Positions 1 through 64,000 of a DNA stretch of 64,000 bases are shown in pieces. The DNA is from Phaeosaccion multiseriatum (lineage: Eukaryota; Protista; Ochrophyta, other classes). Location: positions 5,084,001-5,148,000 of the forward strand of contig OZ218952.1 in the NCBI GenBank assembly GCA_965112735.1. Reading direction: 5' to 3'. Each line of letters begins with the position of its first letter. The first letter of the stretch is position 1. Made by a program: the position numbers and the translations under genes. The notes under the pieces were generated by a model, which worked only from the letters and a program-made list of their open reading frames with translations, had not been told where the DNA came from and searched no databases.

Positions 1-53
1 TGCTAGTCAGTCCTGTCACCAAGTACCTACTAGTCCTAACCTCGTCCTGTTAC

Positions 54-2430
54 CTGGTATTTCTTGTACAGTGCAAACACCTCGGCCGTGTATCTGGCGG
101 GCACCGTGGTGATGGAGAATGTGGGCTTGCGGTGCTTGGCCTGTTTGGGTATCTGCTCGGGCATTTGCTTGGGCAGCGGCGGAGGAGACACCGCCATCGC
201 CGCCGGAGAGGCAATTTGAGCTTCAGTTTGAGCCTCAGTCGCACCCTCTTCTCCCTCGTGTGCCGTGGCGAGGGGCGGCGGTAGAGACGCATCTCCCCCT
301 CTGTCCTGCGGCCCTTCGCCTGAACTCCCTCCACCACCACCCACTTGACTTGCCGCAGCACCGCCCAACCCCCCCCCTGCCGTCGCTATTGTCAATGCTT
401 CTAGCGTATGTCCTGCGCCCTCCTCGTCGCTGACCCTCATGGCCGTCGCCGGATCCCGTCCCCCCTCGGAGAGCTCCCCCCCGGGGCGCAGCTGGAAGTT
501 GAGGAAGCCGTTGTCCGCCGCCGTTACGCTGCGCAGCCCCGACGAGAGCAGGGCCGAGGGAGACGTCAGAGAGGCCAGCAACAAGTGGGCGACGTCCACC
601 GGCCGGAGCACCACATGCTGTTTCCCGCCCTTGCCGCCTTTGCCGCCTTTGCCCTTCCTATTCCCACCTTCGTCTCCGGTTCCGCCATCCCCTCCTCCCC
701 CCCCCCCCCTCCTCCTCCTCCGCCTCCTCCTCCTCCTTTCCCTGCTGCCGCTGCTGCCCTCTTATTAACCATGGCTGCCAGCTTCATGGCGATGGCCGTG
801 CTGTAATCCATCACGGGCGCCAGTTGTGACTCCGCGACCCCCCCGCCGGCCCTGATCTTCTGCTTGCCCCGCAGAAGAGAGCTCGGTTTGACCGCCCCCG
901 CCTTGCCCACCTCCCCTAGGTCCTCTAGCGACACCCCAGGAAGCTTCCCTGCATCCACCACCTCCCACACCGCCTGCCGGACAGCGGCCTCCAGCCTCCG
1001 ACACACCGCGGCCCGCTGTATCACCAACTGCTGCTGCTGCTGTTGACCTGTGGCATCCTTCTGCCCCACCTTCTGTTCTGCCCCCGTCTCCCTCCGATTC
1101 GATGCGTGGGAAGCCTCGCAGGCCCCGTTCGGAGACCGTTCCGCTGATCCTTGTTCCTTGTGTGTCCCCCCCGCGCCTCCCGCCCGCTGTCGCTTCGGCT
1201 TCTTAGAGGGGCCGACCCGCATCCTGCTCTTCTGCCTCTCTGCCTCAACTTCAGCCTCCGTGTAATCGTGGGTCTCCTTATCAGTCTCCTTCTTAGTCTC
1301 CATCTCTGCGCCCCCCTCCTCCCCCTCCTCCAACATACCCTCCAGGCCCCCCTCCAGGCCCCCCTCCAGCAGTCTGCGCAGCTTGCCTTTGACCCTGCGC
1401 TGCTGCTTGTCGGGTGAGAAGTGAGTCACGTCGAGGCGGATGGTGTACTGGGGGCAGCACGTCTGCCGGACAGAGGCAGAGAGGGGGGGGGGTTGGCGAG
1501 AGTAAGAGTCTGCTTCGCGTTCCAGTTTGCCTGTGGTGGGCGCAAATGCAAGGAACGGCCCAGGCTGCGGTACAGTGGCCGACTGATGGCACAGGAGGGA
1601 GTAAATTGTGAGGGATGAAGCGCACGGGTGAAGTATTGTCTGCACATGACTGTGCAGGACGCTGCAGGACAGGAGCAACAGTGGAGCAGCAGCGGATCAA
1701 CAGCGTAGCAGCAACAGCAGTACCTTGTCCATGATGGGCTTGTAGAGGAAGGTCCCGCTCCTCCTCCAGCCCCGCTCCAGCAGCAGTTGGTAATCCGTCG
1801 CCGTCAAGCGCTCCGCCATCATGCCGTACGACAGGGAGGTCTTCGCCGCGGCCTTGCAGTAGCCTGGGGAGCCGCACAAGGGCGCGATTGGCTGGGGGTT
1901 AGACAGTAGACTCGTTCTGGGAAATGGGTCCCCACGGAACATGGCCTTTTTTGCACACCGCTGGGCGGCGCTAATCCGACGAAAGCTGGGGATGAGGGAA
2001 GGACTTGTATGGACAACAGTGGCTACGGTACTTTGATCCCCTGCACAGGGACAGCACAGGCACAAGTACAGTGATCCCTGCGCCGACGGAATGGCGGGAG
2101 CGAGCCATCGCCGCTCACCAGAGCAACCGCAGCAGCAGAAGACGCGTCAGCGACACACCAAGAGGAGCTTAGCGGGAAGGCAGCCATATAGCACGGAGAT
2201 TCGTCTGCTGCCTTATCCTCCTCCTCCTCCTTACCGCATTTGTTGCCGTAGGGCCCGCAAAGCACCACGACAGAGGGACCCACTGTCCCAAATTCTCCTG
2301 CGGCGCTGCTGACCTCTGAAGCATCTCCACTACTGCTGCTGTTGTCACTGCTGCTCACGTTGCTGCTACTACTGCTGCTACTGCTACTTCTCACACTTCG
2401 CCGCTTCTCGGCCATCTTTTTCTTCGGCAT
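54..2430 (-). CDS. ATE1: Arginyl-tRNA--protein transferase (ATE1), 5' exons; continues off the left edge of the window
   Basis: Exons 2430/2415-2235, 1863-1724 and 1462-54 join as ...NKC|GYCK...DYQLLLERGWRRSGTFLYKPIMDK|TCCPQYTIRLD (ATE_N hallmarks) and ...FALYKKYQ| (start of ATE_C). Junctions are GT-AG. There is one apparent 1-nt frameshift at the poly-C run 697-709. Confidence 0.92.
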
Positions 2431-2457
2431 TACGCAAAGTACTCGCTGGTGAGAATC

Positions 2458-3150
2458 CTGGCGACGATGTGGTTCATCAACTGCTGCAGCCGGGTCCAAA
2501 ATCCAAAATTAAAATTTCTCTCCCCCTCTTGATCCTCTTGCTTGTATTTCAGCAGAGCCACCACGCTTCACCACAAGCTTGACTTTGGCGAGTGCCTAGA
2601 ATAATCGCGGGCCATGCCGAGAACCAAAGGAGAAGGGAAGGGGAGGGGGGGATGACGGAGACGCCAGGCAAAGAAGGCCGTGTCTCAAACGGAGGGTAAG
2701 AGCTATGACCACCAGAGCCCAGTAGAAAGTGGAGGAGGCGATGGTAGGAAGGCAAAGCAAGATGCCCGAACACTCTTGGCGGAGCGGCAGGCGACAATCG
2801 ACGCGCACAACACGTTCGAGAGAGGCGTGTCTGCGGCGAGGGAGGGCCTTCACGACAACGCTGCCCTGTGCTGGTGGCAACCGGAGCACCTACTTTGCCG
2901 TCCGAGCCAAGAGCTACGAGGAGATTGGGGAGAGCAAGAAGGCTTTTTACGACATAACCGGCCGAGGCTATCCGGCTCAATCACGAAAAGGTGATCTGCT
3001 GCCTGCCTCAAGAACCCTTCTTGAAACACAGCCAGCCATGCCGGGACCATCGCCTCTCTAGCTTCGCAAGACGCGGAGGCGTGCAGGCCGCTGGATCCAA
3101 GGGAAGACGGGTGGGTAAGGCAGAGAGAGATTGCGCTTTACTATTAGCTT
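2458..3150 (+). pseudogene. Truncated, internally deleted duplicate of the TPR gene at 23.3-29.7 kb
   Basis: 2458-3068 aligns by eye to ~23282-23890 (upstream region, exon 1, start of intron 1). 3069-3150 aligns to ~28500-28580. The copy contains deletions and frameshifts relative to the intact gene. Confidence 0.9.
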
Positions 3151-4608
3151 CTTGAGGGGGGACTGCGGAGTAGGGCACTCGTTCATGCCACATCGGAAAC
3201 CCGTAGTAAGAGAGGACACTCAACTGGGACACCTAAAAGGCGATTGGCGTAGTGTAGTGCCACTAATGCTTCCAAAGATTCTGAGGGTATTGTTGCACTC
3301 CCCTTGTTACCCACCCCTACCTGGGACGCGTAACCCAAACTGCTCAACTCGGCGATAGAGGCACTGTAGGGGGGGGGGGGGGGGGGAGGGCCCTCTTCGG
3401 CTCCAGACTGGACTATAAACCTAGGCCTAGAGACGAAATGCGGCCGGCCTAGGCGGGCCGCCGGCCGGCCTAGGCCTATTTTTGGCGCAGCCCCCCCGCC
3501 GCTACTAGCTAGCTCCCAGCTCATGGAGCATGTTGTCGAGGAGAAGCGGCAAGGAAAGGGGGCGGGCAAGCGAGGCAGCAAGCTCATCAAGCCGCCAAGG
3601 CCCAAATGCCGGTACTTTGGTCTTGTGGAGAGTGATACCATACCAACACGGACGCTGCCCCTCCTGATGGTGACGTCAGGTACAGGGTTGAATTTACCTC
3701 CGAAAGTCAGTTCCAGGCCTTGTATGGGGATGGTGTTCGATTCGACAAGGCCACTGGGGGCGCAACGAGTACAACGATGGAGGGCTCTAGCATTTCGCAG
3801 GAGCAGTACGACGACTGCCGCACCCTCGTCAACGCAGGGGCGAAGGAGCGGATTCAAGGGGAGGCGCTTCTTGAAGTATGTGGAAAGGCAGCGGGATGAG
3901 TGAGGGTGATGTTGAAAGTGGCATAGTTGGGGTCCCAGCCGAGACCAAACCATAGTAGAGTAACAGCTGTGAATGGAAAGGAAGGAGTGTCTTGGCTTCC
4001 GGGTGCTGGCTTAACATCAGCTTTGCTCTGCTTTAGTTTGGCGCCTTCAGTCTAGCTTGTCGGCGAGGTTCGACAATCCACTCAATGACCCTGGAAGCTT
4101 CCCTTGTTTTTAAGGGTGGCTTTCCAACTGGTCTATACTGGTTCACGGAGTGGGCTCATGACAGAGCCCCTGTATCCTACACACACCTAATCTTACGTAA
4201 GGGGGGTCACTTCACCTCTACCACAGCCCCCCCTTGCCGAGGCACTCAGTGGGGAGGCAAATCACAGCCCACTCAACCGCTAAGTACTGGACGCTAACTT
4301 TATGAAAGTGAAAACAAGTCCAACCAATGGTCGTTTATATGAAAAAGAAAGAAATGCGAAAAAAAACACAACCCCAACCCCAAGCGAACACAATCCAACA
4401 AGAGATGACCCCATTCATGGCACTCGTAGCTACGGTCGTAGAGCTCACTTCTAAACAAGAGCCCTACTAGTCACCAACACCTCCCCATACGTGGGTAGAC
4501 GCCGCCACGCTGAGTCATCCTCTTTCCCAAATACCACCCACTCCCCAGTCCACACAAGTACGTAGCCCTCCCATAGAGCTACGAACCCCAGAGTTGTATG
4601 GCCTCATC

Positions 4609-7600
4609 TTACACTGCAGAGAGGGAAAGTAAGAGAGAGGAGGAGAGAGGAGGAGGACGGTTGTGAGAATAGGTGATGCTATGACACGCACGTCCCCCGC
4701 CCATCCCTCACCATCATCACAAGCATCTCCTTCTCCGTCGTCGTCAAAGTCCTCTTGGCCCGCGTTGGCAACCGCCGGGCAACTACATGGCACATAAGGA
4801 AGAGGGCAATACGGGGCAGGCGGTGGTCGAGTCGCGAGGCACAGTCATCAGTTTCGTTACCAGTGGATAAGCGTACGCTGGCGGACTGCGCAAGACAGAG
4901 AGGTGCTAGCTAAGAGGCAGCGCACGCACGCACACACAAACATGATCAGCAGGGACTGAAGCTGGCATATAGAATGCGCCGCACATGCACATCAGCAAGC
5001 AATGCTCACTCCTCCTCCACCCACTCGGTCCATACTTTCTGAACCACTCACTTGTCTCTAATGGCCACAATGCCGTCCCCGTCGGTGTCTGCATCAGGAG
5101 GGCCGCCACCGCCGCACGAGACGCAAGGGGAGGAGGGGGGTGGGGTTGGCAGAAGCATTTATGTCAGACTGGAAGGCGATGAGTGGGCAGTGACGACAAG
5201 GGAATCCGAGGTGCTCATTTGCCGCGCGAAGAAAAGCAGCGAACGCCGGAGCGAGAGCGACGAGAGGAATGAGCTCAAATCATGCATCCTGCGGGCCCCT
5301 TTTCTCCTCACTATGCATGATTCTCGTTCCTACCTGCACATGGTCCCGTCGAGCCTCTGCCTCCAGCACTTTTGGTGTCGAAGTGTCGCACCGGGCGGGG
5401 TTCACGAGAAAAGAGATTTCACCGCACAACCATAACGTGAGCAACAAAGCGCAACACATTGCAACAAGGGGGGGGGGGGGACGTGAGCGCAACAACTGTG
5501 TGTGGCGGAGAGAAGAGCAGCCAGGCATGTCGGCGACGCACTCCTCGACATGTTGGCCGGCCAACACTCAAACGGGCCGGGGAGCAAAGGGCCTTGTCAA
5601 GTGCTGTGCTTTGCTTGCTACCACTCACCAGGCTTCCCGAATGCAGCATGCTGGGCCAGATTGCTGTGCCTGTTGGTCACAGCCGGGAGTGATAGAGCGT
5701 GCAAAGGAGGTGAGGATCGGTCAGTCATCTTATTACATGGGGTGGTCGGCCTAGGCGTGCACGCATGTCTCCTCGACTCCCCGTTGATCGGGCTGGTCCA
5801 TGTGTGGAGGTCAGGAGAGGGGGGAAGTCTGAAGCGTTGGCCGTGTAGCGATACAACAGGAGCAAGACACACAACCCAAAGCCAGGTGGTGATAGCGAGG
5901 GCGGACTTGGGCCGCACGATTACTCACCGGACAGCGCCTTTCGCCGTTGCAGTTGGCGGCTGAAGTGTCGAAAATCAGGGCACCCTGTGATTGAAGGGGC
6001 GCAAGGCGGGTGTGGATGAGAAAAGGTCAGGCGGCCGCAGGTCAGCAGAGGGATACAGCGGAGGTCAGAAGACGGGGGAAGCTTGAGGCATGGGCCGTGT
6101 AGCGATACGACAGGAGCAAGACACTCGACCCTAAGCCAGATGACAGCGAGAGCGGACATGATCCGCCCGAATACTCACCACACAGGACTCTTGCCCCTCG
6201 CAGGTGGCAATTGAAGTGTCATAAAACTCGGCACCCTGTGATTGAAGGGGCGCAAGGTGGTGTGGATGAGAAAAGACGGCCGCAGGTCAGCAGACGGATA
6301 CGGTGTGGAGGTCAGGAGAGGGGGGAAGCGTGAGGTGAGGGCCGTGTAGCGATACAACAGGAGCAAGGCACTCAACCCTAAGCCTGATGACAGCGAGAGC
6401 GGACATGATCCGCCCGATAACTCACCCCACAGGACCTGTCCCCGGTGCAGGTGGCAGTCGAAGTGTTGTAAAAAATGGCTCGCTGTGATGGAAGAGGCGT
6501 AAGGTGGGGAAGAGAGAAGAGGGCCGCAGGTCAGCAGAGGGATACAGGCAGTGTGGAGGTCAGGAGAGGTGGGAACAAGCTTGAAGTGTGGGCCGTGTAG
6601 CGGTAGGATAGGAGCAAGACACAAAACCCTAAGCCAGGTGGCAGCAGGAGCGGACTTGGGCCTGTGGTGATTAGGTGGCCGCAGGGACCCAAGCCAAGCG
6701 CTAATAATGGCTTAGGTCCCTGGGACAAAAAAAAAAGCGGGGGGGGCAATCCCCCAGTTATACATGTAACCTTTGACCAAAAATGCGCGAGTGGCACTAT
6801 CGGAACACAGCCATACACGTTCCCCGCCCCTGCTGCGGAGTATTGCAATCAATGAAGGTCGAACCCATATGCATACTTTTGTGGTGAATGGCCCCAGGCA
6901 GGGACCTAAGCCATTATTAGCGGCTTATAGTGGCGAAGGTCCCTGAGGCCACCTAACCACCACAGGCCGCACGATTACTCACCAGACAGCCAATTACATC
7001 GCAGGTGGCAGTCGAAGTGTCGTAAAAGTCGGCAAACTGTGATAGAAGGGGCGCAAGGTGGGTGTGGCCGAGAAAAGAGGGCCGCAGATCAGCAGAGGGA
7101 TACAGCGGAGGTCAGAAGACGGGGGAAGTTTGAGGCATGGGCCGTGTAGCGATACAACAGGAGCAAGACACTCAACCCTAAGCCAGATGACAGCGAGAGC
7201 GGACATGATCCGCCCGATTACTCACCCCACAGGAACCTCTCCCCGTGCAGCTGGCAGCCAAATTGTCGTAAAAATCGGTACGCTGTGATTGAAGTGGGGC
7301 CAGAGGGGTATGGACGAGATAAAAAGACCGCAGGTTAGCAGAGGGATTTGTGTGGAGGAGGTCAGGAGATGGGGGAAGCTTGAAGTGTGGGACGTGTAGC
7401 GGTAGGATAGGAGCAAGGCACACAACCCTAAGCCAGGTGGCAGCAGGAGCGGACTTGGGCCGCACGATAACTCACCAAACAGGACAGCAGCCCCGTGCAG
7501 CTGGCCGTCGAAGTGTTGTAAAAATTGGCTTGCTGTGATTGAAGGGGCGCAAGGTGGTGTGGACGAGATCAGAAAGCCGCAGGACAGCAAAGGGATTTGT

Positions 7601-10600
7601 GTGAAGGAGGTCAGGAGATGGGGGAAGCGTGAGGTGTGGGCCGTGTAGCGATACAACAGGAGCAAGACACACAACTCTAATCCAGGTTGCAGCAGGAGCG
7701 GACTTGGGCCGCACGATTACTCACGTGACAGGAGTATTGCCCCGTGCAGCTGACAGTCGAAGTGTTGTAAAAATTGGCATCCTGCGATTGAAGGGGGGGC
7801 AGGGGGGTATGGACGATACAAGAGGGCCGCAGAGGGGTACATTGGGGAGGTCAGCAGAGGGGGAAGCGTGAGGTAAGGGCCACGCAGCGATACAACAGGA
7901 GCGAGACACACAAAGCTAACCCAAATGACAGCGAGAGCGGACCTGGGCCGCACGATTACTCACGTGACAGGAGGATCGCGCCATGCAGCTGGCCACTGAA
8001 GTGTTGTAAAACTCGGCACCCTGTGATTGAAGGGGCGCAAGGTGGTGTGGACGAGATAAGAAAGCCGCAGGACAACAGACAGATACAGCGTGGAGGTCAG
8101 GAGAGGCGGGAAGCTTGAGGTGTGGGCCGTGTAGCGGTAGGATAGGAGCAAGACACACAACCCTAAGCCAGGTGGCAGCAGGAGCGGACTTGGGCCGCAC
8201 GATACTCACCCCACAGCAAAAATCCTTCGTGCAGCCGGCAGTCGAACTGTCGTAAAATTCGGCATCCTGGGATTGAAGGGGCGCAAGGTGGTGTGGACGA
8301 GAAAAGAGGGCCGCAGGACAACAGACGGATACAGCCAGTGTGGAGGTCAGGAGATGGGGGAAGCGTGAGGTGTGGGCCGTGTAGCGATACAACAGGCAGG
8401 AGCGAGACACACAAAGCCAACCCAAATGACAGCGAGAGCGGACCTGGGGCGCCCGATTACTCACGTCACAGGAGTCTTGCCCCTCGCAGCTGGCAGTCGA
8501 AGTGTCGTAAAACTCGGCGTTCTGCAATTGAAGGGGCGCAAGGTGGTGTGGACGAGAAGAGACGGCCGCAGGTCAGCAGACGGATACAGTGTGGAGGTCA
8601 GGAGAGGGGAGAAGCGTGAGGTGTGGGCCATGTAGCGGTAGGATAGGAGCGAGGCACACAAAGCTAACCCAAATGACAGCGAGAGCAGACCTGGGCCGCA
8701 CGATTACTCACCAGACATGAGTCTTGCGCCTTGCAGCTGGCCGTCGAAGTGTTGTAAAACTCGGCACCCTGTGATTGAAGGGGCGCAAGGTGGTGTGGAC
8801 AAGAAAAGAGGGTCGCAGGACAGCAGAGGGGCACATTGCTGAGGTCAGGAGAGGTGGGAAGCTTGAAGCATGGGCCGTGTAGTGATACAACAGGAAGAGA
8901 CACACAAAGCCAACCCAAATGACAGCGAGAGCGGACATGATCCGCCCGATTACTCACCCCACAGGAACCTCTCCCCGTGCAGCTGGCAGTCAAATTGTCG
9001 TAAAACTCGGCTTCCTGCGATTGAAGTGGGGCCAGAGGGGTATGGACGAGATAAAAAGACCGCAGGTCAGCAGAGGGATTTGTGTGGAGGTCAGGAGAGG
9101 TGGGAAGCTTGAAGTGTGGGACGTGTAGCGGTAGGATAGGAGCAAGACACACAACCCTAAGCCAGGTGGCAGCAGGAGCGGACTTGGGCCGCACGATTAC
9201 TCACGTTACAGGACTTTCGCCCCGTGCATTGGGCAGTCGAAGTGTCGTGAAAATTGGCATCCTGTGATGGAACGGGCGCAAAGTGAGTGTGGCCGCAGGT
9301 CAGCAGAGAGGGGTACAGTGTGGAGGTCAGGAGAGGGGGGAAGCGTGAGGTGAGGGCCGCGCAGCGATACAACAGGAGCGAGACACACAAAGCTAACCCA
9401 AATGACAGCGAGAGCGGACCTGGGCCGCACAATTACTCACGTTACAGGACTCTTGCCCTATGCAGCTGGCAGTCGAAAGGCTGTAAAACTCGGCACCCTG
9501 TGATTGAAGGGGCGCAAGGTGGTGTGGACGAGATAAGAAAGCCGCAGGACAACAGACAGATACAGCGTGGAGGTCCGGAGATGGGGGGAAATTTGAGGTG
9601 TGGGACGTGTGGCGATACGATAGGAGCAAGACACACAACCCTAAGCCAGGTGCAGCAGGAGCGGACTTGGGGCGCACGATTACTCACCCCACAGGACGCA
9701 TCCCTCCAGCAGCTGGCAGTCGAAGTGTTGTAACAGACGGATACAGTGTGGAGGTCAGGAGATGGGGGAAGCTTGAGGTGAGGGCCGCGCAGCGATACAA
9801 CAGGAGCGAGACACACAAAGCTAACCCAAATGACAGCGAGAGCGGACCTGGGCCGCACGATTACTCACGTCACAGGAGTCTTGCCCCTTGCAGCTGGCCG
9901 TCGAAGTGTTGTAAAACTCGGCATCCTGTGATTGAAGGGGGGGCAGGGGGGTATGGACGAGACAAGAGGGCCGCAGAGGGGTACATTGGGGAGGTCAGTA
10001 GAGGGGGAAGCTTGAGGTGAGGGCCGCGCAGCGATACAACAGGAGCGAGACACACAAAGCCAACCCAAATGACAGCGAGAGCGGACATGATCCGCCCGAT
10101 TACTCACCCCACAGGAACTTCTCCCCGTGCAGCTGGCAGTCAAATTGTCGTAAAACTCGGCTTCCTGCGATTGAAGTGGGGCCAGAGGGGTATGGACGAG
10201 ATAAAAAGACCGCAGGTCAGCAGAGGGATTTGTGTGGAGGTCAGGAGAGGTGGGAAGCTTGAAGTGTGGGACGTGTAGCGGTAGGATAGGAGCAAGACAC
10301 ACAACCCTAAGCCAGGTGGCAGCAGGAGCGGACTTGGGCCGCACGATTACTCACGTTACAGGACTTTCGCCCCGTGCATTGGGCAGTCGAAGTGTCGTGA
10401 AAATTGGCATCCTGTGATGGAACGGGCGCAAAGTGAGTGTGGCCGCAGGTCAGCAGAGAGGGGTACAGTGTGGAGGTCAGGAGAGGGGGGAAGCGTGAGG
10501 TGAGGGCCGCGCAGCGATACAACAGGAGCGAGACACACAAAGCTAACCCAAATGACAGCGAGAGCGGACCTGGGCCGCACAATTACTCACGTTACAGGAC

Positions 10601-13600
10601 TCTTGCCCTATGCAGCTGGCAGTCGAAAGGCTGTAAAACTCGGCACCCTGTGATTGAAGGGGCGCAAGGTGGTGTGGACGAGATAAGAAAGCCGCAGGAC
10701 AACAGACAGATACAGCGTGGAGGTCCGGAGATGGGGGGAAATTTGAGGTGTGGGACGTGTAGCGATACGATAGGAGCAAGACACACAACCCTAAGCCAGG
10801 TGCAGCAGGAGCGGACTTGGGGCGCACGATTACTCACCCCACAGGACGCATCCCTCCAGCAGCTGGCAGTCGAAGTGTTGTAAAAATGGGCTTGCTGTGA
10901 TTGAAGGGGCGCAAGGTAGGTGTGCACGAGAAAAGAGGGCCGCAGGACAGCAGACGGATACAGTGTGGAGGTCAGGAGATGGGGGAAGCTTGAGGTGAGG
11001 GCCGCGCAGCGATACAACAGGAGCGAGACACACAAAGCTAACCCAAATGACAGCGAGAGCGGACCTGGGCCGCACGATTACTCACGTCACAGGAGTCTTG
11101 CCCCTTGCAGCTGGCCGTCGAAGTGTTGTAAAACTCGGCATCCTGTGATTGAAGGGGGGGCAGGGGGGTATGGACGAGACAAGAGGGCCGCAGAGGGGTA
11201 CATTGGGGAGGTCAGCAGAGGGGGAAGCTTGAGGTGAGGGCCGCGCAGCGATACAACAGGAGCGAGACACACAAAGCCAACCCAAATGACAGCGAGAGCG
11301 GACATGATCCGCCCGATTACTCACCCCACAGGAACTTCTCCCCGTGCAGCTGGCAGTCAAATTGTCGTAAAACTCGGCTTCCTGCGATTGAAGTGGGGCC
11401 AGAGGGGTATGGACGAGATAAAAAGACCGCAGGTCAGCAGAGGGATTTGTGTGGAGGTCAGGAGAGGTGGGAAGCTTGAAGTGTGGGACGTGTAGCGGTA
11501 GGATAGGAGCAAGACACACAACCCTAAGCCAGGTGGCAGCAGGAGCGGACTTGGGCCGCACGATTACTCACGTTACAGGACTTTCGCCCCGTGCATTGGG
11601 CAGTCGAAGTGTCGTGAAAATTGGCATCCTGTGATGGAACGGGCGCAAAGTGAGTGTGGCCGCAGGTCAGCAGAGAGGGGTACAGTGTGGAGGTCAGGAG
11701 AGGGGGGAAGCGTGAGGTGAGGGCCGCGCAGCGATACAACAGGAGCGAGACACACAAAGCTAACCCAAATGACAGCGAGAGCGGACCTGGGCCGCACAAT
11801 TACTCACGTTACAGGACTCTTGCCCTATGCAGCTGGCAGTCGAAAGGCTGTAAAACTCGGCACCCTGTGATTGAAGGGGCGCAAGGTGGTGTGGACGAGA
11901 TAAGAAAGCCGCAGGACAACAGACAGATACAGCGTGGAGGTCCGGAGATGGGGGGAAATTTGAGGTGTGGGACGTGTGGCGATACGATAGGAGCAAGACA
12001 CACAACCCTAAGCCAGGTGCAGCAGGAGCGGACTTGGGGCGCACGATTACTCACCCCACAGGACGCATCCCTCCAGCAGCTGGCAGTCGAAGTGTTGTAA
12101 CAGACGGATACAGTGTGGAGGTCAGGAGATGGGGGAAGCTTGAGGTGAGGGCCGCGCAGCGATACAACAGGAGCGAGACACACAAAGCTAACCCAAATGA
12201 CAGCGAGAGCGGACCTGGGCCGCACGATTACTCACGTCACAGGAGTCTTGCCCCTTGCAGCTGGCCGTCGAAGTGTTGTAAAACTCGGCATCCTGTGATT
12301 GAAGGGGGGGCAGGGGGGTATGGACGAGACAAGAGGGCCGCAGAGGGGTACATTGGGGAGGTCAGCAGAGGGGGAAGCTTGAGGTGAGGGCCGCGCAGCG
12401 ATACAACAGGAGCGAGACACACAAAGCCAACCCAAATGACAGCGAGAGCGGACATGATCCGCCCGATTACTCACCCCACAGGAACTTCTCCCCGTGCAGC
12501 TGGCAGTCAAATTGTCGTAAAACTCGGCTTCCTGCGATTGAAGTGGGGCCAGAGGGGTATGGACGAGATAAAAAGACCGCAGGTCAGCAGAGGGATTTGT
12601 GTGGAGGTCAGGAGAGGTGGGAAGCTTGAAGTGTGGGACGTGTAGCGGTAGGATAGGAGCAAGACACACAACCCTAAGCCAGGTGGCAGCAGGAGCGGAC
12701 TTGGGCCGCACGATTACTCACGTTACAGGACTTTCGCCCCGTGCATTGGGCAGTCGAAGTGTCGTGAAAATTGGCATCCTGTGATGGAACGGGCGCAAAG
12801 TGAGTGTGGCCGCAGGTCAGCAGAGAGGGGTACAGTGTGGAGGTCAGGAGAGGGGGGAAGCGTGAGGTGAGGGCCGCGCAGCGATACAACAGGAGCGAGA
12901 CACACAAAGCTAACCCAAATGACAGCGAGAGCGGACCTGGGCCGCACAATTACTCACGTTACAGGACTCTTGCCCTATGCAGCTGGCAGTCGAAAGGCTG
13001 TAAAACTCGGCACCCTGTGATTGAAGGGGCGCAAGGTGGTGTGGACGAGATAAGAAAGCCGCAGGACAACAGACAGATACAGCGTGGAGGTCCGGAGATG
13101 GGGGGAAATTTGAGGTGTGGGACGTGTAGCGATACGATAGGAGCAAGACACACAACCCTAAGCCAGGTGCAGCAGGAGCGGACTTGGGGCGCACGATTAC
13201 TCACCCCACAGGACGCATCCCTCCAGCAGCTGGCAGTCGAAGTGTTGTAAAAATGGGCTTGCTGTGATTGAAGGGGCGCAAGGTAGGTGTGCACGAGAAA
13301 AGAGGGCCGCAGGACAGCAGACGGATACAGTGTGGAGGTCAGGAGATGGGGGAAGCTTGAGGTGAGGGCCGCGCAGCGATACAACAGGAGCGAGACACAC
13401 AAAGCTAACCCAAATGACAGCGAGAGCGGACCTGGGCCGCACGATTACTCACGTCACAGGAGTCTTGCCCCTTGCAGCTGGCCGTCGAAGTGTTGTAAAA
13501 CTCGGCATCCTGTGATTGAAGTGGGGCAGGGGGGTATGGACGAGACAAGAGGGCCGCAGAGGGGTACATTGGGGAGGTCAGCAGAGGGGGAAGCTTGAGG

Positions 13601-16600
13601 TGAGGGCCGCGCAGCGATACAACAGGAGCGAGACACACAAAGCCAACCCAAATGACAGCGAGAGCGGACATGATCCGCCCGATTACTCACCCCACAGGAA
13701 CTTCTCCCCGTGCAGCTGGCAGTCAAATTGTCGTAAAACTCGGCTTCCTGCGATTGAAGTGGGGCCAGAGGGGTATGGACGAGATAAAAAGACCGCAGGT
13801 CAGCAGAGGGATTTGTGTGGAGGTCAGGAGAGGTGGGAAGCTTGAAGTGTGGGACGTGTAGCGGTAGGATAGGAGCAAGACACACAACCCTAAGCCAGGT
13901 GGCAGCAGGAGCGGACTTGGGCCGCACGATTACTCACGTTACAGGACTTTCGCCCCGTGCATTGGGCAGTCGAAGTGTCGTGAAAATTGGCATCCTGTGA
14001 TGGAACGGGCGCAAAGTGAGTGTGGCCGCAGGTCAGCAGAGAGGGGTACAGTGTGGAGGTCAGGAGAGGGGGGAAGCGTGAGGTGAGGGCCGCGCAGCGA
14101 TACAACAGGAGCGAGACACACAAAGCTAACCCAAATGACAGCGAGAGCGGACCTGGGCCGCACAATTACTCACGTTACAGGACTCTTGCCCTATGCAGCT
14201 GGCAGTCGAAAGGCTGTAAAACTCGGCACCCTGTGATTGAAGGGGCGCAAGGTGGTGTGGACGAGATAAGAAAGCCGCAGGACAACAGACAGATACAGCG
14301 TGGAGGTCCGGAGATGGGGGGAAATTTGAGGTGTGGGACGTGTGGCGATACGATAGGAGCAAGACACACAACCCTAAGCCAGGTGCAGCAGGAGCGGACT
14401 TGGGGCGCACGATTACTCACCCCACAGGACGCATCCCTCCAGCAGCTGGCAGTCGAAGTGTTGTAACAGACGGATACAGTGTGGAGGTCAGGAGATGGGG
14501 GAAGCTTGAGGTGAGGGCCGCGCAGCGATACAACAGGAGCGAGACACACAAAGCTAACCCAAATGACAGCGAGAGCGGACCTGGGCCGCACGATTACTCA
14601 CGTCACAGGAGTCTTGCCCCTTGCAGCTGGCCGTCGAAGTGTTGTAAAACTCGGCATCCTGTGATTGAAGGGGGGCAGGGGGGTATGGACGAGACAAGAG
14701 GGCCGCAGAGGGGTACATTGGGGAGGTCAGCAGAGGGGGAAGCTTGAGGTGAGGGCCGCGCAGCGATACAACAGGAGCGAGACACACAAAGCCAACCCAA
14801 ATGACAGCGAGAGCGGACATGATCCGCCCGATTACTCACCCCACAGGAACTTCTCCCCGTGCAGCTGGCAGTCAAATTGTCGTAAAACTCGGCTTCCTGC
14901 GATTGAAGTGGGGCCAGAGGGGTATGGACGAGATAAAAAGACCGCAGGTCAGCAGAGGGATTTGTGTGGAGGTCAGGAGAGGTGGGAAGCTTGAAGTGTG
15001 GGACGTGTAGCGGTAGGATAGGAGCAAGACACACAACCCTAAGCCAGGTGGCAGCAGGAGCGGACTTGGGCCGCACGATTACTCACGTTACAGGACTTTC
15101 GCCCCGTGCATTGGGCAGTCGAAGTGTCGTGAAAATTGGCATCCTGTGATGGAACGGGCGCAAAGTGAGTGTGGCCGCAGGTCAGCAGAGAGGGGTACAG
15201 TGTGGAGGTCAGGAGAGGGGGGAAGCGTGAGGTGAGGGCCGCGCAGCGATACAACAGGAGCGAGACACACAAAGCTAACCCAAATGACAGCGAGAGCGGA
15301 CCTGGGCCGCACAATTACTCACGTTACAGGACTCTTGCCCTATGCAGCTGGCAGTCGAAAGGCTGTAAAACTCGGCACCCTGTGATTGAAGGGGCGCAAG
15401 GTGGTGTGGACGAGATAAGAAAGCCGCAGGACAACAGACAGATACAGCGTGGAGGTCCGGAGATGGGGGGAAATTTGAGGTGTGGGACGTGTAGCGATAC
15501 GATAGGAGCAAGACACACAACCCTAAGCCAGGTGCAGCAGGAGCGGACTTGGGGCGCACGATTACTCACCCCACAGGACGCATCCCTCCAGCAGCTGGCA
15601 GTCGAAGTGTTGTAAAAATGGGCTTGCTGTGATTGAAGGGGCGCAAGGTAGGTGTGCACGAGAAAAGAGGGCCGCAGGACAGCAGACGGATACAGTGTGG
15701 AGGTCAGGAGATGGGGGAAGCTTGAGGTGAGGGCCGCGCAGCGATACAACAGGAGCGAGACACACAAAGCTAACCCAAATGACAGCGAGAGCGGACCTGG
15801 GCCGCACGATTACTCACGTCACAGGAGTCTTGCCCCTTGCAGCTGGCCGTCGAAGTGTTGTAAAACTCGGCATCCTGTGATTGAAGGGGGGGCAGGGGGG
15901 TATGGACGAGACAAGAGGGCCGCAGAGGGGTACATTGGGGAGGTCAGCAGAGGGGGAAGCTTGAGGTGAGGGCCGCGCAGCGATACAACAGGAGCGAGAC
16001 ACACAAAGCCAACCCAAATGACAGCGAGAGCGGACATGATCCGCCCGATTACTCACCCCACAGGAACTTCTCCCCGTGCAGCTGGCAGTCAAATTGTCGT
16101 AAAACTCGGCTTCCTGCGATTGAAGTGGGGCCAGAGGGGTATGGACGAGATAAAAAGACCGCAGGTCAGCAGAGGGATTTGTGTGGAGGTCAGGAGAGGT
16201 GGGAAGCTTGAAGTGTGGGACGTGTAGCGGTAGGATAGGAGCAAGACACACAACCCTAAGCCAGGTGGCAGCAGGAGCGGACTTGGGCCGCACGATTACT
16301 CACGTTACAGGACTTTCGCCCCGTGCATTGGGCAGTCGAAGTGTCGTGAAAATTGGCATCCTGTGATGGAACGGGCGCAAAGTGAGTGTGGCCGCAGGTC
16401 AGCAGAGAGGGGTACATTGGGGAGGTCAGCAGAGGGGGAAGCTTGAGGTGAGGGCCGCGCAGCGATACAACAGGAGCGAGACACACAAAGCTAACCCAAA
16501 TGACAGCGAGAGCGGACCTGGGCCGCACAATTACTCACGTTACAGGACTCTTGCCCTATGCAGCTGGCAGTCGAAAGGCTGTAAAACTCGGCACCCTGTG

Positions 16601-19600
16601 ATTGAAGGGGCGCAAGGTGGTGTGGACGAGATAAGAAAGCCGCAGGACAACAGACAGATACAGCGTGGAGGTCCGGAGATGGGGGGAAATTTGAGGTGTG
16701 GGACGTGTAGCGATACGATAGGAGCAAGACACACAACCCTAAGCCAGGTGCAGCAGGAGCGGACTTGGGGCGCACGATTACTCACCCCACAGGACGCATC
16801 CCTCCAGCAGCTGGCAGTCGAAGTGTTGTAAAAATGGGCTTGCTGTGATTGAAGGGGCGCAAGGTAGGTGTGCACGAGAAAAGAGGGCCGCAGGACAGCA
16901 GACGGATACAGTGTGGAGGTCAGGAGATGGGGGAAGCTTGAGGTGAGGGCCGCGCAGCGATACAACAGGAGCGAGACACACAAAGCTAACCCAAATGACA
17001 GCGAGAGCGGACCTGGGCCGCACGATTACTCACGTCACAGGAGTCTTGCCCCTTGCAGCTGGCCGTCGAAGTGTTGTAAAACTCGGCATCCTGTGATTGA
17101 AGGGGGGGCAGGGGGGTATGGACGAGACAAGAGGGCCGCAGAGGGGTACATTGGGGAGGTCAGCAGAGGGGGAAGCTTGAGGTGAGGGCCGCGCAGCGAT
17201 ACAACAGGAGCGAGACACACAAAGCCAACCCAAATGACAGCGAGAGCGGACATGATCCGCCCGATTACTCACCCCACAGGAACTTCTCCCCGTGCAGCTG
17301 GCAGTCAAATTGTCGTAAAACTCGGCTTCCTGCGATTGAAGTGGGGCCAGAGGGGTATGGACGAGATAAAAAGACCGCAGGTCAGCAGAGGGATTTGTGT
17401 GGAGGTCAGGAGAGGTGGGAAGCTTGAAGTGTGGGACGTGTAGCGGTAGGATAGGAGCAAGACACACAACCCTAAGCCAGGTGGCAGCAGGAGCGAACTT
17501 GGGCCGCACGATTACTCACGTTACAGGACTTTCGCCCCGTGCATTGGGCAGTCGAAGTGTCGTGAAAATTGGCATCCTGTGATGGAACGGGCGCAAAGTG
17601 GGTGTGGCCGCAGGTCAGCAGAGAGGGGTACAGTGTGGAGGTCAGGAGATGGGGGAAGCTTGAGGTGAGGGCCGCGCAGCGATACAACAGGAGCGAGACA
17701 CACAAAGCTAACCCAAATGACAGCGAGAGCGGACCTGGGCCGCACGATTACTCACGTCACAGGAGTCTTGCGCCTTGCAGCTGGCCGTCGAAGTGTTGTA
17801 AAACTCGGCATCCTGTGATTGAAGGGGGGGCAGGGGGGTATGGACGAGACAAGAGGGCCGCAGGTCAGCAGACGGATACAGTGTGGAGGTCAGAAGACGG
17901 GAGGAGCTTGAGGCGTGGGCCGTGTAGCGATACAACAGGAAGAGACACACAACTCTAAGCCATGTGGCAGCAGGAGCGGACTTGGCCCGCCCGATAACTT
18001 ACACGACAGGACTCTGGCCCCGTGCAGCTGGCCGTCGAAGTGTTGTAAAACTCGGCACCCTGTGATTGAAGTGGCGCAAGGTGGTGTGGACGAGAAAAGA
18101 GGGCCGCAGGACAGCAGAGGGGCACATTGGGGAGATGAGGAGAGGGGGGAGAGCTTGAAGTGTGAGACGTGTAGCGGTACGATAGGGGCAAAATATATCA
18201 GCCAGAAGGGTGTTGACGAGAAATGACGCAGGAGGACAGCAGAGGGACACATGGAAGAGGTTAGGAGAAGGGGCAAGATTGAGGTGTGGGTCGTGTAGCA
18301 GTACGACAGGGCGAAGGGGCGAAAGAGATGAGCAAGTAGCTGCCCGTTAATATGAACTGCCGCACGGAGGCAGCGTCCGGCACACCAAGATCACGACATG
18401 GGCGTGTTTAAAGAGCAGAGGGGGTTCCATGCATGGGTGGGGAGGAGGGGGCAGACAGGGGACAGGTGAGGGGGCAGGAGCTGCAACAACAGTCCTCCTT
18501 ACTCACTTTGCAGCTCCCCGTGTCCGCGCACTCAACGAAGCAAGTCTTCATGGCGGGCCGATAAGGCGAGATGCGCCAAAAGGGGCATATGGCAGCCATG
18601 TCGCGATGAGCAGAGCACGATTAGGGCAGCAGGAGGATGAAAGGGTGAGGGTACCTCTGTGCACACAGGGTAGGACGCAAATGGCACGAGCACGAAGATA
18701 CAATGAAGGAGAAATACAGTGGCCCCCAGCCAGCTAAATCAAAGAAAAACTCAATCGCAATCACCAGGGGATGAGGCCACACTCACAAACACCTTCTCAG
18801 TGCACACGAATCCTCCCCGCCATGCTCCCACGTAGCCAAGTCAAAACTGCCAGCGTAATGACTGCGAACACTTACCTCAAATGTGGCGCCCTGCACACGC
18901 CGAAGAAGCAACGCCATCATAAGCAGAAAGTCAGAACGGGGGTGGCCATGAAGAGCCACAGAGCCACCACAAAGAGGGTGGTGATGAAGCAGCGGCCCGC
19001 CGTGAGGACGATCGGCAGTGAGAAGGGGGGGGAATCAAAGATGACGCCCACACAATCGTTTGAGATGCGCGGTGAGTCACCACCAGGGCATGAGGGAGGC
19101 CCAGCGACAGGCAGCAGAGAAGGAGGGAGGCGGTACAGCGCAAAGGTGAGAAAGGGCGAAGGAATAAAAGTTAGTCTCGTGGCCCCAATCCTCCAAGAGG
19201 CATGACCTCATGAAGGCGTCACCATCAGCCCCAGCCCCACTCCAGCTGTCATGCCCAGCTCTTTGTATAGGTAGCGAGTCAACGACACTATTGGCAGGGG
19301 TACTCTGTACTAATAGGTAGAGGTAGAGCCGAAGTGTCTCTTGTCAGGCAGCTGGCTCTTAATGCAGCGAGAGAGAGCGCGGAGAGTGTTTTATTGGGGG
19401 GAGTCAAGTAGGGTGAGTCAAGTACGGTGAGAAGCTTTGGTGGAAGCTGCGCACCCACCAGGCAGAAGTCGTCCTCACACTTAATCGGAGAAGAGTAGCT
19501 CGTGCAGGTGCATGTGTTGGAGAGAATGTCGTAGGCTCCTCCGCCCGCCAAGCAGGCCGTCCGCATCCTCAGGTCTGAAGGTCATGGAGGATTCAGCAGG

Positions 19601-22443
19601 ATATATAGGTAGACAACAAGGCGCGGAGCAGCAAAGGAGATAAGAAGCACAAAGGGAGTGAGTAGCCCAACGGGGGGGGGGAGGGCGTGAGCGGCACGCC
19701 AGAGTAATTTTGCTTGTATGGCTTCGACATTTACGGCGGGGAAATGATCGAACGGCAGCTCAACCACGGCAGCTGACAAGTATTGATCGCCCTCATTTTA
19801 CCCCGCGGGAGCATGACGCAGCCACGTGTACTTACCGAAAGTGTATGAGTCCTCTGCGGGTGAGGGGAAAGTGCTGGCGTAGAGCTCAGTAGTGCCGTCC
19901 GCGTCGAGGATCTTGAAGCTCGCGCCGTTGATGCGGCCCTTGCATGTCTGGCAATCGAGACGGTTTGTGACCTCGCAGTACGCGATGGGTTGGTCAGCTC
20001 CGCCGGAAAGGCTCAGAGTGAGGCGGCCGGGTTCTCCTGCGTGCCCGTCGGAGTGACAGAAGGTTGTGTCGTCGTCGTCGGTGCATCGAGTGGCAAGAAA
20101 CGTGGAGGGTCTGAAGAGGGAGCTCAAGGTGATGCCGTCTAGCGGAATCTTCGTGCTGCTGCCGCCATCATAACATGCAACTTCAGCCAGATTGAGGATA
20201 CCATCAGGCCCAGGGTTAGTGTCCGCCTGGAGCACTTCAATCACGACCCGCCTGTCAGAGTTAGGGCACATGAGTAGCGAGGGCAGGGCGGGGGGAGGGA
20301 GGGCGCCGACATGTAAGACGGAGACCTCGCATGCGCTGGAGTTGATGGGCTGTCTGCACTTCGACATTTAGGCAGCAGGAGGGGTGGCTCAGTAAGGTGA
20401 GGAGAAAAGGAAGGGGCCATGGGGAGCTCTCCTTCTCAGAGGGGCACTTACTTGCCGGGATCTTGGCACAGGCGAGCAAGCAGAAGAAGAGTGCACAATG
20501 GTCCCAAGGGCAGCCATCCACGGAGCCACCCGAGCGAACGCACATGCGTTCGAAGAGGGAAGGCAATGTGAACAGCCCGTGGGAGGAGAGAATCAACACC
20601 ATCACAGAGGTCCAGACATGAGAACAGGCAAAGAGCAGATGGGAGTGAAACAAGGAGTAGGCGTCATTGTCAGGCGGTGCCCGCGATAGATCAAAGCACA
20701 CAGCCCTGTCGAAGCCGGAGGAGGAGGATAAGGGGGGTGGTACCAGCATACGAAGGGAGAGGGAGGAAAGAGGGCAAAGGAGGAGGAGGGCATGGCATAG
20801 GCTACTCGACAAGGCCAGCACATATGTTCCGCGACTACGGACAGCGCGCAAGTGAGGAGGAGGAGGAGGAGGAGGTAGAGGTGGAGGTGGAGGGGGTGGT
20901 GGTGGTGGTGGTGGTGGTGGTGGTGGAGGAGGAGGAGGAGGAGGAGGAGGTGGAGGAGGAGGAGGAGGAGGAGGAGGAGGAGGAGGAGGAGGAGGAGGAC
21001 CAGGGGGAGGAGGAGGAGGAGCGGGGATGAAGAAAGCGTCTCCCCCTGAAGCCGCACGCGGCCTTTGTGTGTTACCACCACGTCCAACCAAGTCCTCTTC
21101 AGAACACTGAGATCTCCTCACGCACCTTTGCTTCGCTCGCAGATGAAGCCAGCCGCAGGGCCAGGGTCGCTGCAGGGAATATCGCTCCAGCCGGGCAGAA
21201 GGCTGCCTCCGAAGTAATACGAGCCGCAGAGCTGCTTGCCGCGCCAATTGTTCGGCTGGTCTTCCTTCCAGCCCCATTCATCGTCTGTCACCGTTTTGTC
21301 CGCCGTCGCCGTGCCGTCTGCCCATGTGAATGCTGTTTTGCCATTGGCAGTGCCTGGTTCCCGCTCGAAGCTAACCCAGACATGGGCGTTGTTGATATCT
21401 GGGATGAGTCCCTTGACGTAGTCGTCTTCGGTCTGGTCGTTGACGGACACGAGGGCGGCCCCATTCAGCTCACACCGGGCAGTCGCTTGGTCGCGAGTGA
21501 TGCCAGGCTGAGGGACGTAGAAGTACTCCGAGGCCGAAGAGGTGTAGGTATTGCTCTGGGTGAAGTCCACTGCTCAGTGACAGCCACCCATGGTGTGTCA
21601 CAACCATTCGAGGAGTAGGGGCCGCAAGTGAAGCAGGCCGCACGGCAGCAGGAGGAAGACGCGAGCAAAAGGAGGAAGACACGAGTAGCAGCGGAAGGGT
21701 GTGTTGGGGGGCGGGTGAATTCAAATCAGTGGCTTAAGATGAGGTTAGACCAGAAGGGGAAGAGAGGGGGGGGAATACTTGTTGGAGGAGGAGGCGGGGG
21801 AGGAGGATGTGGTGGTGGAAGAGTTGGTGGAGTAGGAGGAGGAGCGAGGTGGAAGAGGATGAAGAGGGCGTTTCCCCCTTAAGCAATGCGCACAATAGTG
21901 TGGTACCGCCACATCCAACCAAGCCCTCTTCAGGCCACTACCTTACGCACCTATGCCTCGCTCGCAGACGAAGCCAACCACGTCAGTGTAGTCGCATGGA
22001 ACATCGCTCCAGCCTTGGTTATCGGTGTCTTCGAGCCAATACGAGCCGCAGAGCTGCGCGTCGCCTCTACTGTTCGGCTGACCGGTCTTCCAGCCCCATG
22101 CATTGGCCCCGTTCACCACCTCGTTCGCCGTCGCCGTGCCATCTGCCCACTTGAACGCTGTTGTGTCGCGGGTGGTGCCTGGGTCACGCTCGAAGCTAAC
22201 CCAGACATGGCCGTTGTTGACACCTTGGAGGAGATCCTTGACGTGATTGTCTTCCTCCTGAGTATTGACGGACACAAGGGCCGCCCCATAGCGCGCACAT
22301 GTGGCAATCGCTTGGTCGCGAGTGACGCCGGCCTGAGGGATGTAAACATGTTCTGAATCACTGGTGCTGTGGGACGTGAATTGCTGACAGACTGCGCGCG
22401 GTGGTGCAGCGAGGCACAACAGCAGAAAAAGGGCCCGACTCAT
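4609..22443 (-). CDS. Secreted multi-lectin protein: signal peptide, 2x C-type lectin, F-type-lectin/F5-8C-like domain, Cys linker, up to 47 exon-encoded 19-aa Cys repeats, TSP type-3 repeat
   Basis: Phase-consistent exons: 22443-21951 (MSRALFLLLCLAA...; CTLD1 with W..GQPN, WSDVPC, GFVCE), 21569-21126 (CTLD2), 20461-20452, 20251-19836 (FCHS...NRLDCQTCKGR), 19574-19459, 18890-18876, 18545-18507, then the 57-nt exon array 18059-5928. Small exons at ~5.7-5.3 kb are unresolved. 5088-5052 + 4782-4712 give [36 protein letters not shown], and the stop is at 4611-4609. No TM segment seen. Confidence 0.8.
5801..18310 (-). repeat. Tandem array of 50 ~245-bp intron+exon units; 5-mer higher-order repeat (1216-1217 bp, or 1149-1150 bp with a 67-bp deletion) in the core and divergent monomers at the edges
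   Basis: The + strand motif TACTCAC (GTGAGTA donor on -) and CTG(T/C)GATTGAAG (CTTCAATC(A/G)CAG acceptor on -) recur 57 nt apart in each unit. Near-identical ORFs recur at 9082, 10232, 11449, 12599, 13815, 14964, 16181 and 17397. Confidence 0.97.
6663..6964. mobile_element. 302-bp MITE with TGT...ACA ends and a GGCC 4-bp target duplication, inserted in an array intron
   Basis: TIRs tgtggtgattaggtggccgcagggacc / ggtccctgaggccacctaaccaccaca. Internal inverted repeat gctaataatggcttaggtccctg / cagggacctaagccattattagc. The empty site ggacttgggccgcacg is present in neighbouring units. GGCC lies at 6659-6662 and 6965-6968. Confidence 0.9.
20855..21020. repeat. (GGA)n/(GGT)n microsatellite in a lectin-gene intron
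   Basis: Directly visible trinucleotide runs. The poly-P/L/E ORFs across them are spurious. Confidence 0.95.
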
Positions 22444-23462
22444 GAAGCCGATCTTCAAAACGAAGAGCAGGGCTGGAGTATGCAGGCTCTCCACGGGCCG
22501 GCACAGCTGCGACGAAAGGGAGACAGAACAAAGGGGGCGGGGGGGGGGGCAAGAAGACAGAGTGTTACGAGCGACAAACAGGCCCAGTAATCCCTGCCCT
22601 GCACGCCCCTCAAATGAATAAAGCAGGAGCCTGCAGGCAATTGGGCGGGCACACCAGAGAGGAGGCAGACAAAGTGCATCGGGATGGAGATATTGTTGAG
22701 CTTGGCACCGTGGACACTTGGTCCTCCAAACAAACATTCCGTCGATATCACGCTTGCAGTCCTTCTCCTTCCCCCCCCTCATGTCAACTCTGTCCTGCCT
22801 GTCCAGCAATGTGTGAATGACGGAAGGTCTGTTGAGATATATGGGCCAAATGTCCACGGTGCCATTCAATCGCTGGGTCCAAACTCAACAGACCTTCCGT
22901 CAATTCCACAGTCACATTGCAGCCATTTCCACGTTGGAGTCTTCTCCTTTTCTTCCCTCATCTCTGTCCTGCCTATCCCGACTTGCTCGCCGCTCCTCAA
23001 ACGCTTATACCTGTCACGTGATTCACTCCGCACCTCGCTCTTCTGTTGCCTCTCTGTCTAAGGAAAGCAAGTCTCTCAATTGTGAATGTCTGGAGATCGG
23101 CCCCAGGCGAGGTTTCTCTGGCTCCAGATAAGCAGAAAGCCGAGAAGCCAGCACTGGCCTGCGGCCAGAAGCCCGAAGCCAGGAGGGGGGTACGGCCCAG
23201 AAGCCAGGAGTCAGAGAACATTGGCAGGTTCTAAGATTCTAAGAAACTACAACGTAGAGAGGGGTAAGCGGGGGCTCACTTCTGGCGACGATGTGGTTCA
23301 TCAACTGCTGCAGCAGGGTCCGAAACTGGCAAAATTTCTCTCTTGTACCATAGCAGACCATAGCAGAGCCACCACGCTCCACCACAAGCTTGACTTTGGC
23401 GAGTGCCTAGAATAATCGCGGGCCATGCCGAGAACCAAAGGAGAAGGGAAGGGGAGGGGGTG

Positions 23463-26347
23463 ATGACGGTGACAGCCAGGCAAACAAGGCCGTGTCTCAA
23501 ACAGAGGGTAAGCGCCATGACCACCAGAGCAGTAGAAAGTGGAGGAGGCGGGGATAGTAGGAAGGCAAAGCAAGATACCCGAACACTCTTGGCGGAGCGG
23601 CAGGCGACAATCGACGCGCACAACACGTTCGAGAGAGGCGTGTCTGCGGCGAGCGAGGGCCTTCACGACAACGCTGTGCTCCTCTTCACCAAGGCCATAG
23701 ATACCTGCGGTGGCAACCGGAGCACCTACTTTGCCGCCCGAGCCAAGAGCTACGAGGAGATTGGGGAGAGCAAGAAAGCTTTCTACGACTTAACCGAGGC
23801 TATCCGGCTCAATCACAGAAAGGTGATCTGTTGTCTCAACCCTTCTTGAAACACAGCCATGCCGGGAGCATCGCCTCTCTCGCTTCGCATACACCGACTG
23901 ACACTCCTCTCTTCCGTCCGGCGTCCCTGCTGCATCACCCCTCCCTCCTCAATTCACCTCAAGTCGATGTACTTCTTCCTCCGCGGCACGAGCTTGCTCA
24001 AGCTGGGGCTCCCCGAGGACGCCCTCCTGGACCTCGCCAAGGCGTGTCGGATGGAGCCGGGCAAATCCACCTTCCACTTCAGCAGAGCAACCACGCTGCA
24101 CCACAGACTACACAGGTATTGTGCGGTGCGAGAAGAGGGGAGCCCTCGCCTTCATTCGATGCATTGCTTTGCTCGTGTCTACTCGTCTCTGACTGTCTCT
24201 TCTGTCTCTGTCTGTCTCTGTCTCTGTCTCTTTCCCCCACTCTCCTAACCTGGTGGCGCAGACACAGGGAGGCGAGGGAGGCGTACGGCGCGGCCATGGC
24301 CAGTGCGGGGAGATACGACTTAGCTCTGAAGGCGCGCTGCCTCCACTCGAGGGGGGTGTGCAACTTCGAGGTGAGGCCCCAGGCGGTACATAGAGCGACT
24401 CCGGGGGGGAGGGGGAGGGTGATGAGAGGAGGGGGGAGCGAGGCTAAACTCACATACACACTTGCACAGAAAGATAGAGATGAGGGAGAGAGAGAGGGGG
24501 GGGGAAGGGCTGGCCCTACTGCGCATGGAACGGACCCTTACCCGTGCCCAACCGCCAACAATCGACCACTCTTCCCTCCTCCCCTCCCCTCCTTAACCCT
24601 CTCCTCAGATCGGCAGGAGCGACTCTGCCAAGGTGGACTTGGAGGAGGCCCTCAAGCACTCATCGCACGGCCTGGGCTTCCCTCGCAGCGAGACGATGCT
24701 CTGCCTGGCCCGCGTGAGCGTTGACCTTGGCCTACACAAGACCGCAGAGCGCTTGCTCAGGGAGGTGGTGCAAGTACACAGGGACGCCGCCCAGGCAGGT
24801 GAGTGAGGGAGGGAGTGAGGGAGCGAGAGAGTAAGTGAGTGAGCGAGTGAGTGAGTGAGTGAGTGAGTGAGTGAGTGAGTGAGTGAGTGAGTGAGTGAGT
24901 GAGTGAGTGAGTGAGTGAGTGAGTGAGTGAGTGAGTGAGTGAGTGAGTGAGTGAGTGAATGAGTGAGGGAGTGAGTGAATGAGTGAGGGAGTGAGTGAGT
25001 GAGGGAGTGAGTGAGTGAGTGAGAGAGTGAGTGAGTGAGTCAGTGAGCGAGTGAGTGAGTGAGTGAGTGAGTGAACGAGTGAGTGAGTGAGTGAGTGAGT
25101 GAGTGAGTGAGTGAGTGAGTGAGTGAGTGAGTGAGTGAGTGAGTGAGTGAGTGAGTGAGTGAGTGAGTGAGTGAGTGAGTGAGTGAGTGAGTGAGTGAGT
25201 GAGTGAGTGAGTGAGTGAGTGAGTGAGTGAGTGAGTGAGTGAGTGAGTGAGTGAGTGAGTGAGTGAGTGAGTGAGTGAGTGAGTGAGTGAGTAAGTGAGT
25301 GAGTGAGTGAGTGAGTGAGCAGCGGCATAGCACGGGGCCACCACTGTCTTGGGCTTCGCTCAGGGAGAGGCCGCAGAGCAGGGCAGGTCATCCTTCCCCA
25401 CGCCGATAAAAGAGCGGCAGCCTTCACATACACCTCCCTCTAGGGGAAGGGCTAGACTCTGATGGTGCTGCCCCAGAGCTGTCGCAGAGCTGTCGTAGAG
25501 CTACCCCAGAGCTGTCCCTGGCCCGACTAAAGCCCTCTTGCTAACCCCACCTTCTTTTTCCTTTCCCCTGTCTTCCTCCCCGCACCTCCCCTGGAGCAGA
25601 CGAAGCCGCGGCGGACGCTCTGTTCGAGCTCGGGGCTCTGCTCTTCGAGGAGGGCGGGAGGGACACGGAGAGTGTGGCGTGCTTCACCGAGGCTATCGAG
25701 GTGTCCAAGGAGTGGGCGCGTGCATTGGGCGTGGGGGAAAGCAATGCGCACAACGCAAAGTACTTTGTGCATCGGGGCAAGGCGCGCTCGAGGCTCGCGC
25801 TGGAGGTGGGTACGGTTCCCTTATGACGGTTACGGCAGTTACGGCCTGTGGTCCAGACCTTGGTGTTTTCACGTTTACAGCTCGGCTGAGGCGGTTGGTG
25901 CTTGGACGGCTGAGGCAGCTGACGCAACTGAGGCATCTGTGGCAGCTGTGGCAGCTGAGGTAGCTGTGGAAGCTGTGGCAGCTTGGCTTTACTGAGCAGC
26001 AGACCGGGGTAGGGGGTGCACAGGCTTTGCCCTGGGCAGGGCTCTGCCACGCACAGGCTTCGAGGTCAATGAATAAGCAAACTGAAACTGAAACTGAAAC
26101 TCGAAGTCACTTGTGCGTGCGCTGCGCAGGTCAATGCCGGTCTGGAGGAGGCCCTGGCGGATATTAAGGTGGCGCTGGGCCTGTCTGCGCGGGATAGAGC
26201 GACGCCCAACCCAGAGTTCCAGTACACAGCGGCACTGCTCTACGCCCGACTTGGGCACTTCGAGCAGGCACTAGGCCTGTTCGAGGAGGTCATTGCCTTC
26301 AGGGAGGAGGAGGAGCGGGAGGAAAGGGAGGGGCAGCAGTTGGTAGT

Positions 26348-26394
<47 letters not shown>

Positions 26395-29300
26395 GGGGGG
26401 GGAGGAGGAAAGGGAGGGGAAGGGGGCGGAGGAGGGGAAGGGCGGGTGACGGTGAGGGGCGGGGCAGGGGCGGGAGCACGGCGGCTCGCGGTGGGGCAAG
26501 AAGCGAAGGAGTTGGGATGGCAGTGGATGGGGACGAGGCCCCAGGGGGGCGGCCTCTGGCCAGAGACACCAAGAGGGTGGGCGGCGCGCTGGTCACGCCG
26601 AGGGAGGGGCGCAGGCAGGACGAGGCTGTGGGAAGCGTCAACCACTGCAGGTGCGTGCGTGTGTGTGTGCGTGTGTGTGTGCGTGTGTGTGCGTGTGCGC
26701 GTGTGTATGCGTCTCGCCGAGGGGATACTTAGTGCCGATGCATTCGCCGAGTGCATTCGATGAAAGTGTCTGTTCAAGCTCAATATCCCTCTCCTACCTC
26801 GCCAGACACGAGGCCGCGGTGTGCCTGTTCAAGCTCAAGCGCGGCGAAGAGGCACTTGTGATGGTGCAGAGCGCGCTGCAGAAGGATAGCCTCGACGGGA
26901 GCAAGTACCAGCTGAGGGGCCTCATACACCTCGATCTCGGAAACCTTGAGCAGGTGTGTGGGCGCGTGTGCTCGCTCCCTTCCTCCTGTCGTGTCTACAC
27001 CGCTGTACTCTATTCCTCTCTTCTCCTCTCTGCTACCCCGGCACGGTCCTCGGTTGCTCCCCGACACCCTCCTCCTTCCCTCCTGCCCTCTGCCGCTGCT
27101 GCTGCTGTGTGCTGCTGCCCCGCCACTCTCTGCCGCTCTCCGTCCGTCTCACTGTCGCATGTCCCGTGTGTGCTGTGTGTGCTGTGTGTCAATTGCGGTA
27201 TGTATCAGGCCGAGAAGGATCTTTCGGCGTGCATTGCTCTGCAACCCTCGCAGCCCGAAGCCTTCCTCTTCAGGGGCCGAGTGAGAGCGGCACTCGACCG
27301 CCACGCCGACGCGCTCCTCGACTTCTCGCGCTGCCTCAGCCTCAGTGAGCGCGTCCTGCAGAGCAGTCAGCGACAAGCGATACAGAGCGGACAAAGCCAA
27401 GAAGCCAATGGACCCCAAGGGGACGGCCGAGACGCTACTCCAGCTCCGGCCTTTGGGGCCTTTGGGCAGCCGCAGGAGGGGGAGGAGGGGCAGGAGGGGC
27501 AGGAGGACGTCGTCGCCACTGCTGCCAACAGCAATAGCAATGGCAATGGCAATAGCGAGGGCTCACCCCCCCGCCGAGCAACCACGGCCAAGGCTTTGAC
27601 TGAGAAGGAGGAGAAGGCGCTCCGGGATGCGGCAGCAGCGGCGGCAGCAGCGGCGGCTGTGGAGCCTCTGATCGGACCCTTGTACCACGCGAGGGCTCTG
27701 TCGAAGCACCGCCTTGGCGCCCTTAGCGCGGCGAGGAGGGACTATGCCCGCAGCCTGCAGCAAGGAGGGAAGAGGGGGGGTGTCAGGACAGGCGGAGGTG
27801 GGGCGGGGGCGGTTACTTGGCGCTTGCTGTGGCACCGCGCGGTGTGCCTGGTGCAGTCGGGTCTGCAGGGTGTGCCGTCCAGTGGCCAGGCATATGGGCA
27901 GTTGGGCGGTGGGCAGGCATACGGGCAGTCGGAGGGGGGTAAGGAGGATGGGCCGGGCTTAGGCCTCGAGGAGAGCTTGGCCAAGTGCGTGGAGCTCGCG
28001 GACCAGCAGGGGCTACCCACGGTGAGGGAGGGAGGGAGGGAGGGAGAGAGGGAGTGGGTGAGTGAGTGAGTGGGTGAGTGGGTGAGTGGGTGAGTGGGTG
28101 AGTGGGCGAGTTAGTGATGGAGTGAGAATGAGTGAGTGAGTGAGGTTGGGCAGTACACTAACCCTTACCCTAGCATTACAGACAAACAAACCTACAGAGT
28201 AAACAGGAAAAACTGAGCGCTCCGTCTGCTGCCATCCCCCAGGAAGTGCATGTTGCCCCACCCCTGCCCCCCCACCTCCTGCCGCGTCCCTCATGCCCTT
28301 GTCTGCACCTTCCTTCCCGGTCCCCTGTGCCCACCACCATCCATCGATTGCCATCCCATCCACTGCCATCCCATCCACTGCCATCCCATCCACTGCCATC
28401 CCTTCAGATCTGGCTGCTCTTGCTCGAGGTGGGACTCATTTACTCCGCCATGAAGCCGCATGACCCAAGGGCCAACTGCCTCGCGTGTCTTTACCTCCAA
28501 GACGCGGTGGCATGTAGGCCGCTGGATACAAGGGAAGACGGGTGGGTAAGGCAGAGAGAGATATCGCTTTACTATCACTTCGGCCTGAGCCTGGCGAGGA
28601 GGGGTGATTTGCTGCAGGCCAAGAGGGCCTTTGGGAGAGCAATTAGGGGGTGGAGGGAGCAGAAGGGGAGAGAAGAGGGTGTTGGGGCGGATAGCAGTGA
28701 GCCTCCGTCTGGGGGGAAAGAGGGAGGACGGGGGGGGGGAGGGGGTAGGAAGTGGGCAGAGTATGAGGGGAGGCGGAGGGAGGAGGAGGCGGAGGAGCAG
28801 GAACAGTTGCGGCTGTTGGAGATAGCGTGCTTCAAGGAGAGGGGCAAAGTGCTACAGGCGCTCGCGGGGCAGCGGGAGGAGACCGAGGGGGAGGAGGGGG
28901 AGGAGGAGGGGGAGGAGGAGGAGTGGGATGAGGAGGAGGGCGAGGGGGAGGAGGAGGCGGCGGAGGAGGACGAGGAATGCAAGGGGATAGGACGAGGAGG
29001 AGCAAGAGGCGCACACACCACACCGGACCTCCTGGGCCATCACCACTCGCAGCGACGCACGCGCCCACAAGGCGGCCCCATCCACTGCCATCCTCCCCGC
29101 GTGGCGTCCAAGTCGCTGCTGATGCGTTTGGCGGTGGCGGATTACGATGCGGTGCTGCAGAGGGATCCACGGGACGGGCAGACGCTGTTCCGCAGAGGGT
29201 GGCTCAAGAAGGCACAGCGCCGCTACTCGGAGGCAGCGGATGATTTCGAGCGCTCCAAGCTGCTCCTGCTCCTCCTCGAGGAGGGCGGCCCTGTCTCAGG

Positions 29301-29685
29301 CAATGGTTTACACACAGGCACAGGAGGGGCGGGCGGGACGGGCGCGGGAGGCGGCGCTCAGCAACAGCAGCAGCACCACCACCACCACCAGAGCAGTACC
29401 GGCAGAGGCAGGGCGTCCATCAGCGTCCAGCGGCAGCAGCAACGAGGAGGGGCATCCCGGGAGGCCCTCAAGAGCCGCACCAGCGGCAGTAGCAGCGGTG
29501 TTGGTTCCGTCAACGGCAGCCGCAGCGCCCCGCCCGCCCCGCCCAACCCGTTCGCGGCAGTGGACTACAAGAACATTGCGGAGGTGGGGTTGGTGGAGCT
29601 GGATGAGGAGCCCTTTGTCATGGGCCTCTCGCTCTTCCCCACGCTGCCCAACCGACACCCCAAGGACAGGCTGCTGGTCGACTGA
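23463..29685 (+). CDS. Multi-exon tetratricopeptide-repeat (TPR) protein
   Basis: TPR-like helices such as AVLLFTKAI..STYFAARAKSYEEIGESKKAFYDLTEAIRLN, FLRGTSLLKLGLPEDALLDLAKACRMEP, AFLFRGRVRAALDRHADALLDFSRCL and TLFRRGWLKKAQRRYSEAADDFER. Introns are GT-AG. The start may be 23463 or 23517. Confidence 0.88.
24799..25320 (+). repeat. (GAGT)n microsatellite, ~520 bp, starting at an intron donor of the TPR gene
   Basis: Directly visible; it follows CAG|GTGAGT. Confidence 0.97.
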
Positions 29686-30158
29686 TGCTCTGAGGCAGTA
29701 CGCAAAACAACACCCTCCTGTCGAGAGAAGGGGGGCCGCCCGGATGTCGAGAGAAAAAGAAGAGAGAAAGAAAGTTCAAGTTGAGAGAACTTGTATATAA
29801 AAATTCCTCGGTGAAGCGGCGCTGTGCCCCTTGCCCTCCCGTGCTACTGCTCCTATTGCTGCTACTGCTGCTCTCTGCTGCTTCTGCTATCATACATAAG
29901 GGCATCCCTCCTCTTGGGCAGAAGTCAGGCCCAGAAAAAAGAGGGGGGGGGAGGAGACTCGTGCGGGCTCCTTCCTTCCGACCACCCTTTCGAAGATTCT
30001 CGTGGACTTCCCTCCTACCTTTCTCCCAACATTGACCACCCTTATGGTACATTCATACAATCTGTGTGCAGGAATTACACGCTTCAACCCCCTGTCCAAT
30101 CTCGTATCTTTCGTGACGCTCATGCTTTCGAAACACTGTGCCTCCGCTCCACGTAGCT

Positions 30159-30365
30159 CTATTTCTTGCCTCCGCCGCCCGAAGGAGGGGTGTACGTAGA
30201 TCCGCCGCTTCCATTGTTGTAGTAGGTGCTGCCGTTCGAGTTGCTATAGTAATACGATCCGTTCGTGTTGGAGTAGTGATAGGAATGAGAAGGGGCCGAC
30301 GCCTGCTGGGGGGCGGGCGTGTTGTACGTGTTCCCCTGGCTATTGACTCCGTGGCCCTTCGGCAT
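30159..30365 (-). CDS. Small (68 aa) Y/N/S/G-rich hypothetical protein
   Basis: Intronless ATG ORF with NSQGN...SYHYSNTNGSYYYSNSNGSTYYNNGSGGSTYTPP. It resembles small uncharacterised proteins I recall from fungi; no search was run. Confidence 0.75.
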   Translation of the reverse strand: MPKGHGVNSQGNTYNTPAPQQASAPSHSYHYSNTNGSYYYSNSNGSTYYNNGSGGSTYTPPSGGGGKK

Positions 30366-30745
30366 TGTTAACGTCCTTTTTCTTTAACGTGGGGTGGTTG
30401 CTTAGTGTCTGGTTGTTAGGATAGTAGAGGGGGGTGGAAGGGGGGTTTGAATTTTCGATTTTTTCAAGATACGCAGGCGCCAACTGTGATTGTTGAGGCA
30501 CCAACACGCGAGGCGTGGTCGGCGAACGATCCTTCCCTTTTTGCCCTCTCCAAAAGCGCCACACAAAAGGCAGAGGAATCAGAGGAGAACCGGGCGCGTA
30601 AGAAGGTCCACCACGGGAATCGCCGCAACTCTCAAACTTTGAGCCATACCTGGGTGTGCCCGGGGCAATCGATAGTCACCAAGAGGAGAAGAAGAATCGA
30701 TAATCAACAACAGCAGAAGAAAACAGTAGCAACAGAAGAGAAGCT

Positions 30746-31684
30746 ATGGGATCTGCTCCTGCCGATGTTGCGCCGACGTTTGAGGCGTGTGAGGAGGCTT
30801 TGGCACAGGCTGTAGTGCTCAGCATTGTCATGAACGGTGTTGGCGAAGGTCATGACGCATTTGTAGCGACGGTGAGCAAGGAGTGGAAGGATCACTACAG
30901 ACGTGCCTATCCCGCCAGGACGACGTCTGAGCTGAGTGTGGTGGAATCTGTGGAGCGCGTGCACTGGGCGAAGCGCTTCGGGCGTGCGCTGAGTGAGGAG
31001 ACTTTCGAGGTCGCTGCCACACATGGTGACGTTAAAGTGTGTATGGCCCTCCACGGAAAGGGCTGCCCCTGGTGGGATGAAGGCGTTTGGAAGGCAACGG
31101 CAAACAATGCGCAGCATGGCCTGAGTGTCCTCCAATGGCTGCGATCCCTAAATCTTCCCGGAGAGGAGAGGTGTCCATGGGATGAACTTGCTTGTGGATG
31201 GGCTGGAGAAAGTGGGCATCTCCAGATGCTACAGTGGCTGCTTTCGGAGGATGTGAATGCTCCATTTCACTGGAGCAGTTGGAAGCTGTCTTGTAGGGGG
31301 GGGCACATTCCCGTGGTGGAGTACTTGCTGAAACATCCTCGCACGAGGGCTTTGATGGAGGAGAATGAAGATGGAGCGTGGCGCTGGGGTGCTGTGTGGG
31401 CTGCTGAAAAGGAGCAACTCGGGGTATTGCAGCTCCTCCACGCTAATGCTCGCCACCTCGTCGATTGGAATGCGTGGGTCTGTCGCGCAGCAACCGTGAA
31501 TGCCACGAGCCTGGCAATGCTCAGGTGGTTGCGATCAGAGGAGGTGCGGTGTGCGTGGGACGAAGAGTCGTGCCCACAGGCCCTCAGAGACGGAGGGGTG
31601 TTTTCATTTATCGGCGCCAAGACCTTTGAGGAGATGAAGCAGTGGGTACATGCCAGCGGCCACCCCTGCAACTGCGAGGACTGA
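30746..31684 (+). CDS. Intronless ankyrin-repeat protein (GCPWD-type repeats)
   Basis: Repeated A..GH..LQWL...CPWD motifs (GCPWWDE, CPWDELACGWAGESGHLQMLQWL, CAWDEE) in a 312-aa ORF. Confidence 0.85.
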   Translation: MGSAPADVAPTFEACEEALAQAVVLSIVMNGVGEGHDAFVATVSKEWKDHYRRAYPARTTSELSVVESVERVHWAKRFGRALSEETFEVAATHGDVKVCMALHGKGCPWWDEGVWKATANNAQHGLSVLQWLRSLNLPGEERCPWDELACGWAGESGHLQMLQWLLSEDVNAPFHWSSWKLSCRGGHIPVVEYLLKHPRTRALMEENEDGAWRWGAVWAAEKEQLGVLQLLHANARHLVDWNAWVCRAATVNATSLAMLRWLRSEEVRCAWDEESCPQALRDGGVFSFIGAKTFEEMKQWVHASGHPCNCED

Positions 31685-31746
31685 AGACTATGAAACCGAC
31701 CCTCGGCAACGGAGGAGCAGGCGGACGAGGACGAGGAAGAGGAGGA

Positions 31747-31777
<31 letters not shown>

Positions 31778-32030
31778 GGAGGGGAGACCGAAACTGGATG
31801 TTAACGAATGTTGTACAAAGCAAGGGATCGGTGGGGGCAACCCAAGGGCCTGAAGCACCCGCTCTTTGAGCGGGGCTTGTATGTCGCCGGGCATGGCTGG
31901 GGGAGGTCGAGAGACGAAGCAAGTGCTGGGGGCGTGCCCGGACTTCAAGATTGAAGAGATCTTGGTTTCTGCACTTTGGTGGAGGGCTATTTTCCTTTTC
32001 GGAACAGCCCCAACGCCTGAGGAGGGAGGT

Positions 32031-32667
32031 GCGCCGGCCATAATCAGTACTCAGGCTGATCGGCTGGCTGATCGGCTGGCGGCGCACGAGCGAGGTGTAC
32101 TCTAGCTACGGCCGCTCGACTACTCATCGATGTGCTTTGCCAGAAGTCCCTTTTACACCATAGCTATGCCGCCCTTCGGCCAGTACTGGACAGCCTCACG
32201 AAGCAGCGAAGCAACATGATGCTTTACTACTATTAATGATGACTCGATTGGTGCGACATGCAAACTATGTGACCACGTGACTTGGGCAAGTTGCTGCCCT
32301 CACATGGTGCTCTGACCCGACCCGATGCAGCCTGGGCATAACCAATCTCCCTGTGGCACCTCCGTAAGAGGGGGCTTGAGGCACCCCCCCCCGAGGTGGT
32401 ACTCTGCGCCGCAGTACAGCCTTCGCCATCACAGAGTATCGTTGTCTGTCCTGCCACTTGGTCGAGATGGCAGACGGTGCACGCTGTGCCAACCCTTCGC
32501 TTCTTGCCCTTGTGCAGCCATGTCTGCGTAGCTCCCAGGACCCCCTCTCGCTCGCCCACGGGATGATGTCGTGGTCACCACACGGCTCCCACCCTTCGGG
32601 CTGGCGCCGGCCATAATCAGAAAAATTTGGTTACGGCCGGCCGGCGCCGCCCGTAATCAGTAATCAG
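32031..32667 (-). pseudogene. Frameshifted PHD-finger fragment between short direct repeats; probable TE relic
   Basis: CTVC...ILCDGEGC continues in a shifted frame as [24 protein letters not shown]. The 17-bp repeat gcgccggccataatcag lies at 32031-32047 and 32604-32620, with a degenerate third copy at ~32644. Confidence 0.65.
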
Positions 32668-33912
32668 ATAATCATGTCCAGGGCCGACGAGAGGTGTGGA
32701 GTACCATAGCTAGGCGCACATATTTGGACAGGGCAAGCTACTGTGGAGGGCTGGGCTCTTGCTTTGGCTGGGAGAGGACAAGGGCTCATGGTTGGGGTCG
32801 AGGGACAGGGTGGGTGGGTGAGTGAGTGGATGGGTGGGAGAGAGGGAGGGGAGTGCGAGTGATATTAAAGCCCGCAGAAAGGAGAGAGTTCGAGTGAGCT
32901 TCAGCGGATTGCGTTTCCGATTAAGTCCTCAAATAGCCAGCCCCCATTCTCTCTCCTGTGCTACTGCCGTGCCTCAGCAGATTACGTTTGCGACTAAAGT
33001 CCTCAAATAGCAAGCCCATATTCCTCTCTCTCTCATATCTCCTCACTCCCGTCTTCTTTTCTCCCAGTGACTTACGCCCTCGCCTTGTGTGTGCCGGGGG
33101 GGTCAATCACCGTACGCAATGCCCAGAGCACCACAGCACGACGGAGCTTCTCCATCCACTCATATACACTAGGAACCCCTCATTTGCGTGGAAGGCGTCG
33201 TTGTCGTTGTCAGAAGCGCTTGGAAGCACAGCCAATAGCCTGGGCTCCTGTCTGCTCCGTGAAGCCAGGCATTCTGCGGCTCAGCGTTGGGTTTGAGTGC
33301 AGCGGTAGGCAGCGTAGGTATAGCGGTGGTAGTGACACTCCAGCATCCCCCCCCCCCCGCATTGGCCCAACGGCGTGCCTCCATTGCGTGCTCCCTCTCG
33401 TGTCTTTGTCAGACCCTCTCATCTTGCTTGTCAGACCAACTCTTCTTGTCTCTTGTCACGAGGGGCAGGATAGAGGAGGGCAGTCGGGCCCTGGGCCTTA
33501 GCCACCGCCCCTCTTGCTCACTACCTCGCCTGCTCACTTGTGTAGCGCACTTGCTCACTTTTGCGCTCGCTAAGCTCGCTTGCTCACTTGCTTAGCTCAC
33601 TCGCTCACTCAGGGACACGTTGGGCATGGCAGCGAGGCCCGACAAGAAGTCGTCCGCACCCATTGTCCAATCCGGCAAGCACAACCACCTCGGGCAGCGA
33701 TGATCTCGAGCTATCGCACAGTGCAGGGAGGGGCGCGTGGAAGGGGCTGCCAAGTGTGACACCACTGGACAGGTTGGGACCTCCTCCTATCCATTGCATA
33801 GGCATGTCCTGTGTGCCAGGCCATGCCAGGCCATGCCTGCCTCACGACGTCACACCCTCCTCTCCCGCCCTTGCGTCGTCTTGTGTCCAGCCCCTTCTTG
33901 CTCGCCTCCTCC

Positions 33913-36900
33913 TCACTTCTTCTTGCCCTTGCCCTTCTTCACCCCTTCCTTGCTCCTCTTGTCTGCCTCCTCCTGCACCTTCTTCTCAAGAGTCCCCTGC
34001 AGCGCACGCCTTCTCGCGCTACCCCCCGCCCCTCCCCCGCCCCCCCCCCCCGCTGCCACTCGCTTCTTGATGACTCCATTGGTGATGTTGAGGAGGTTTT
34101 GATAGCAGGGCTCCGCCTTTTTGTTGGCGCGAATCTCCCGTTCGAGCATGGCCATTTCGTCGTCGACGTCCTCCTCCTCCGCCCCGCCTCCAGTTGCTGC
34201 TTTGGGTCGAGGCAAGGCCGCGGCTGCTGCTGCTCCTCCTCCTCCTCCTCCTCCTCCTCCTCCTCCTCCTTTCGACCCCTTCTTAGTCACCTTCTTCCCC
34301 TTTGCCTTCTTACCACTCTTCCTCGGGCCCACAGGCTCATTCAGCCAGTCGTCCCCAGGGGTGGGGCCCGGCTTACTCGCTGCCTTGCCCTTCTCTGCTG
34401 CCTTCCTTGCTGCTGCTGCTGCTTGCTCCCTCTCCCTCCGCTCCTTGGCCAGCTGAGCGAGGAGGGGCAGAGGTGGCTCTGACTGGGCTTGTGCCTGTGC
34501 CTGTGGCTGGGGCTGTTCCCTCAAGCCTCCCTCCTTGGCACCCCCTTCCACTGCTGAGGGCTGCGGTACACTCTCCTCTTCTTTGGCCGCGTTGCCCCCC
34601 ACCCCGGCACCGGCCTTCTCTGCGCTGGCACGACCCTCACTATCACCTCCACCATCCTCATCCTCCTCCTCATCATCGTCATCATCAGTTTCATTGTCTT
34701 GCAGAGCCCCAAAGCCAGTCACCCTCACAGTATCCTGCCCGTTCTCGCTGCCTCCGTCCACCCGCATATCGCTGCCATCGCCGCTCCCCTCCTCCAGCTG
34801 CTCCTCCTCTTCCTTCTCTTCCCCCTCCACAGTAGGGCCTCCAAAGCTCATCCCTTCATTCGTCAGTCTCAGAACCAGTTGCCGCCCTCCCCCCTCACAG
34901 TCCTCCGTCACGTGAGAAACCCTCATCACCCCCTCCCCCCCTCCCCCGGCGGGCCACTTCCGCTCGCACCACTCGTGCACCAGGGCCCTCTGCCTTGAAG
35001 TCAGCACTTTGGGCATGCGCATCTCCTTCACCGCCCGTGGCTCCTGTTGCTCCAGTAAGGCAGTGAAGGAGAAGTCAGTTGATGTCAGCAGGGCCATCAC
35101 CTCCTCGTCCGCCATCATGGGCGTCTTTCCCCTCCCTGCATCTGACTTGGCATTGTTCCTGCCTGTGGCAACGGAGCCAGGTGGAGCAGCAGGAGGAGGA
35201 GGAGGAGGAGCACCACCACCACCACCACCAGCAGCAGCAGCAGCAACAGCGCCAGCAGCAACAGCAGGTTCAGAAGCACCGCCGCCTCCTCCAGGAGCCG
35301 CCGAACAATCCGCACTGGCCATGGCAGTGGCAATGGTAGTCTCCTCCTCCGCCTCCACCAGCTCCAGCGCAGAGCGGTACTGCCCCTTGTCTTCAAAGTA
35401 GCGCAAGAGGCGGGCCAGAAACGGCGACCCCCTGCTACAACACTCCACATCTCCCACAATGGCACAGTGCCTCCTCGCTCTCGTAACCGCCACATTCAGA
35501 CGGCGGCTGTCGGACAGAAAGCCCACCTCTCCCCTATCGTTACTACGCACCAAACTCAGCACCACGGCCTCTCGCTCACCCCCCTGGAAGCCATCTACGG
35601 AACGGACCTCCACCCCGGGGTGCGTCCCTCGCAGAAGGTCCTTGAGCACTCCCACCTGACCGTTGTAGGGGGTGATGACGGCGATTTCGCTATCTCGCAC
35701 CCCCGAGCAGAGAAGCGCCTCTACATGCGCCGCGACCACGCCGGCCTCGGCTGGGTTGCTGAGGGCACAGGGGCATGAGGGCAGGGGGATGAGGGAAGGG
35801 GCATGCGAGCAAGTGGGTTGGTTGGGGGGGGGGTGGCAGCGAGAGAGAAAAAGAGAGAGCGAGAGGGCAGTAGGTGGTGTAGATACGTGAGCTTGGGCTG
35901 CGTGAGCGAGGAGAGGAAAGGAGAGGAGATGAGGTGGTTAGGGGCCAGTGAGTACTCTTCCCTTCAGCGAGGAAGAGAGGGTAGCTACGCTGGCGGTGAG
36001 TTCGTGCGGGCAAAGCGAAAGGAAGTGTTCTGCTAGCAGCAAGGCCTTAAGAGTGAGCTGAGCAGCGCAAGATGCGCCACGCACGCACGCACCCACGCAC
36101 GCACCTGCAAGAGCCGTGGCCGTCGTCGGACTTCCTCTCGTCCATGTCGCAGCCCGTCGTGTCGATGAGTAGCAGCGTCGCACATGCCATGCCCTCCTCC
36201 TCCTCCACCACCACCACCTCCTCCTTCTCCTCCTCCTCCTCGCCCCTCTGCTTCTCCTCCTTCCCCTCCTCCTCCTCCTCCTGTTGCTGCTGCCCGCCAA
36301 CATGCTCAAGGTCCGCGAGCTTGTGCTGTGCAACGGATGCGTGGCTCTGCAGGCCCCCATTGTACATCTCCGCACTGGCCCAGTCACAAATGGCGCTGTG
36401 CATGCGGTACTGCGTGTCCAGCATTACTGACACGCCCCCCTGTCCTGACACCCCTCCGTGTTGTGCCAGGAGACGGTCGAAGAGCGTTACTGAGAGGCCC
36501 TGCGCAGCCGCCGCTTTGGACTTGACCGTGGGTGGCAGCTGCTTGTGATCCCCGGCCAGAACAAGCCTGGAGGGGGAGGGGTGGGAGGAGGGGGGTGGGC
36601 TACGGGCCGCGAGGGTTGGCGAGGCGAAACACTTACATTCAGATCCGATACACACCAAAGGATACTCGGTATCCAGTATCGACCCTGGGTCTAATCAACT
36701 GAAGCTTAAACTTGAACTGGAAGTGGAACTGAAACTGAGACTCGAGGACACTCACCTCCGGCCTTTGAGGATGGGCAGCCAGCACGCCGCCTCGAGCGCC
36801 TGCGCCGCCTCGTCGATGATCACAAGGTCGAAGCTCACGCCCCTCAGCCGGGCAGACGCCGCACCCACGCAAGTGCCCAGCACGACGTTACTGTCGCGCA

Positions 36901-37889
36901 GCACAGAGCTCACTACACCCTCCTCGCGCTTACGTACCTACAGGCAGCGCCACACACACGCACGCACACACGCACACACGCACACACGCACACACGCAAA
37001 ACCGCCGGCAGCACAGGGTGGAGCAGAGTAACGCAGAGCGGAGCGTAAGGTCGGAGGTCGGGCGAAACAGAAAACACACAGCGTCTCCAGTTCAGTTCCC
37101 AATGACGGCTATGTGTAGCCCTCCCTTCCCCTCCCTCCCCCTGCGCACCTCCTTTCGGAGCAAGCGGAGCTCTCCTTGCATGGCTCTGCGCTCCGCCGCA
37201 GGCATTCGCTTGTGCTGCCTCCCTCCCGCCGCCGCCCCAGCTGCCCCCCCCCCGCCCCCGCTGCCGCCGCCTCCGAGCTTGCCCAGTATGGCCTTCATCT
37301 CCCCCCTTGCGTCCCTGGCCAACTCGGTTCCATCGCACCGCCCCACCACTGCCTCGAGGGAGAAGCCCTGCACTTCCTCCTTGAGCCGAGCGGGGTGCCC
37401 CATCCGCACCATCTGCAGGGGAGGGGACTGCGGTAGAGCAGTACGAAGGCGAGGAGCGCACTCCGACAGCTTCTCCAACACGTTGTCCACCGCAACGTTG
37501 GAAGGGGCTGGAAGCGGTGTGTGTGCGTGCGCGTGCGTATGTTTGTGTGTGCGGGGAGGGGTTGGGGAGGGAGAGCGATGAGAGAGAAACACGTGGTGGG
37601 GGTGGAGACACACGCCCAACGATGTTTTCCTTTTGCACCCATCTGCCGTCTCCCTCGTCTCAGCCCCGATGCATCCCTCACTCCCTCCCCCCTCCCCTCA
37701 ACATCCCTTCTCTCACCGCACACGAGGACTTTCCACCCCCTGGCCACGGCTTGCATGATGAGCTCCACCACCGCCGTCGTCTTGCCTGAGCAGACGGAGG
37801 GTAGGGGGGCACGCAGACAGACAGGGCAAGGCAAGTAGGGAAGGAGTATGGGCAGGTGGAAAGTGAGGGGGCTGGGAGAGGCGGCGCAT

Positions 37890-37936
<47 letters not shown>

Positions 37937-38002
37937 GCGACAGAGACACTGAACCTCAAAAGAGAGAGAGAGAGAGAGGTAGCGACAGAGACACTGAACC
38001 TC

Positions 38003-38036
<34 letters not shown>

Positions 38037-39138
38037 GCGACAGAGACACTGAACCTCAAAAGAGATGCTTTCTTGCCCTTCCCTCGCCGACTCGCGGTGC
38101 CTCCCGCATTCCCTCACCGAATCACCAACTGCCTCACCTGTGCCCGGAGGCCCGTGGATGAGCGCCACGTCATCCGTAGCCAGCGCCGCTTGGATGGCCT
38201 CCAGCTGGGAGGCGTTCAGCCCGTCATTCACCGGTCGTATCACCAACTGCTGTAGCTTGGCCGTCGTACCCTCTTTTACTGCGTCACGCTGGCGCTGTCC
38301 CTGCAGGAGCAGGCTGGGGGTGCCCTCCCCAAAGAGCACTTCCTTCAGTCGTTCGGCGGGGCCGTCCTCGTCCTTGCCGAGTTGCTTCAGCCCCTGCTCG
38401 GGCCGAGGGTAGAGGGATGGCGGTGTAGTGGTGTGGTAAGCGAGGCAAGCAAGGGACAACAACGAGCGCCCCCTCAAGGACACGAAGCGGGACATGCCCC
38501 GCCAGTCCCGCACCCATGAACGCACCCCGCTGCCTCACCTGCATTAGCTTGCTGTGCGTGGCCTCGCTGGCCACCACATCCATCCGTAGCGGCGCGGCGA
38601 GGGCCTCGGCAGCGTCCGCCGCGCTATCCGAGTCCCCCGACTCGTCATCGGCCACCACTTCCACGCTCGCCTCCGTCACCCTCCTCACCACCCCGCTCAC
38701 GCTGCCCGCCCCCGCCTTGCCTCGGATGCGCACCTCCGTCCCCGAGGAGAAGGAGTGCGCGGGAAGGGGGCGGCCCTTGTTGTCCGCCACGGTGAGGCAC
38801 GTCCGCCCGTACAGAGCGGTCTCCACGCCCGTGATGGCCAGCGACAGCAGGCTGAGGCCCTTGCTCTGGCACTCCTATGAGAGGGACAGAGGGAGAACAG
38901 TCGACAGAGGTCAGCGGGTGAGCCAGTCCTTCGTCCACAGGCTCCTGCTGCTTCTTCTCACCTGGGGCGTGAGATGCGAGATGCTGTCTGCAATCTCCTC
39001 TCTCTCGGCGGCCCTCTCCAGCTCCAGCAGAGCCTTCTGCCGCGTCACCCAGTCAGATACAGACACAGAGGCAGGCACAGGCACGCGTACAGGAATGTCC
39101 CCGCCCGGAGGTCCTGCCTCTCCCCCCGGCAAGCTCAT
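33913..39138 (-). CDS. IGHMBP2: SF1 (Upf1-like) helicase IGHMBP2/SMUBP-2 with R3H domain
   Basis: LLELERAAE N-terminus; Walker A HGPPGTG|KTT; SNVAVDN; FDLVIIDEAAQALE; LAGDHKQLPP; QYRMH; ITPYNGQV; SVDGFQGGERE; RRLNVAVTRARR; R3H-like LTSRQRALVHEWCE. Confidence 0.93.
37891..38062. repeat. Intronic compound minisatellite: 3 copies of (AG)n-GGTAGCGACAGAGACACTGAACCTCAAA
   Basis: Directly visible. Confidence 0.9.
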
Positions 39139-39509
39139 GGCTGATGAGAAGGCAAACAGGGAGAAGAAGATTTAGGTAGGGTGTTTTGAGTGTGGTTTCG
39201 TGTCGAGAGCAGCATGTGGTCGCGACATGACCTAAGGCTTATTCGTGTCGAGAGCACGAGGGGTGGTCTCGAGTCGGAGCCACGACTGAGCGCAGGGGAC
39301 AGGCTGGCGTACACGCGGATTCGAGCCGCACGGGCACACTGGATCTTCTCGGGATCTCCTCTTCGCACTGCGTGGTAATGACACGACCTTTTCCCTCCTC
39401 TGCTTGTCTTTCCCACTCTCTACTGGGCTGCTCTTACGTCCTCAAACGTTAAGACTTCAGCGCCCTTTCAGGGTGGGAAACAAGGTGAGAGACAGTTACA
39501 CACGTCACC

Positions 39510-42500
39510 ATGCCTGTTGCGAGTGCAGAGAGTACTGGAGATATGCTCGGGCTCTTCGACGACCTCAGCGCTTCGGGCGATAGACTCCAGCGACGGTACG
39601 ATGAGTGTGCTGCAGTTGAGAGTACCGTAGGCCTCGAGTACACGTTTGCCGAACGAGCGATTGATGAGGAATGGCTGATCTTTCAGGCATTGTTAGAAAC
39701 ATTGCGGAAAGCGAAGCTGTCCCTGTCTGGTATCACACTTGAGGGCCAACGCAAGGTCTTCAACAGTATGTGTCCTCATCCTGGTAACTGCATTGAGGGG
39801 TGGAATGGTTCCGTGCTGCCAAGCAGCTCTGAATGTTTGCACCGGTTATGCCATCTGCACTGTGGAGAGCTGCACGGACTCGGTGCACACAAGACTGCCT
39901 TCCGTCGCCGGCACTCATTGTCCATCCAGGAGACCGCCCCTGCTGTAAGAATCGACAGTGCCGAGAGTTGTTGCGCCAAGTTCCTCGCCTCCTCACTGCT
40001 CTCTTCACCCCTCCCCGAGAGCACCCTCTTGTGGGACGTATCTTCCTCCTGGAGTGAGCGATGCGCACAGCTTCCTGAACCAGTGCGTGAAGGCTTGGAG
40101 TGCGTGGGTCATAAGGTACGATGGGTAGGGAGTGGAGCTATTGACGAAAAGTCTGACACAGCTCGCTTTCGCTTCGATTTGGTCTCACTTGACCTCCACA
40201 CCCCCCCCTGAATCCCCTGTCGCTCGCTGTCGTTTACTTTTCCAGTCACTTTGTGGCGAGCTCTGCAGTCGCAATTTGTGTCCCGCCTGTGGCACTTGTC
40301 TGAGTCTGCTGGGCATGGAGTGCCAGCAAGGGGAGTGCGAGATTGCTGCGCATCTCGTGTCACGGGACGCCCTTCTTCCCACCTCCGGAGGGGGCGGGGG
40401 CTGTGGGGACAGGGGGGAAGGGGAGGACGGCTTCTTTCAAGACGTAGGGAGTGAAGACGTGTACGATGGGGCAGGAGACTTTGGGGGGGGGGGGGGCGAC
40501 GACATGTATGGCATCGCTTGGGAGGAGTTACACTCGGACGAACCCAGAGCGGCGGCGCCCGAGTACTCGGACACGCCGCACCACAGGCCGACGCGCAATA
40601 TTCAAGAGATGGTGGAGACTATAACAAATGGGGACGCAATATCGCTGCACCAACGTCAAGTGGCATGGTTAGGGCGACAGGGGGGCAACTCGGAGATAGT
40701 GGAGCTGATGCAGGCCTACTTTTACGGCAAGCCCTACCCACAGCGGATTGAAGCACTTTCGATATGCGCCAGCTGTGGCTCGAGCATGACTGCCATCCAC
40801 AGTCAACCTTGTCTTTGGACACAGGAAGCGGTCTTCCCGCACTACCTCGTGCTCGTGGACTATCAATGCCCCAGGTGCGGCCACATCGCCCTGGCGGATA
40901 CCTCCAGCCATGCCCTCTTTCGGAGCACGTATACCACAGTCTTGGCTTACAAAGCTGGCTTCGACTTTCTCGACCAAATCCGACGCAACGGTACTACAGC
41001 AGCCAACTGGACAGGATGCTGCGTGGACGGAGCATCTAGACTTGGCTTGACAGATGTGCTCACGATCCCTGCGGAGACTCTGAGAGCGCGGGGCAGGCAG
41101 GGCCTCATGGCCTTCCTCCTCAATATGGAGGGCGTCCTGGACCCCTGGCCGTGTTGCCCTATTTGCGGTCTGGACCCGTGGGCATTCGTTGTCGACGGTC
41201 TCATGGAGGGTAAGTGTTGAGCAGCCTCCCTACCTCCCTCCCATCCCTCCCATCCCTCCCATCCCTCCCATCCCTCTCTCCCTTCCTCCCTCCCCCCGCC
41301 CCCCCACCCGCGCCTGGCCTGCCTCTGTTCTCCCTTCTTCCCCCCTTCCCTCCCTGCCCACCGCTCCCCCCCCCACCCACCCGTCCCCCTGCGTACCCCC
41401 TCCTCTTCACTCTCTGTCCACCGCCCCCGCCCCTACCCCCCTACCCTCCTGCCTACCTCGTTCGCGTCCTCCCTCGCTGCCTACACACCGCCCCTGCTTC
41501 TTCTCTGCCCCCTCCTACTGCCTCCTACTCTCTCGCGGTATCAGCTGCTCTCCTATGTATTCCTTCCTCCCCATAGGGGCCTTACCCCTTGCCTCCCTCG
41601 ATCCGATCCTCCCTCCGTATATGCCCCCCCGCCCTCTTCTCCCCCCCCCCCTTTCTTTCCCCTTCTCCCCTTGATTTCGCTACGTCACTTCGTGTATGCA
41701 TCACGTCCGTCGTCCCTCGTCCCACACCCATGCCTCTGTATGCTTGCGACATGTGCACTCACTGATTCAGGCCTTCAACGAAAGTTGATGAATCTGGCTG
41801 AACCGACCAACTCAGTCAGAAAGGACCTCCCCCCGCTGAAGCGCTTACACTTCGGGGATATCACGGAGCTTGGTTCTCGTCAGCAGCCTACACGCAGTGC
41901 CCTGCTGAGGTATGCACGAGTGAAAACGAGTGGCGGCAAGGAGGGGAAGCATCGTCCCCAGCTGACAAGAGAGGAGCTTACCGAGCTGCAAAATGGCGGT
42001 GAAGTACCGGAATGGGTGAAGGACTGTTTCATGTGGTTTGACGCTTTCGCGGGCTACAAGGCCGAGTCCGTGAGGTGAGGCAAGGCCACCATCATGAACT
42101 CTTCTTTCACTCTGCACCGCACCCTACACTTCCAATCGTCCAAACGCTCTGCCCCCCCCCCCCCTGGATATCCCCCCTGCCCCCCTCAATCCCTTCCCAT
42201 TCAAAGTCCCGCCGTTGGAGTCCCGACTGCGGAAGTGTTCCCTCCCCTCTGGAGATACTTGTGCAGGAACTTTGCGGCGGATGGAGCGTCGGACGTTCTC
42301 CCGGGGCTCAGTGGAGGAGTCGAAGGCGTTGAGGAGGACGTACTTTCAACAGCTTTGACGGGGCCTTTTGACGAGGACGAAGGAGTCTCACCAGACGCGG
42401 GGCACGAGGACGATGTGCACGTGCTGGACTCGAAGGAGGTAGAGAGGTGCGTCCTTGAGACAGAGAAGGCCTGGACAAGTCGCTCCGGCCTGTGCAGTTT

Positions 42501-45500
42501 TTTTGTCTGTACTGAGCTGCAACTGTCCCTCCTCTGGGCCTCGGTGCACCCACCGGCAGGTACATTTTCGGGACACACCTTTGGCTTGCAGATTGGCTGG
42601 AGAAGGACATGGAGGAGTGCCCCCCGGAGCTCTTGACTCGCCTCTGGAGGCACTACCCTCTTTTTGCCATGGCAGTGATGGAGTATAGGCTCCTGAGGGA
42701 GCGCCACGAGAAGGCCGTTGAAGAGGGAAGGCTCCACTTCGTGCACGAGGAGTGTTTTGCGCACAAGACACCCACTTTCCTTCTGGGGAATGTTCAGCGT
42801 AGGAATGAGGTGCGAAACCGCTTCATAGTCGTGTGTAAGGAGATGGACGAGGCGGACAAGGGACTGCACCGCCCCTTGGAGACGAAGGTCGTGTCGAAGG
42901 ACGATGACTGGGCACAAGGATTCTGCTGCTCGCAGACCTTCGAAAGTGTAAGTGGACAGCACCGCATGGGATCATGGCTTCCCCGCTTTGTGACCTTGCT
43001 GAGCTTTCCGCCCCCCTTTCCGCCCCCCTTTCCCCTCCCGCTACCCCCCGCTACCCCCCCCCCACCCACCCACCTCCTTTCTCTCATGTCCAAAACCATG
43101 CGCTCCGTACTCCTGCCTTCGAACCATTCCCCCCCGCCCTTCTGGCTCAACCCTGAACTCGCCTACTTGTCCTCTCGCCTTTGTGTGTTGTTGGGCCTTT
43201 TTCTCGTCTCTTGTACCGCAGAGACCGGAGAGGCGACCCTACGCACAGGATGAGGAGAACCGCGGGCCTTCCTCAAACAAGACCGGAGTGGACAAGGACG
43301 ACGGCTTGTGCTGCAAGAACAGCAGCAGCTGTGCCAACATGTCGTCGGGCTTGTTCTTATGCTTCTGTTCTCATCGGTTCCCGCTCGCCCAGCTGTTCAT
43401 GCCGAGGCCAGAGTCGGTGGCGTACCCTTTTGAGCTGATTCGACGCTGGAGTGCTTCAAGTTCCAAGCACGCGAGAGTGCTATGGATCTACGACAACGGT
43501 GAGCTTAACGCGTCTGAGGGTTGTTTGTGGGGAATGAGTGTGGAGCCTTTGAAGCGGTGAAGGCCCTCTCGAGGGTCGGGGAGGAGTGTGCAGAGTCTGG
43601 TAGTGCTGCTGGTACAGTGTTTATGACGTCCCGAGGTCTTTAGAGGGTTCGGTGAGGAGTACTGAGGGTCCGGCGATGCTGCCGATGCCCCCTGTACTCC
43701 CTCTCGACTCCTCAAAGGCCGCGGGGACAAGTAAGGACGGTTCCGCAGCACTGCTAGTATACTCTTCACACCTTTCTGACATCTCCAGAAGAGTCGGAAA
43801 AGTGTGGAGGGGTCAAGCTGGGCCTGCGAGAAAGTCCTGGTCACTTGTGCCTGTCGTGTGACCCCCTCGGGCGTGATTCGGTGCCTGACAGGGTCAGACA
43901 TGAGCAGAATCGAAAGTGTTTGGGTGGAGGGAAGGGGATCAGTGACTGCGGCACCGCTTAGTAATCTGCAGAGGGGTAGAGGATGCGTAGGGGCAGCTTC
44001 AGACCAAAAATAGTGGGGCAAGTTGGTCATGCCGGCTTAAACGCTGTGCAGGTGGTCGTTTTCCCTGTTTTGGGGCAGAAATGAGAGGGATTTGCTACGC
44101 TAACCTGTGAAGTCAACCTTGTGGGTTTCTACCCCAATGTCTGATTAGGTTTCCTTGTAGCCCTGACCAAACTCAAACGATCCGCGCTAGATTTCGGCCA
44201 AGCGTCCACCATGGTGACCCAGGGGGGGTGATTCAGTGACTTACTTTGGCGGCACGAGCAAACTGGGTGCCGGTTTGGCCCAAGCAGAGGAGGTGAATGG
44301 ACTGCTGCATGTTTGAGGGTTGGTAGGATTGTAGAGGATCCTTTATCTGAGCTCCTGACAAAGAGATTCGGGAAAATACCTCCGGCTTGGCTGACACGTA
44401 ACAGGGGTGGTGATCTTCCCCAAGCTGAGACGCAGAGGGGGAGGGCCAAGACCACCTGTGAAGTCACTGGTGCAGGGTACATAGATTGGTCAGGCCCATG
44501 TTTCCTTGTGCGCCTCACCAGAGGCAAGCGATGCGCGCTGGGTTTGTGGCAAGGGTCCACCATGGTCACGTAGGGGGGCTGATTCAGTGACTTAGTCGGC
44601 CTGACTTTTTTTGGTTGTGGGGGGGCGGGGGGGGGGGGGAATGCCCGTACTCATTCCTGGTGCTTCTGAAGTGATACAGAGTGTGTATGACGCCCTGTTC
44701 ATGCTTTGTTGGTGCCTCTACAGTGCTCTGCGATGCCTCAACCCTGTACCGCTTCGCCTCCGAAGGGATTGGAATTTCCTTCAGTGTCACTGAAAAGGGT
44801 TGGAAGTGCGGCAGGCAGCGTCCGTACCCCCTCTGCTGCCTCCGCGGTGAACAGAGTGTGCTGGGTTGATGCAGCAGTTGCCAAGGAAATGCCTAACTTC
44901 TGCTCTCCGTTGCTCTGCGTTGCTCTCCGTTGCTCTCCGTTGCTCCTCTCCTCGTCCTCCTGGCCCAGTGTGTAAGCTGCACAAGTACATCTTGTACCGG
45001 GACCCGCGCCTACTTTTTCGCATCAGGTTTTGCCTGGACCGCTTTCATTTGCCCAACCATGTGGCCTGCAACACCCTTTACGGCATCTTGAGTTTGATGA
45101 AACGGTCAGCGTACGAGAAGAATGTGCCTCTCTTGTTCGAAGAGTACAGGTAAACTCCCCCCCCCCTCTCTCTCCTGCCCCCTGCCCATACCCTTGAATT
45201 GGGTACATTCCCCTGGGCAATTCAGTTTCCCCACAGTGTAAGAACTCAGCCGCCTTCCCCGTCGTGATTGTCGTCTCTTCCTCAGCGTCTTGCGAAGCCT
45301 TGACACCCAAGCGGCGGAGCAGAACAACAAGGAGGTTCGCAAAATCGCCACGCAGGTGAAGGAGAGTCTCGGGCTACAGCTCACTCAAGTTTTTCTCCTC
45401 ACTTCCTTGCTTTTTGTGCCTGCCTGCCTTGCCTGTGGACTCCCAGTTGGCGCACATGTCGTCGCGCACAGCTCAGATGTACGTTAACGTTTTCTTACAC

Positions 45501-46996
45501 ATGGTCGCGGAGAAGAGACTGAAGGACATGGCCGCGGAAGGCTCACGAGGAGCAATCGAAGCGGTAGGTGCTTTACCCTGGCCCCCTTCCAGGCTTGCTT
45601 GTCAAAGTGATACATGTGTGTGTGTATGTTTGTGTGTGTGTGTGTGTGTGTGTCTCTCCTTTACAGGTCACCATGCCCGACATGGAGACCATCAGCCCGG
45701 AGGAAGAGAATGTTCGTTTCTGGTTGGCTTTGGAGGCTTCGGCTGACCTCGTCTGGGTGTCTCACTCGAAAACCATCCCACCTCTCCTCCCTCCATCCTT
45801 TTTACTCCTCTCACGCCGCACCCCTGTCCAGGAGCAGGTTGGCGAGGCCAGTTCCAGCCCTCTTCTTGTGGGCCTCCGCCAAGGCCTCCATCGTGAGGCG
45901 CCTCAACCGTCGCCGCGGGGCGATTCGGTGGGCAGCGTCGTGCAGGAGGACGAAGGGGTAGAGGAAGAGAAATCCGAGGATACAGACCCCAGGGGGGCAG
46001 TACAAGAAGGAGAGGAAGAGGCACAGAGATCAGAAGGGAGAGGGCAAGGAGCAGGAGCATCAGAAGGAGGCGGGGAGGGGGAGCAGGAGTCACCGCCGGG
46101 GGGGGGGCGGGGCAGAGTCGCAAGCGAAAGAGGGGGCGACCTACAGAGGCAAACACGGCGGGGCTGCCGCCAGAGGGTGACGAGGCCGCCCTACAATGGG
46201 CCTTCCACGGTGGGCAGGGGGACGAAATTCTCTTTACGCTCTTCAACGCCGAGATTACGCGGAACACGCTACGGTGCCTGCTGTCCTTCACGTGGCTGAA
46301 CGACGAGGTGATCAATCTCTGCCTCGACCTTATGGCAGAGGACGACAAGACGAAGTGTGAGCTGGACAGCGAACGCCGCCCGACCCACTTCTTCAACTCC
46401 CACTTCCTCCACAAGCTCACCGACAAGTTCCTCAGCATGGACCAGTACGTCTACGCGAACGTGAAGAGGTGGACACAAGGCGAAAAGGTGGTGGGGGGAA
46501 ACGTTTTCGAGTGTGGCAAGGTCATTGTGCCGGTCAACATTCACATGCATCACTGGTATTTGGTGGTCATTGACATGGAGAAGAAGGTAGTGCAGTGCTA
46601 CGACAGCAAGTGGGGCAAAGGCGACCTCGCACGCAACGCTATCATGCTTTGGCTGCAGGACGAGCACGTGGATAAGCTCAAGAGTAAGTGTCTGGGCAAG
46701 CTCACCGCTGTGTCTTCTGTCTCTCATTAACCACCCCCCCCCCCTTCTTCCTCCTGTCTGCAGCGCCCATGGACATGGTTGGATGGCAGTCCCTGCCGAC
46801 TTGCAGCGACACGACCCCCTGGCAGAAGAATGGATACGACTGCGGAGTCTTTACTGTGTCCTTTGCAAGGTGCATCTATGAGGGCAAGTCCCTCAAGGAG
46901 GAGGTGCGGGAGGAAGACATGGGGGAGAAGCGCAATGAGATCGCGCGGATGCTGCTGAAGGAGGCGGAGCGGAGGAAGGAGGCAGGAGAGACTTAA
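39510..46996 (+). CDS. KDZ transposase with N-terminal Cys/His clusters, AT-hook and C-terminal Ulp1/SENP (C48) protease
   Basis: CPICG...FVVDG; GLFLCFCSH...PES; IYDN|VCKLH; LDRFHLPNHVAC; DTQAAEQNN; KRKRGRP; WLNDEVIN...HWYLVVID...YDS...QKNGYDCGVF. Frameshifts were seen only at homopolymers 40201-40208 and 46098-46107. Confidence 0.85.
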
Positions 46997-47003
46997 ATCT
47001 AAA

Positions 47004-48776
47004 TCATACATTAGTCATTACTGGTGGTACTGATACTGGTGGTGTTGCCTCCGCCTCTCCCCGCTTTCGCTTCTTGCTGCCCTTGTCGAGTGGGGCCTCC
47101 GCGACGTCTTTGTTGCCCTCTCTGATCAATGAATGCAGACTGCCTTCGACGGCTTCGGATCCGATCCTCTGGCGATCCCTGGTGGTGTTTGAGCCGTTGC
47201 TGTCGCCGCTGCTTCCAGCCGCCGCTGCGTACACGTGCCTCGTGTACGCAACCACCACAGAGTGCGCCAAGCTCTCGGGAATTCTCAAACACGCGTAGTG
47301 CTTTGCTTTGAGAAAGGCTCCAAATCCCTTCCAGTCCATAGCTTTGCCGTTGTAGGTCACACCTTGCCAATACTTCGGTTGCGGCGTCGCTCCGATGCAG
47401 TACCTGTGGCCGCTGTCGGCGATGCCTTTCGCGTTGAGCTGGTGAAGACCATCCCTGACCGCCCCCCCTGTCCCAGGGTCCGCCACGGCCTCCTGCCGTC
47501 CCCCTGCCCCCCTCTGCGCGGCTTCCTGCTTCTTCTGTTCGACTTTTCCCTGCAGAACATCTCCTGCATGGCGCTTCATCAAGACCGCACAGACCTTGCG
47601 CAGCTCTTTCACTGACACGTCCTCCTCCACAATCTTTTCAGGGGTCCTGGGTTCGGACGCTTGAACAGCTGTAGACGTTTGCACTTGCCTCGGAAGAATA
47701 TCGTTCACAGCTTCGCGGATGATGGAATTCACACGGGAGTCTCGCAGAGCCGTAGCCAGGACGCTGCCATTCGGGAAATTGTTAGTCACAATCTTTCGGA
47801 CCTCACTGTCTTCCGCCGCAACGATAACAATTTTCTCGCCGCAGGCCGCCAACATGGCCGCAGCGGCGTTCATTTTGCCTCTGTACTGCTTCTTTAACGC
47901 CTCCCTCTCCTGTGATGACACTGCATTGGCTTTCAGGAGCCCAAGGATTTTCTTCTGCGTCGTTCTGCGCAGGGGTGTTGGAAGAGACGTGTTGAAATCG
48001 TTACAGCAGGCGGACAGAATGAAGCTTTAAAGACGAGACAAGGCAGGCCCTTCTCACCTCTTAGTTTTTCCTCCTCTCGCGCCACTAGGGAGTGCTGACG
48101 TGGACTTCCCTGCCTCTCGGAGCACGGATCCGGAGGCAGTAGCAGAGGCAGCAGTGGCAGCAGCAGTGGCAGCAGCATGTTCCTGGGCTTTGCTAAGTTC
48201 GGCTTGACTCTCTCCGCTACCCCTTTCCAAAGCCCCCTCCGCAAGGCCCTCTGTTCCAATTGTAGTTGGTGGAGAAGGAATCCTTGATGCTGCTGCGGCG
48301 CCCCCTTCTCCTCCAAAAATCGCTGCTCCCGCTACTCCCTCAACCTCTGTTGTCGCTGGTGCTACCGCGGGTGGTGGTAATGATGACGGAGCGGCCGCCG
48401 CCCCCGGTTCGCCTCCTGGAGATGCTGTGAAATCTGTGAAATCAGACAGAGGTCCTCCCAATCCTCCCGCTCCTCCTGGTGTCGGACTTGCGGATGCCGG
48501 TGTCCTTCCCGCTCCTGTCCTCGCTGTTGTGTCTACCGGCGGTGACGGAGCCCCTCCGTTCCTTCCTCCTCCTCCTCCTCCTCCTCTCGCAGCGAGTTCT
48601 CCTTTCCCTCCCTTTCCCTTTCCCTTTCCCTTTCCCATGCTGTTTGGATTACGGGGTGCGACAGACGTTGGAGAAGGTTCCTTCCTTTGAGTGGGGGGAC
48701 CGGCGTTGCGAACATACCGTCCTAAACTTGCTTGCGTTCCGCTTCTCTCTGACCGCCGTAGCCCCGAGTCTGTCAT
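47004..48776 (-). CDS. Second transposon gene of unknown function (2 exons: 48776-48058, 47964-47004)
   Basis: Long ORFs joined in frame by a GT-AG intron. The N-half is low complexity, the C-half looks helical, and there is a KKRKR NLS-like motif. It lies inside the TIRs. Confidence 0.7.
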
Positions 48777-49816
48777 CGTTCTGGACACCGAGTGAGCTCT
48801 CAAGGAGTACTATGTGGGTGGGGGGGGGATGGTGGATGCTCGAATCCGCGTGTACGCCAGCCTGTCCCCTGCGCTCAGTCGTGGCTCCGACTTGAGACCA
48901 CCCCTCGTGCTCTCGACACGAATAAGCCTTAGCTAATGTCGCGACCACATGCTGCTCTCGACACGAAACCACACTCAAAACCCTTACCTAAATGAGAAGA
49001 AAGTAACACAGGAGGAATGTCATGAGCCCATATGCCTGAAAAAAATGGTAGTAAGTCAGCAAAATTCGGCGGTTTGGCAAAAAACACAAAAATGATATGG
49101 AACCGCGAGAGAGGCATTCAGGGTGCCCATTCCGCTTTCAATGCAGACAGAGGGGGGCAGAGGAGGAGAGGGAAAAAGAGAGCGCAAGTGCGCGAGAGAG
49201 GAAACGCAATCCGGAGGGGATAGCTCACGTCCAAGCACAGAGCAGCACGTTTTTAGCTGTTAACAATGCCAGATCTTTCATTACCCCCCCGCCTGCGAAC
49301 CGGCGTGGAGACAGAGAAGGAGGAGCCTTTGGAGCGCAGGCAAGGAGTGCTGCTGCGGGGTGGGAGAGAGGCTGTGCTGCGGATACTGCAGCATGGGGAC
49401 CCCAGCGGGGGGGAGGACGATAGTGGCGATTCCATTCACCAGGCGGCTCCGACCACAACAGCAGAGGATAAGGGAGACCTCGGTGAGTCCCGGTCACGCG
49501 AGAGATAGATAGAGAGAGAGAGAGAGAGAGAGTTCGCAGGGAGGCTTGAAGTACTCCGCAGCGTGTGAAGTGTGCGTGCGGTGGGGATAGAGAGAGGCTG
49601 GGCCTGTTGTCTGTGCCGGAACAAGGGTCGTCTCTTGTCAAACTGTTATAATGGCTTGTTGTCAGGGCTTCTTCAGTGAGAGCTTGTGCATGCTTACGAA
49701 AATTTTCTCTCTCTCTGTGGACGCAAGAAGCCCCGTGGCGAATCTCTCCCTTCTCTTTCCTCTGCTTTTGCCTGGCCTGGAGCAGCCACCCCTGAGCGAC
49801 AACGCTTAACTCTAGA

Positions 49817-52170
49817 GTGATAATGACTGTGCATGTTCGCTCCCTTTCCTCCTCCTCACTCCTCCACCCGGGACGAGCAGATGAGGAAGAGGTGCTGGTG
49901 GACTACTGGGGTCCTGTGGCCAGACTACCTGGGGATTCCTTCGACGCTGGCAACGACTCCGCGGATGAGCAAGTGCCAAGGACGACGGATACTTCTCCTT
50001 GTGAATGCGACGAGAGCTCCCTATCGGAGAGGGATAGGGAAGAGCTTGACAGGGCAGGAATGGGCCTCATGTGCGACAGGGAGTGCGCCGCAGACTCACC
50101 CACCATTAGCACCATGTACGAGTGTGTGCGAGCACGAGCAGGATCAAGAGAGGCGCTTTCTTTCTTTCTTTCTTTGCCTGCCTCTCCTCGGTGGGGAGTA
50201 CAGATGCCCCACCGCCCTTCCTTGGTGCAAGGAAGGAAGGAAGGAAGCAAGCAAGCAACCCTCAACCGTCCCCCCCCCCCCCCACGCTCTCCTCTTGCTC
50301 TGCCCTCTCTCAGCTGGTGCGGCAACTTCGGTCTGGATATCCTCTGTCGCGTCTGCTGGACATCTGAGGGGGCGGATCAGTACCTATCCAGGAACCCTTC
50401 CGTAACGTGCGAGCAGCTGAGCCTCTGCCCCGACGCCTCCTGTGGGCTGCCCCTGCCCCTGCCCCCGTCCCAGCCAGTGCCGCCGCCTGAGGAGGAGGAG
50501 GAGGAGGAGGAGGAGGAGGAGGAGGAGGAGGAGGAGGAGGAGGAGGAAGAGGCGGAGGAGGGGCCCAGAGGGGAGGACTCTGAGCCGGCCTGCGCGTGCG
50601 ACTTGGACTCGCTCACAGATGCCAACAGAAGCATCCTGAATGACAAGCTGCTGCAAGTCTACTGCGACGGAAATTGCATCGAGGGGGTGGAGCGAGAGGA
50701 TGCTGACACTCCCTCCTCCGGACTGTGAGTGGGGACTCAGATTGGCCTCCTGAGTCGAGGATGGGGCGGGGGTAGGGGTGGGGGGAGTGTCAGGACCTGG
50801 TACGGCGCTGCTGAGTGCTGTGAGGACGCCTCCGACAAGGACAAGAAGCAACCTCAAGGGAGGAGGATGCCGTACCCATAGTACCCCAGACCCTGCTGCT
50901 GGCGTTCCTACGATATCGACCCTCGCTCGCTCCTGCCCCCCCCCCTTACCCCCCCCCCCCCCTTCTCTCTGCTTGCCTCCTTGCCACCGTTATCCTTCCC
51001 CTCTATTTCCTTTTGCTCCTTCGTAAAGGTGGTGCAATATCTATGGCATGGGAGCCGCTTGCAGAGGTGAGAGGGGTGCGAGCACGTGTATACAAGTAGC
51101 CATTTATCAACTCATGTCAATGCGCGTCAATGCTCTGGCCCTGCCTCTTCGTACCTCGCCACTCCATGCCTGCCCGCGTCTCCATCCTGCGTGGAAGCCC
51201 TCACCGTGAGTTTGCCCTCTCCCCGCTGCCCCGCTGCTTGTGACCGCAACAACAACAGGCTGCTACGGTCCAGAGGGCGTGTCACGCTACCTCTCGTCAC
51301 ACCCCTCGGACCCCTTGTGCGAGGAGGTGGTGCTCTGCCCAGGTGTGCCCTGCGAAGGCTCAGACGAAGGCGACGGAGAGACTTCGGGGTTGTTCCTTAC
51401 TCCCTTCGAAACATACGCTCCAACCCAAGCCCCGGCGTTGACCCCAGCCCCCACCCCGGCACCGTTCCCGAGCCCAACGGCCCTCCCCACCCCCGCCCCC
51501 ACCTCAGCCCCCACTCTCTCCCCTGAATCGCCTGTGCCTGGGCCAGCACCTATGGCCTATGTGCCAACGCCTGCGCCTGTAACGGAGGATAGAGACATCC
51601 CAACGGGGCCCTTGCCGCCGCCGGAGGAAGGGCAACCCGAGGGGGACACGGGACAGACTTTCGAGACCGTCTCTCCTGTCGGTTACTTTCCCACATACGC
51701 ACCCACGCCGTCCCCTCTGGTGGAGGATGGGCTCCCTCCCGGACCGGTGCGGAAGGACGATAGCGACGATAGCGACGATTCCGGGGATTGTGAGACGGCG
51801 TCTGACTGCCTCACGCGCACCAACGCAGAGGCCAGGGAATGTGAGTGATGGTTCATTGACTTATTGAGGCTTATGGATGGGGACTGTGAGCGATGATCGG
51901 TAGAGGCATACACACGCACATAATATGCGGGTATGTGTATGTACGGTCAGGAGCAAGACGGCCCCGCTTCTCTTCTCTGATACCCTCTACCGCATTGTGG
52001 ACCTCTCCGCCTGTCCCTCCCTCCCTCCCGCCGTCTGCTGCCATGTGGTGCCATCCACAGACCTGGAGAGAGAGTTCAAGATGCTGTTCTGTGACCCCTC
52101 GTGCTCGGAACAGGAGACTTCCCGGGGGGGCGAGGCGTGCGGCGCCTTCGGGCTGCCCCGCAACTGCAGG

Positions 52171-52202
<32 letters not shown>

Positions 52203-52659
52203 TGAATGTGACCCCGTCGTTCTCCTTCCTCTCTCCTTCACTGTCTGCACGGAGGGTGCTTTACCCTGCCTTCCTTACCTGCCCCGTACGCCTCCATCCA
52301 GGCTGTGCTTCACCAGCAAGGCCGCGGAGCTCCTCCTCGTACAAGACAGCTCTGCCCAGTGCGGCGTGGACTTACTCATGTGCAAAGGGGAGGAGGCATG
52401 CACTGCCATCCAGCAACGCGTGCTGCTGGCGAGGAGCTTGGAGGCCGCTGACCCTGGCCGTATGCCCCAGGCTTTCGTGGGCGTGATCTTCGCTGCCGCG
52501 GTGATTTCAGCGGGTGCCGTCGTAATGCTCTTCAATAGGAAAAAGCGGCGACGCAAGAAGAACGAGGCCGCGGCCGCCGCCGCCGCAGCAGCAGCAGCAG
52601 CAGCAACTACAGCAGCTGGCCATACAGCTGCAGCTGGTGAGACAAAGGCTTCGGCGTAG
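49817..52659 (+). CDS. Type I membrane protein with three Cys-rich modules and a TxAP mucin-like spacer; start not resolved
   Basis: Three C-D-x2-C...C-x3-G-x4-5-CR-x-C modules, TYAPTQAP/TYAPTPSP repeats, and TM VIFAAAVISAGAVVMLF followed by NRKKRRRKK. Confidence 0.7.
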
Positions 52660-53917
52660 ATGAGGGTAGGAGGGAAGGGAGCTAGGCAGAGGTGTACGGG
52701 CAGACAAGACAGGCGTATGAGAGGCCCTCATCGCGAGAAGAGCGGTCGGAAGTCCACACCCATCCCCCCTTGCTATGCCGGCTCGGAGTCAACACCAGAC
52801 GTCGGCCGATTTCCTCGAGGAGAGCAGAGGCGCCTGGCTGTGCCTGGCTGCCGTGCTCCCAGTTTTGCTGTTGGGTCTTTTGGGTCGTATCACACTACTG
52901 TTTCCTATACGATATGGTTGGCTGTTAAAAGGTCACCCTGGAGGTTAGATACCTCTGGAGGTGAAACCGTCATCCTGTAACAGTAAAATGTAAAATGCAT
53001 ACTTATTACTACGTAGTCCGCACACTACGATTCGAGTCCAGCGACGATCGTACTCGGTGCTCAAGCTGTGCTCGTGTCCGACAGAGCCGTCACTAGAAGC
53101 GAGGATGTACATAATACATACATAAAGCCGCGTTGTTGGCTGCGTACATAATACATACTACAAGTACATAAAGCCGCGTTGTTGGCTGCTCTGCGGGTGC
53201 TGCCCTTCGAGAGAGACGAAAGAGGGAGGGAGAGAGATGCGAGCGAGGCCGGACTGCTCCTACCGCCTCGCTGCCTTATGTCAACAGCGGCTGTGGAGGG
53301 GGCAAGCTGACGTGAAACGTGGAGCCCAGCCCGTATGCCTGAGCAGTCTCTGTCCCCACCTCCTTGGGCCCTACTGAAGGTCAGGAGGCCCAAGAAATCC
53401 CACCAGGAGTGCTCCGAGCTCCCTTTAACGGCCGCTGCTGATGGCAGTGGTCATTCATCCGAGCAAATCAACGGCGGTGGCCTCAGTCAGTCAGTCGACT
53501 GGGCAGGCCTCGCTCGCCTCCACCATGCTCTGTTTCTCTCTCTCTCTCTCTCTCTGTTGCTACCGTGTTGGTATCTCTTTTCTCTAACCCCCCGCTTTTC
53601 CATGGCTCCCCACCGAGGCCTGAGAGACCCCGCCCCGCGTTGCTCCCATCGAGAGGGTCGGAAACCAAAGGCAAAACGCTCTTCTCGTTCTGCCTCCCCC
53701 ATGCCACACAGACTGGCAACAAACCGCCCCAACGGGACACCCGAGAGCGTCCAAAAGTGCTGCGCCTCCGAGCGCGTAGACCGCACCCCCCCGCTGTATA
53801 GCTGTCTATTATCTACCCATCTGTCTGCCTGTCTGCCCATCGATCTGCCTATGTGCCCATCTGTCTTCCTGTCTGCCCACCCACGACCCCTGCCCCCCCG
53901 GCGCCACCCTCAACCCC

Positions 53918-55681
53918 CTACGATACCCCCCCCCCCTTCTCCTCCTTGGCCGCTCGCTTGGCCATCATGCCGAAGAGCAACTTGGGGGCGAGTGTCCGTA
54001 ACGCCACCCCCACCCTCACCTTGAGCGGTGCGAGGATCATCTCATCCCTACCGCTGCTGCAGCCTGCCCAGACCTGGCGCGCAACTGTTTCAGGCTCCTC
54101 CCCCGCGGCGGTGGTAGCGTCCATCTGCCCGTGTCTTTTCACGGCAGGGACAGAGAGAAGGGAGAGGCGGAGGAGGGTCGGAGAGGAGGGAGGTGTGGGG
54201 GTAAATGTGTTAGACCTCCGTGCTTGCTGCGAAACGCCTGCGTGCAGTGCCGTCAAGCCTGCTCTCGGCCCCGGCCCTACTCGACGCTCTCTCCACACGC
54301 CCTCACCCTGCTCTGCCCGGCCAGCCCCGGCTCTACATACACGAAGTCACATAAGTCACAGAGAGTCACAAGCGTCACTTAAAACTTCAATACGTGACGT
54401 ACTTGGTCCCGTCTGCAGTGACGGCGTTGAGGCTGAGGCTTGTCTTGATGTAGCCCGGGAACACGCTCGTAACTCGGACGCCCCTGCTGGCCAGCTCAGC
54501 GCGGAGAGAGTCGAAGTAACCGCACAGGGCGTGCTTGGAGGCGGCGTAGGCCGTGCGGTTGGAGATGCCCAGCTTGCCCTGTGTGTGCGCGTTGGTGGGG
54601 AGGGGGGGGGATGAGAGAGGAGAGGAGGACGCACCCAAGTCTTCTGATCAACACCCCCCTCTCCGTCCGCTCTGTGCACAGAGAGAGACAGACACTGCCT
54701 TCCCTCTCTTCCTCCCTGTGCGCTGCTCTGCACCACTCTCTTAACCTCACCTGCACGCTGTTGGTGAGCACGATGAGCCCCTGCCCCCTCTCCACCATGC
54801 CCGGCAGCACCTCCCTGGCGAGCACCACGGGGCTGTAAAAGTTGACATTCATGACGTCCTGTAGCACCGAGGGAGGCGTGGCCAGCGCCGATGCCCTGGT
54901 GGACACCCCCGCGTTGTTGCACAGCACATCCACTCGCCCATATGCCTCCAGCGCCCGCGCAGCGCCTTTGCGCACGGGCCCCCCGTCGCTCACATCTCCA
55001 AGCTCGAAGGTCACCACTGTCACATTCTCGCTCGTAAGGTGTGGGTTGGTGGCCAGGCACTCCTTCTTCACCTCCTCGAGCCGCTCGGCCCGTCTGCCGC
55101 TGAGGATGAGCCCTGCGAGGGGTGCCTCTGCCGCTACCTTGGCTAGCTGCTCGCCCAGCCCGCCCGACGCGCCCGTCACCCACACCACCTTACCCTCCAA
55201 AAACTGTACGTGGGCTCTCCTGCTGCTCAGCATGCGGCCCGAAAGTGGAAGTTGCGTGGCAAAAGGGAACAGGGGAAGGAAGGGAGGGGGTGAGAAGCGA
55301 GCCCTGATTCAAGGGGATAGGATACACCACATCCCCTGTTAACCAAAGGGGAAGAGAGGGCTGAGTGAAGTCATGTACCGTGCATCATAGAGGCCTCGAA
55401 GGACAAGAGCCTCCGTCCCCACCCCCATCGCCATTCCCTGACCATCACCGCCATCCCTCCTGGCATCACCTCGCATGCTTGGTAGGAACGCTGCGGTACG
55501 AACCCTCACTACCACCGCCCCTGCGAGCACCAGGAAGGGAGACCGAGGGCGAGGAGAGGAGAAACGACTGCGCTTGGCTCACGAGGAGGAGCAGCAGAAG
55601 GAAGAGCAGTGGGCATCTCGCACATTCAACTCTCCCCTGCCGTGGCTTTTGCTGCTGCTTTTGCTGCTGCTTCTTCTCCAT
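53918..55681 (-). CDS. Short-chain dehydrogenase/reductase (DHRS7-like) with an N-terminal hydrophobic targeting segment
   Basis: VVWVTGASGGLG (TGxxxGxG), NNAG, SVQG, YAASKHA (YxxxK) and PGYIKT; GT-AG introns. Confidence 0.9.
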
Positions 55682-56383
55682 CTCGGCTGTACGCAGCTGC
55701 GGCTTCTCTTACTTCCTCCGGATCCCCGTGGAGGCTCCTTCTTTCAACAGCGATGAACACCGCGGGCCAGAGCCAGGCACACTCCCTCAATCAGAGCACT
55801 TGCCTTTTCGCGTGCTTCAGTGTCCCCACCAGGCGCAAGAGGAGTCCCCCGACCAGGGCTGCCGCGGCGGTCGCGACGACGGCTTCGTTCCCTTCCCCGC
55901 CAAGGCCCCACATTCTTCTCTTGTTCTCTACACGCTACGATAATATATTGATTCTCCGTTTTGCTGAGGTGGGCAATCCAATGGGCAGCGGAAGTCAATG
56001 GCCCTGACGCATGCAAGATGACCTCATGATTACTTTATGTGCATCGCGACCACCATCTCACCACACACACAGGGATCGTAGGGTTGGGAAAAGGGCTGCT
56101 TGCTCGGTTCCTTTATCCAGAGGCGGGGCTGCCACGCACTTGCTCCTGTTACTTTATCCAGGGGTGGGGCTGCTACGCTTGAGCAGGAGGAGCCCATAGA
56201 CAGCCAGCAGCAACAGCGCAAACAGGGAGAGCCATGGGGGAAAGAGATGGAAAGCAAGCTCTGAAGTCGATCGCCATCAACCTCTGGAGCATTGTAAGTT
56301 CAAAGGTCTGCTGCTGTACCCTCGCATCCCGCTGGGGGCAGGCTGCAGGAGCAGGGACTTCAAGCCCCCCTCGCTTGGCGTCG

Positions 56384-59300
56384 ATGGCTGATCTCTGCGC
56401 CGCAGCAGTCGAGGCGATGATGGGAGGCTACCGCGAGGAGACAGGCGTATGCTCCCTTTGCTCGACTTTGACCGTTTCCTCTCTCTAAGCCCCCCATTTC
56501 CCTCTGTTTCTCCCTGTTGCTGCCTGCTGCTCGGTGCTTTTCCTCCCTCTCTCCGGGAGCGCAGTACACCATACTCATTCCGATCCTCCTCATCCTCTAC
56601 ACACAGTACCTCTGGTGAGTGCGCGCGGTAAGGAGATCAGGGACCCTCTTTCTTGATAGGGGTGGGTCGTCAGTCCTTCCTCTTCGCTACAGGAATGGAC
56701 TCAGCCAGGTCGCTGAGTCGGCTTAGTCGGGCTGCTTCCCGAGCTTCTCGTATAGCCCCATTCCCACGCCCCCCCCTACCACGCACCCTGACCTCGCTCG
56801 AACCCCCCACCACACGTGCACGTACACACAACCGCGCGTATTACCAGGGAACTGATCGAGGCGTGGGTGTGCTTAAGCGGTCTGACGCTGCTCCTCCCTC
56901 CCCTGGGGTGGTGGCGACCGCACCCCTACAGTGACTATGCGGCTAACAGGAGGGGTGGCGCGTAAGGAGGAGAGAAGGAGAGGAGCCTTGACGGAAGGGC
57001 GCCGCATGTGTAGCGGATAGGAAGACTATTGAGGCCGCAAGGACTGACTGACCGACTGACAGACAGACAGACAGACAGACGCATGGGCACAGAGACGGAG
57101 AGAGGCATTTTTTTCATCGAGGAGACTTGCAGCCAGCAGCAGGACTCCCCGAGAGAGGGGGGGAGAGGGGAGGAATTGTGGATGCCCGACCAGACTGGGC
57201 TCAAGTGCTGGCCCAGTCAGGGTGACCTTGCGCCAGTCAAGTCAAAGTCCACCCACTGGCGAGGCAGGCTGCAGCGTCGGTGGTTCCACGGCGCACTTAT
57301 TATTCTCTGTACAGGTTAGCGCAGTCGTGCGCTCGCCATTTGCCACTCCGTAACCGGGCACGCGAGCTCCAGTGCAGTAGTGTGGTAGCGCGAGCGGAGA
57401 AGTGTCCCCCCCCTCCAGTGTAGAAGCAAGCAAGGGGAGGTGGTCACAGAGGTATCATACTATAGAGGAAAGGAGAGGATGGTGTGTGATAAGCGCATCA
57501 TGTGATGTGGAGCGCTTGCAGGTGCAATATCAATGATGTAATCGTTGCAGTGTACCAGAGGGGAGATACACACGTACGTGTGTGTGACGTGTTTGTGTGT
57601 GTGTGTGTGCTACTTGGCCCCCCTGGGCGAGATGAGGGACGGCCGAGCCGGCCCCTCGTTGAAGCCGTCACAAGCGCGAGTGGTCATTTCCCCCCCCCTC
57701 ATGAAAATGAAACTGCCATGCGCCATCCGAAGGCGGCCACTACACCCTCGTCCCTTTTCTCTCCCCCCCCCCGTCCTCCCACTGTTAAGCTCCTAGGAGT
57801 CTATAGTAGTCTAGGAGACAGGAGGTGGGAGGTTCAGGCGCAGCGTGTGGCGAATCTTCCTATCCTCAAGCAGGGCAATTAAATGACTTCCTCCCCTCGA
57901 CAGCGACAGAGCGACGAATTCGAAGGCGTGTTCGACGCAGAAGACCTTGCCCTGACCGAGATTTGGCACAGGTGAGGTAGAGCGAGGGTATTCCTGCCTG
58001 CTCCATCTACGTGGTTTGCTGCTGCTCTGGTTGCATTATCCCTTTCTCCTTCTCCTGGTGATTACAGTTGGGATAGTACCCCACAAAAGGAGAGGGGGGG
58101 TGGACCAAGGGTGAGAAGCGTCCTACGCCTTGAGCTTGCGTTTGTTTCACTTCAGAGCTCTCTTCCTGTCTCGAGTGGCTAGACACTGCGCATAGCTGCT
58201 GCTTTTGATAGGGTGGCATGTCTTTCCGGCCGACTTGTTGCCTCTCATGAACGTTGACCCTTTCTCTTTGGCCTGGCTGGACCCGTCTACACCGCAGGCT
58301 GGGAGGAGAGGGCTGGCGGACAACAAGAGGCTGGGAGGCGGTCAGCAGCCTCCCTCGGGCCCCGTCCCCGCGCCCCATCCCAGTACGGAGCCAGGGTCTC
58401 AGCCCGAAGCGAGACGCCGCCCGTGCGGCTTCTCCCTACGGCTCTCCCAAGGGCGCTGCAGCCCGAGGAGGCGGCTCTCCCGTCAACCCCTTCGCCCCTC
58501 CTCCTTCCGAGGCTACTGACCCCGCCTTACCCCCTGCCGTCTCCCGTGGGGAGGAGGAGGAGGAGGAGCAGGGCACTCTAGCAGGCGTGTCGCTCACGGA
58601 CACAGGCGACTTGTCCTCCTCCGCGTCGGCGTCAGAGCCAGTGTCCCTGAGCCGCTCCGTCAGACGGAAGAGCAGGCAGAAGCAGGTCGAGGGAGAGGTT
58701 GATAGTCCTGGACCTGGTCGTAGTCGGAGCGCCTCCCCTAACCCCTTCCGCCCGGCCTCGCCCAGCCCCTCCTTCGCGCAGGGGGCAGAGCGGACAGAGC
58801 AGACAGATGGGGCAGAGGAGACGCCGGCCAAGACGGGTCGGAATATGTCACTGCGCAGCAAGAGCTCGGCGAACCCTTTCTCCCCTGAGAACAGCACACA
58901 CTTGCAGGAAGATGGCAGTGGAAGGGGGGGCGGGGCGGAGGCCGAGGGGCACAAGAGGCTGTCTACCAACAACCCCTTCTCCTCTTCTGCTGCTGTATCA
59001 CCAACTGCTGCTGCTGCTGCTGCTGCTGCCGCGTCGGACGGCTCCTTGAGGCTGGGATCACCGTTTCGTAGGAAAATCCAGCAGCAGCAGCAGCAGCAGC
59101 AGCAAGAGCAGCAGCAGTCGTCACCCAGGCAACAGCCGCTGCAGCTGTCATCCAGGCAGCAGCAGCTGTCGCCAAGACATCGCACCCGCGGGCGAGACGG
59201 CGGTCCCCGGCAGACCGGTCACGCCATGTTCGGCATTCAGTTTGACAGGTGCGTACGAGCGTGCGTGCGTGCGTGCGTGCGTGCGTGCCGAGCGGGTGCA

Positions 59301-62300
59301 ACTGTCAACAGTATGGCACGCTGGAATGGAAGCAAGAAACCGCATGAGGAGTCGTTTGACGAAGCCCCTTCCTGCCTGCTGCTCCTCGGAGCAAGCCACT
59401 CACCTCCTGACCTCTCTCTCTCTCTGTTGCCCTCTTGTGCTTTGCTGCCTTTGACCCTCTCCATCTCCTGCCTTTGACCCTCCCCCTCTCCTGCCGATCC
59501 CCTCTTCCCCATTGCCATACATCCCATCGCCATCAACGAAGATACTCGCGACGAGTCCAAGACATCCGCCTGGACGATAACGGACTCGAAGGCGTGCTTC
59601 CCCTCGCGTTGGGCTCTCTGACCGAGGCACGAGCCCTTTCCATGGCGAACAACCGATTACTCGGACCTCTGTCGACGGCCATCGGTGACATGCAGGGCCT
59701 GCTGTGGCTCAACCTCTCCAGCAACGCCCTGAGCGGGGAGATTCCAAGGGGGCTGGGGGGCCTCACCGACCTCGTGGAACTCAACCTGGCGTGAGTGCGT
59801 GCGTGGGGTTTGGGTTTCCATATCTGGACGTTGAGGACTTTATGGACTTTGTTGGGCGTTTGACTTTGGGCTGTGGAAAGGGGAGTAAGGCAGGCGGATC
59901 TCGGCCCAGGAGCGAGGGGCGAGGAGGGACGGAGAGAGAGAGAAAAGGAGGCGCTGGTGGGTGCGTGCGTGTGGCCCTGCGCGCCTGAGGGGAAGGAATG
60001 CCCCTGCGCTTCGGCTCGGAAGAGGCATCCTTCCACAGACCCTCACCCCGTCATTCTGTTCGCTCCTCTCCTGCCCCCCCGCCCCCCCCGACCCCATGCC
60101 CATATGATGCCTGTGTATATGCCTGTATGCCTATGCCTGTTGTATGTTCATATGCCCCTCCTCGCCTTCAGCTCCAACAAGCTGGAGGGCAGCATCCCCT
60201 CTGCACTGGAGGGCCTGGTGCATCTGCAGACCCTTCAACTGCAGCACAACTCTCTAAGCGGGGTGCTGCCCGCCCAGGCCTTTGAGGCCCTCCGTAGGCT
60301 CGAGGTGCTGGACTTGAGCTACAACAAACTCCAGGGCAAGCTCCCCTCCCAGATCTCCAACCTGCACGCCGCCAGGGAGGTGAGGGGTAGCGAAGGGGGG
60401 GGGTCTGGGGCGCAGGTGGAGGCAGGGGGTGGCGACGGGCGAGGGGCGAGTGTCGTCTCCAGTCGGGGGAGGGGGGGGGGGGGAGGCGAGCACAGGGAGC
60501 GATGCCCCTGCTCCTCGCTTTCTTCCTTCATGCGCTCGCTCCGTTCGGACCTTCCTTCCTTCCTGGCCTCGTCTTCCCTTCCCCTCCATTCGCTGTTGCT
60601 CCGTGTGGGTTGGTTGTCTCCTCACCCCCACAATGAATCTCCCTCCGTCTCCTTCCTCCCCTCCCTTCCCTCCCTCCCTCCCCCTCCTCCTCCTCCTCCT
60701 CCTCCTCCTCCTCCTCCTCCTCCTCCTCCTCCTCCTCCTCCTCCTCCTCCTCCTCCTCCTCCTCCTCTGCCCCCTGCCCCACTCAGATTCGCCTTGGACA
60801 CAACCAGTTCCATGGTGAGTACGGCTCTGCAGAGGGTCGAGAAGTGCAGTTCCAATTCATGAGTGAATGTGTGTGCCCTCACTATGGTAGTGCTCATCCG
60901 CCTGCCTCTCCGGCCCGCTGCCCCGCTGCCCCTCTGCCTCTGCCCTGCCTCTGTCCCTGTCTGCGCCCCTCTGTGGCTCTGATGCTCTGATGCTCTGATG
61001 CTCTGATGCTCTGATGCTCTGATGCTCTGATGTTCTGTGGCTCTGATGTTCTGTGGTTCTGATGCTCTGTGGCTCTGTGGCTCGGTGTGTCCAGGCACCC
61101 TCCCCAGCGCAATCGGCCTGCACATGAAGCAGCTCAAGGTCCTTGACTTGAAGCACAACACGCTCAACGGAACAGGTGAGTTGAAAGAGTTCACGATCTT
61201 AGGTACACAGTTTACTATGGAGCAACTGAGTTGAAAGAGTTAACGCCTAACAAAGGTAACGAGTTACATAGTTAACCAAAGAGAGGAAAGGGTACGTCGG
61301 CCCTGAGGGTCGGGTGTTTCGGGAGTCTGGGTGCGGGGTGGGCGACAGAGGTTCAATTTCAGTTGAGTAGGCCCTGCCCATGCCAGACAGGCGGTAGAGC
61401 TTGTGTGACCTTCTCATTATATATATAGAGAGAGTCGATCTTGTCAATATCGCACACCATGAATAGAGTCGATATCGAAGCTTCTGTGGTAGAGCGAGGT
61501 GCCGTGGCATCAGCTGGCGTCTGTTGGATGGCTTGCTCGCTGCGGCCCGCTGCCAAGTATGCAAGGCTATAATTTATTGCCTTCTCCTCCTCCCTCCCTC
61601 TTCCTCTTGTTATCCTGAATGCGTGCGTGTGTGCGTGTGCGTGTGCATGTGTGTGTGTGTGTGTGTGTGTGCGTGTGTGTGTGTGTGTGTGCGTATGTAT
61701 GTGTGTACCCCCGCTCGCTCAGTCCCTGAGAAATTGCAGATCAAGCTGGGACAGGGCCGCGTGGCGAGGTGAGAAGCGTTACAGCCCACCCTTCCAAAAG
61801 AGTAGAGGCATATGGGAGAGACCGGACTGCAGCCCAGTAGCTGCTCCCACAGGGTGTACATCGTAGAACACCCGAACCACCAACACCCACACTCCCACTC
61901 CGGCTTCCCGACACGACGCCTCATCTGTCTCTCCGCCCTCCCTCTCTCCCCACCCCTCTCCTTTCTCCCCTTGTGCAGAGACATCTTGCCCGGAAACCGC
62001 TTTGCCGACTTGACTACGGCCATCGTGCTGACCACGCGCCCTCTGAAGGACTTTGCCGACAAAGGGCTGCTTGTCTTTTCCGTTATCATGGGCTACGTGG
62101 ACCTGCTCACAGATGCCGGTACGCACACACACACACACACGCACACACGCACGCACACATACACTCACACACATGTACACACACACGCACACACGCACGC
62201 ACGCACGTCACGCTTCGGAGACGAGCCGAGTAGAGTAGAGCGCGCCCTTTCCACCCCTGCTGAGGCTCGCACCTTATCCCTCCCCCTCCCTCCCCCTCCC

Positions 62301-63460
62301 CCCCTTCTCAGCCGCCGCCGCGCAGTTCTTCATGTCGGGCAACACGCGTGCATTCATCCTTGCCGTCTTCTTCATTGTGTTCCCCACGGCCATTGTCATG
62401 TACTCCATCCTCATTAAAGCGGTGCGTTTCAGTTTCGGTCAGTTTTACTTTCTTTGAGTTGACGGTACCCACACACACCCGCACATTGCACCAGCCAAGG
62501 ATTGCCAACCAATCGAGAGATCACTATCGATTGCTCCCTTGTCCTGCCACCCCTCCTTGGCGCTCACTCACTCATGCGGCCGATATCGGCCCTTCCACCT
62601 CCTTCCCCTGCACTCCACTCCCCTCCCTCTCACGCTCTCTCTCTCAGGACGAGAATGACTATGGCTCCACTTGGCAACGGCGAAGGCACTGCGAATGCAC
62701 AACTCGCAAAGCACGACACGCCCTGCTTGCCTTCCTGCAGCTGCACATCTTCAGCGAGGCCGTCTCGGGCCTCAAGGATGGTACGTAACACCTTCACATA
62801 ACCTTACGGAGCACCTGACGTACGAAGCAAGCATTTGGGCCCTCGTACGTACGTGCGTGCGTGCAAGGCTCAGAGAGTTTTTGCTGCACCCACATACGCA
62901 CACACGCACGCGCACACACACGCATACAGTCAGTCATCGATATCGCGGCATGGGGGAAAAGTGCACACATCTGCATGCACGTGTTCGATCCTGACCTTCC
63001 GCTTTGTCTGTCTGTGCCTGCGTGTGTGTGTGTTTGTGTGTGTGTGCGTGTGTATTTGTGTGTGATTGTGTATTTGTGTGTATGTGTGTGCGTGCGTGTG
63101 TGTGTGCGTGTGTGTGTGCAGGTGAGGAGACAAAGTCCTTCAAGGCGGCGCGCTTCACCGAGGCGTGCTTCGAGGCGGCCCCGCAGCTGCTGCTCCAGGT
63201 GGGTACGATAGGTGGGGTGCGCACAGCTGCCCCGTCCGTGCAGAGGCTGCTGCAGCCACATGGGCCTACTTTAAACCTAACCTAACCCAACTTTCAACCT
63301 CAACGTCTACCTCTGTCCCTGCCTCTGCCTCTACCCATGTGCCTCCACCCAGGCCTTTGTGATCTGCACGGACTGGTCCGACGGCGTGTCGCGTGTGGTG
63401 CTCCTCTCCGTGTGCATCTCGGCGCTCTCTCTAGCATGGGAGGCCACCAACATCTTAGAC

Positions 63461-63521
<61 letters not shown>

Positions 63522-64000
63522 TATGTGTGTGTGTGTATGTTTGCCCGCTTGCACCGCCGTTATGGCACCGTTTCATTTCGGTGCGAGCCGGCAGAGACCT
63601 CACACCCCTCCCCTCCCTCCCCTCCCTCCCCTCCCTCCGTCCCTCCGTCCATCTCTCCCTCCCTCCCTCCCTCCCTCCCTCCCTCCCTCCCTCCCTCCCT
63701 CCCTCCCTCTCTCCCAGGGGTACTGTGGAGGCAGAGGTGTCTCGCTTCATCCGCGAAAAGCGCTCTTCGCGCTTCGGCCCTGTGGGCGGCGAACTCATTA
63801 GGCGCTGGGGCCGTCTGCTGCTGCTGTGGCTCTTCCATGTGGGGGAGGTGAGTAGGGGTGTGTGGGGGTGTAAGTGGGGTTGTGCGTGGGGTGGTGAGTT
63901 GGGGTGTAAGTGCGGTGGTGTATGAGGGTGTGAGTGGGGTGGTGAGTGCGGTTGTGAGTTGGGGTGTAAGTGCTGTGGTGTATGAGGGTGTAAGTGGGGT
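56384..64000 (+). CDS. LRR + XK-related (Xkr/CED-8) multipass membrane protein; 3' end outside the window, 5' exons before 57904 uncertain
   Basis: LRR N-cap (ALTEIWHRLGGEGWRTTRGW), plant-type LxxLxLxxNxLxGxxP repeats at 59.55-61.2 kb, then YVDLLTD, hydrophobic helices, EACFEAAPQLLLQ and SVCISALSLAW (XK-family signature). Confidence 0.8.
60968..61082. repeat. Intronic (CTCTGATG)n / (CTCTGTGG)n 8-mer repeat
   Basis: Directly visible. Confidence 0.9.

Follow-up and report, generated by a model that had tools for sequence, protein, structure and literature searches.

A lectin gene of Phaeosaccion multiseriatum with an array of one-repeat-per-exon cassettes predicted to encode a beta-helix rod

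Fibrillar collagens are encoded by 54-bp phase-0 exons of fixed length, which hold an integral number of repeats and have been expanded by tandem duplication. The passengers of the bacterial autotransporter adhesins AIDA-I, TibA and Ag43 have a 19-residue repeat and share an extracellular, rod-like, right-handed beta-helix of about 19 residues per coil. The same period is found in the Pfam family DUF7640 (PF24646), a family without a described function, and in unnamed 19-aa relatives that have its cysteine spacing and its register x-A-x-F/I-...-C-x-G-x-x-[AS]-C-x. In the ROCO-LRR and NB-ARC-TPR genes of Ectocarpus and other brown algae, one repeat per exon, exon shuffling and diversifying selection are reported (PMC3341825; PMC11378527).

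The locus considered here lies in a window of 64,000 nucleotides from Phaeosaccion multiseriatum (GCA_965112735.1 OZ218952.1:5084001-5148000), with positions counted from its first letter. [quoted passage not shown] It differs from them in that its repeat is a 19-aa cysteine-containing coil of a predicted beta-helix rather than a 24-aa LRR or 34-aa TPR, that its product would be secreted, with lectin heads and a thrombospondin (TSP) type-3 tail and no ROC-COR or NB-ARC signalling module, and that its array, at 47 exons, is much longer and contains a near-identical five-unit higher-order repeat. Short, fixed-length, tandemly expanded phase-0 exons are shared with the fibrillar collagen genes, whose arrays nevertheless encode another fold and are ancient and stable, without hypervariable codons set against homogenised introns. 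We consider it probable that the locus is a genuine gene, very rich in exons, which encodes an adhesin-like secreted glycoprotein of ~1,460 aa with a germline-diversified, one-coil-per-exon beta-helix rod.

Anatomy of the array and of the gene

The array of one-repeat-per-exon cassettes within the lectin gene is real.

5928..18059, minus strand: coil-exon array, 47 intact phase-0 exons (46 of 57 nt, one of 54 nt)

A strict minus-strand scan for AG, 57 nt and GTRAG returned 46 units, from 18059 to 5928, and the four gaps that it left, read separately, held a 54-nt in-frame exon (7036-6983, encoding FADFYDTSTATCDVIGCL) and three truncated copies. The original prediction of 50 cassettes with 57-nt exons is thus right as to an array of repeat exons, of which 47 are live and three dead, and right as to length for 46 exons, the remaining one being 54 nt. 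Its count of 47 intact, stop-free exons that give 19 distinct peptides and 892 aa in total was reproduced exactly, and the nine peptides that it quoted are correct in sequence and coordinates. AG/GTRAGT borders are present in 47 of 47 intact exons. Introns within the array measure 178-198 nt, except for three of 371 nt and one of 500 nt. Indels that would break the frame are absent from the exon block, whereas gaps occur in 51 of the 212 aligned intron columns. Every one of the 19 exon types has C12 and C18, and A2, F4 and A10 are nearly invariant. Stop-free exons are weak evidence when taken alone, because 17 of 18 exon types also leave one reverse frame open. On neither strand does an ORF of more than about 200 aa run across the units, and Rfam gave no match.

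The array is continuous in frame with unique exons on both sides, which together make up the following model.

4609..22443, minus strand: whole predicted gene, 58 exons and 1,463 codons, ATG at 22443, TAA at 4611-4609
21951..22443, minus strand: exon 1, signal peptide and first C-type lectin domain
21122..21569, minus strand: exon 2, second C-type lectin domain
19836..20251, minus strand: exon 3, 138-aa all-beta domain
19459..19574, minus strand: exon 4, Cys-rich lead-in, ending ...IKCEDDFCL
18876..18890, minus strand: micro-exon GATFE, 15 nt, phase 0-0, first third of a degenerate coil
18507..18545, minus strand: exon TCFVECADTGSCK, phase 0-0, remainder of the degenerate first coil
5629..5669, minus strand: 41-nt exon AQQSGPACCIREA (+2 nt), required by the frame, capping the rod C-terminally
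5334..5368, minus strand: exon (C)AGGRGSTGPCA, 35 nt, placed by the frame only
5052..5088, minus strand: exon (D) plus 11 residues, first half of the TSP type-3 repeat
4712..4782, minus strand: exon (N) plus 23 residues, second half of the TSP type-3 repeat

Joined through canonical AG/GT sites, these exons form one open frame whose first stop is codon 1464, and the conceptual protein consists, in order, of a signal peptide, two C-type lectin domains, the all-beta domain, the rod and a TSP type-3 repeat. The tie between array and lectin gene, proposed from the shared register of the lead-in exons GATFE and TCFVECADTGSCK, is borne out by this frame, and both exons lie where they had been placed. 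The signal peptide was called by inspection of the hydrophobic N-terminus MSRALFLLLCLAAPP. Exons 1 and 2 match Pfam Lectin_C (cut-off 22.6 bits) with 50.2 bits (E 4.9e-13) and 41.1 bits (E 3.3e-10), respectively; the donor of exon 2, GTGAGG at 21121, is in frame, and a GTGCGT 4 nt upstream is out of frame. Exon 3 matched nothing in Pfam, and its single-sequence AF2 model is poor (pLDDT 40.6); an atlas feature search returned F5_F8_type_C clusters at 0.95-0.96, a lead only, and the domain is possibly F5/8 type C (discoidin)-like.

Downstream of the array, five exons continue the frame to the TSP type-3 repeat and the stop, with a phase chain of 0>2>1>2>1 that is unbroken as far as the stop codon. 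Within the model, splice signals are at their weakest in the 35-nt exon at 5368-5334, whose acceptor is AAG and whose donor is GTAGGA. Pfam TSP_3 scores 30.1 bits (cut-off 25; E 3.7e-7) on the spliced join of the exons at 5052..5088 and 4712..4782, and a match above the cut-off arises only across that predicted join. A direct splice from 18507 to 5669, past the whole array, also keeps the frame.

Repeat family and predicted fold

The original prediction recognised no named family for the repeat, a view that no longer holds. A phmmer search of five cassettes against 1.84 billion proteins gave 14 matches at E<=1e-3 (best 3e-12), nine of which have the same 19-aa C-x5-C-x12 unit in a register equal to the exon borders; spacing and register recur in one longer member of the cluster of a match. 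One of the proteins matched, P0009 (E 6.8e-5 in the same search), is itself a strong member of DUF7640 (E 3e-42). Comparison of unit with unit by hhalign gave E 6.8e-5 and a probability of 63%, with columns 5-19 aligned on 5-19. Five cassettes (95 of the 892 aa) scored 16.7 bits against DUF7640 (E 0.009), below its gathering threshold of 28.1, over profile positions 2-84 of 121. By the phmmer and hhalign comparisons, the repeat belongs to a widespread 19-aa C-x5-C-x12 family linked to DUF7640, and no protein more than 36% identical was found in a collection of 15 billion. Its 19-aa relatives, which come from metagenomes and transcriptome-like contigs, encode their repeats continuously, whereas an intron separates every coil here: a 907-aa relative, one of the nine, has ~16 perfect units in an intron-free ORF on a 5.5-kb contig, and one of 494 aa is a continuous ORF on a 1.9-kb contig.

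The expectation that concatenated repeats would form a Cys-containing solenoid agrees with the AF2/AlphaFold model of five cassettes, a predicted beta-solenoid with one coil per exon and two strands per 19 residues (pLDDT 97.9, pTM 0.88) that agrees with an AFDB cluster model at TM 0.92. With VIA-align, the closest solved fold is TibA (Z 11.3, rmsd 2.1 Å over 93 of 95 residues), below which come Ag43 (Z 7.4-7.9), the 19-residue Ca-beta-helix of MpAFP (3p4g, Z 8.2) and RTX domains. A bacterial autotransporter with FYNTSTAGSA... repeats is also among the sequence matches. The gene described here is eukaryotic and intron-rich, it ends in the TSP type-3 repeat and a stop where these adhesins have an autotransporter beta-barrel (PF03797), which is absent, and each of its coils has two cysteines that the bacterial TibA and Ag43 repeats lack. 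The modelled likeness to TibA and Ag43 is taken as architectural analogy only and does not demonstrate common descent.

Turnover of the units and fast codons

The order of exon types along the array is AB CDEFG CDEFG CDE(x)G CDEFG CDE(x)G CDEFG CDE(x)G C HIJKLMNOPQRS, where (x) is a dead F cassette. Tandem Repeats Finder (TRF) reports a 247-bp tandem array over 5802-18162, along with 483-bp and higher periods. The repeat blocks, remnants and insertion at the locus are as follows.

9262..17576, minus strand: five-unit higher-order repeat, seven copies of 1216-1217 bp, or 1149-1150 bp where the F unit is dead
14466-14421, 12100-12055 and 9733-9688, minus strand: identical dead F-type cassettes, each a 46-nt 3' remnant with its donor kept and no acceptor
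18233..18314, minus strand: exon-less relic of the intron of a unit, inside the 447-nt intron before cassette 1
6659..6968, no strand assigned: MITE-like insertion, 310 bp, 31-nt terminal inverted repeats with a 93.5% match

Substitutions distinguish the seven higher-order copies at eight columns, and there are two 1-nt indels, all of these in introns, in addition to a 67-nt deletion; five- and ten-unit higher-order repeats are ~99.5-100% identical, and just five types account, through recent copying, for 35 of the 47 exons. That single deletion, found in the dead cassettes, took away the acceptor together with 56 nt of intron and 11 nt of exon. The relic was recovered by blastn of one unit against the first intron, which gave two matches (18314-18233 and 18189-18102), and the MITE-like insertion sits in the intron following the 54-nt cassette. 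The three dead cassettes and the MITE show that the locus also decays. In public DNA, the depth of the C unit is ~6-8 times that of single-copy sequence in runs X5-X7, a rough match to the eight copies assembled, and contigs from the public runs found (n=4, all DNA) are colinear with the genome across introns and contain no splice joints. The almost unchanged, seven-fold amplification of CDEFG points to unequal crossover, in agreement with what had been proposed for the array.

Variation among exons falls on six codons of the 19-aa unit (positions 1, 3, 13, 15, 16 and 19). Diversity is 0.51 at these codons, 0.16 in introns and 0.15 at other exon sites, and in a permutation test none of 100,000 draws reached the mean diversity of the fast codons. 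Parsimony on the unit tree gives 4.2-4.6 changes per site for the fast codons, 0.95 for introns and 1.2 for other exon sites. The six codons therefore change about 4-5 times faster than introns, which upholds the earlier suggestion of germline diversification for these particular codons, and divergence of whole exons (0.26) exceeds that of introns (0.16). Classical pN/pS is about 1.3-1.4 for the unit as a whole and 1.05 for its 13 slower codons, values from which purifying selection is not demonstrated. Positions 1, 13-16 and 19 are also the variable ones in relatives such as the 907-aa protein, and the fast positions are probably surface-exposed.

Proposed molecule and alternative readings

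The account that we favour places carbohydrate-binding heads (two C-type lectin domains and the beta domain) N-terminal to a long rigid rod, with a short Cys-rich segment and a TSP type-3 repeat of calcium-binding type C-terminal to it. The rod would be a parallel beta-helix of 19 residues per coil with a core of A2, F4, A10, C12 and C18, each coil coming from its own 57-nt phase-0 exon. Beta-solenoids usually rise ~4.8 Å per coil, and 47 coils would give a rod of ~22 nm. In the germline, the locus would expand and contract as units of an exon plus an intron undergo unequal crossover or replication slippage, in steps of one, two, five or ten; the latest event would be the seven-fold amplification of a five-coil block, in which the dead cassette was carried along three times. 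Selection has probably favoured coils that differ from one another on a conserved scaffold, since the fast positions outpace introns, vary in relatives and are probably surface-exposed. All intact cassettes would be expected to be spliced in constitutively. What the analysis demonstrates is the anatomy, the frame, the domains, the homology of the repeat to existing proteins, the predicted fold, the difference in rates and the higher-order repeats; expression of the gene, the disulfide pattern of the coils, exposure of the fast codons at the surface, constitutive splicing and a role in adhesion or recognition are inferred.

Constitutive inclusion is not the only way to read an array in which, with 47 of 47 exons symmetric, any subset would keep the frame. 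As the original prediction proposed, variable subsets of phase 0-0 cassettes might be joined into rods differing in length and surface, with Dscam as a loose parallel, and the AF2 model suggests that a beta-helix should tolerate the loss of whole coils. Short introns, here ~190 nt, suit intron-definition splicing, under which exon skipping is rare; all units have strong, near-identical donors, acceptors and pyrimidine tracts, the signature of constitutive exons; and a Dscam-type choice of one among many would be structurally meaningless for coils that follow one another in one rod. Skipping would, moreover, mostly alter length, because 35 of the 47 exons copy five types. Precedent by analogy exists in the tandem one-LRR-per-exon ROCO genes of brown algae, reported as alternatively spliced (PMC11378527), but splicing-generated diversity of rods is unlikely here. 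Less credible again is a dead or never-expressed satellite, derived from an exon-intron unit of the lectin gene and now skipped or silent. Higher-order repeats typical of satellites, the three dead cassettes, the exon-less relic, the MITE insertion, a pN/pS near 1 and the in-frame direct splice past the array would all suit it, but not 47 exons free of frameshifts and stops despite exon divergence above that of introns, nor invariant cysteines, near-invariant A2, F4 and A10 and intact splice sites throughout, nor a frame that runs on through five further exons to the TSP type-3 repeat and stop.

Two further readings accept the rod and differ over its surface. Stacked T-x-T motifs (T7-S8-T9) might form a flat periodic face that binds ice or another lattice, after the model of insect antifreeze proteins, the Cys-rich beta-helix ice-binding protein of Chloromonas and the 19-residue ice adhesin MpAFP, whose structure (3p4g) matches the cassette model at the Z of 8.2 given above. 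Among algae, ice binding has been shown experimentally for a secreted, cysteine-rich, right-handed beta-solenoid that carries T-X-T motifs (PMC4838330), and T7-x-T9 occurs in 27 of 47 coils (counted manually from the peptides). The ladder is nevertheless irregular, position 7 of the amplified block being T, N, T, T and L; nothing indicates a cold-adapted organism, and sequence comparison gave no link to known ice-binding proteins. This reading is highly improbable. It is possible, though doubtful, that the rod is structural only, its fast codons reflecting selection against misregister or aggregation, or an unconstrained surface, rather than ligand recognition, with the functional surface in the lectin heads or in the conserved stripe Y5-T7-T9-S11. 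Relaxed constraint alone cannot produce 4-5 times the intron rate and some positive pressure for difference is needed, which could be pressure against aggregation rather than for recognition. Consistent with a structural role, the same positions (1, 13-16 and 19) vary in unrelated members of the family, the recent expansion brings length without new types, the solved folds closest to the model are stalks of adhesins, and amplification in blocks of five units leaves identical coils never adjacent.

Anatomy of the array and of its gene

The tandem array of the lectin gene (4609-22443, minus strand) covers approximately 5802-18162 with a period of 247 bp, further periods of 483 bp and more being reported by TRF. 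A strict unit pattern on the minus strand (AG, 57 nt, GTRAG) is matched by 46 units from 18059 to 5928, which share one frame with zero stops, and the spacing is doubled at four places in the array. Direct reading of these places reveals three dead copies, which are mutually identical truncations of the QAHFYNTSTASCWRDASCG exon without its acceptor and first 11 nt, and one in-frame exon of 54 nt. The intron after the latter has grown through insertion of a 310-bp MITE-like element, whose terminal inverted repeats measure 31 nt (93.5%) and which also has an inner perfect inverted repeat of 24 nt; no second copy of this element is present within the window. A relic of a unit, without its exon, lies in the intron preceding the first cassette. 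In all, the array comprises 47 intact exons encoding 19 distinct peptides and 892 aa, a recount that reproduces exactly the tally of the original prediction. An intronless reading of the array was rejected for either strand, as no ORF spans more than one unit, and RNA gene families gave no match.

Features of the array and the predicted gene
22443, minus strand: predicted ATG
Exon 1: C-type lectin domain (Pfam Lectin_C, E 4.9e-13)
Exon 2: C-type lectin domain (Pfam Lectin_C, E 3.3e-10)
Exon 3: 138 aa, no Pfam match
14466-14421, minus strand: truncated copy of the QAHFYNTSTASCWRDASCG exon
12100-12055, minus strand: truncated copy of the QAHFYNTSTASCWRDASCG exon
9733-9688, minus strand: truncated copy of the QAHFYNTSTASCWRDASCG exon
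7036-6983, minus strand: in-frame 54-nt exon
6659-6968: MITE-like element
4611-4609, minus strand: predicted TAA

Joining of the exons through canonical splice sites yields a single predicted open frame of 1,463 codons in 58 exons. The N-terminus preceding the lectin domains is hydrophobic and signal-like and, since the predicted product carries no membrane anchor, it should be secreted, in keeping with the earlier placement of the array within a secreted lectin gene. For exon 3, an Atlas feature search pointed to F5/8 type C domains and a word-indexed protein search was blank; an AlphaFold-type single-sequence model is too poor for use (pLDDT 40.6), and the discoidin-like assignment therefore stays a lead. 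Degenerate coils are formed by exon 4, the 15-nt micro-exon GATFE and the exon TCFVECADTGSCK, in the same register as the array, so that the in-register lead-in described originally is borne out. Five short exons follow the final cassette, and their phases (0>2>1>2>1) preserve the frame as far as the stop. The spliced join of two of these exons (5088-5052 and 4782-4712) gives a TSP_3 match of 30.1 bits against a Pfam cut-off of 25, and a version of this join with one residue wrong scores only 22.7 bits, a drop that supports the predicted splice sites.

Predicted fold and relatives of the repeat

AlphaFold2, supplied with five cassettes and an alignment of 24 homologous in-register segments, returned a model (pLDDT 97.9, pTM 0.88) that is a predicted beta-solenoid with one coil per exon, in line with the solenoids proposed originally, and in which each 19 residues contribute two short strands, at unit positions 3-4 and 9-12. 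The anatomy of the gene matches the predicted architecture of the protein exactly, one exon corresponding to one beta-helix coil, and unequal crossover alone can therefore lengthen, shorten or re-surface a rod-shaped extracellular protein. A search of the PDB by sequence gave no match, and Foldseek found nothing there below E 1, with loose pentapeptide-repeat and SV2 solenoid matches only; an AlphaFold-DB cluster model was matched by Foldseek with a TM of 0.92 and an rmsd of 1.2 Å. The first structure in VIA-align is the passenger beta-helix of TibA (Z 11.3, rmsd 2.1 Å over 93 residues), followed by RTX blocks, the MpAFP helix (19-residue, Ca-dependent) and Ag43. Both TibA and Ag43 belong to the self-associating adhesins and have stalks formed by a beta-helix (PMC9289746); the alga's gene has no autotransporter barrel, and they are accordingly regarded as architectural analogues and not as relatives.

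Relatives were sought with phmmer: a 95-aa query of five unique cassettes in succession was run against 1.84 billion representative proteins and produced 14 matches at E<=1e-3. A word-indexed protein search with five cassettes was blank, an outcome that its length filter led one to expect. Nine of the phmmer matches are built from the same 19-residue unit with two cysteines (C-x5-C-x12), the register of which coincides exactly with the exon borders in the window (e.g., GATFGDASVVTCNGDGVCD and STEFYDESVVECTGTRSCL). The cluster of one match includes a 907-aa protein with approximately 16 perfect units and no intron, on a 5.5-kb metagenome contig, and a 1.9-kb contig carries another match, an ORF of 494 aa. 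One match (P0009) is a strong member of Pfam DUF7640 (E 3e-42), several others fit that family weakly, and the five cassettes themselves score 16.7 bits against a threshold of 28.1 bits; in a unit-versus-unit profile comparison, columns 5-19 align onto 5-19 (E 6.8e-5). These links place the repeat, by sequence similarity, in a widespread uncharacterised family related to DUF7640 and lend its coding nature backing from outside the genome. The original prediction had not recognised it as a named family, a view that gives way to a DUF7640-related 19-aa family in which the cassettes' own score is sub-threshold. No literature naming DUF7640 was found, and the present locus supplies a first structural and genomic context for these 19-residue cysteine repeats.

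The remaining five matches comprise four repeat proteins deemed unrelated by inspection and one bacterial autotransporter (P0007; Pfam Autotransporter and PATR), which was treated as a look-alike. Its passenger repeats, FYNTSTAGSATITNN, strikingly resemble the FYNTSTASC core of the alga, and this resemblance may reflect either convergent evolution of a beta-helix coil motif or a very remote shared ancestor. The protein collection searched contains no close relative or spliced product, and an exact search of JGI metagenomes with a degenerate 27-mer taken from the conserved core of the exon gave no match, spliced or genomic. The literature on frustulin, which may carry similar C-x-G-x-x-x-C repeats, yielded nothing usable. 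In one environmental relative (contig L003, 5001-6160), the ORF immediately after a 19-aa-repeat protein (P0003) has a weak match to the Hint domain (hedgehog/intein), and the neighbours are of eukaryote type (WW/CobW, cytochrome b5).

Growth, divergence and possible diversification of the array

The 19 exon types, lettered A to S, follow the order AB (CDEFG)x7 C HIJKLMNOPQRS; three of the seven blocks carry a dead F unit. The differences among the CDEFG blocks, which measure 1,216-1,217 bp or, where the F unit is dead, 1,149-1,150 bp, consist of substitutions in eight columns and two indels of 1 nt, these all lying in introns, and of a deletion of 67 nt; judged from this comparison, their amplification is evidently very recent and proceeded by five and ten units at a time. 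In three DNA runs (X5-X7), the C unit has approximately 6-8 times the depth of single-copy sequence, roughly equal to the eight assembled copies, and the expansion is therefore not an assembly artefact. Both edges of the array consist of unique, more divergent units, which is the expectation under unequal crossover, and together with the near-identical five-unit blocks this supports the earlier proposal of that process. The higher-order repeat represents a very recent case of such rod expansion.

Among 16 distinct comparable units, the p-distance is 0.264 for exons versus 0.160 for introns, and the exon excess is concentrated in six codons (1, 3, 13, 15, 16 and 19).

Mean diversity and parsimony changes per site (on a tree of units) by class of site
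Six fast codons: mean diversity 0.51; parsimony changes per site 4.2-4.6
Introns: mean diversity 0.16; parsimony changes per site 0.95
Other exon sites: mean diversity 0.15; parsimony changes per site 1.2

In 100,000 random draws of six intron triplets, the fast-codon value was never reached. C12 and C18 are invariant, and A2, F4 and A10 almost so. Classical pN/pS is only 1.3-1.4; the intron is the better neutral yardstick, because whole-codon replacement inflates the 'synonymous' count. Unrelated members of the family vary at the same positions, and the fast codons are for this reason probably exposed on the coil surface. As these codons outrun the introns, the repeat family offers candidate fast-evolving adhesion or recognition molecules in the alga. 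An N-x-S/T sequon occurs at position 6 or 7 in 26 of the 47 coils. That the rod would instead be an ice-binding protein has a low probability, its T-x-T ladder being irregular.

Diversity could also be produced by splicing, through the use of subsets of cassettes, but the CAG/GTGAGT splice signals, pyrimidine tracts and CTGAC motifs are uniform and strong in all cassettes; this makes such a contribution improbable, and the intact cassettes would be expected to be constitutively included. The sequencing runs found derive from one sample, and contigs from the four examined over 17250-22500 are colinear across introns with zero splice joints, which identifies these runs as DNA. A more far-reaching reading, in which the array is a dedicated diversity generator, is considered very unlikely. 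Near-identical units would then undergo somatic recombination, or their exons regulated skipping, and the beta-helix surface would differ from one cell or clone to the next while the lectin heads stay constant; if true, this would amount, in a protist, to an equivalent of Dscam or VLR-type receptor diversification on a beta-solenoid scaffold. Variable transcripts would make the locus a new scaffold for receptor diversification, and constant transcripts, as expected under constitutive inclusion, a clean model of solenoid protein growth.

The nearest known genetic architecture is that of brown-algal LRR/TPR genes with one repeat per exon, for which exon shuffling and diversifying selection (PMC3341825, PMC11378527) and, in 2024, alternative splicing (PMC11378527) are reported. 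Exon-per-repeat logic, unit duplication and fast positions are common to these genes and the present locus, whereas the latter has another fold, a long higher-order repeat organisation and a predicted product that is a secreted lectin protein lacking any signalling module.

Surroundings and further features of the gene

The introns lying between the exons for the lectin domains contain long (GAG)n/(CCT)n tracts at 20854-21021 and 21784-21867. Translation of these tracts in one of the minus-strand frames would give mucin-like linkers rich in Ser/Thr; the gene model skips them. The exons of lectin domain 2 and of the exon 3 beta-domain (21120-21650 and 19700-20770, respectively) show variant letters and a depth 2-10 times that of neighbouring single-copy introns in the DNA runs, so that the genome holds paralogues of those exons. 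The downstream neighbour (window 1-2500, minus strand) is an ATE1-like (arginyltransferase) gene that contains long insertions of low complexity. A direct repeat of approximately 610-640 bp with 86% identity (2458-3068 and 23282-23889) brackets the entire lectin/array gene. One copy lies just upstream of the 5' end of the ATE1 gene and its partner has the corresponding place upstream of the lectin gene, an arrangement which suggests that the approximately 20-kb segment is the product of a segmental duplication or part of one.

Follow-up and report, generated by a model that had tools for sequence, protein, structure and literature searches.

Frame-neutral repeat exons with excess nonsynonymous change at six codons in a probable secreted multi-lectin gene of Phaeosaccion multiseriatum

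Introduction

How can an exon keep its length, its reading frame and its cysteines while several of its codons differ from one copy to the next? The question is raised by an array of one-repeat exons on the minus strand of the window, a stretch of 64,000 nucleotides from contig OZ218952.1 of the ochrophyte alga Phaeosaccion multiseriatum. A first-pass annotation of the array attributed the pattern to two kinds of selection acting on the same short repeat. Here we describe the array and its probable gene, compare the change in exons with that in introns, and weigh selection against other readings of the pattern.

Results

Organization of the array

The array contains 47 intact one-repeat exons bounded by AG and GT, which span positions 18059–5928 of the minus strand, downstream of exons for lectin, proline-rich, and discoidin-like segments. 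All 47 exons have lengths that are multiples of three, are open, and share one frame in phase 0. Forty-six exons are 57 nt long, and the single exception of 54 nt (7036–6983, FADFYDTSTATCDVIGCL) carries the exact 3-nt deletion recognized at first pass. The introns of the array measure 178–198 nt. Units 1–35 (9015–18059, minus strand) are organized as two outer units followed by approximately seven copies of a five-unit higher-order repeat, and this part includes three dead cassettes. Units 36–47 (5928–9014, minus strand) make up the 3′ part of the array; they are divergent edge units and comprise 11 exons of 57 nt and the one of 54 nt. Since units 3–36 are recent copies of the higher-order repeat, only 18 units of the array are independent, and these are referred to as non-redundant.

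The three dead cassettes (9688–9732, 12055–12099, and 14421–14465, minus strand) are located inside 371-nt introns after positions 9869, 12236, and 14602, respectively. Each of them has lost its acceptor, together with 13 nt at the start of the exon, through a 66-bp deletion. Truncation is confined to these three acceptor-less cassettes, and the other exons are intact. The first-pass annotation had counted 50 units, a number that is reached only if the dead cassettes are added to the 47 intact exons.

The introns among the 18 non-redundant units differ by 22 distinct indel events, 17 of which are not multiples of three, whereas the exons differ by a single event of exactly 3 nt (P = 0.019 at the intron density). 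The intron between units 44 and 45 (6982–6483) additionally contains a 310-bp MITE-like insert (6659–6968) with 38-nt terminal inverted repeats (6659–6696 and 6931–6968) that are 87% complementary. Contig C1 carries a second copy of the MITE, which is 80% identical. The contrast between introns with indels and a MITE and exons of constant length, as drawn by the first-pass annotation, is thus borne out.

The repeat unit and its relatives

The repeat has a 19-residue consensus, x-A-x-F-Y-(N/D)-T-S-T-A-S-C-x-G-x-x-S-C-x. Among the 18 non-redundant units, Cys12 and Cys18 are invariant with the spacing C-x5-C, and Ser17 is nearly fixed. Ala2 and Phe4 are each kept in 17 of the 18 units and Tyr5 in 16, in agreement with the earlier description of two invariant cysteines and a nearly invariant A-x-F-Y frame. 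Every inter-cysteine string and every last residue (P, V, G, L, H, D, N, and R) that had been listed there is present in the array. The N-x-S/T sequon, which had been ascribed to many units, occurs in 26 of 47 units and in 10 of the 18 non-redundant ones.

Neither an LRR nor a TPR pattern is present in the consensus xAxFYNTSTASCxGxxSCx. Single exons with two read-through residues gave nothing against Pfam at E ≤ 10, and a profile of the 18 exons gave only two chance matches of 8–9 residues, with E above 1, against PDB sequences. The degenerate pattern F-Y-(N/D)-T-S-T-A-S-C-x-G matched metagenome contigs three times, in no case with a repeat array. A 218-residue open frame happens to run through three exons and two introns (7919–8572, minus strand), and its use as a query retrieved no protein of 120–381 residues at E ≤ 0.01. 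A contiguous multi-repeat open reading frame was not found.

In the same genome, the repeat family is present at 12 or more other loci. The paralogues were searched for exons containing several repeats, and all of them have one repeat per exon. In a paralogous array on contig C7, the scaffold is the same and the variable codons are 1, 3, 5, 15, 16, and 19.

The array is probably part of a gene for a secreted multi-lectin protein

Exon 1 (21951–22443, minus strand) is an open reading frame with a start codon, a hydrophobic N-terminus resembling a signal peptide, the first C-type lectin domain (Pfam PF00059, E 2.5e-12), and a phase-1 donor. The exon of the second C-type lectin domain (21126–21569, minus strand; PF00059, E 3.4e-10) is phase 1 at both its acceptor and its donor and is therefore in frame with exon 1. 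Both lectin domains pass the Pfam gathering threshold of 22.6 bits, with scores of 47.9 and 41.1. The next exon (20854–21045, minus strand) has a phase-1 acceptor in frame with the lectin exon and encodes a poly-proline, mucin/HRGP-like linker, the proline run of which is (GAG)56 on the plus strand.

The linker is followed by the exon of a discoidin-like domain (F5/8 type C or NedA-like galactose-binding; 19836–20251, minus strand). It is without a direct Pfam match at E ≤ 0.1 and was tentatively assigned via the Pfam domains of its relatives: of the six top-ranking ones that were scanned, four contain PF00754/PF22633. A library of 1.84 billion representative proteins contains 89 relatives of the domain, the best with 34% identity, and phmmer E values reach down to 5e-28. 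None of the 89 relatives contains the repeat or exceeds 34% identity, which indicates that the gene product itself is missing from the library, where no counterpart exists at 50% identity or above.

A degenerate cap repeat, read from the sequence, is located just upstream of the array (18507–18590, minus strand, with a provisional 5′ boundary) and ends with ...CADTGSCK at a GTGAGT donor in phase 0. Possible 3′ exons (4683–5158, minus strand) contain Asp-rich D-x-D-x-D-G motifs that were recognized by eye and resemble thrombospondin type 3 repeats; the Pfam TSP_3 model (PF02412) scores 10.3 bits on this segment, below the cutoff of 25, with E 0.57. No ROC-COR GTPase, kinase, or NB-ARC module was seen among the upstream domains or in the candidate 3′ region, and an Rfam scan of positions 4000–23000 gave no match. 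Judging by frames, phases and domains, the array is probably part of one minus-strand gene for a secreted multi-lectin protein, the array exons are presumably spliced and expressed, and the encoded protein is probably glycosylated.

It is highly improbable that the array lies outside any expressed gene and represents a satellite-like sequence in decay or selfish amplification, or an assembly artefact, with a coding appearance. The missing counterpart in the protein library would fit such an origin, as would the co-amplification of dead cassettes with live ones and the very recent age of 34 of the 47 units. However, no acceptor/donor pair and no frame is disrupted in any of the 47 exons, the exons are free of indels apart from the one 3-nt event, and the cysteine codons are invariant beside codons that are nearly saturated. 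Furthermore, the lectin exons upstream join in phase and include a signal peptide, and many loci keep the same exon design.

Excess nonsynonymous change at six codons

The selection comparisons cover 18 non-redundant units of 19 codons, all within one array. Diversity in the introns of these units is 0.17–0.19, whereas codons 1, 3, 13, 15, 16, and 19 have values of 0.45–0.66, each above the maximum of 188 intron triplets (0.44). This comparison of per-site diversity in exons and introns had been proposed as a check of the first-pass claim, and its result agrees with that claim. All four bases occur in 12 of 57 exon columns versus 5 of 190 intron columns. The unit pairs u06/u39 and u07/u40 differ by 5% in their flanking introns and by 25% in their exons. 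Nonsynonymous changes number approximately 13 in the first pair and 12 in the second, compared with 1 and 2 synonymous ones (Fisher p 2e-5 and 3e-5, respectively). By the Nei-Gojobori method, dN/dS is 1.37 for the whole exon, and dN at the variable codons is 1.15 compared to an exon dS of 0.27.

Site models applied to the exons gave an M0 omega of 2.1–2.3 and preferred M2a over M1a with 2ΔlnL of 69–78 under three topologies, each time with the same six sites (1, 3, 13, 15, 16, and 19) at P > 0.99. As a control, 57-nt pseudo-exons were cut from the introns. They gave 2ΔlnL of 1.5–15.6 and M0 omega of 0.5–1.9, and favored M2a over M1a at nominal thresholds in three of five windows. Since the pseudo-exons reach 15.6, the nominal p-values of the site model are inflated on this array, and the chi-square p was not taken at face value because of these false positives. 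The dN/dS check suggested at first pass gave the anticipated signal in the exons, and a weaker one where none was due.

Divergence of exons and of their flanking introns is uncorrelated (Spearman rho about 0.05), so no single tree fits the units, and rate ratios obtained with branch lengths fixed to the intron tree are approximate. On this scale, the six variable codons, which were chosen post hoc for pooled tests, undergo nonsynonymous change about 5.7 times as fast as the introns change. Silent sites change at 1.05 times the intron rate in the exon overall and at 1.09 times within the variable codons, and exon-targeted hypermutation was rejected on this ground. The seven core codons (2, 4, 5, 10, 12, 17, and 18) change at 0.40 times the intron rate. 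Their silent sites are also slow, at 0.26 times, and part of the core conservation is therefore at the DNA level; with this qualification, the proposed purifying selection on the scaffold is upheld. Another six codons have intermediate rates of about 1.5–1.7 times that of the introns and look neutral. The absence of stop codons at the variable codons is a weak test, as 1.4 stops are expected.

The excess of nonsynonymous change at the six codons is supported and is robust to the tree used. The pattern points to selection for a varied, putative surface. The diversifying selection proposed for a loop is supported for codons 13, 15, and 16, which lie inside the C-x5-C segment, but codons 1, 3, and 19 are outside it.

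It is very unlikely that there is no adaptive signal and that the six positions are simply unconstrained. Omega above 1 would then stem from recombination, multi-nucleotide mutations, variation of rates among sites, and a yardstick set too low by constrained or homogenized introns. The response of the intron pseudo-exons, the lack of a single fitting tree, and the small sample are consistent with this explanation. Neutral sites, however, cannot beat the neutral rate, whereas the diversity of the six codons surpasses that of all intron triplets, and they change approximately fourfold faster than the silent sites of the exon. Moreover, the exon 2ΔlnL is 4.5 times that of the worst control, and the independent array on contig C7 varies at nearly the same positions.

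Since the units were compared within one array, ongoing adaptation and old, maintained differences are not told apart by the excess itself. In the latter case, the repeats would be old and functionally distinct, recombination and gene conversion would homogenize introns and scaffold DNA, and purifying selection would reject conversions that erase the loop, so that diversity is maintained with no arms race. Several features are as this scenario predicts: the introns are assembled in mosaic fashion from a few haplotypes, divergence in the exons is decoupled from that in the introns, and pairs with the most similar introns already have a nonsynonymous difference of 0.5–0.6 at the variable codons. 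Recent higher-order copies have 1 of 285 exon positions segregating versus 11 of 950 intron positions, with no exon excess, and the slowness of core silent sites is expected from co-conversion. On the other hand, silent sites of the exon and of the variable codons change at the intron rate, whereas ancient linkage within 57 nt predicts that they are older, and the series u04/u36/u43 displays a stepwise accumulation of nonsynonymous changes. We consider maintenance of old differences unlikely.

Discussion

The explanation that we favor, with moderate confidence in it as a whole, is a secreted multi-lectin gene with frame-neutral repeat exons and selection at six positions. The protein would begin with a signal peptide, two C-type lectin domains, a proline linker, and a discoidin-like domain, and continue with the repeats, to which each 57-nt exon of phase 0 at both ends would add one 19-residue unit. 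The array would grow by unequal crossing-over in the 190-nt introns, which copies and shuffles whole repeats and keeps the frame. Selection would retain the two cysteines and the A/F/Y/A/S core, and favor residue change at positions 19, 1, and 3, which flank the exon junction, and at 13, 15, and 16 in the C-x5-C loop. Stacking of the units may produce a solenoid or rod braced by disulfides, in which, judging by the in/out pattern in the sequence, the six positions could form a long variable surface beside a conserved, sequon-bearing side. Such a surface may serve recognition or adhesion, for example, of microbes, mates, or matrix.

The antifreeze protein of Tenebrio molitor is a disulfide-braced beta-solenoid of 12-residue coils, with a pair of cysteines six residues apart. 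The repeat described here shares with it a short regular unit, two cysteines six residues apart, and putative strands rich in Thr, Ser, and Ala, but the unit has 19 residues instead of 12 and is without sequence similarity to it, as the PDB profile search was empty.

The LRR-ROCO and NB-ARC-TPR proteins of brown algae, candidate immune receptors, also contain exon-cassette repeats (Zambounis et al. 2012, PMC3341825; Teng et al. 2024, PMC11378527). A design in which each exon encodes a single repeat and dead exons persist in introns, combined with positive selection, is already published for these receptors (PMC3341825, PMC11378527). Both systems have one-repeat exons of constant size, which measure 72 nt in the receptors and 57 nt in the array, and share the duplication of these exons in tandem as well as their shuffling. 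Both also contain inactivated copies of such exons within introns (three here), and in both, site models indicate positive selection at a few repeat positions, a test that is inflated on our array. In contrast, the repeat of the array is an orphan 19-residue unit with two cysteines, neither LRR nor TPR. Here it belongs to a presumably extracellular protein that includes lectin domains and a signal peptide, whereas ROC-COR or NB-ARC modules were seen only in the brown-alga receptors. The LRR exons are in phase 2 (PMC11378527), and the exons here in phase 0.

Plant R-gene and PGIP LRRs and lamprey VLRs likewise combine a conserved scaffold with a few fast positions per stacked repeat (PMC3341825), although for the array the stacked fold is hypothetical. 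The hypervariable positions of these LRRs and VLRs are exposed to solvent (PMC3341825). In lamprey VLRs, cassettes are joined in a somatic process, whereas the array is without a sign of somatic change. Dscam-type arrays (PMC11378527) also consist of tandemly duplicated, frame-neutral exons and encode variable recognition modules. Their exons are mutually exclusive, with one used per cluster, whereas those of the array would most simply be read as constitutive, consecutive repeats.

Alternative splicing of exons was shown for the repeat receptors of brown algae (PMC3341825, PMC11378527). Since every exon of the array is frame-neutral, regulated skipping or choice would yield many extracellular isoforms. 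The array might then be a combinatorial recognition device of a stramenopile alga, immune-like or for self/non-self discrimination and based on an undescribed cysteine repeat, in which exon skipping or choice among 47 cassettes provides many lectin-linked isoforms with different variable surfaces; we regard this use as quite unlikely.

As the array demonstrates, a control with pseudo-exons cut from introns is needed when site models are applied to tandem repeat exons. If the favored explanation is true, the design of exon cassettes with hypervariable positions extends from the cytoplasmic LRR/TPR receptors of brown algae to an undescribed repeat in a secreted multi-lectin protein. The array would then be a concrete case for how tandem exon duplication and selection build variable surfaces, and the dozen or more loci would amount to a large, fast-evolving repertoire for extracellular recognition or adhesion in this algal lineage.

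Organization of the exon array

In the 67-Mb eukaryotic assembly of 22 contigs, a tandem repeat with a 247-bp unit spans 5802-18162 of the window (G000:C3:5084001-5148000). On the minus strand, the unit consists of a 57-nt open exon placed between (C/T)AG and GT(G/A)AG, followed by a pyrimidine-rich intron of about 190 nt. The array (18059-5928) contains 47 intact exons, 46 of them 57 nt long and one 54 nt long; the latter, at 7036-6983, is the exception that the first-pass annotation had pointed out. The 50 units that it counted are reached only by including three dead cassettes. Each of these is now located inside a 371-nt intron and is missing a 66-bp stretch that included its acceptor and the 13 nt at the start of its exon. 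Units u03-u36, numbered in gene order, represent a 5-unit higher-order repeat present in approximately seven near-identical copies, and a 3% divergence cut-off leaves 18 non-redundant units, which are the independent sample for statistics.

Each exon encodes one 19-residue unit, x-A-x-F-Y-(N/D)-T-S-T-A-S-C-x-G-x-x-S-C-x. The cysteine pair (C12 and C18) is invariant and A2, F4, and Y5 are nearly so. Every inter-cysteine string and last residue quoted previously was found in the sequence, and the N-x-S/T sequon ascribed to many units is present in 26 of the 47 (10 of the 18 non-redundant ones). The introns carry 22 small indels, 17 of them out of frame, versus a single 3-nt indel in the exons (P = 0.019). 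The reported intronic MITE corresponds to a 310-bp MITE-like element (6659-6968) with nested inverted repeats, whose outer arms are 38 nt long and whose 24-nt inner pair is perfect; at least one further copy, 80% identical, is located at G000:C1:1772605-1772793. The observation of frame-kept, hypervariable cassette exons is confirmed.

About two degenerate copies of the array intron, with no exon, are present in the intron that separates unit 1 from the cap exon (18060-18506, minus strand); these copies may be remnants of lost units. The plus strand is strongly asymmetric over 6000-20000, with a GC skew of 0.22-0.24 and an AT skew of 0.27-0.30, an asymmetry explained by the abundance of pyrimidines in the introns of the minus-strand gene.

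Diversity of exons and introns

The mean pairwise diversity is 0.27 in exons versus 0.17-0.19 in introns. Codons 1, 3, 13, 15, 16, and 19 reach 0.45-0.66, with diversity raised at all three codon positions, and each of them exceeds the most diverse (0.44) of 188 sliding intron triplets. All four bases occur in 12 of 57 exon columns versus 5 of 190 intron columns. In the pairs u06/u39 and u07/u40, the exons are 25% apart and the flanking introns 5%, and the exon differences are almost wholly nonsynonymous (Fisher p ~2e-5). By Nei-Gojobori averaging, the whole exon has a dN/dS of 1.37, and the six variable codons have a dN of 1.15 versus an exon dS of 0.27.

When the branch lengths were held to those of the flanking-intron tree, the nonsynonymous rate relative to the intron rate is 5.7 at the six variable codons, 0.40 at the seven core codons (2, 4, 5, 10, 12, 17, and 18), and about 1.7 at the other six. 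Synonymous change proceeds at 1.05 times the intron rate in the whole exon and at 1.09 times within the variable codons. This near-equality argues against hypermutation targeted to the exons and against homogenization of the introns only.

Site models and their controls

Codon models were coded in Python and run on exon, unit, and intron topologies of the non-redundant exons. The M0 omega is 2.1-2.3. M2a is preferred over M1a on all three topologies, with a 2dlnL of 69-78 that should be taken as 4.5 times the worst control and not as p ~1e-16. The positive class comprises 32% of sites with an omega of about 9, and the six variable codons are again identified at P>0.99. As controls, five 57-nt pseudo-exons from intron columns were passed through the identical M1a/M2a pipeline; their 2dlnL ranged from 1.5 to 15.6, and the nominal threshold was passed by three of them. 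Therefore, the test is inflated on this array, the cause being site-rate variation and recombination.

The introns of the array (5928-18059) are recombinant mosaics in which two or three haplotypes are combined, a sign that recombination within them is frequent. The divergence of exons is uncorrelated with that of their flanking introns (Spearman rho ~0.05, whether nonsynonymous, synonymous, or scaffold changes are counted). No single tree fits the units, and the conclusion on selection therefore leans on averages and tree-free comparisons. In the recent higher-order copies, 11 of 950 intron positions and 1 of 285 exon positions segregate, too few to show ongoing acceleration; the sole exon site is a Ser-to-Gly change in hypervariable codon 16. 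Subject to these caveats on controls and recombination, the proposed selection on the scaffold and on the variable codons is supported.

Related arrays

A genome search with the exon profile matched the 19-residue repeat at at least 12 other loci on at least 10 contigs, and 80 kb away from the window there is an array of three units. The paralogous array at C7:1534046-1538901 has 232-nt units with 57-nt exons and the same scaffold. Its exons form two blocks split by other sequence (4046-4798 and 7901-8901, plus strand, in L013, the interval G000:C7:1530001-1540000), and its introns are near-identical across their final 110 nt. Variation there is centered on codons 1, 3, 5, 15, 16, and 19. The inter-cysteine loop (S-G/A-E-x-S) is far less varied than that of the window's array. 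Searches of Pfam and PDB yielded no match to the repeat. No contiguous open reading frame with several repeats was found among the genome's own paralogues, and no homologue of the repeat region in the protein libraries and metagenome contigs searched.

Predicted protein and comparison with brown-alga genes

The predicted minus-strand gene opens with an exon (22443-21951) that holds a start codon, a hydrophobic leader, and a C-type lectin domain; a second such domain follows at 21569-21126, and both lectin matches exceed the Pfam threshold. Upstream of the array, phase-1 junctions connect the two lectin exons and a poly-proline exon, whose proline linker is encoded by a (GAG)56 run. A discoidin-like domain (20251-19836) and a degenerate cap repeat ending at 18507 precede the array. 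The former has no direct Pfam hit, and four of its six top relatives that were scanned carry F5/8 type C or NedA-like galactose-binding domains. Asp-rich, thrombospondin-type-3-like motifs downstream of 5928 score well below the Pfam cutoff. The product is most likely a secreted multi-lectin glycoprotein with a long C-terminal region to which every exon of the array contributes one 19-residue unit.

Part of a TPR-like coding sequence, about 530 bp long, is directly duplicated at 2540-3070 and 23370-23890 (plus strand), the copies being mostly >90% identical, so the ~20.8-kb lectin locus lies between direct repeats. The right copy runs on into a longer open reading frame, and the left copy is fragment-like, with a 23-nt gap and other indels. 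A (GTGA)130 microsatellite occupies 24799-25319, and the window contains many more long simple repeats.

In the linear sequence, the conserved A2 and F4 are interleaved with positions 19, 1, and 3 around the unit junction, and 13, 15, and 16 are within the C-x5-C loop; thus, the variable half of the unit, from 13 to position 3 of the next unit, is contiguous. The sequon lies in the conserved half, from F4 to C12. Such halves could suit a solenoid or rod of stacked units that varies on a single side; the binding face proposed in the first-pass annotation is hypothetical. The array would grow by unequal crossing-over in introns, while selection would retain the Cys/aromatic/Ala core and favor change at the six positions.

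The LRR-ROCO and NB-ARC-TPR genes of Ectocarpus and kelp encode each LRR in a 72-nt exon and undergo exon shuffling; they have inactivated exons in introns, alternatively spliced repeat exons, and a concave face under positive selection (PMC3341825; PMC11378527). The array described here shares the design of one repeat per exon, with inactivated exons in introns and positive selection supported at some repeat positions. However, its repeat is neither LRR nor TPR, no signalling module was seen among the domains read here, and the protein is presumably extracellular and lectin-linked. Judged by these features, the locus is outside the LRR-ROCO/NB-ARC-TPR family. The exon-cassette design of brown-alga receptors is already known, and here it is carried by a repeat that matches nothing in Pfam or PDB.
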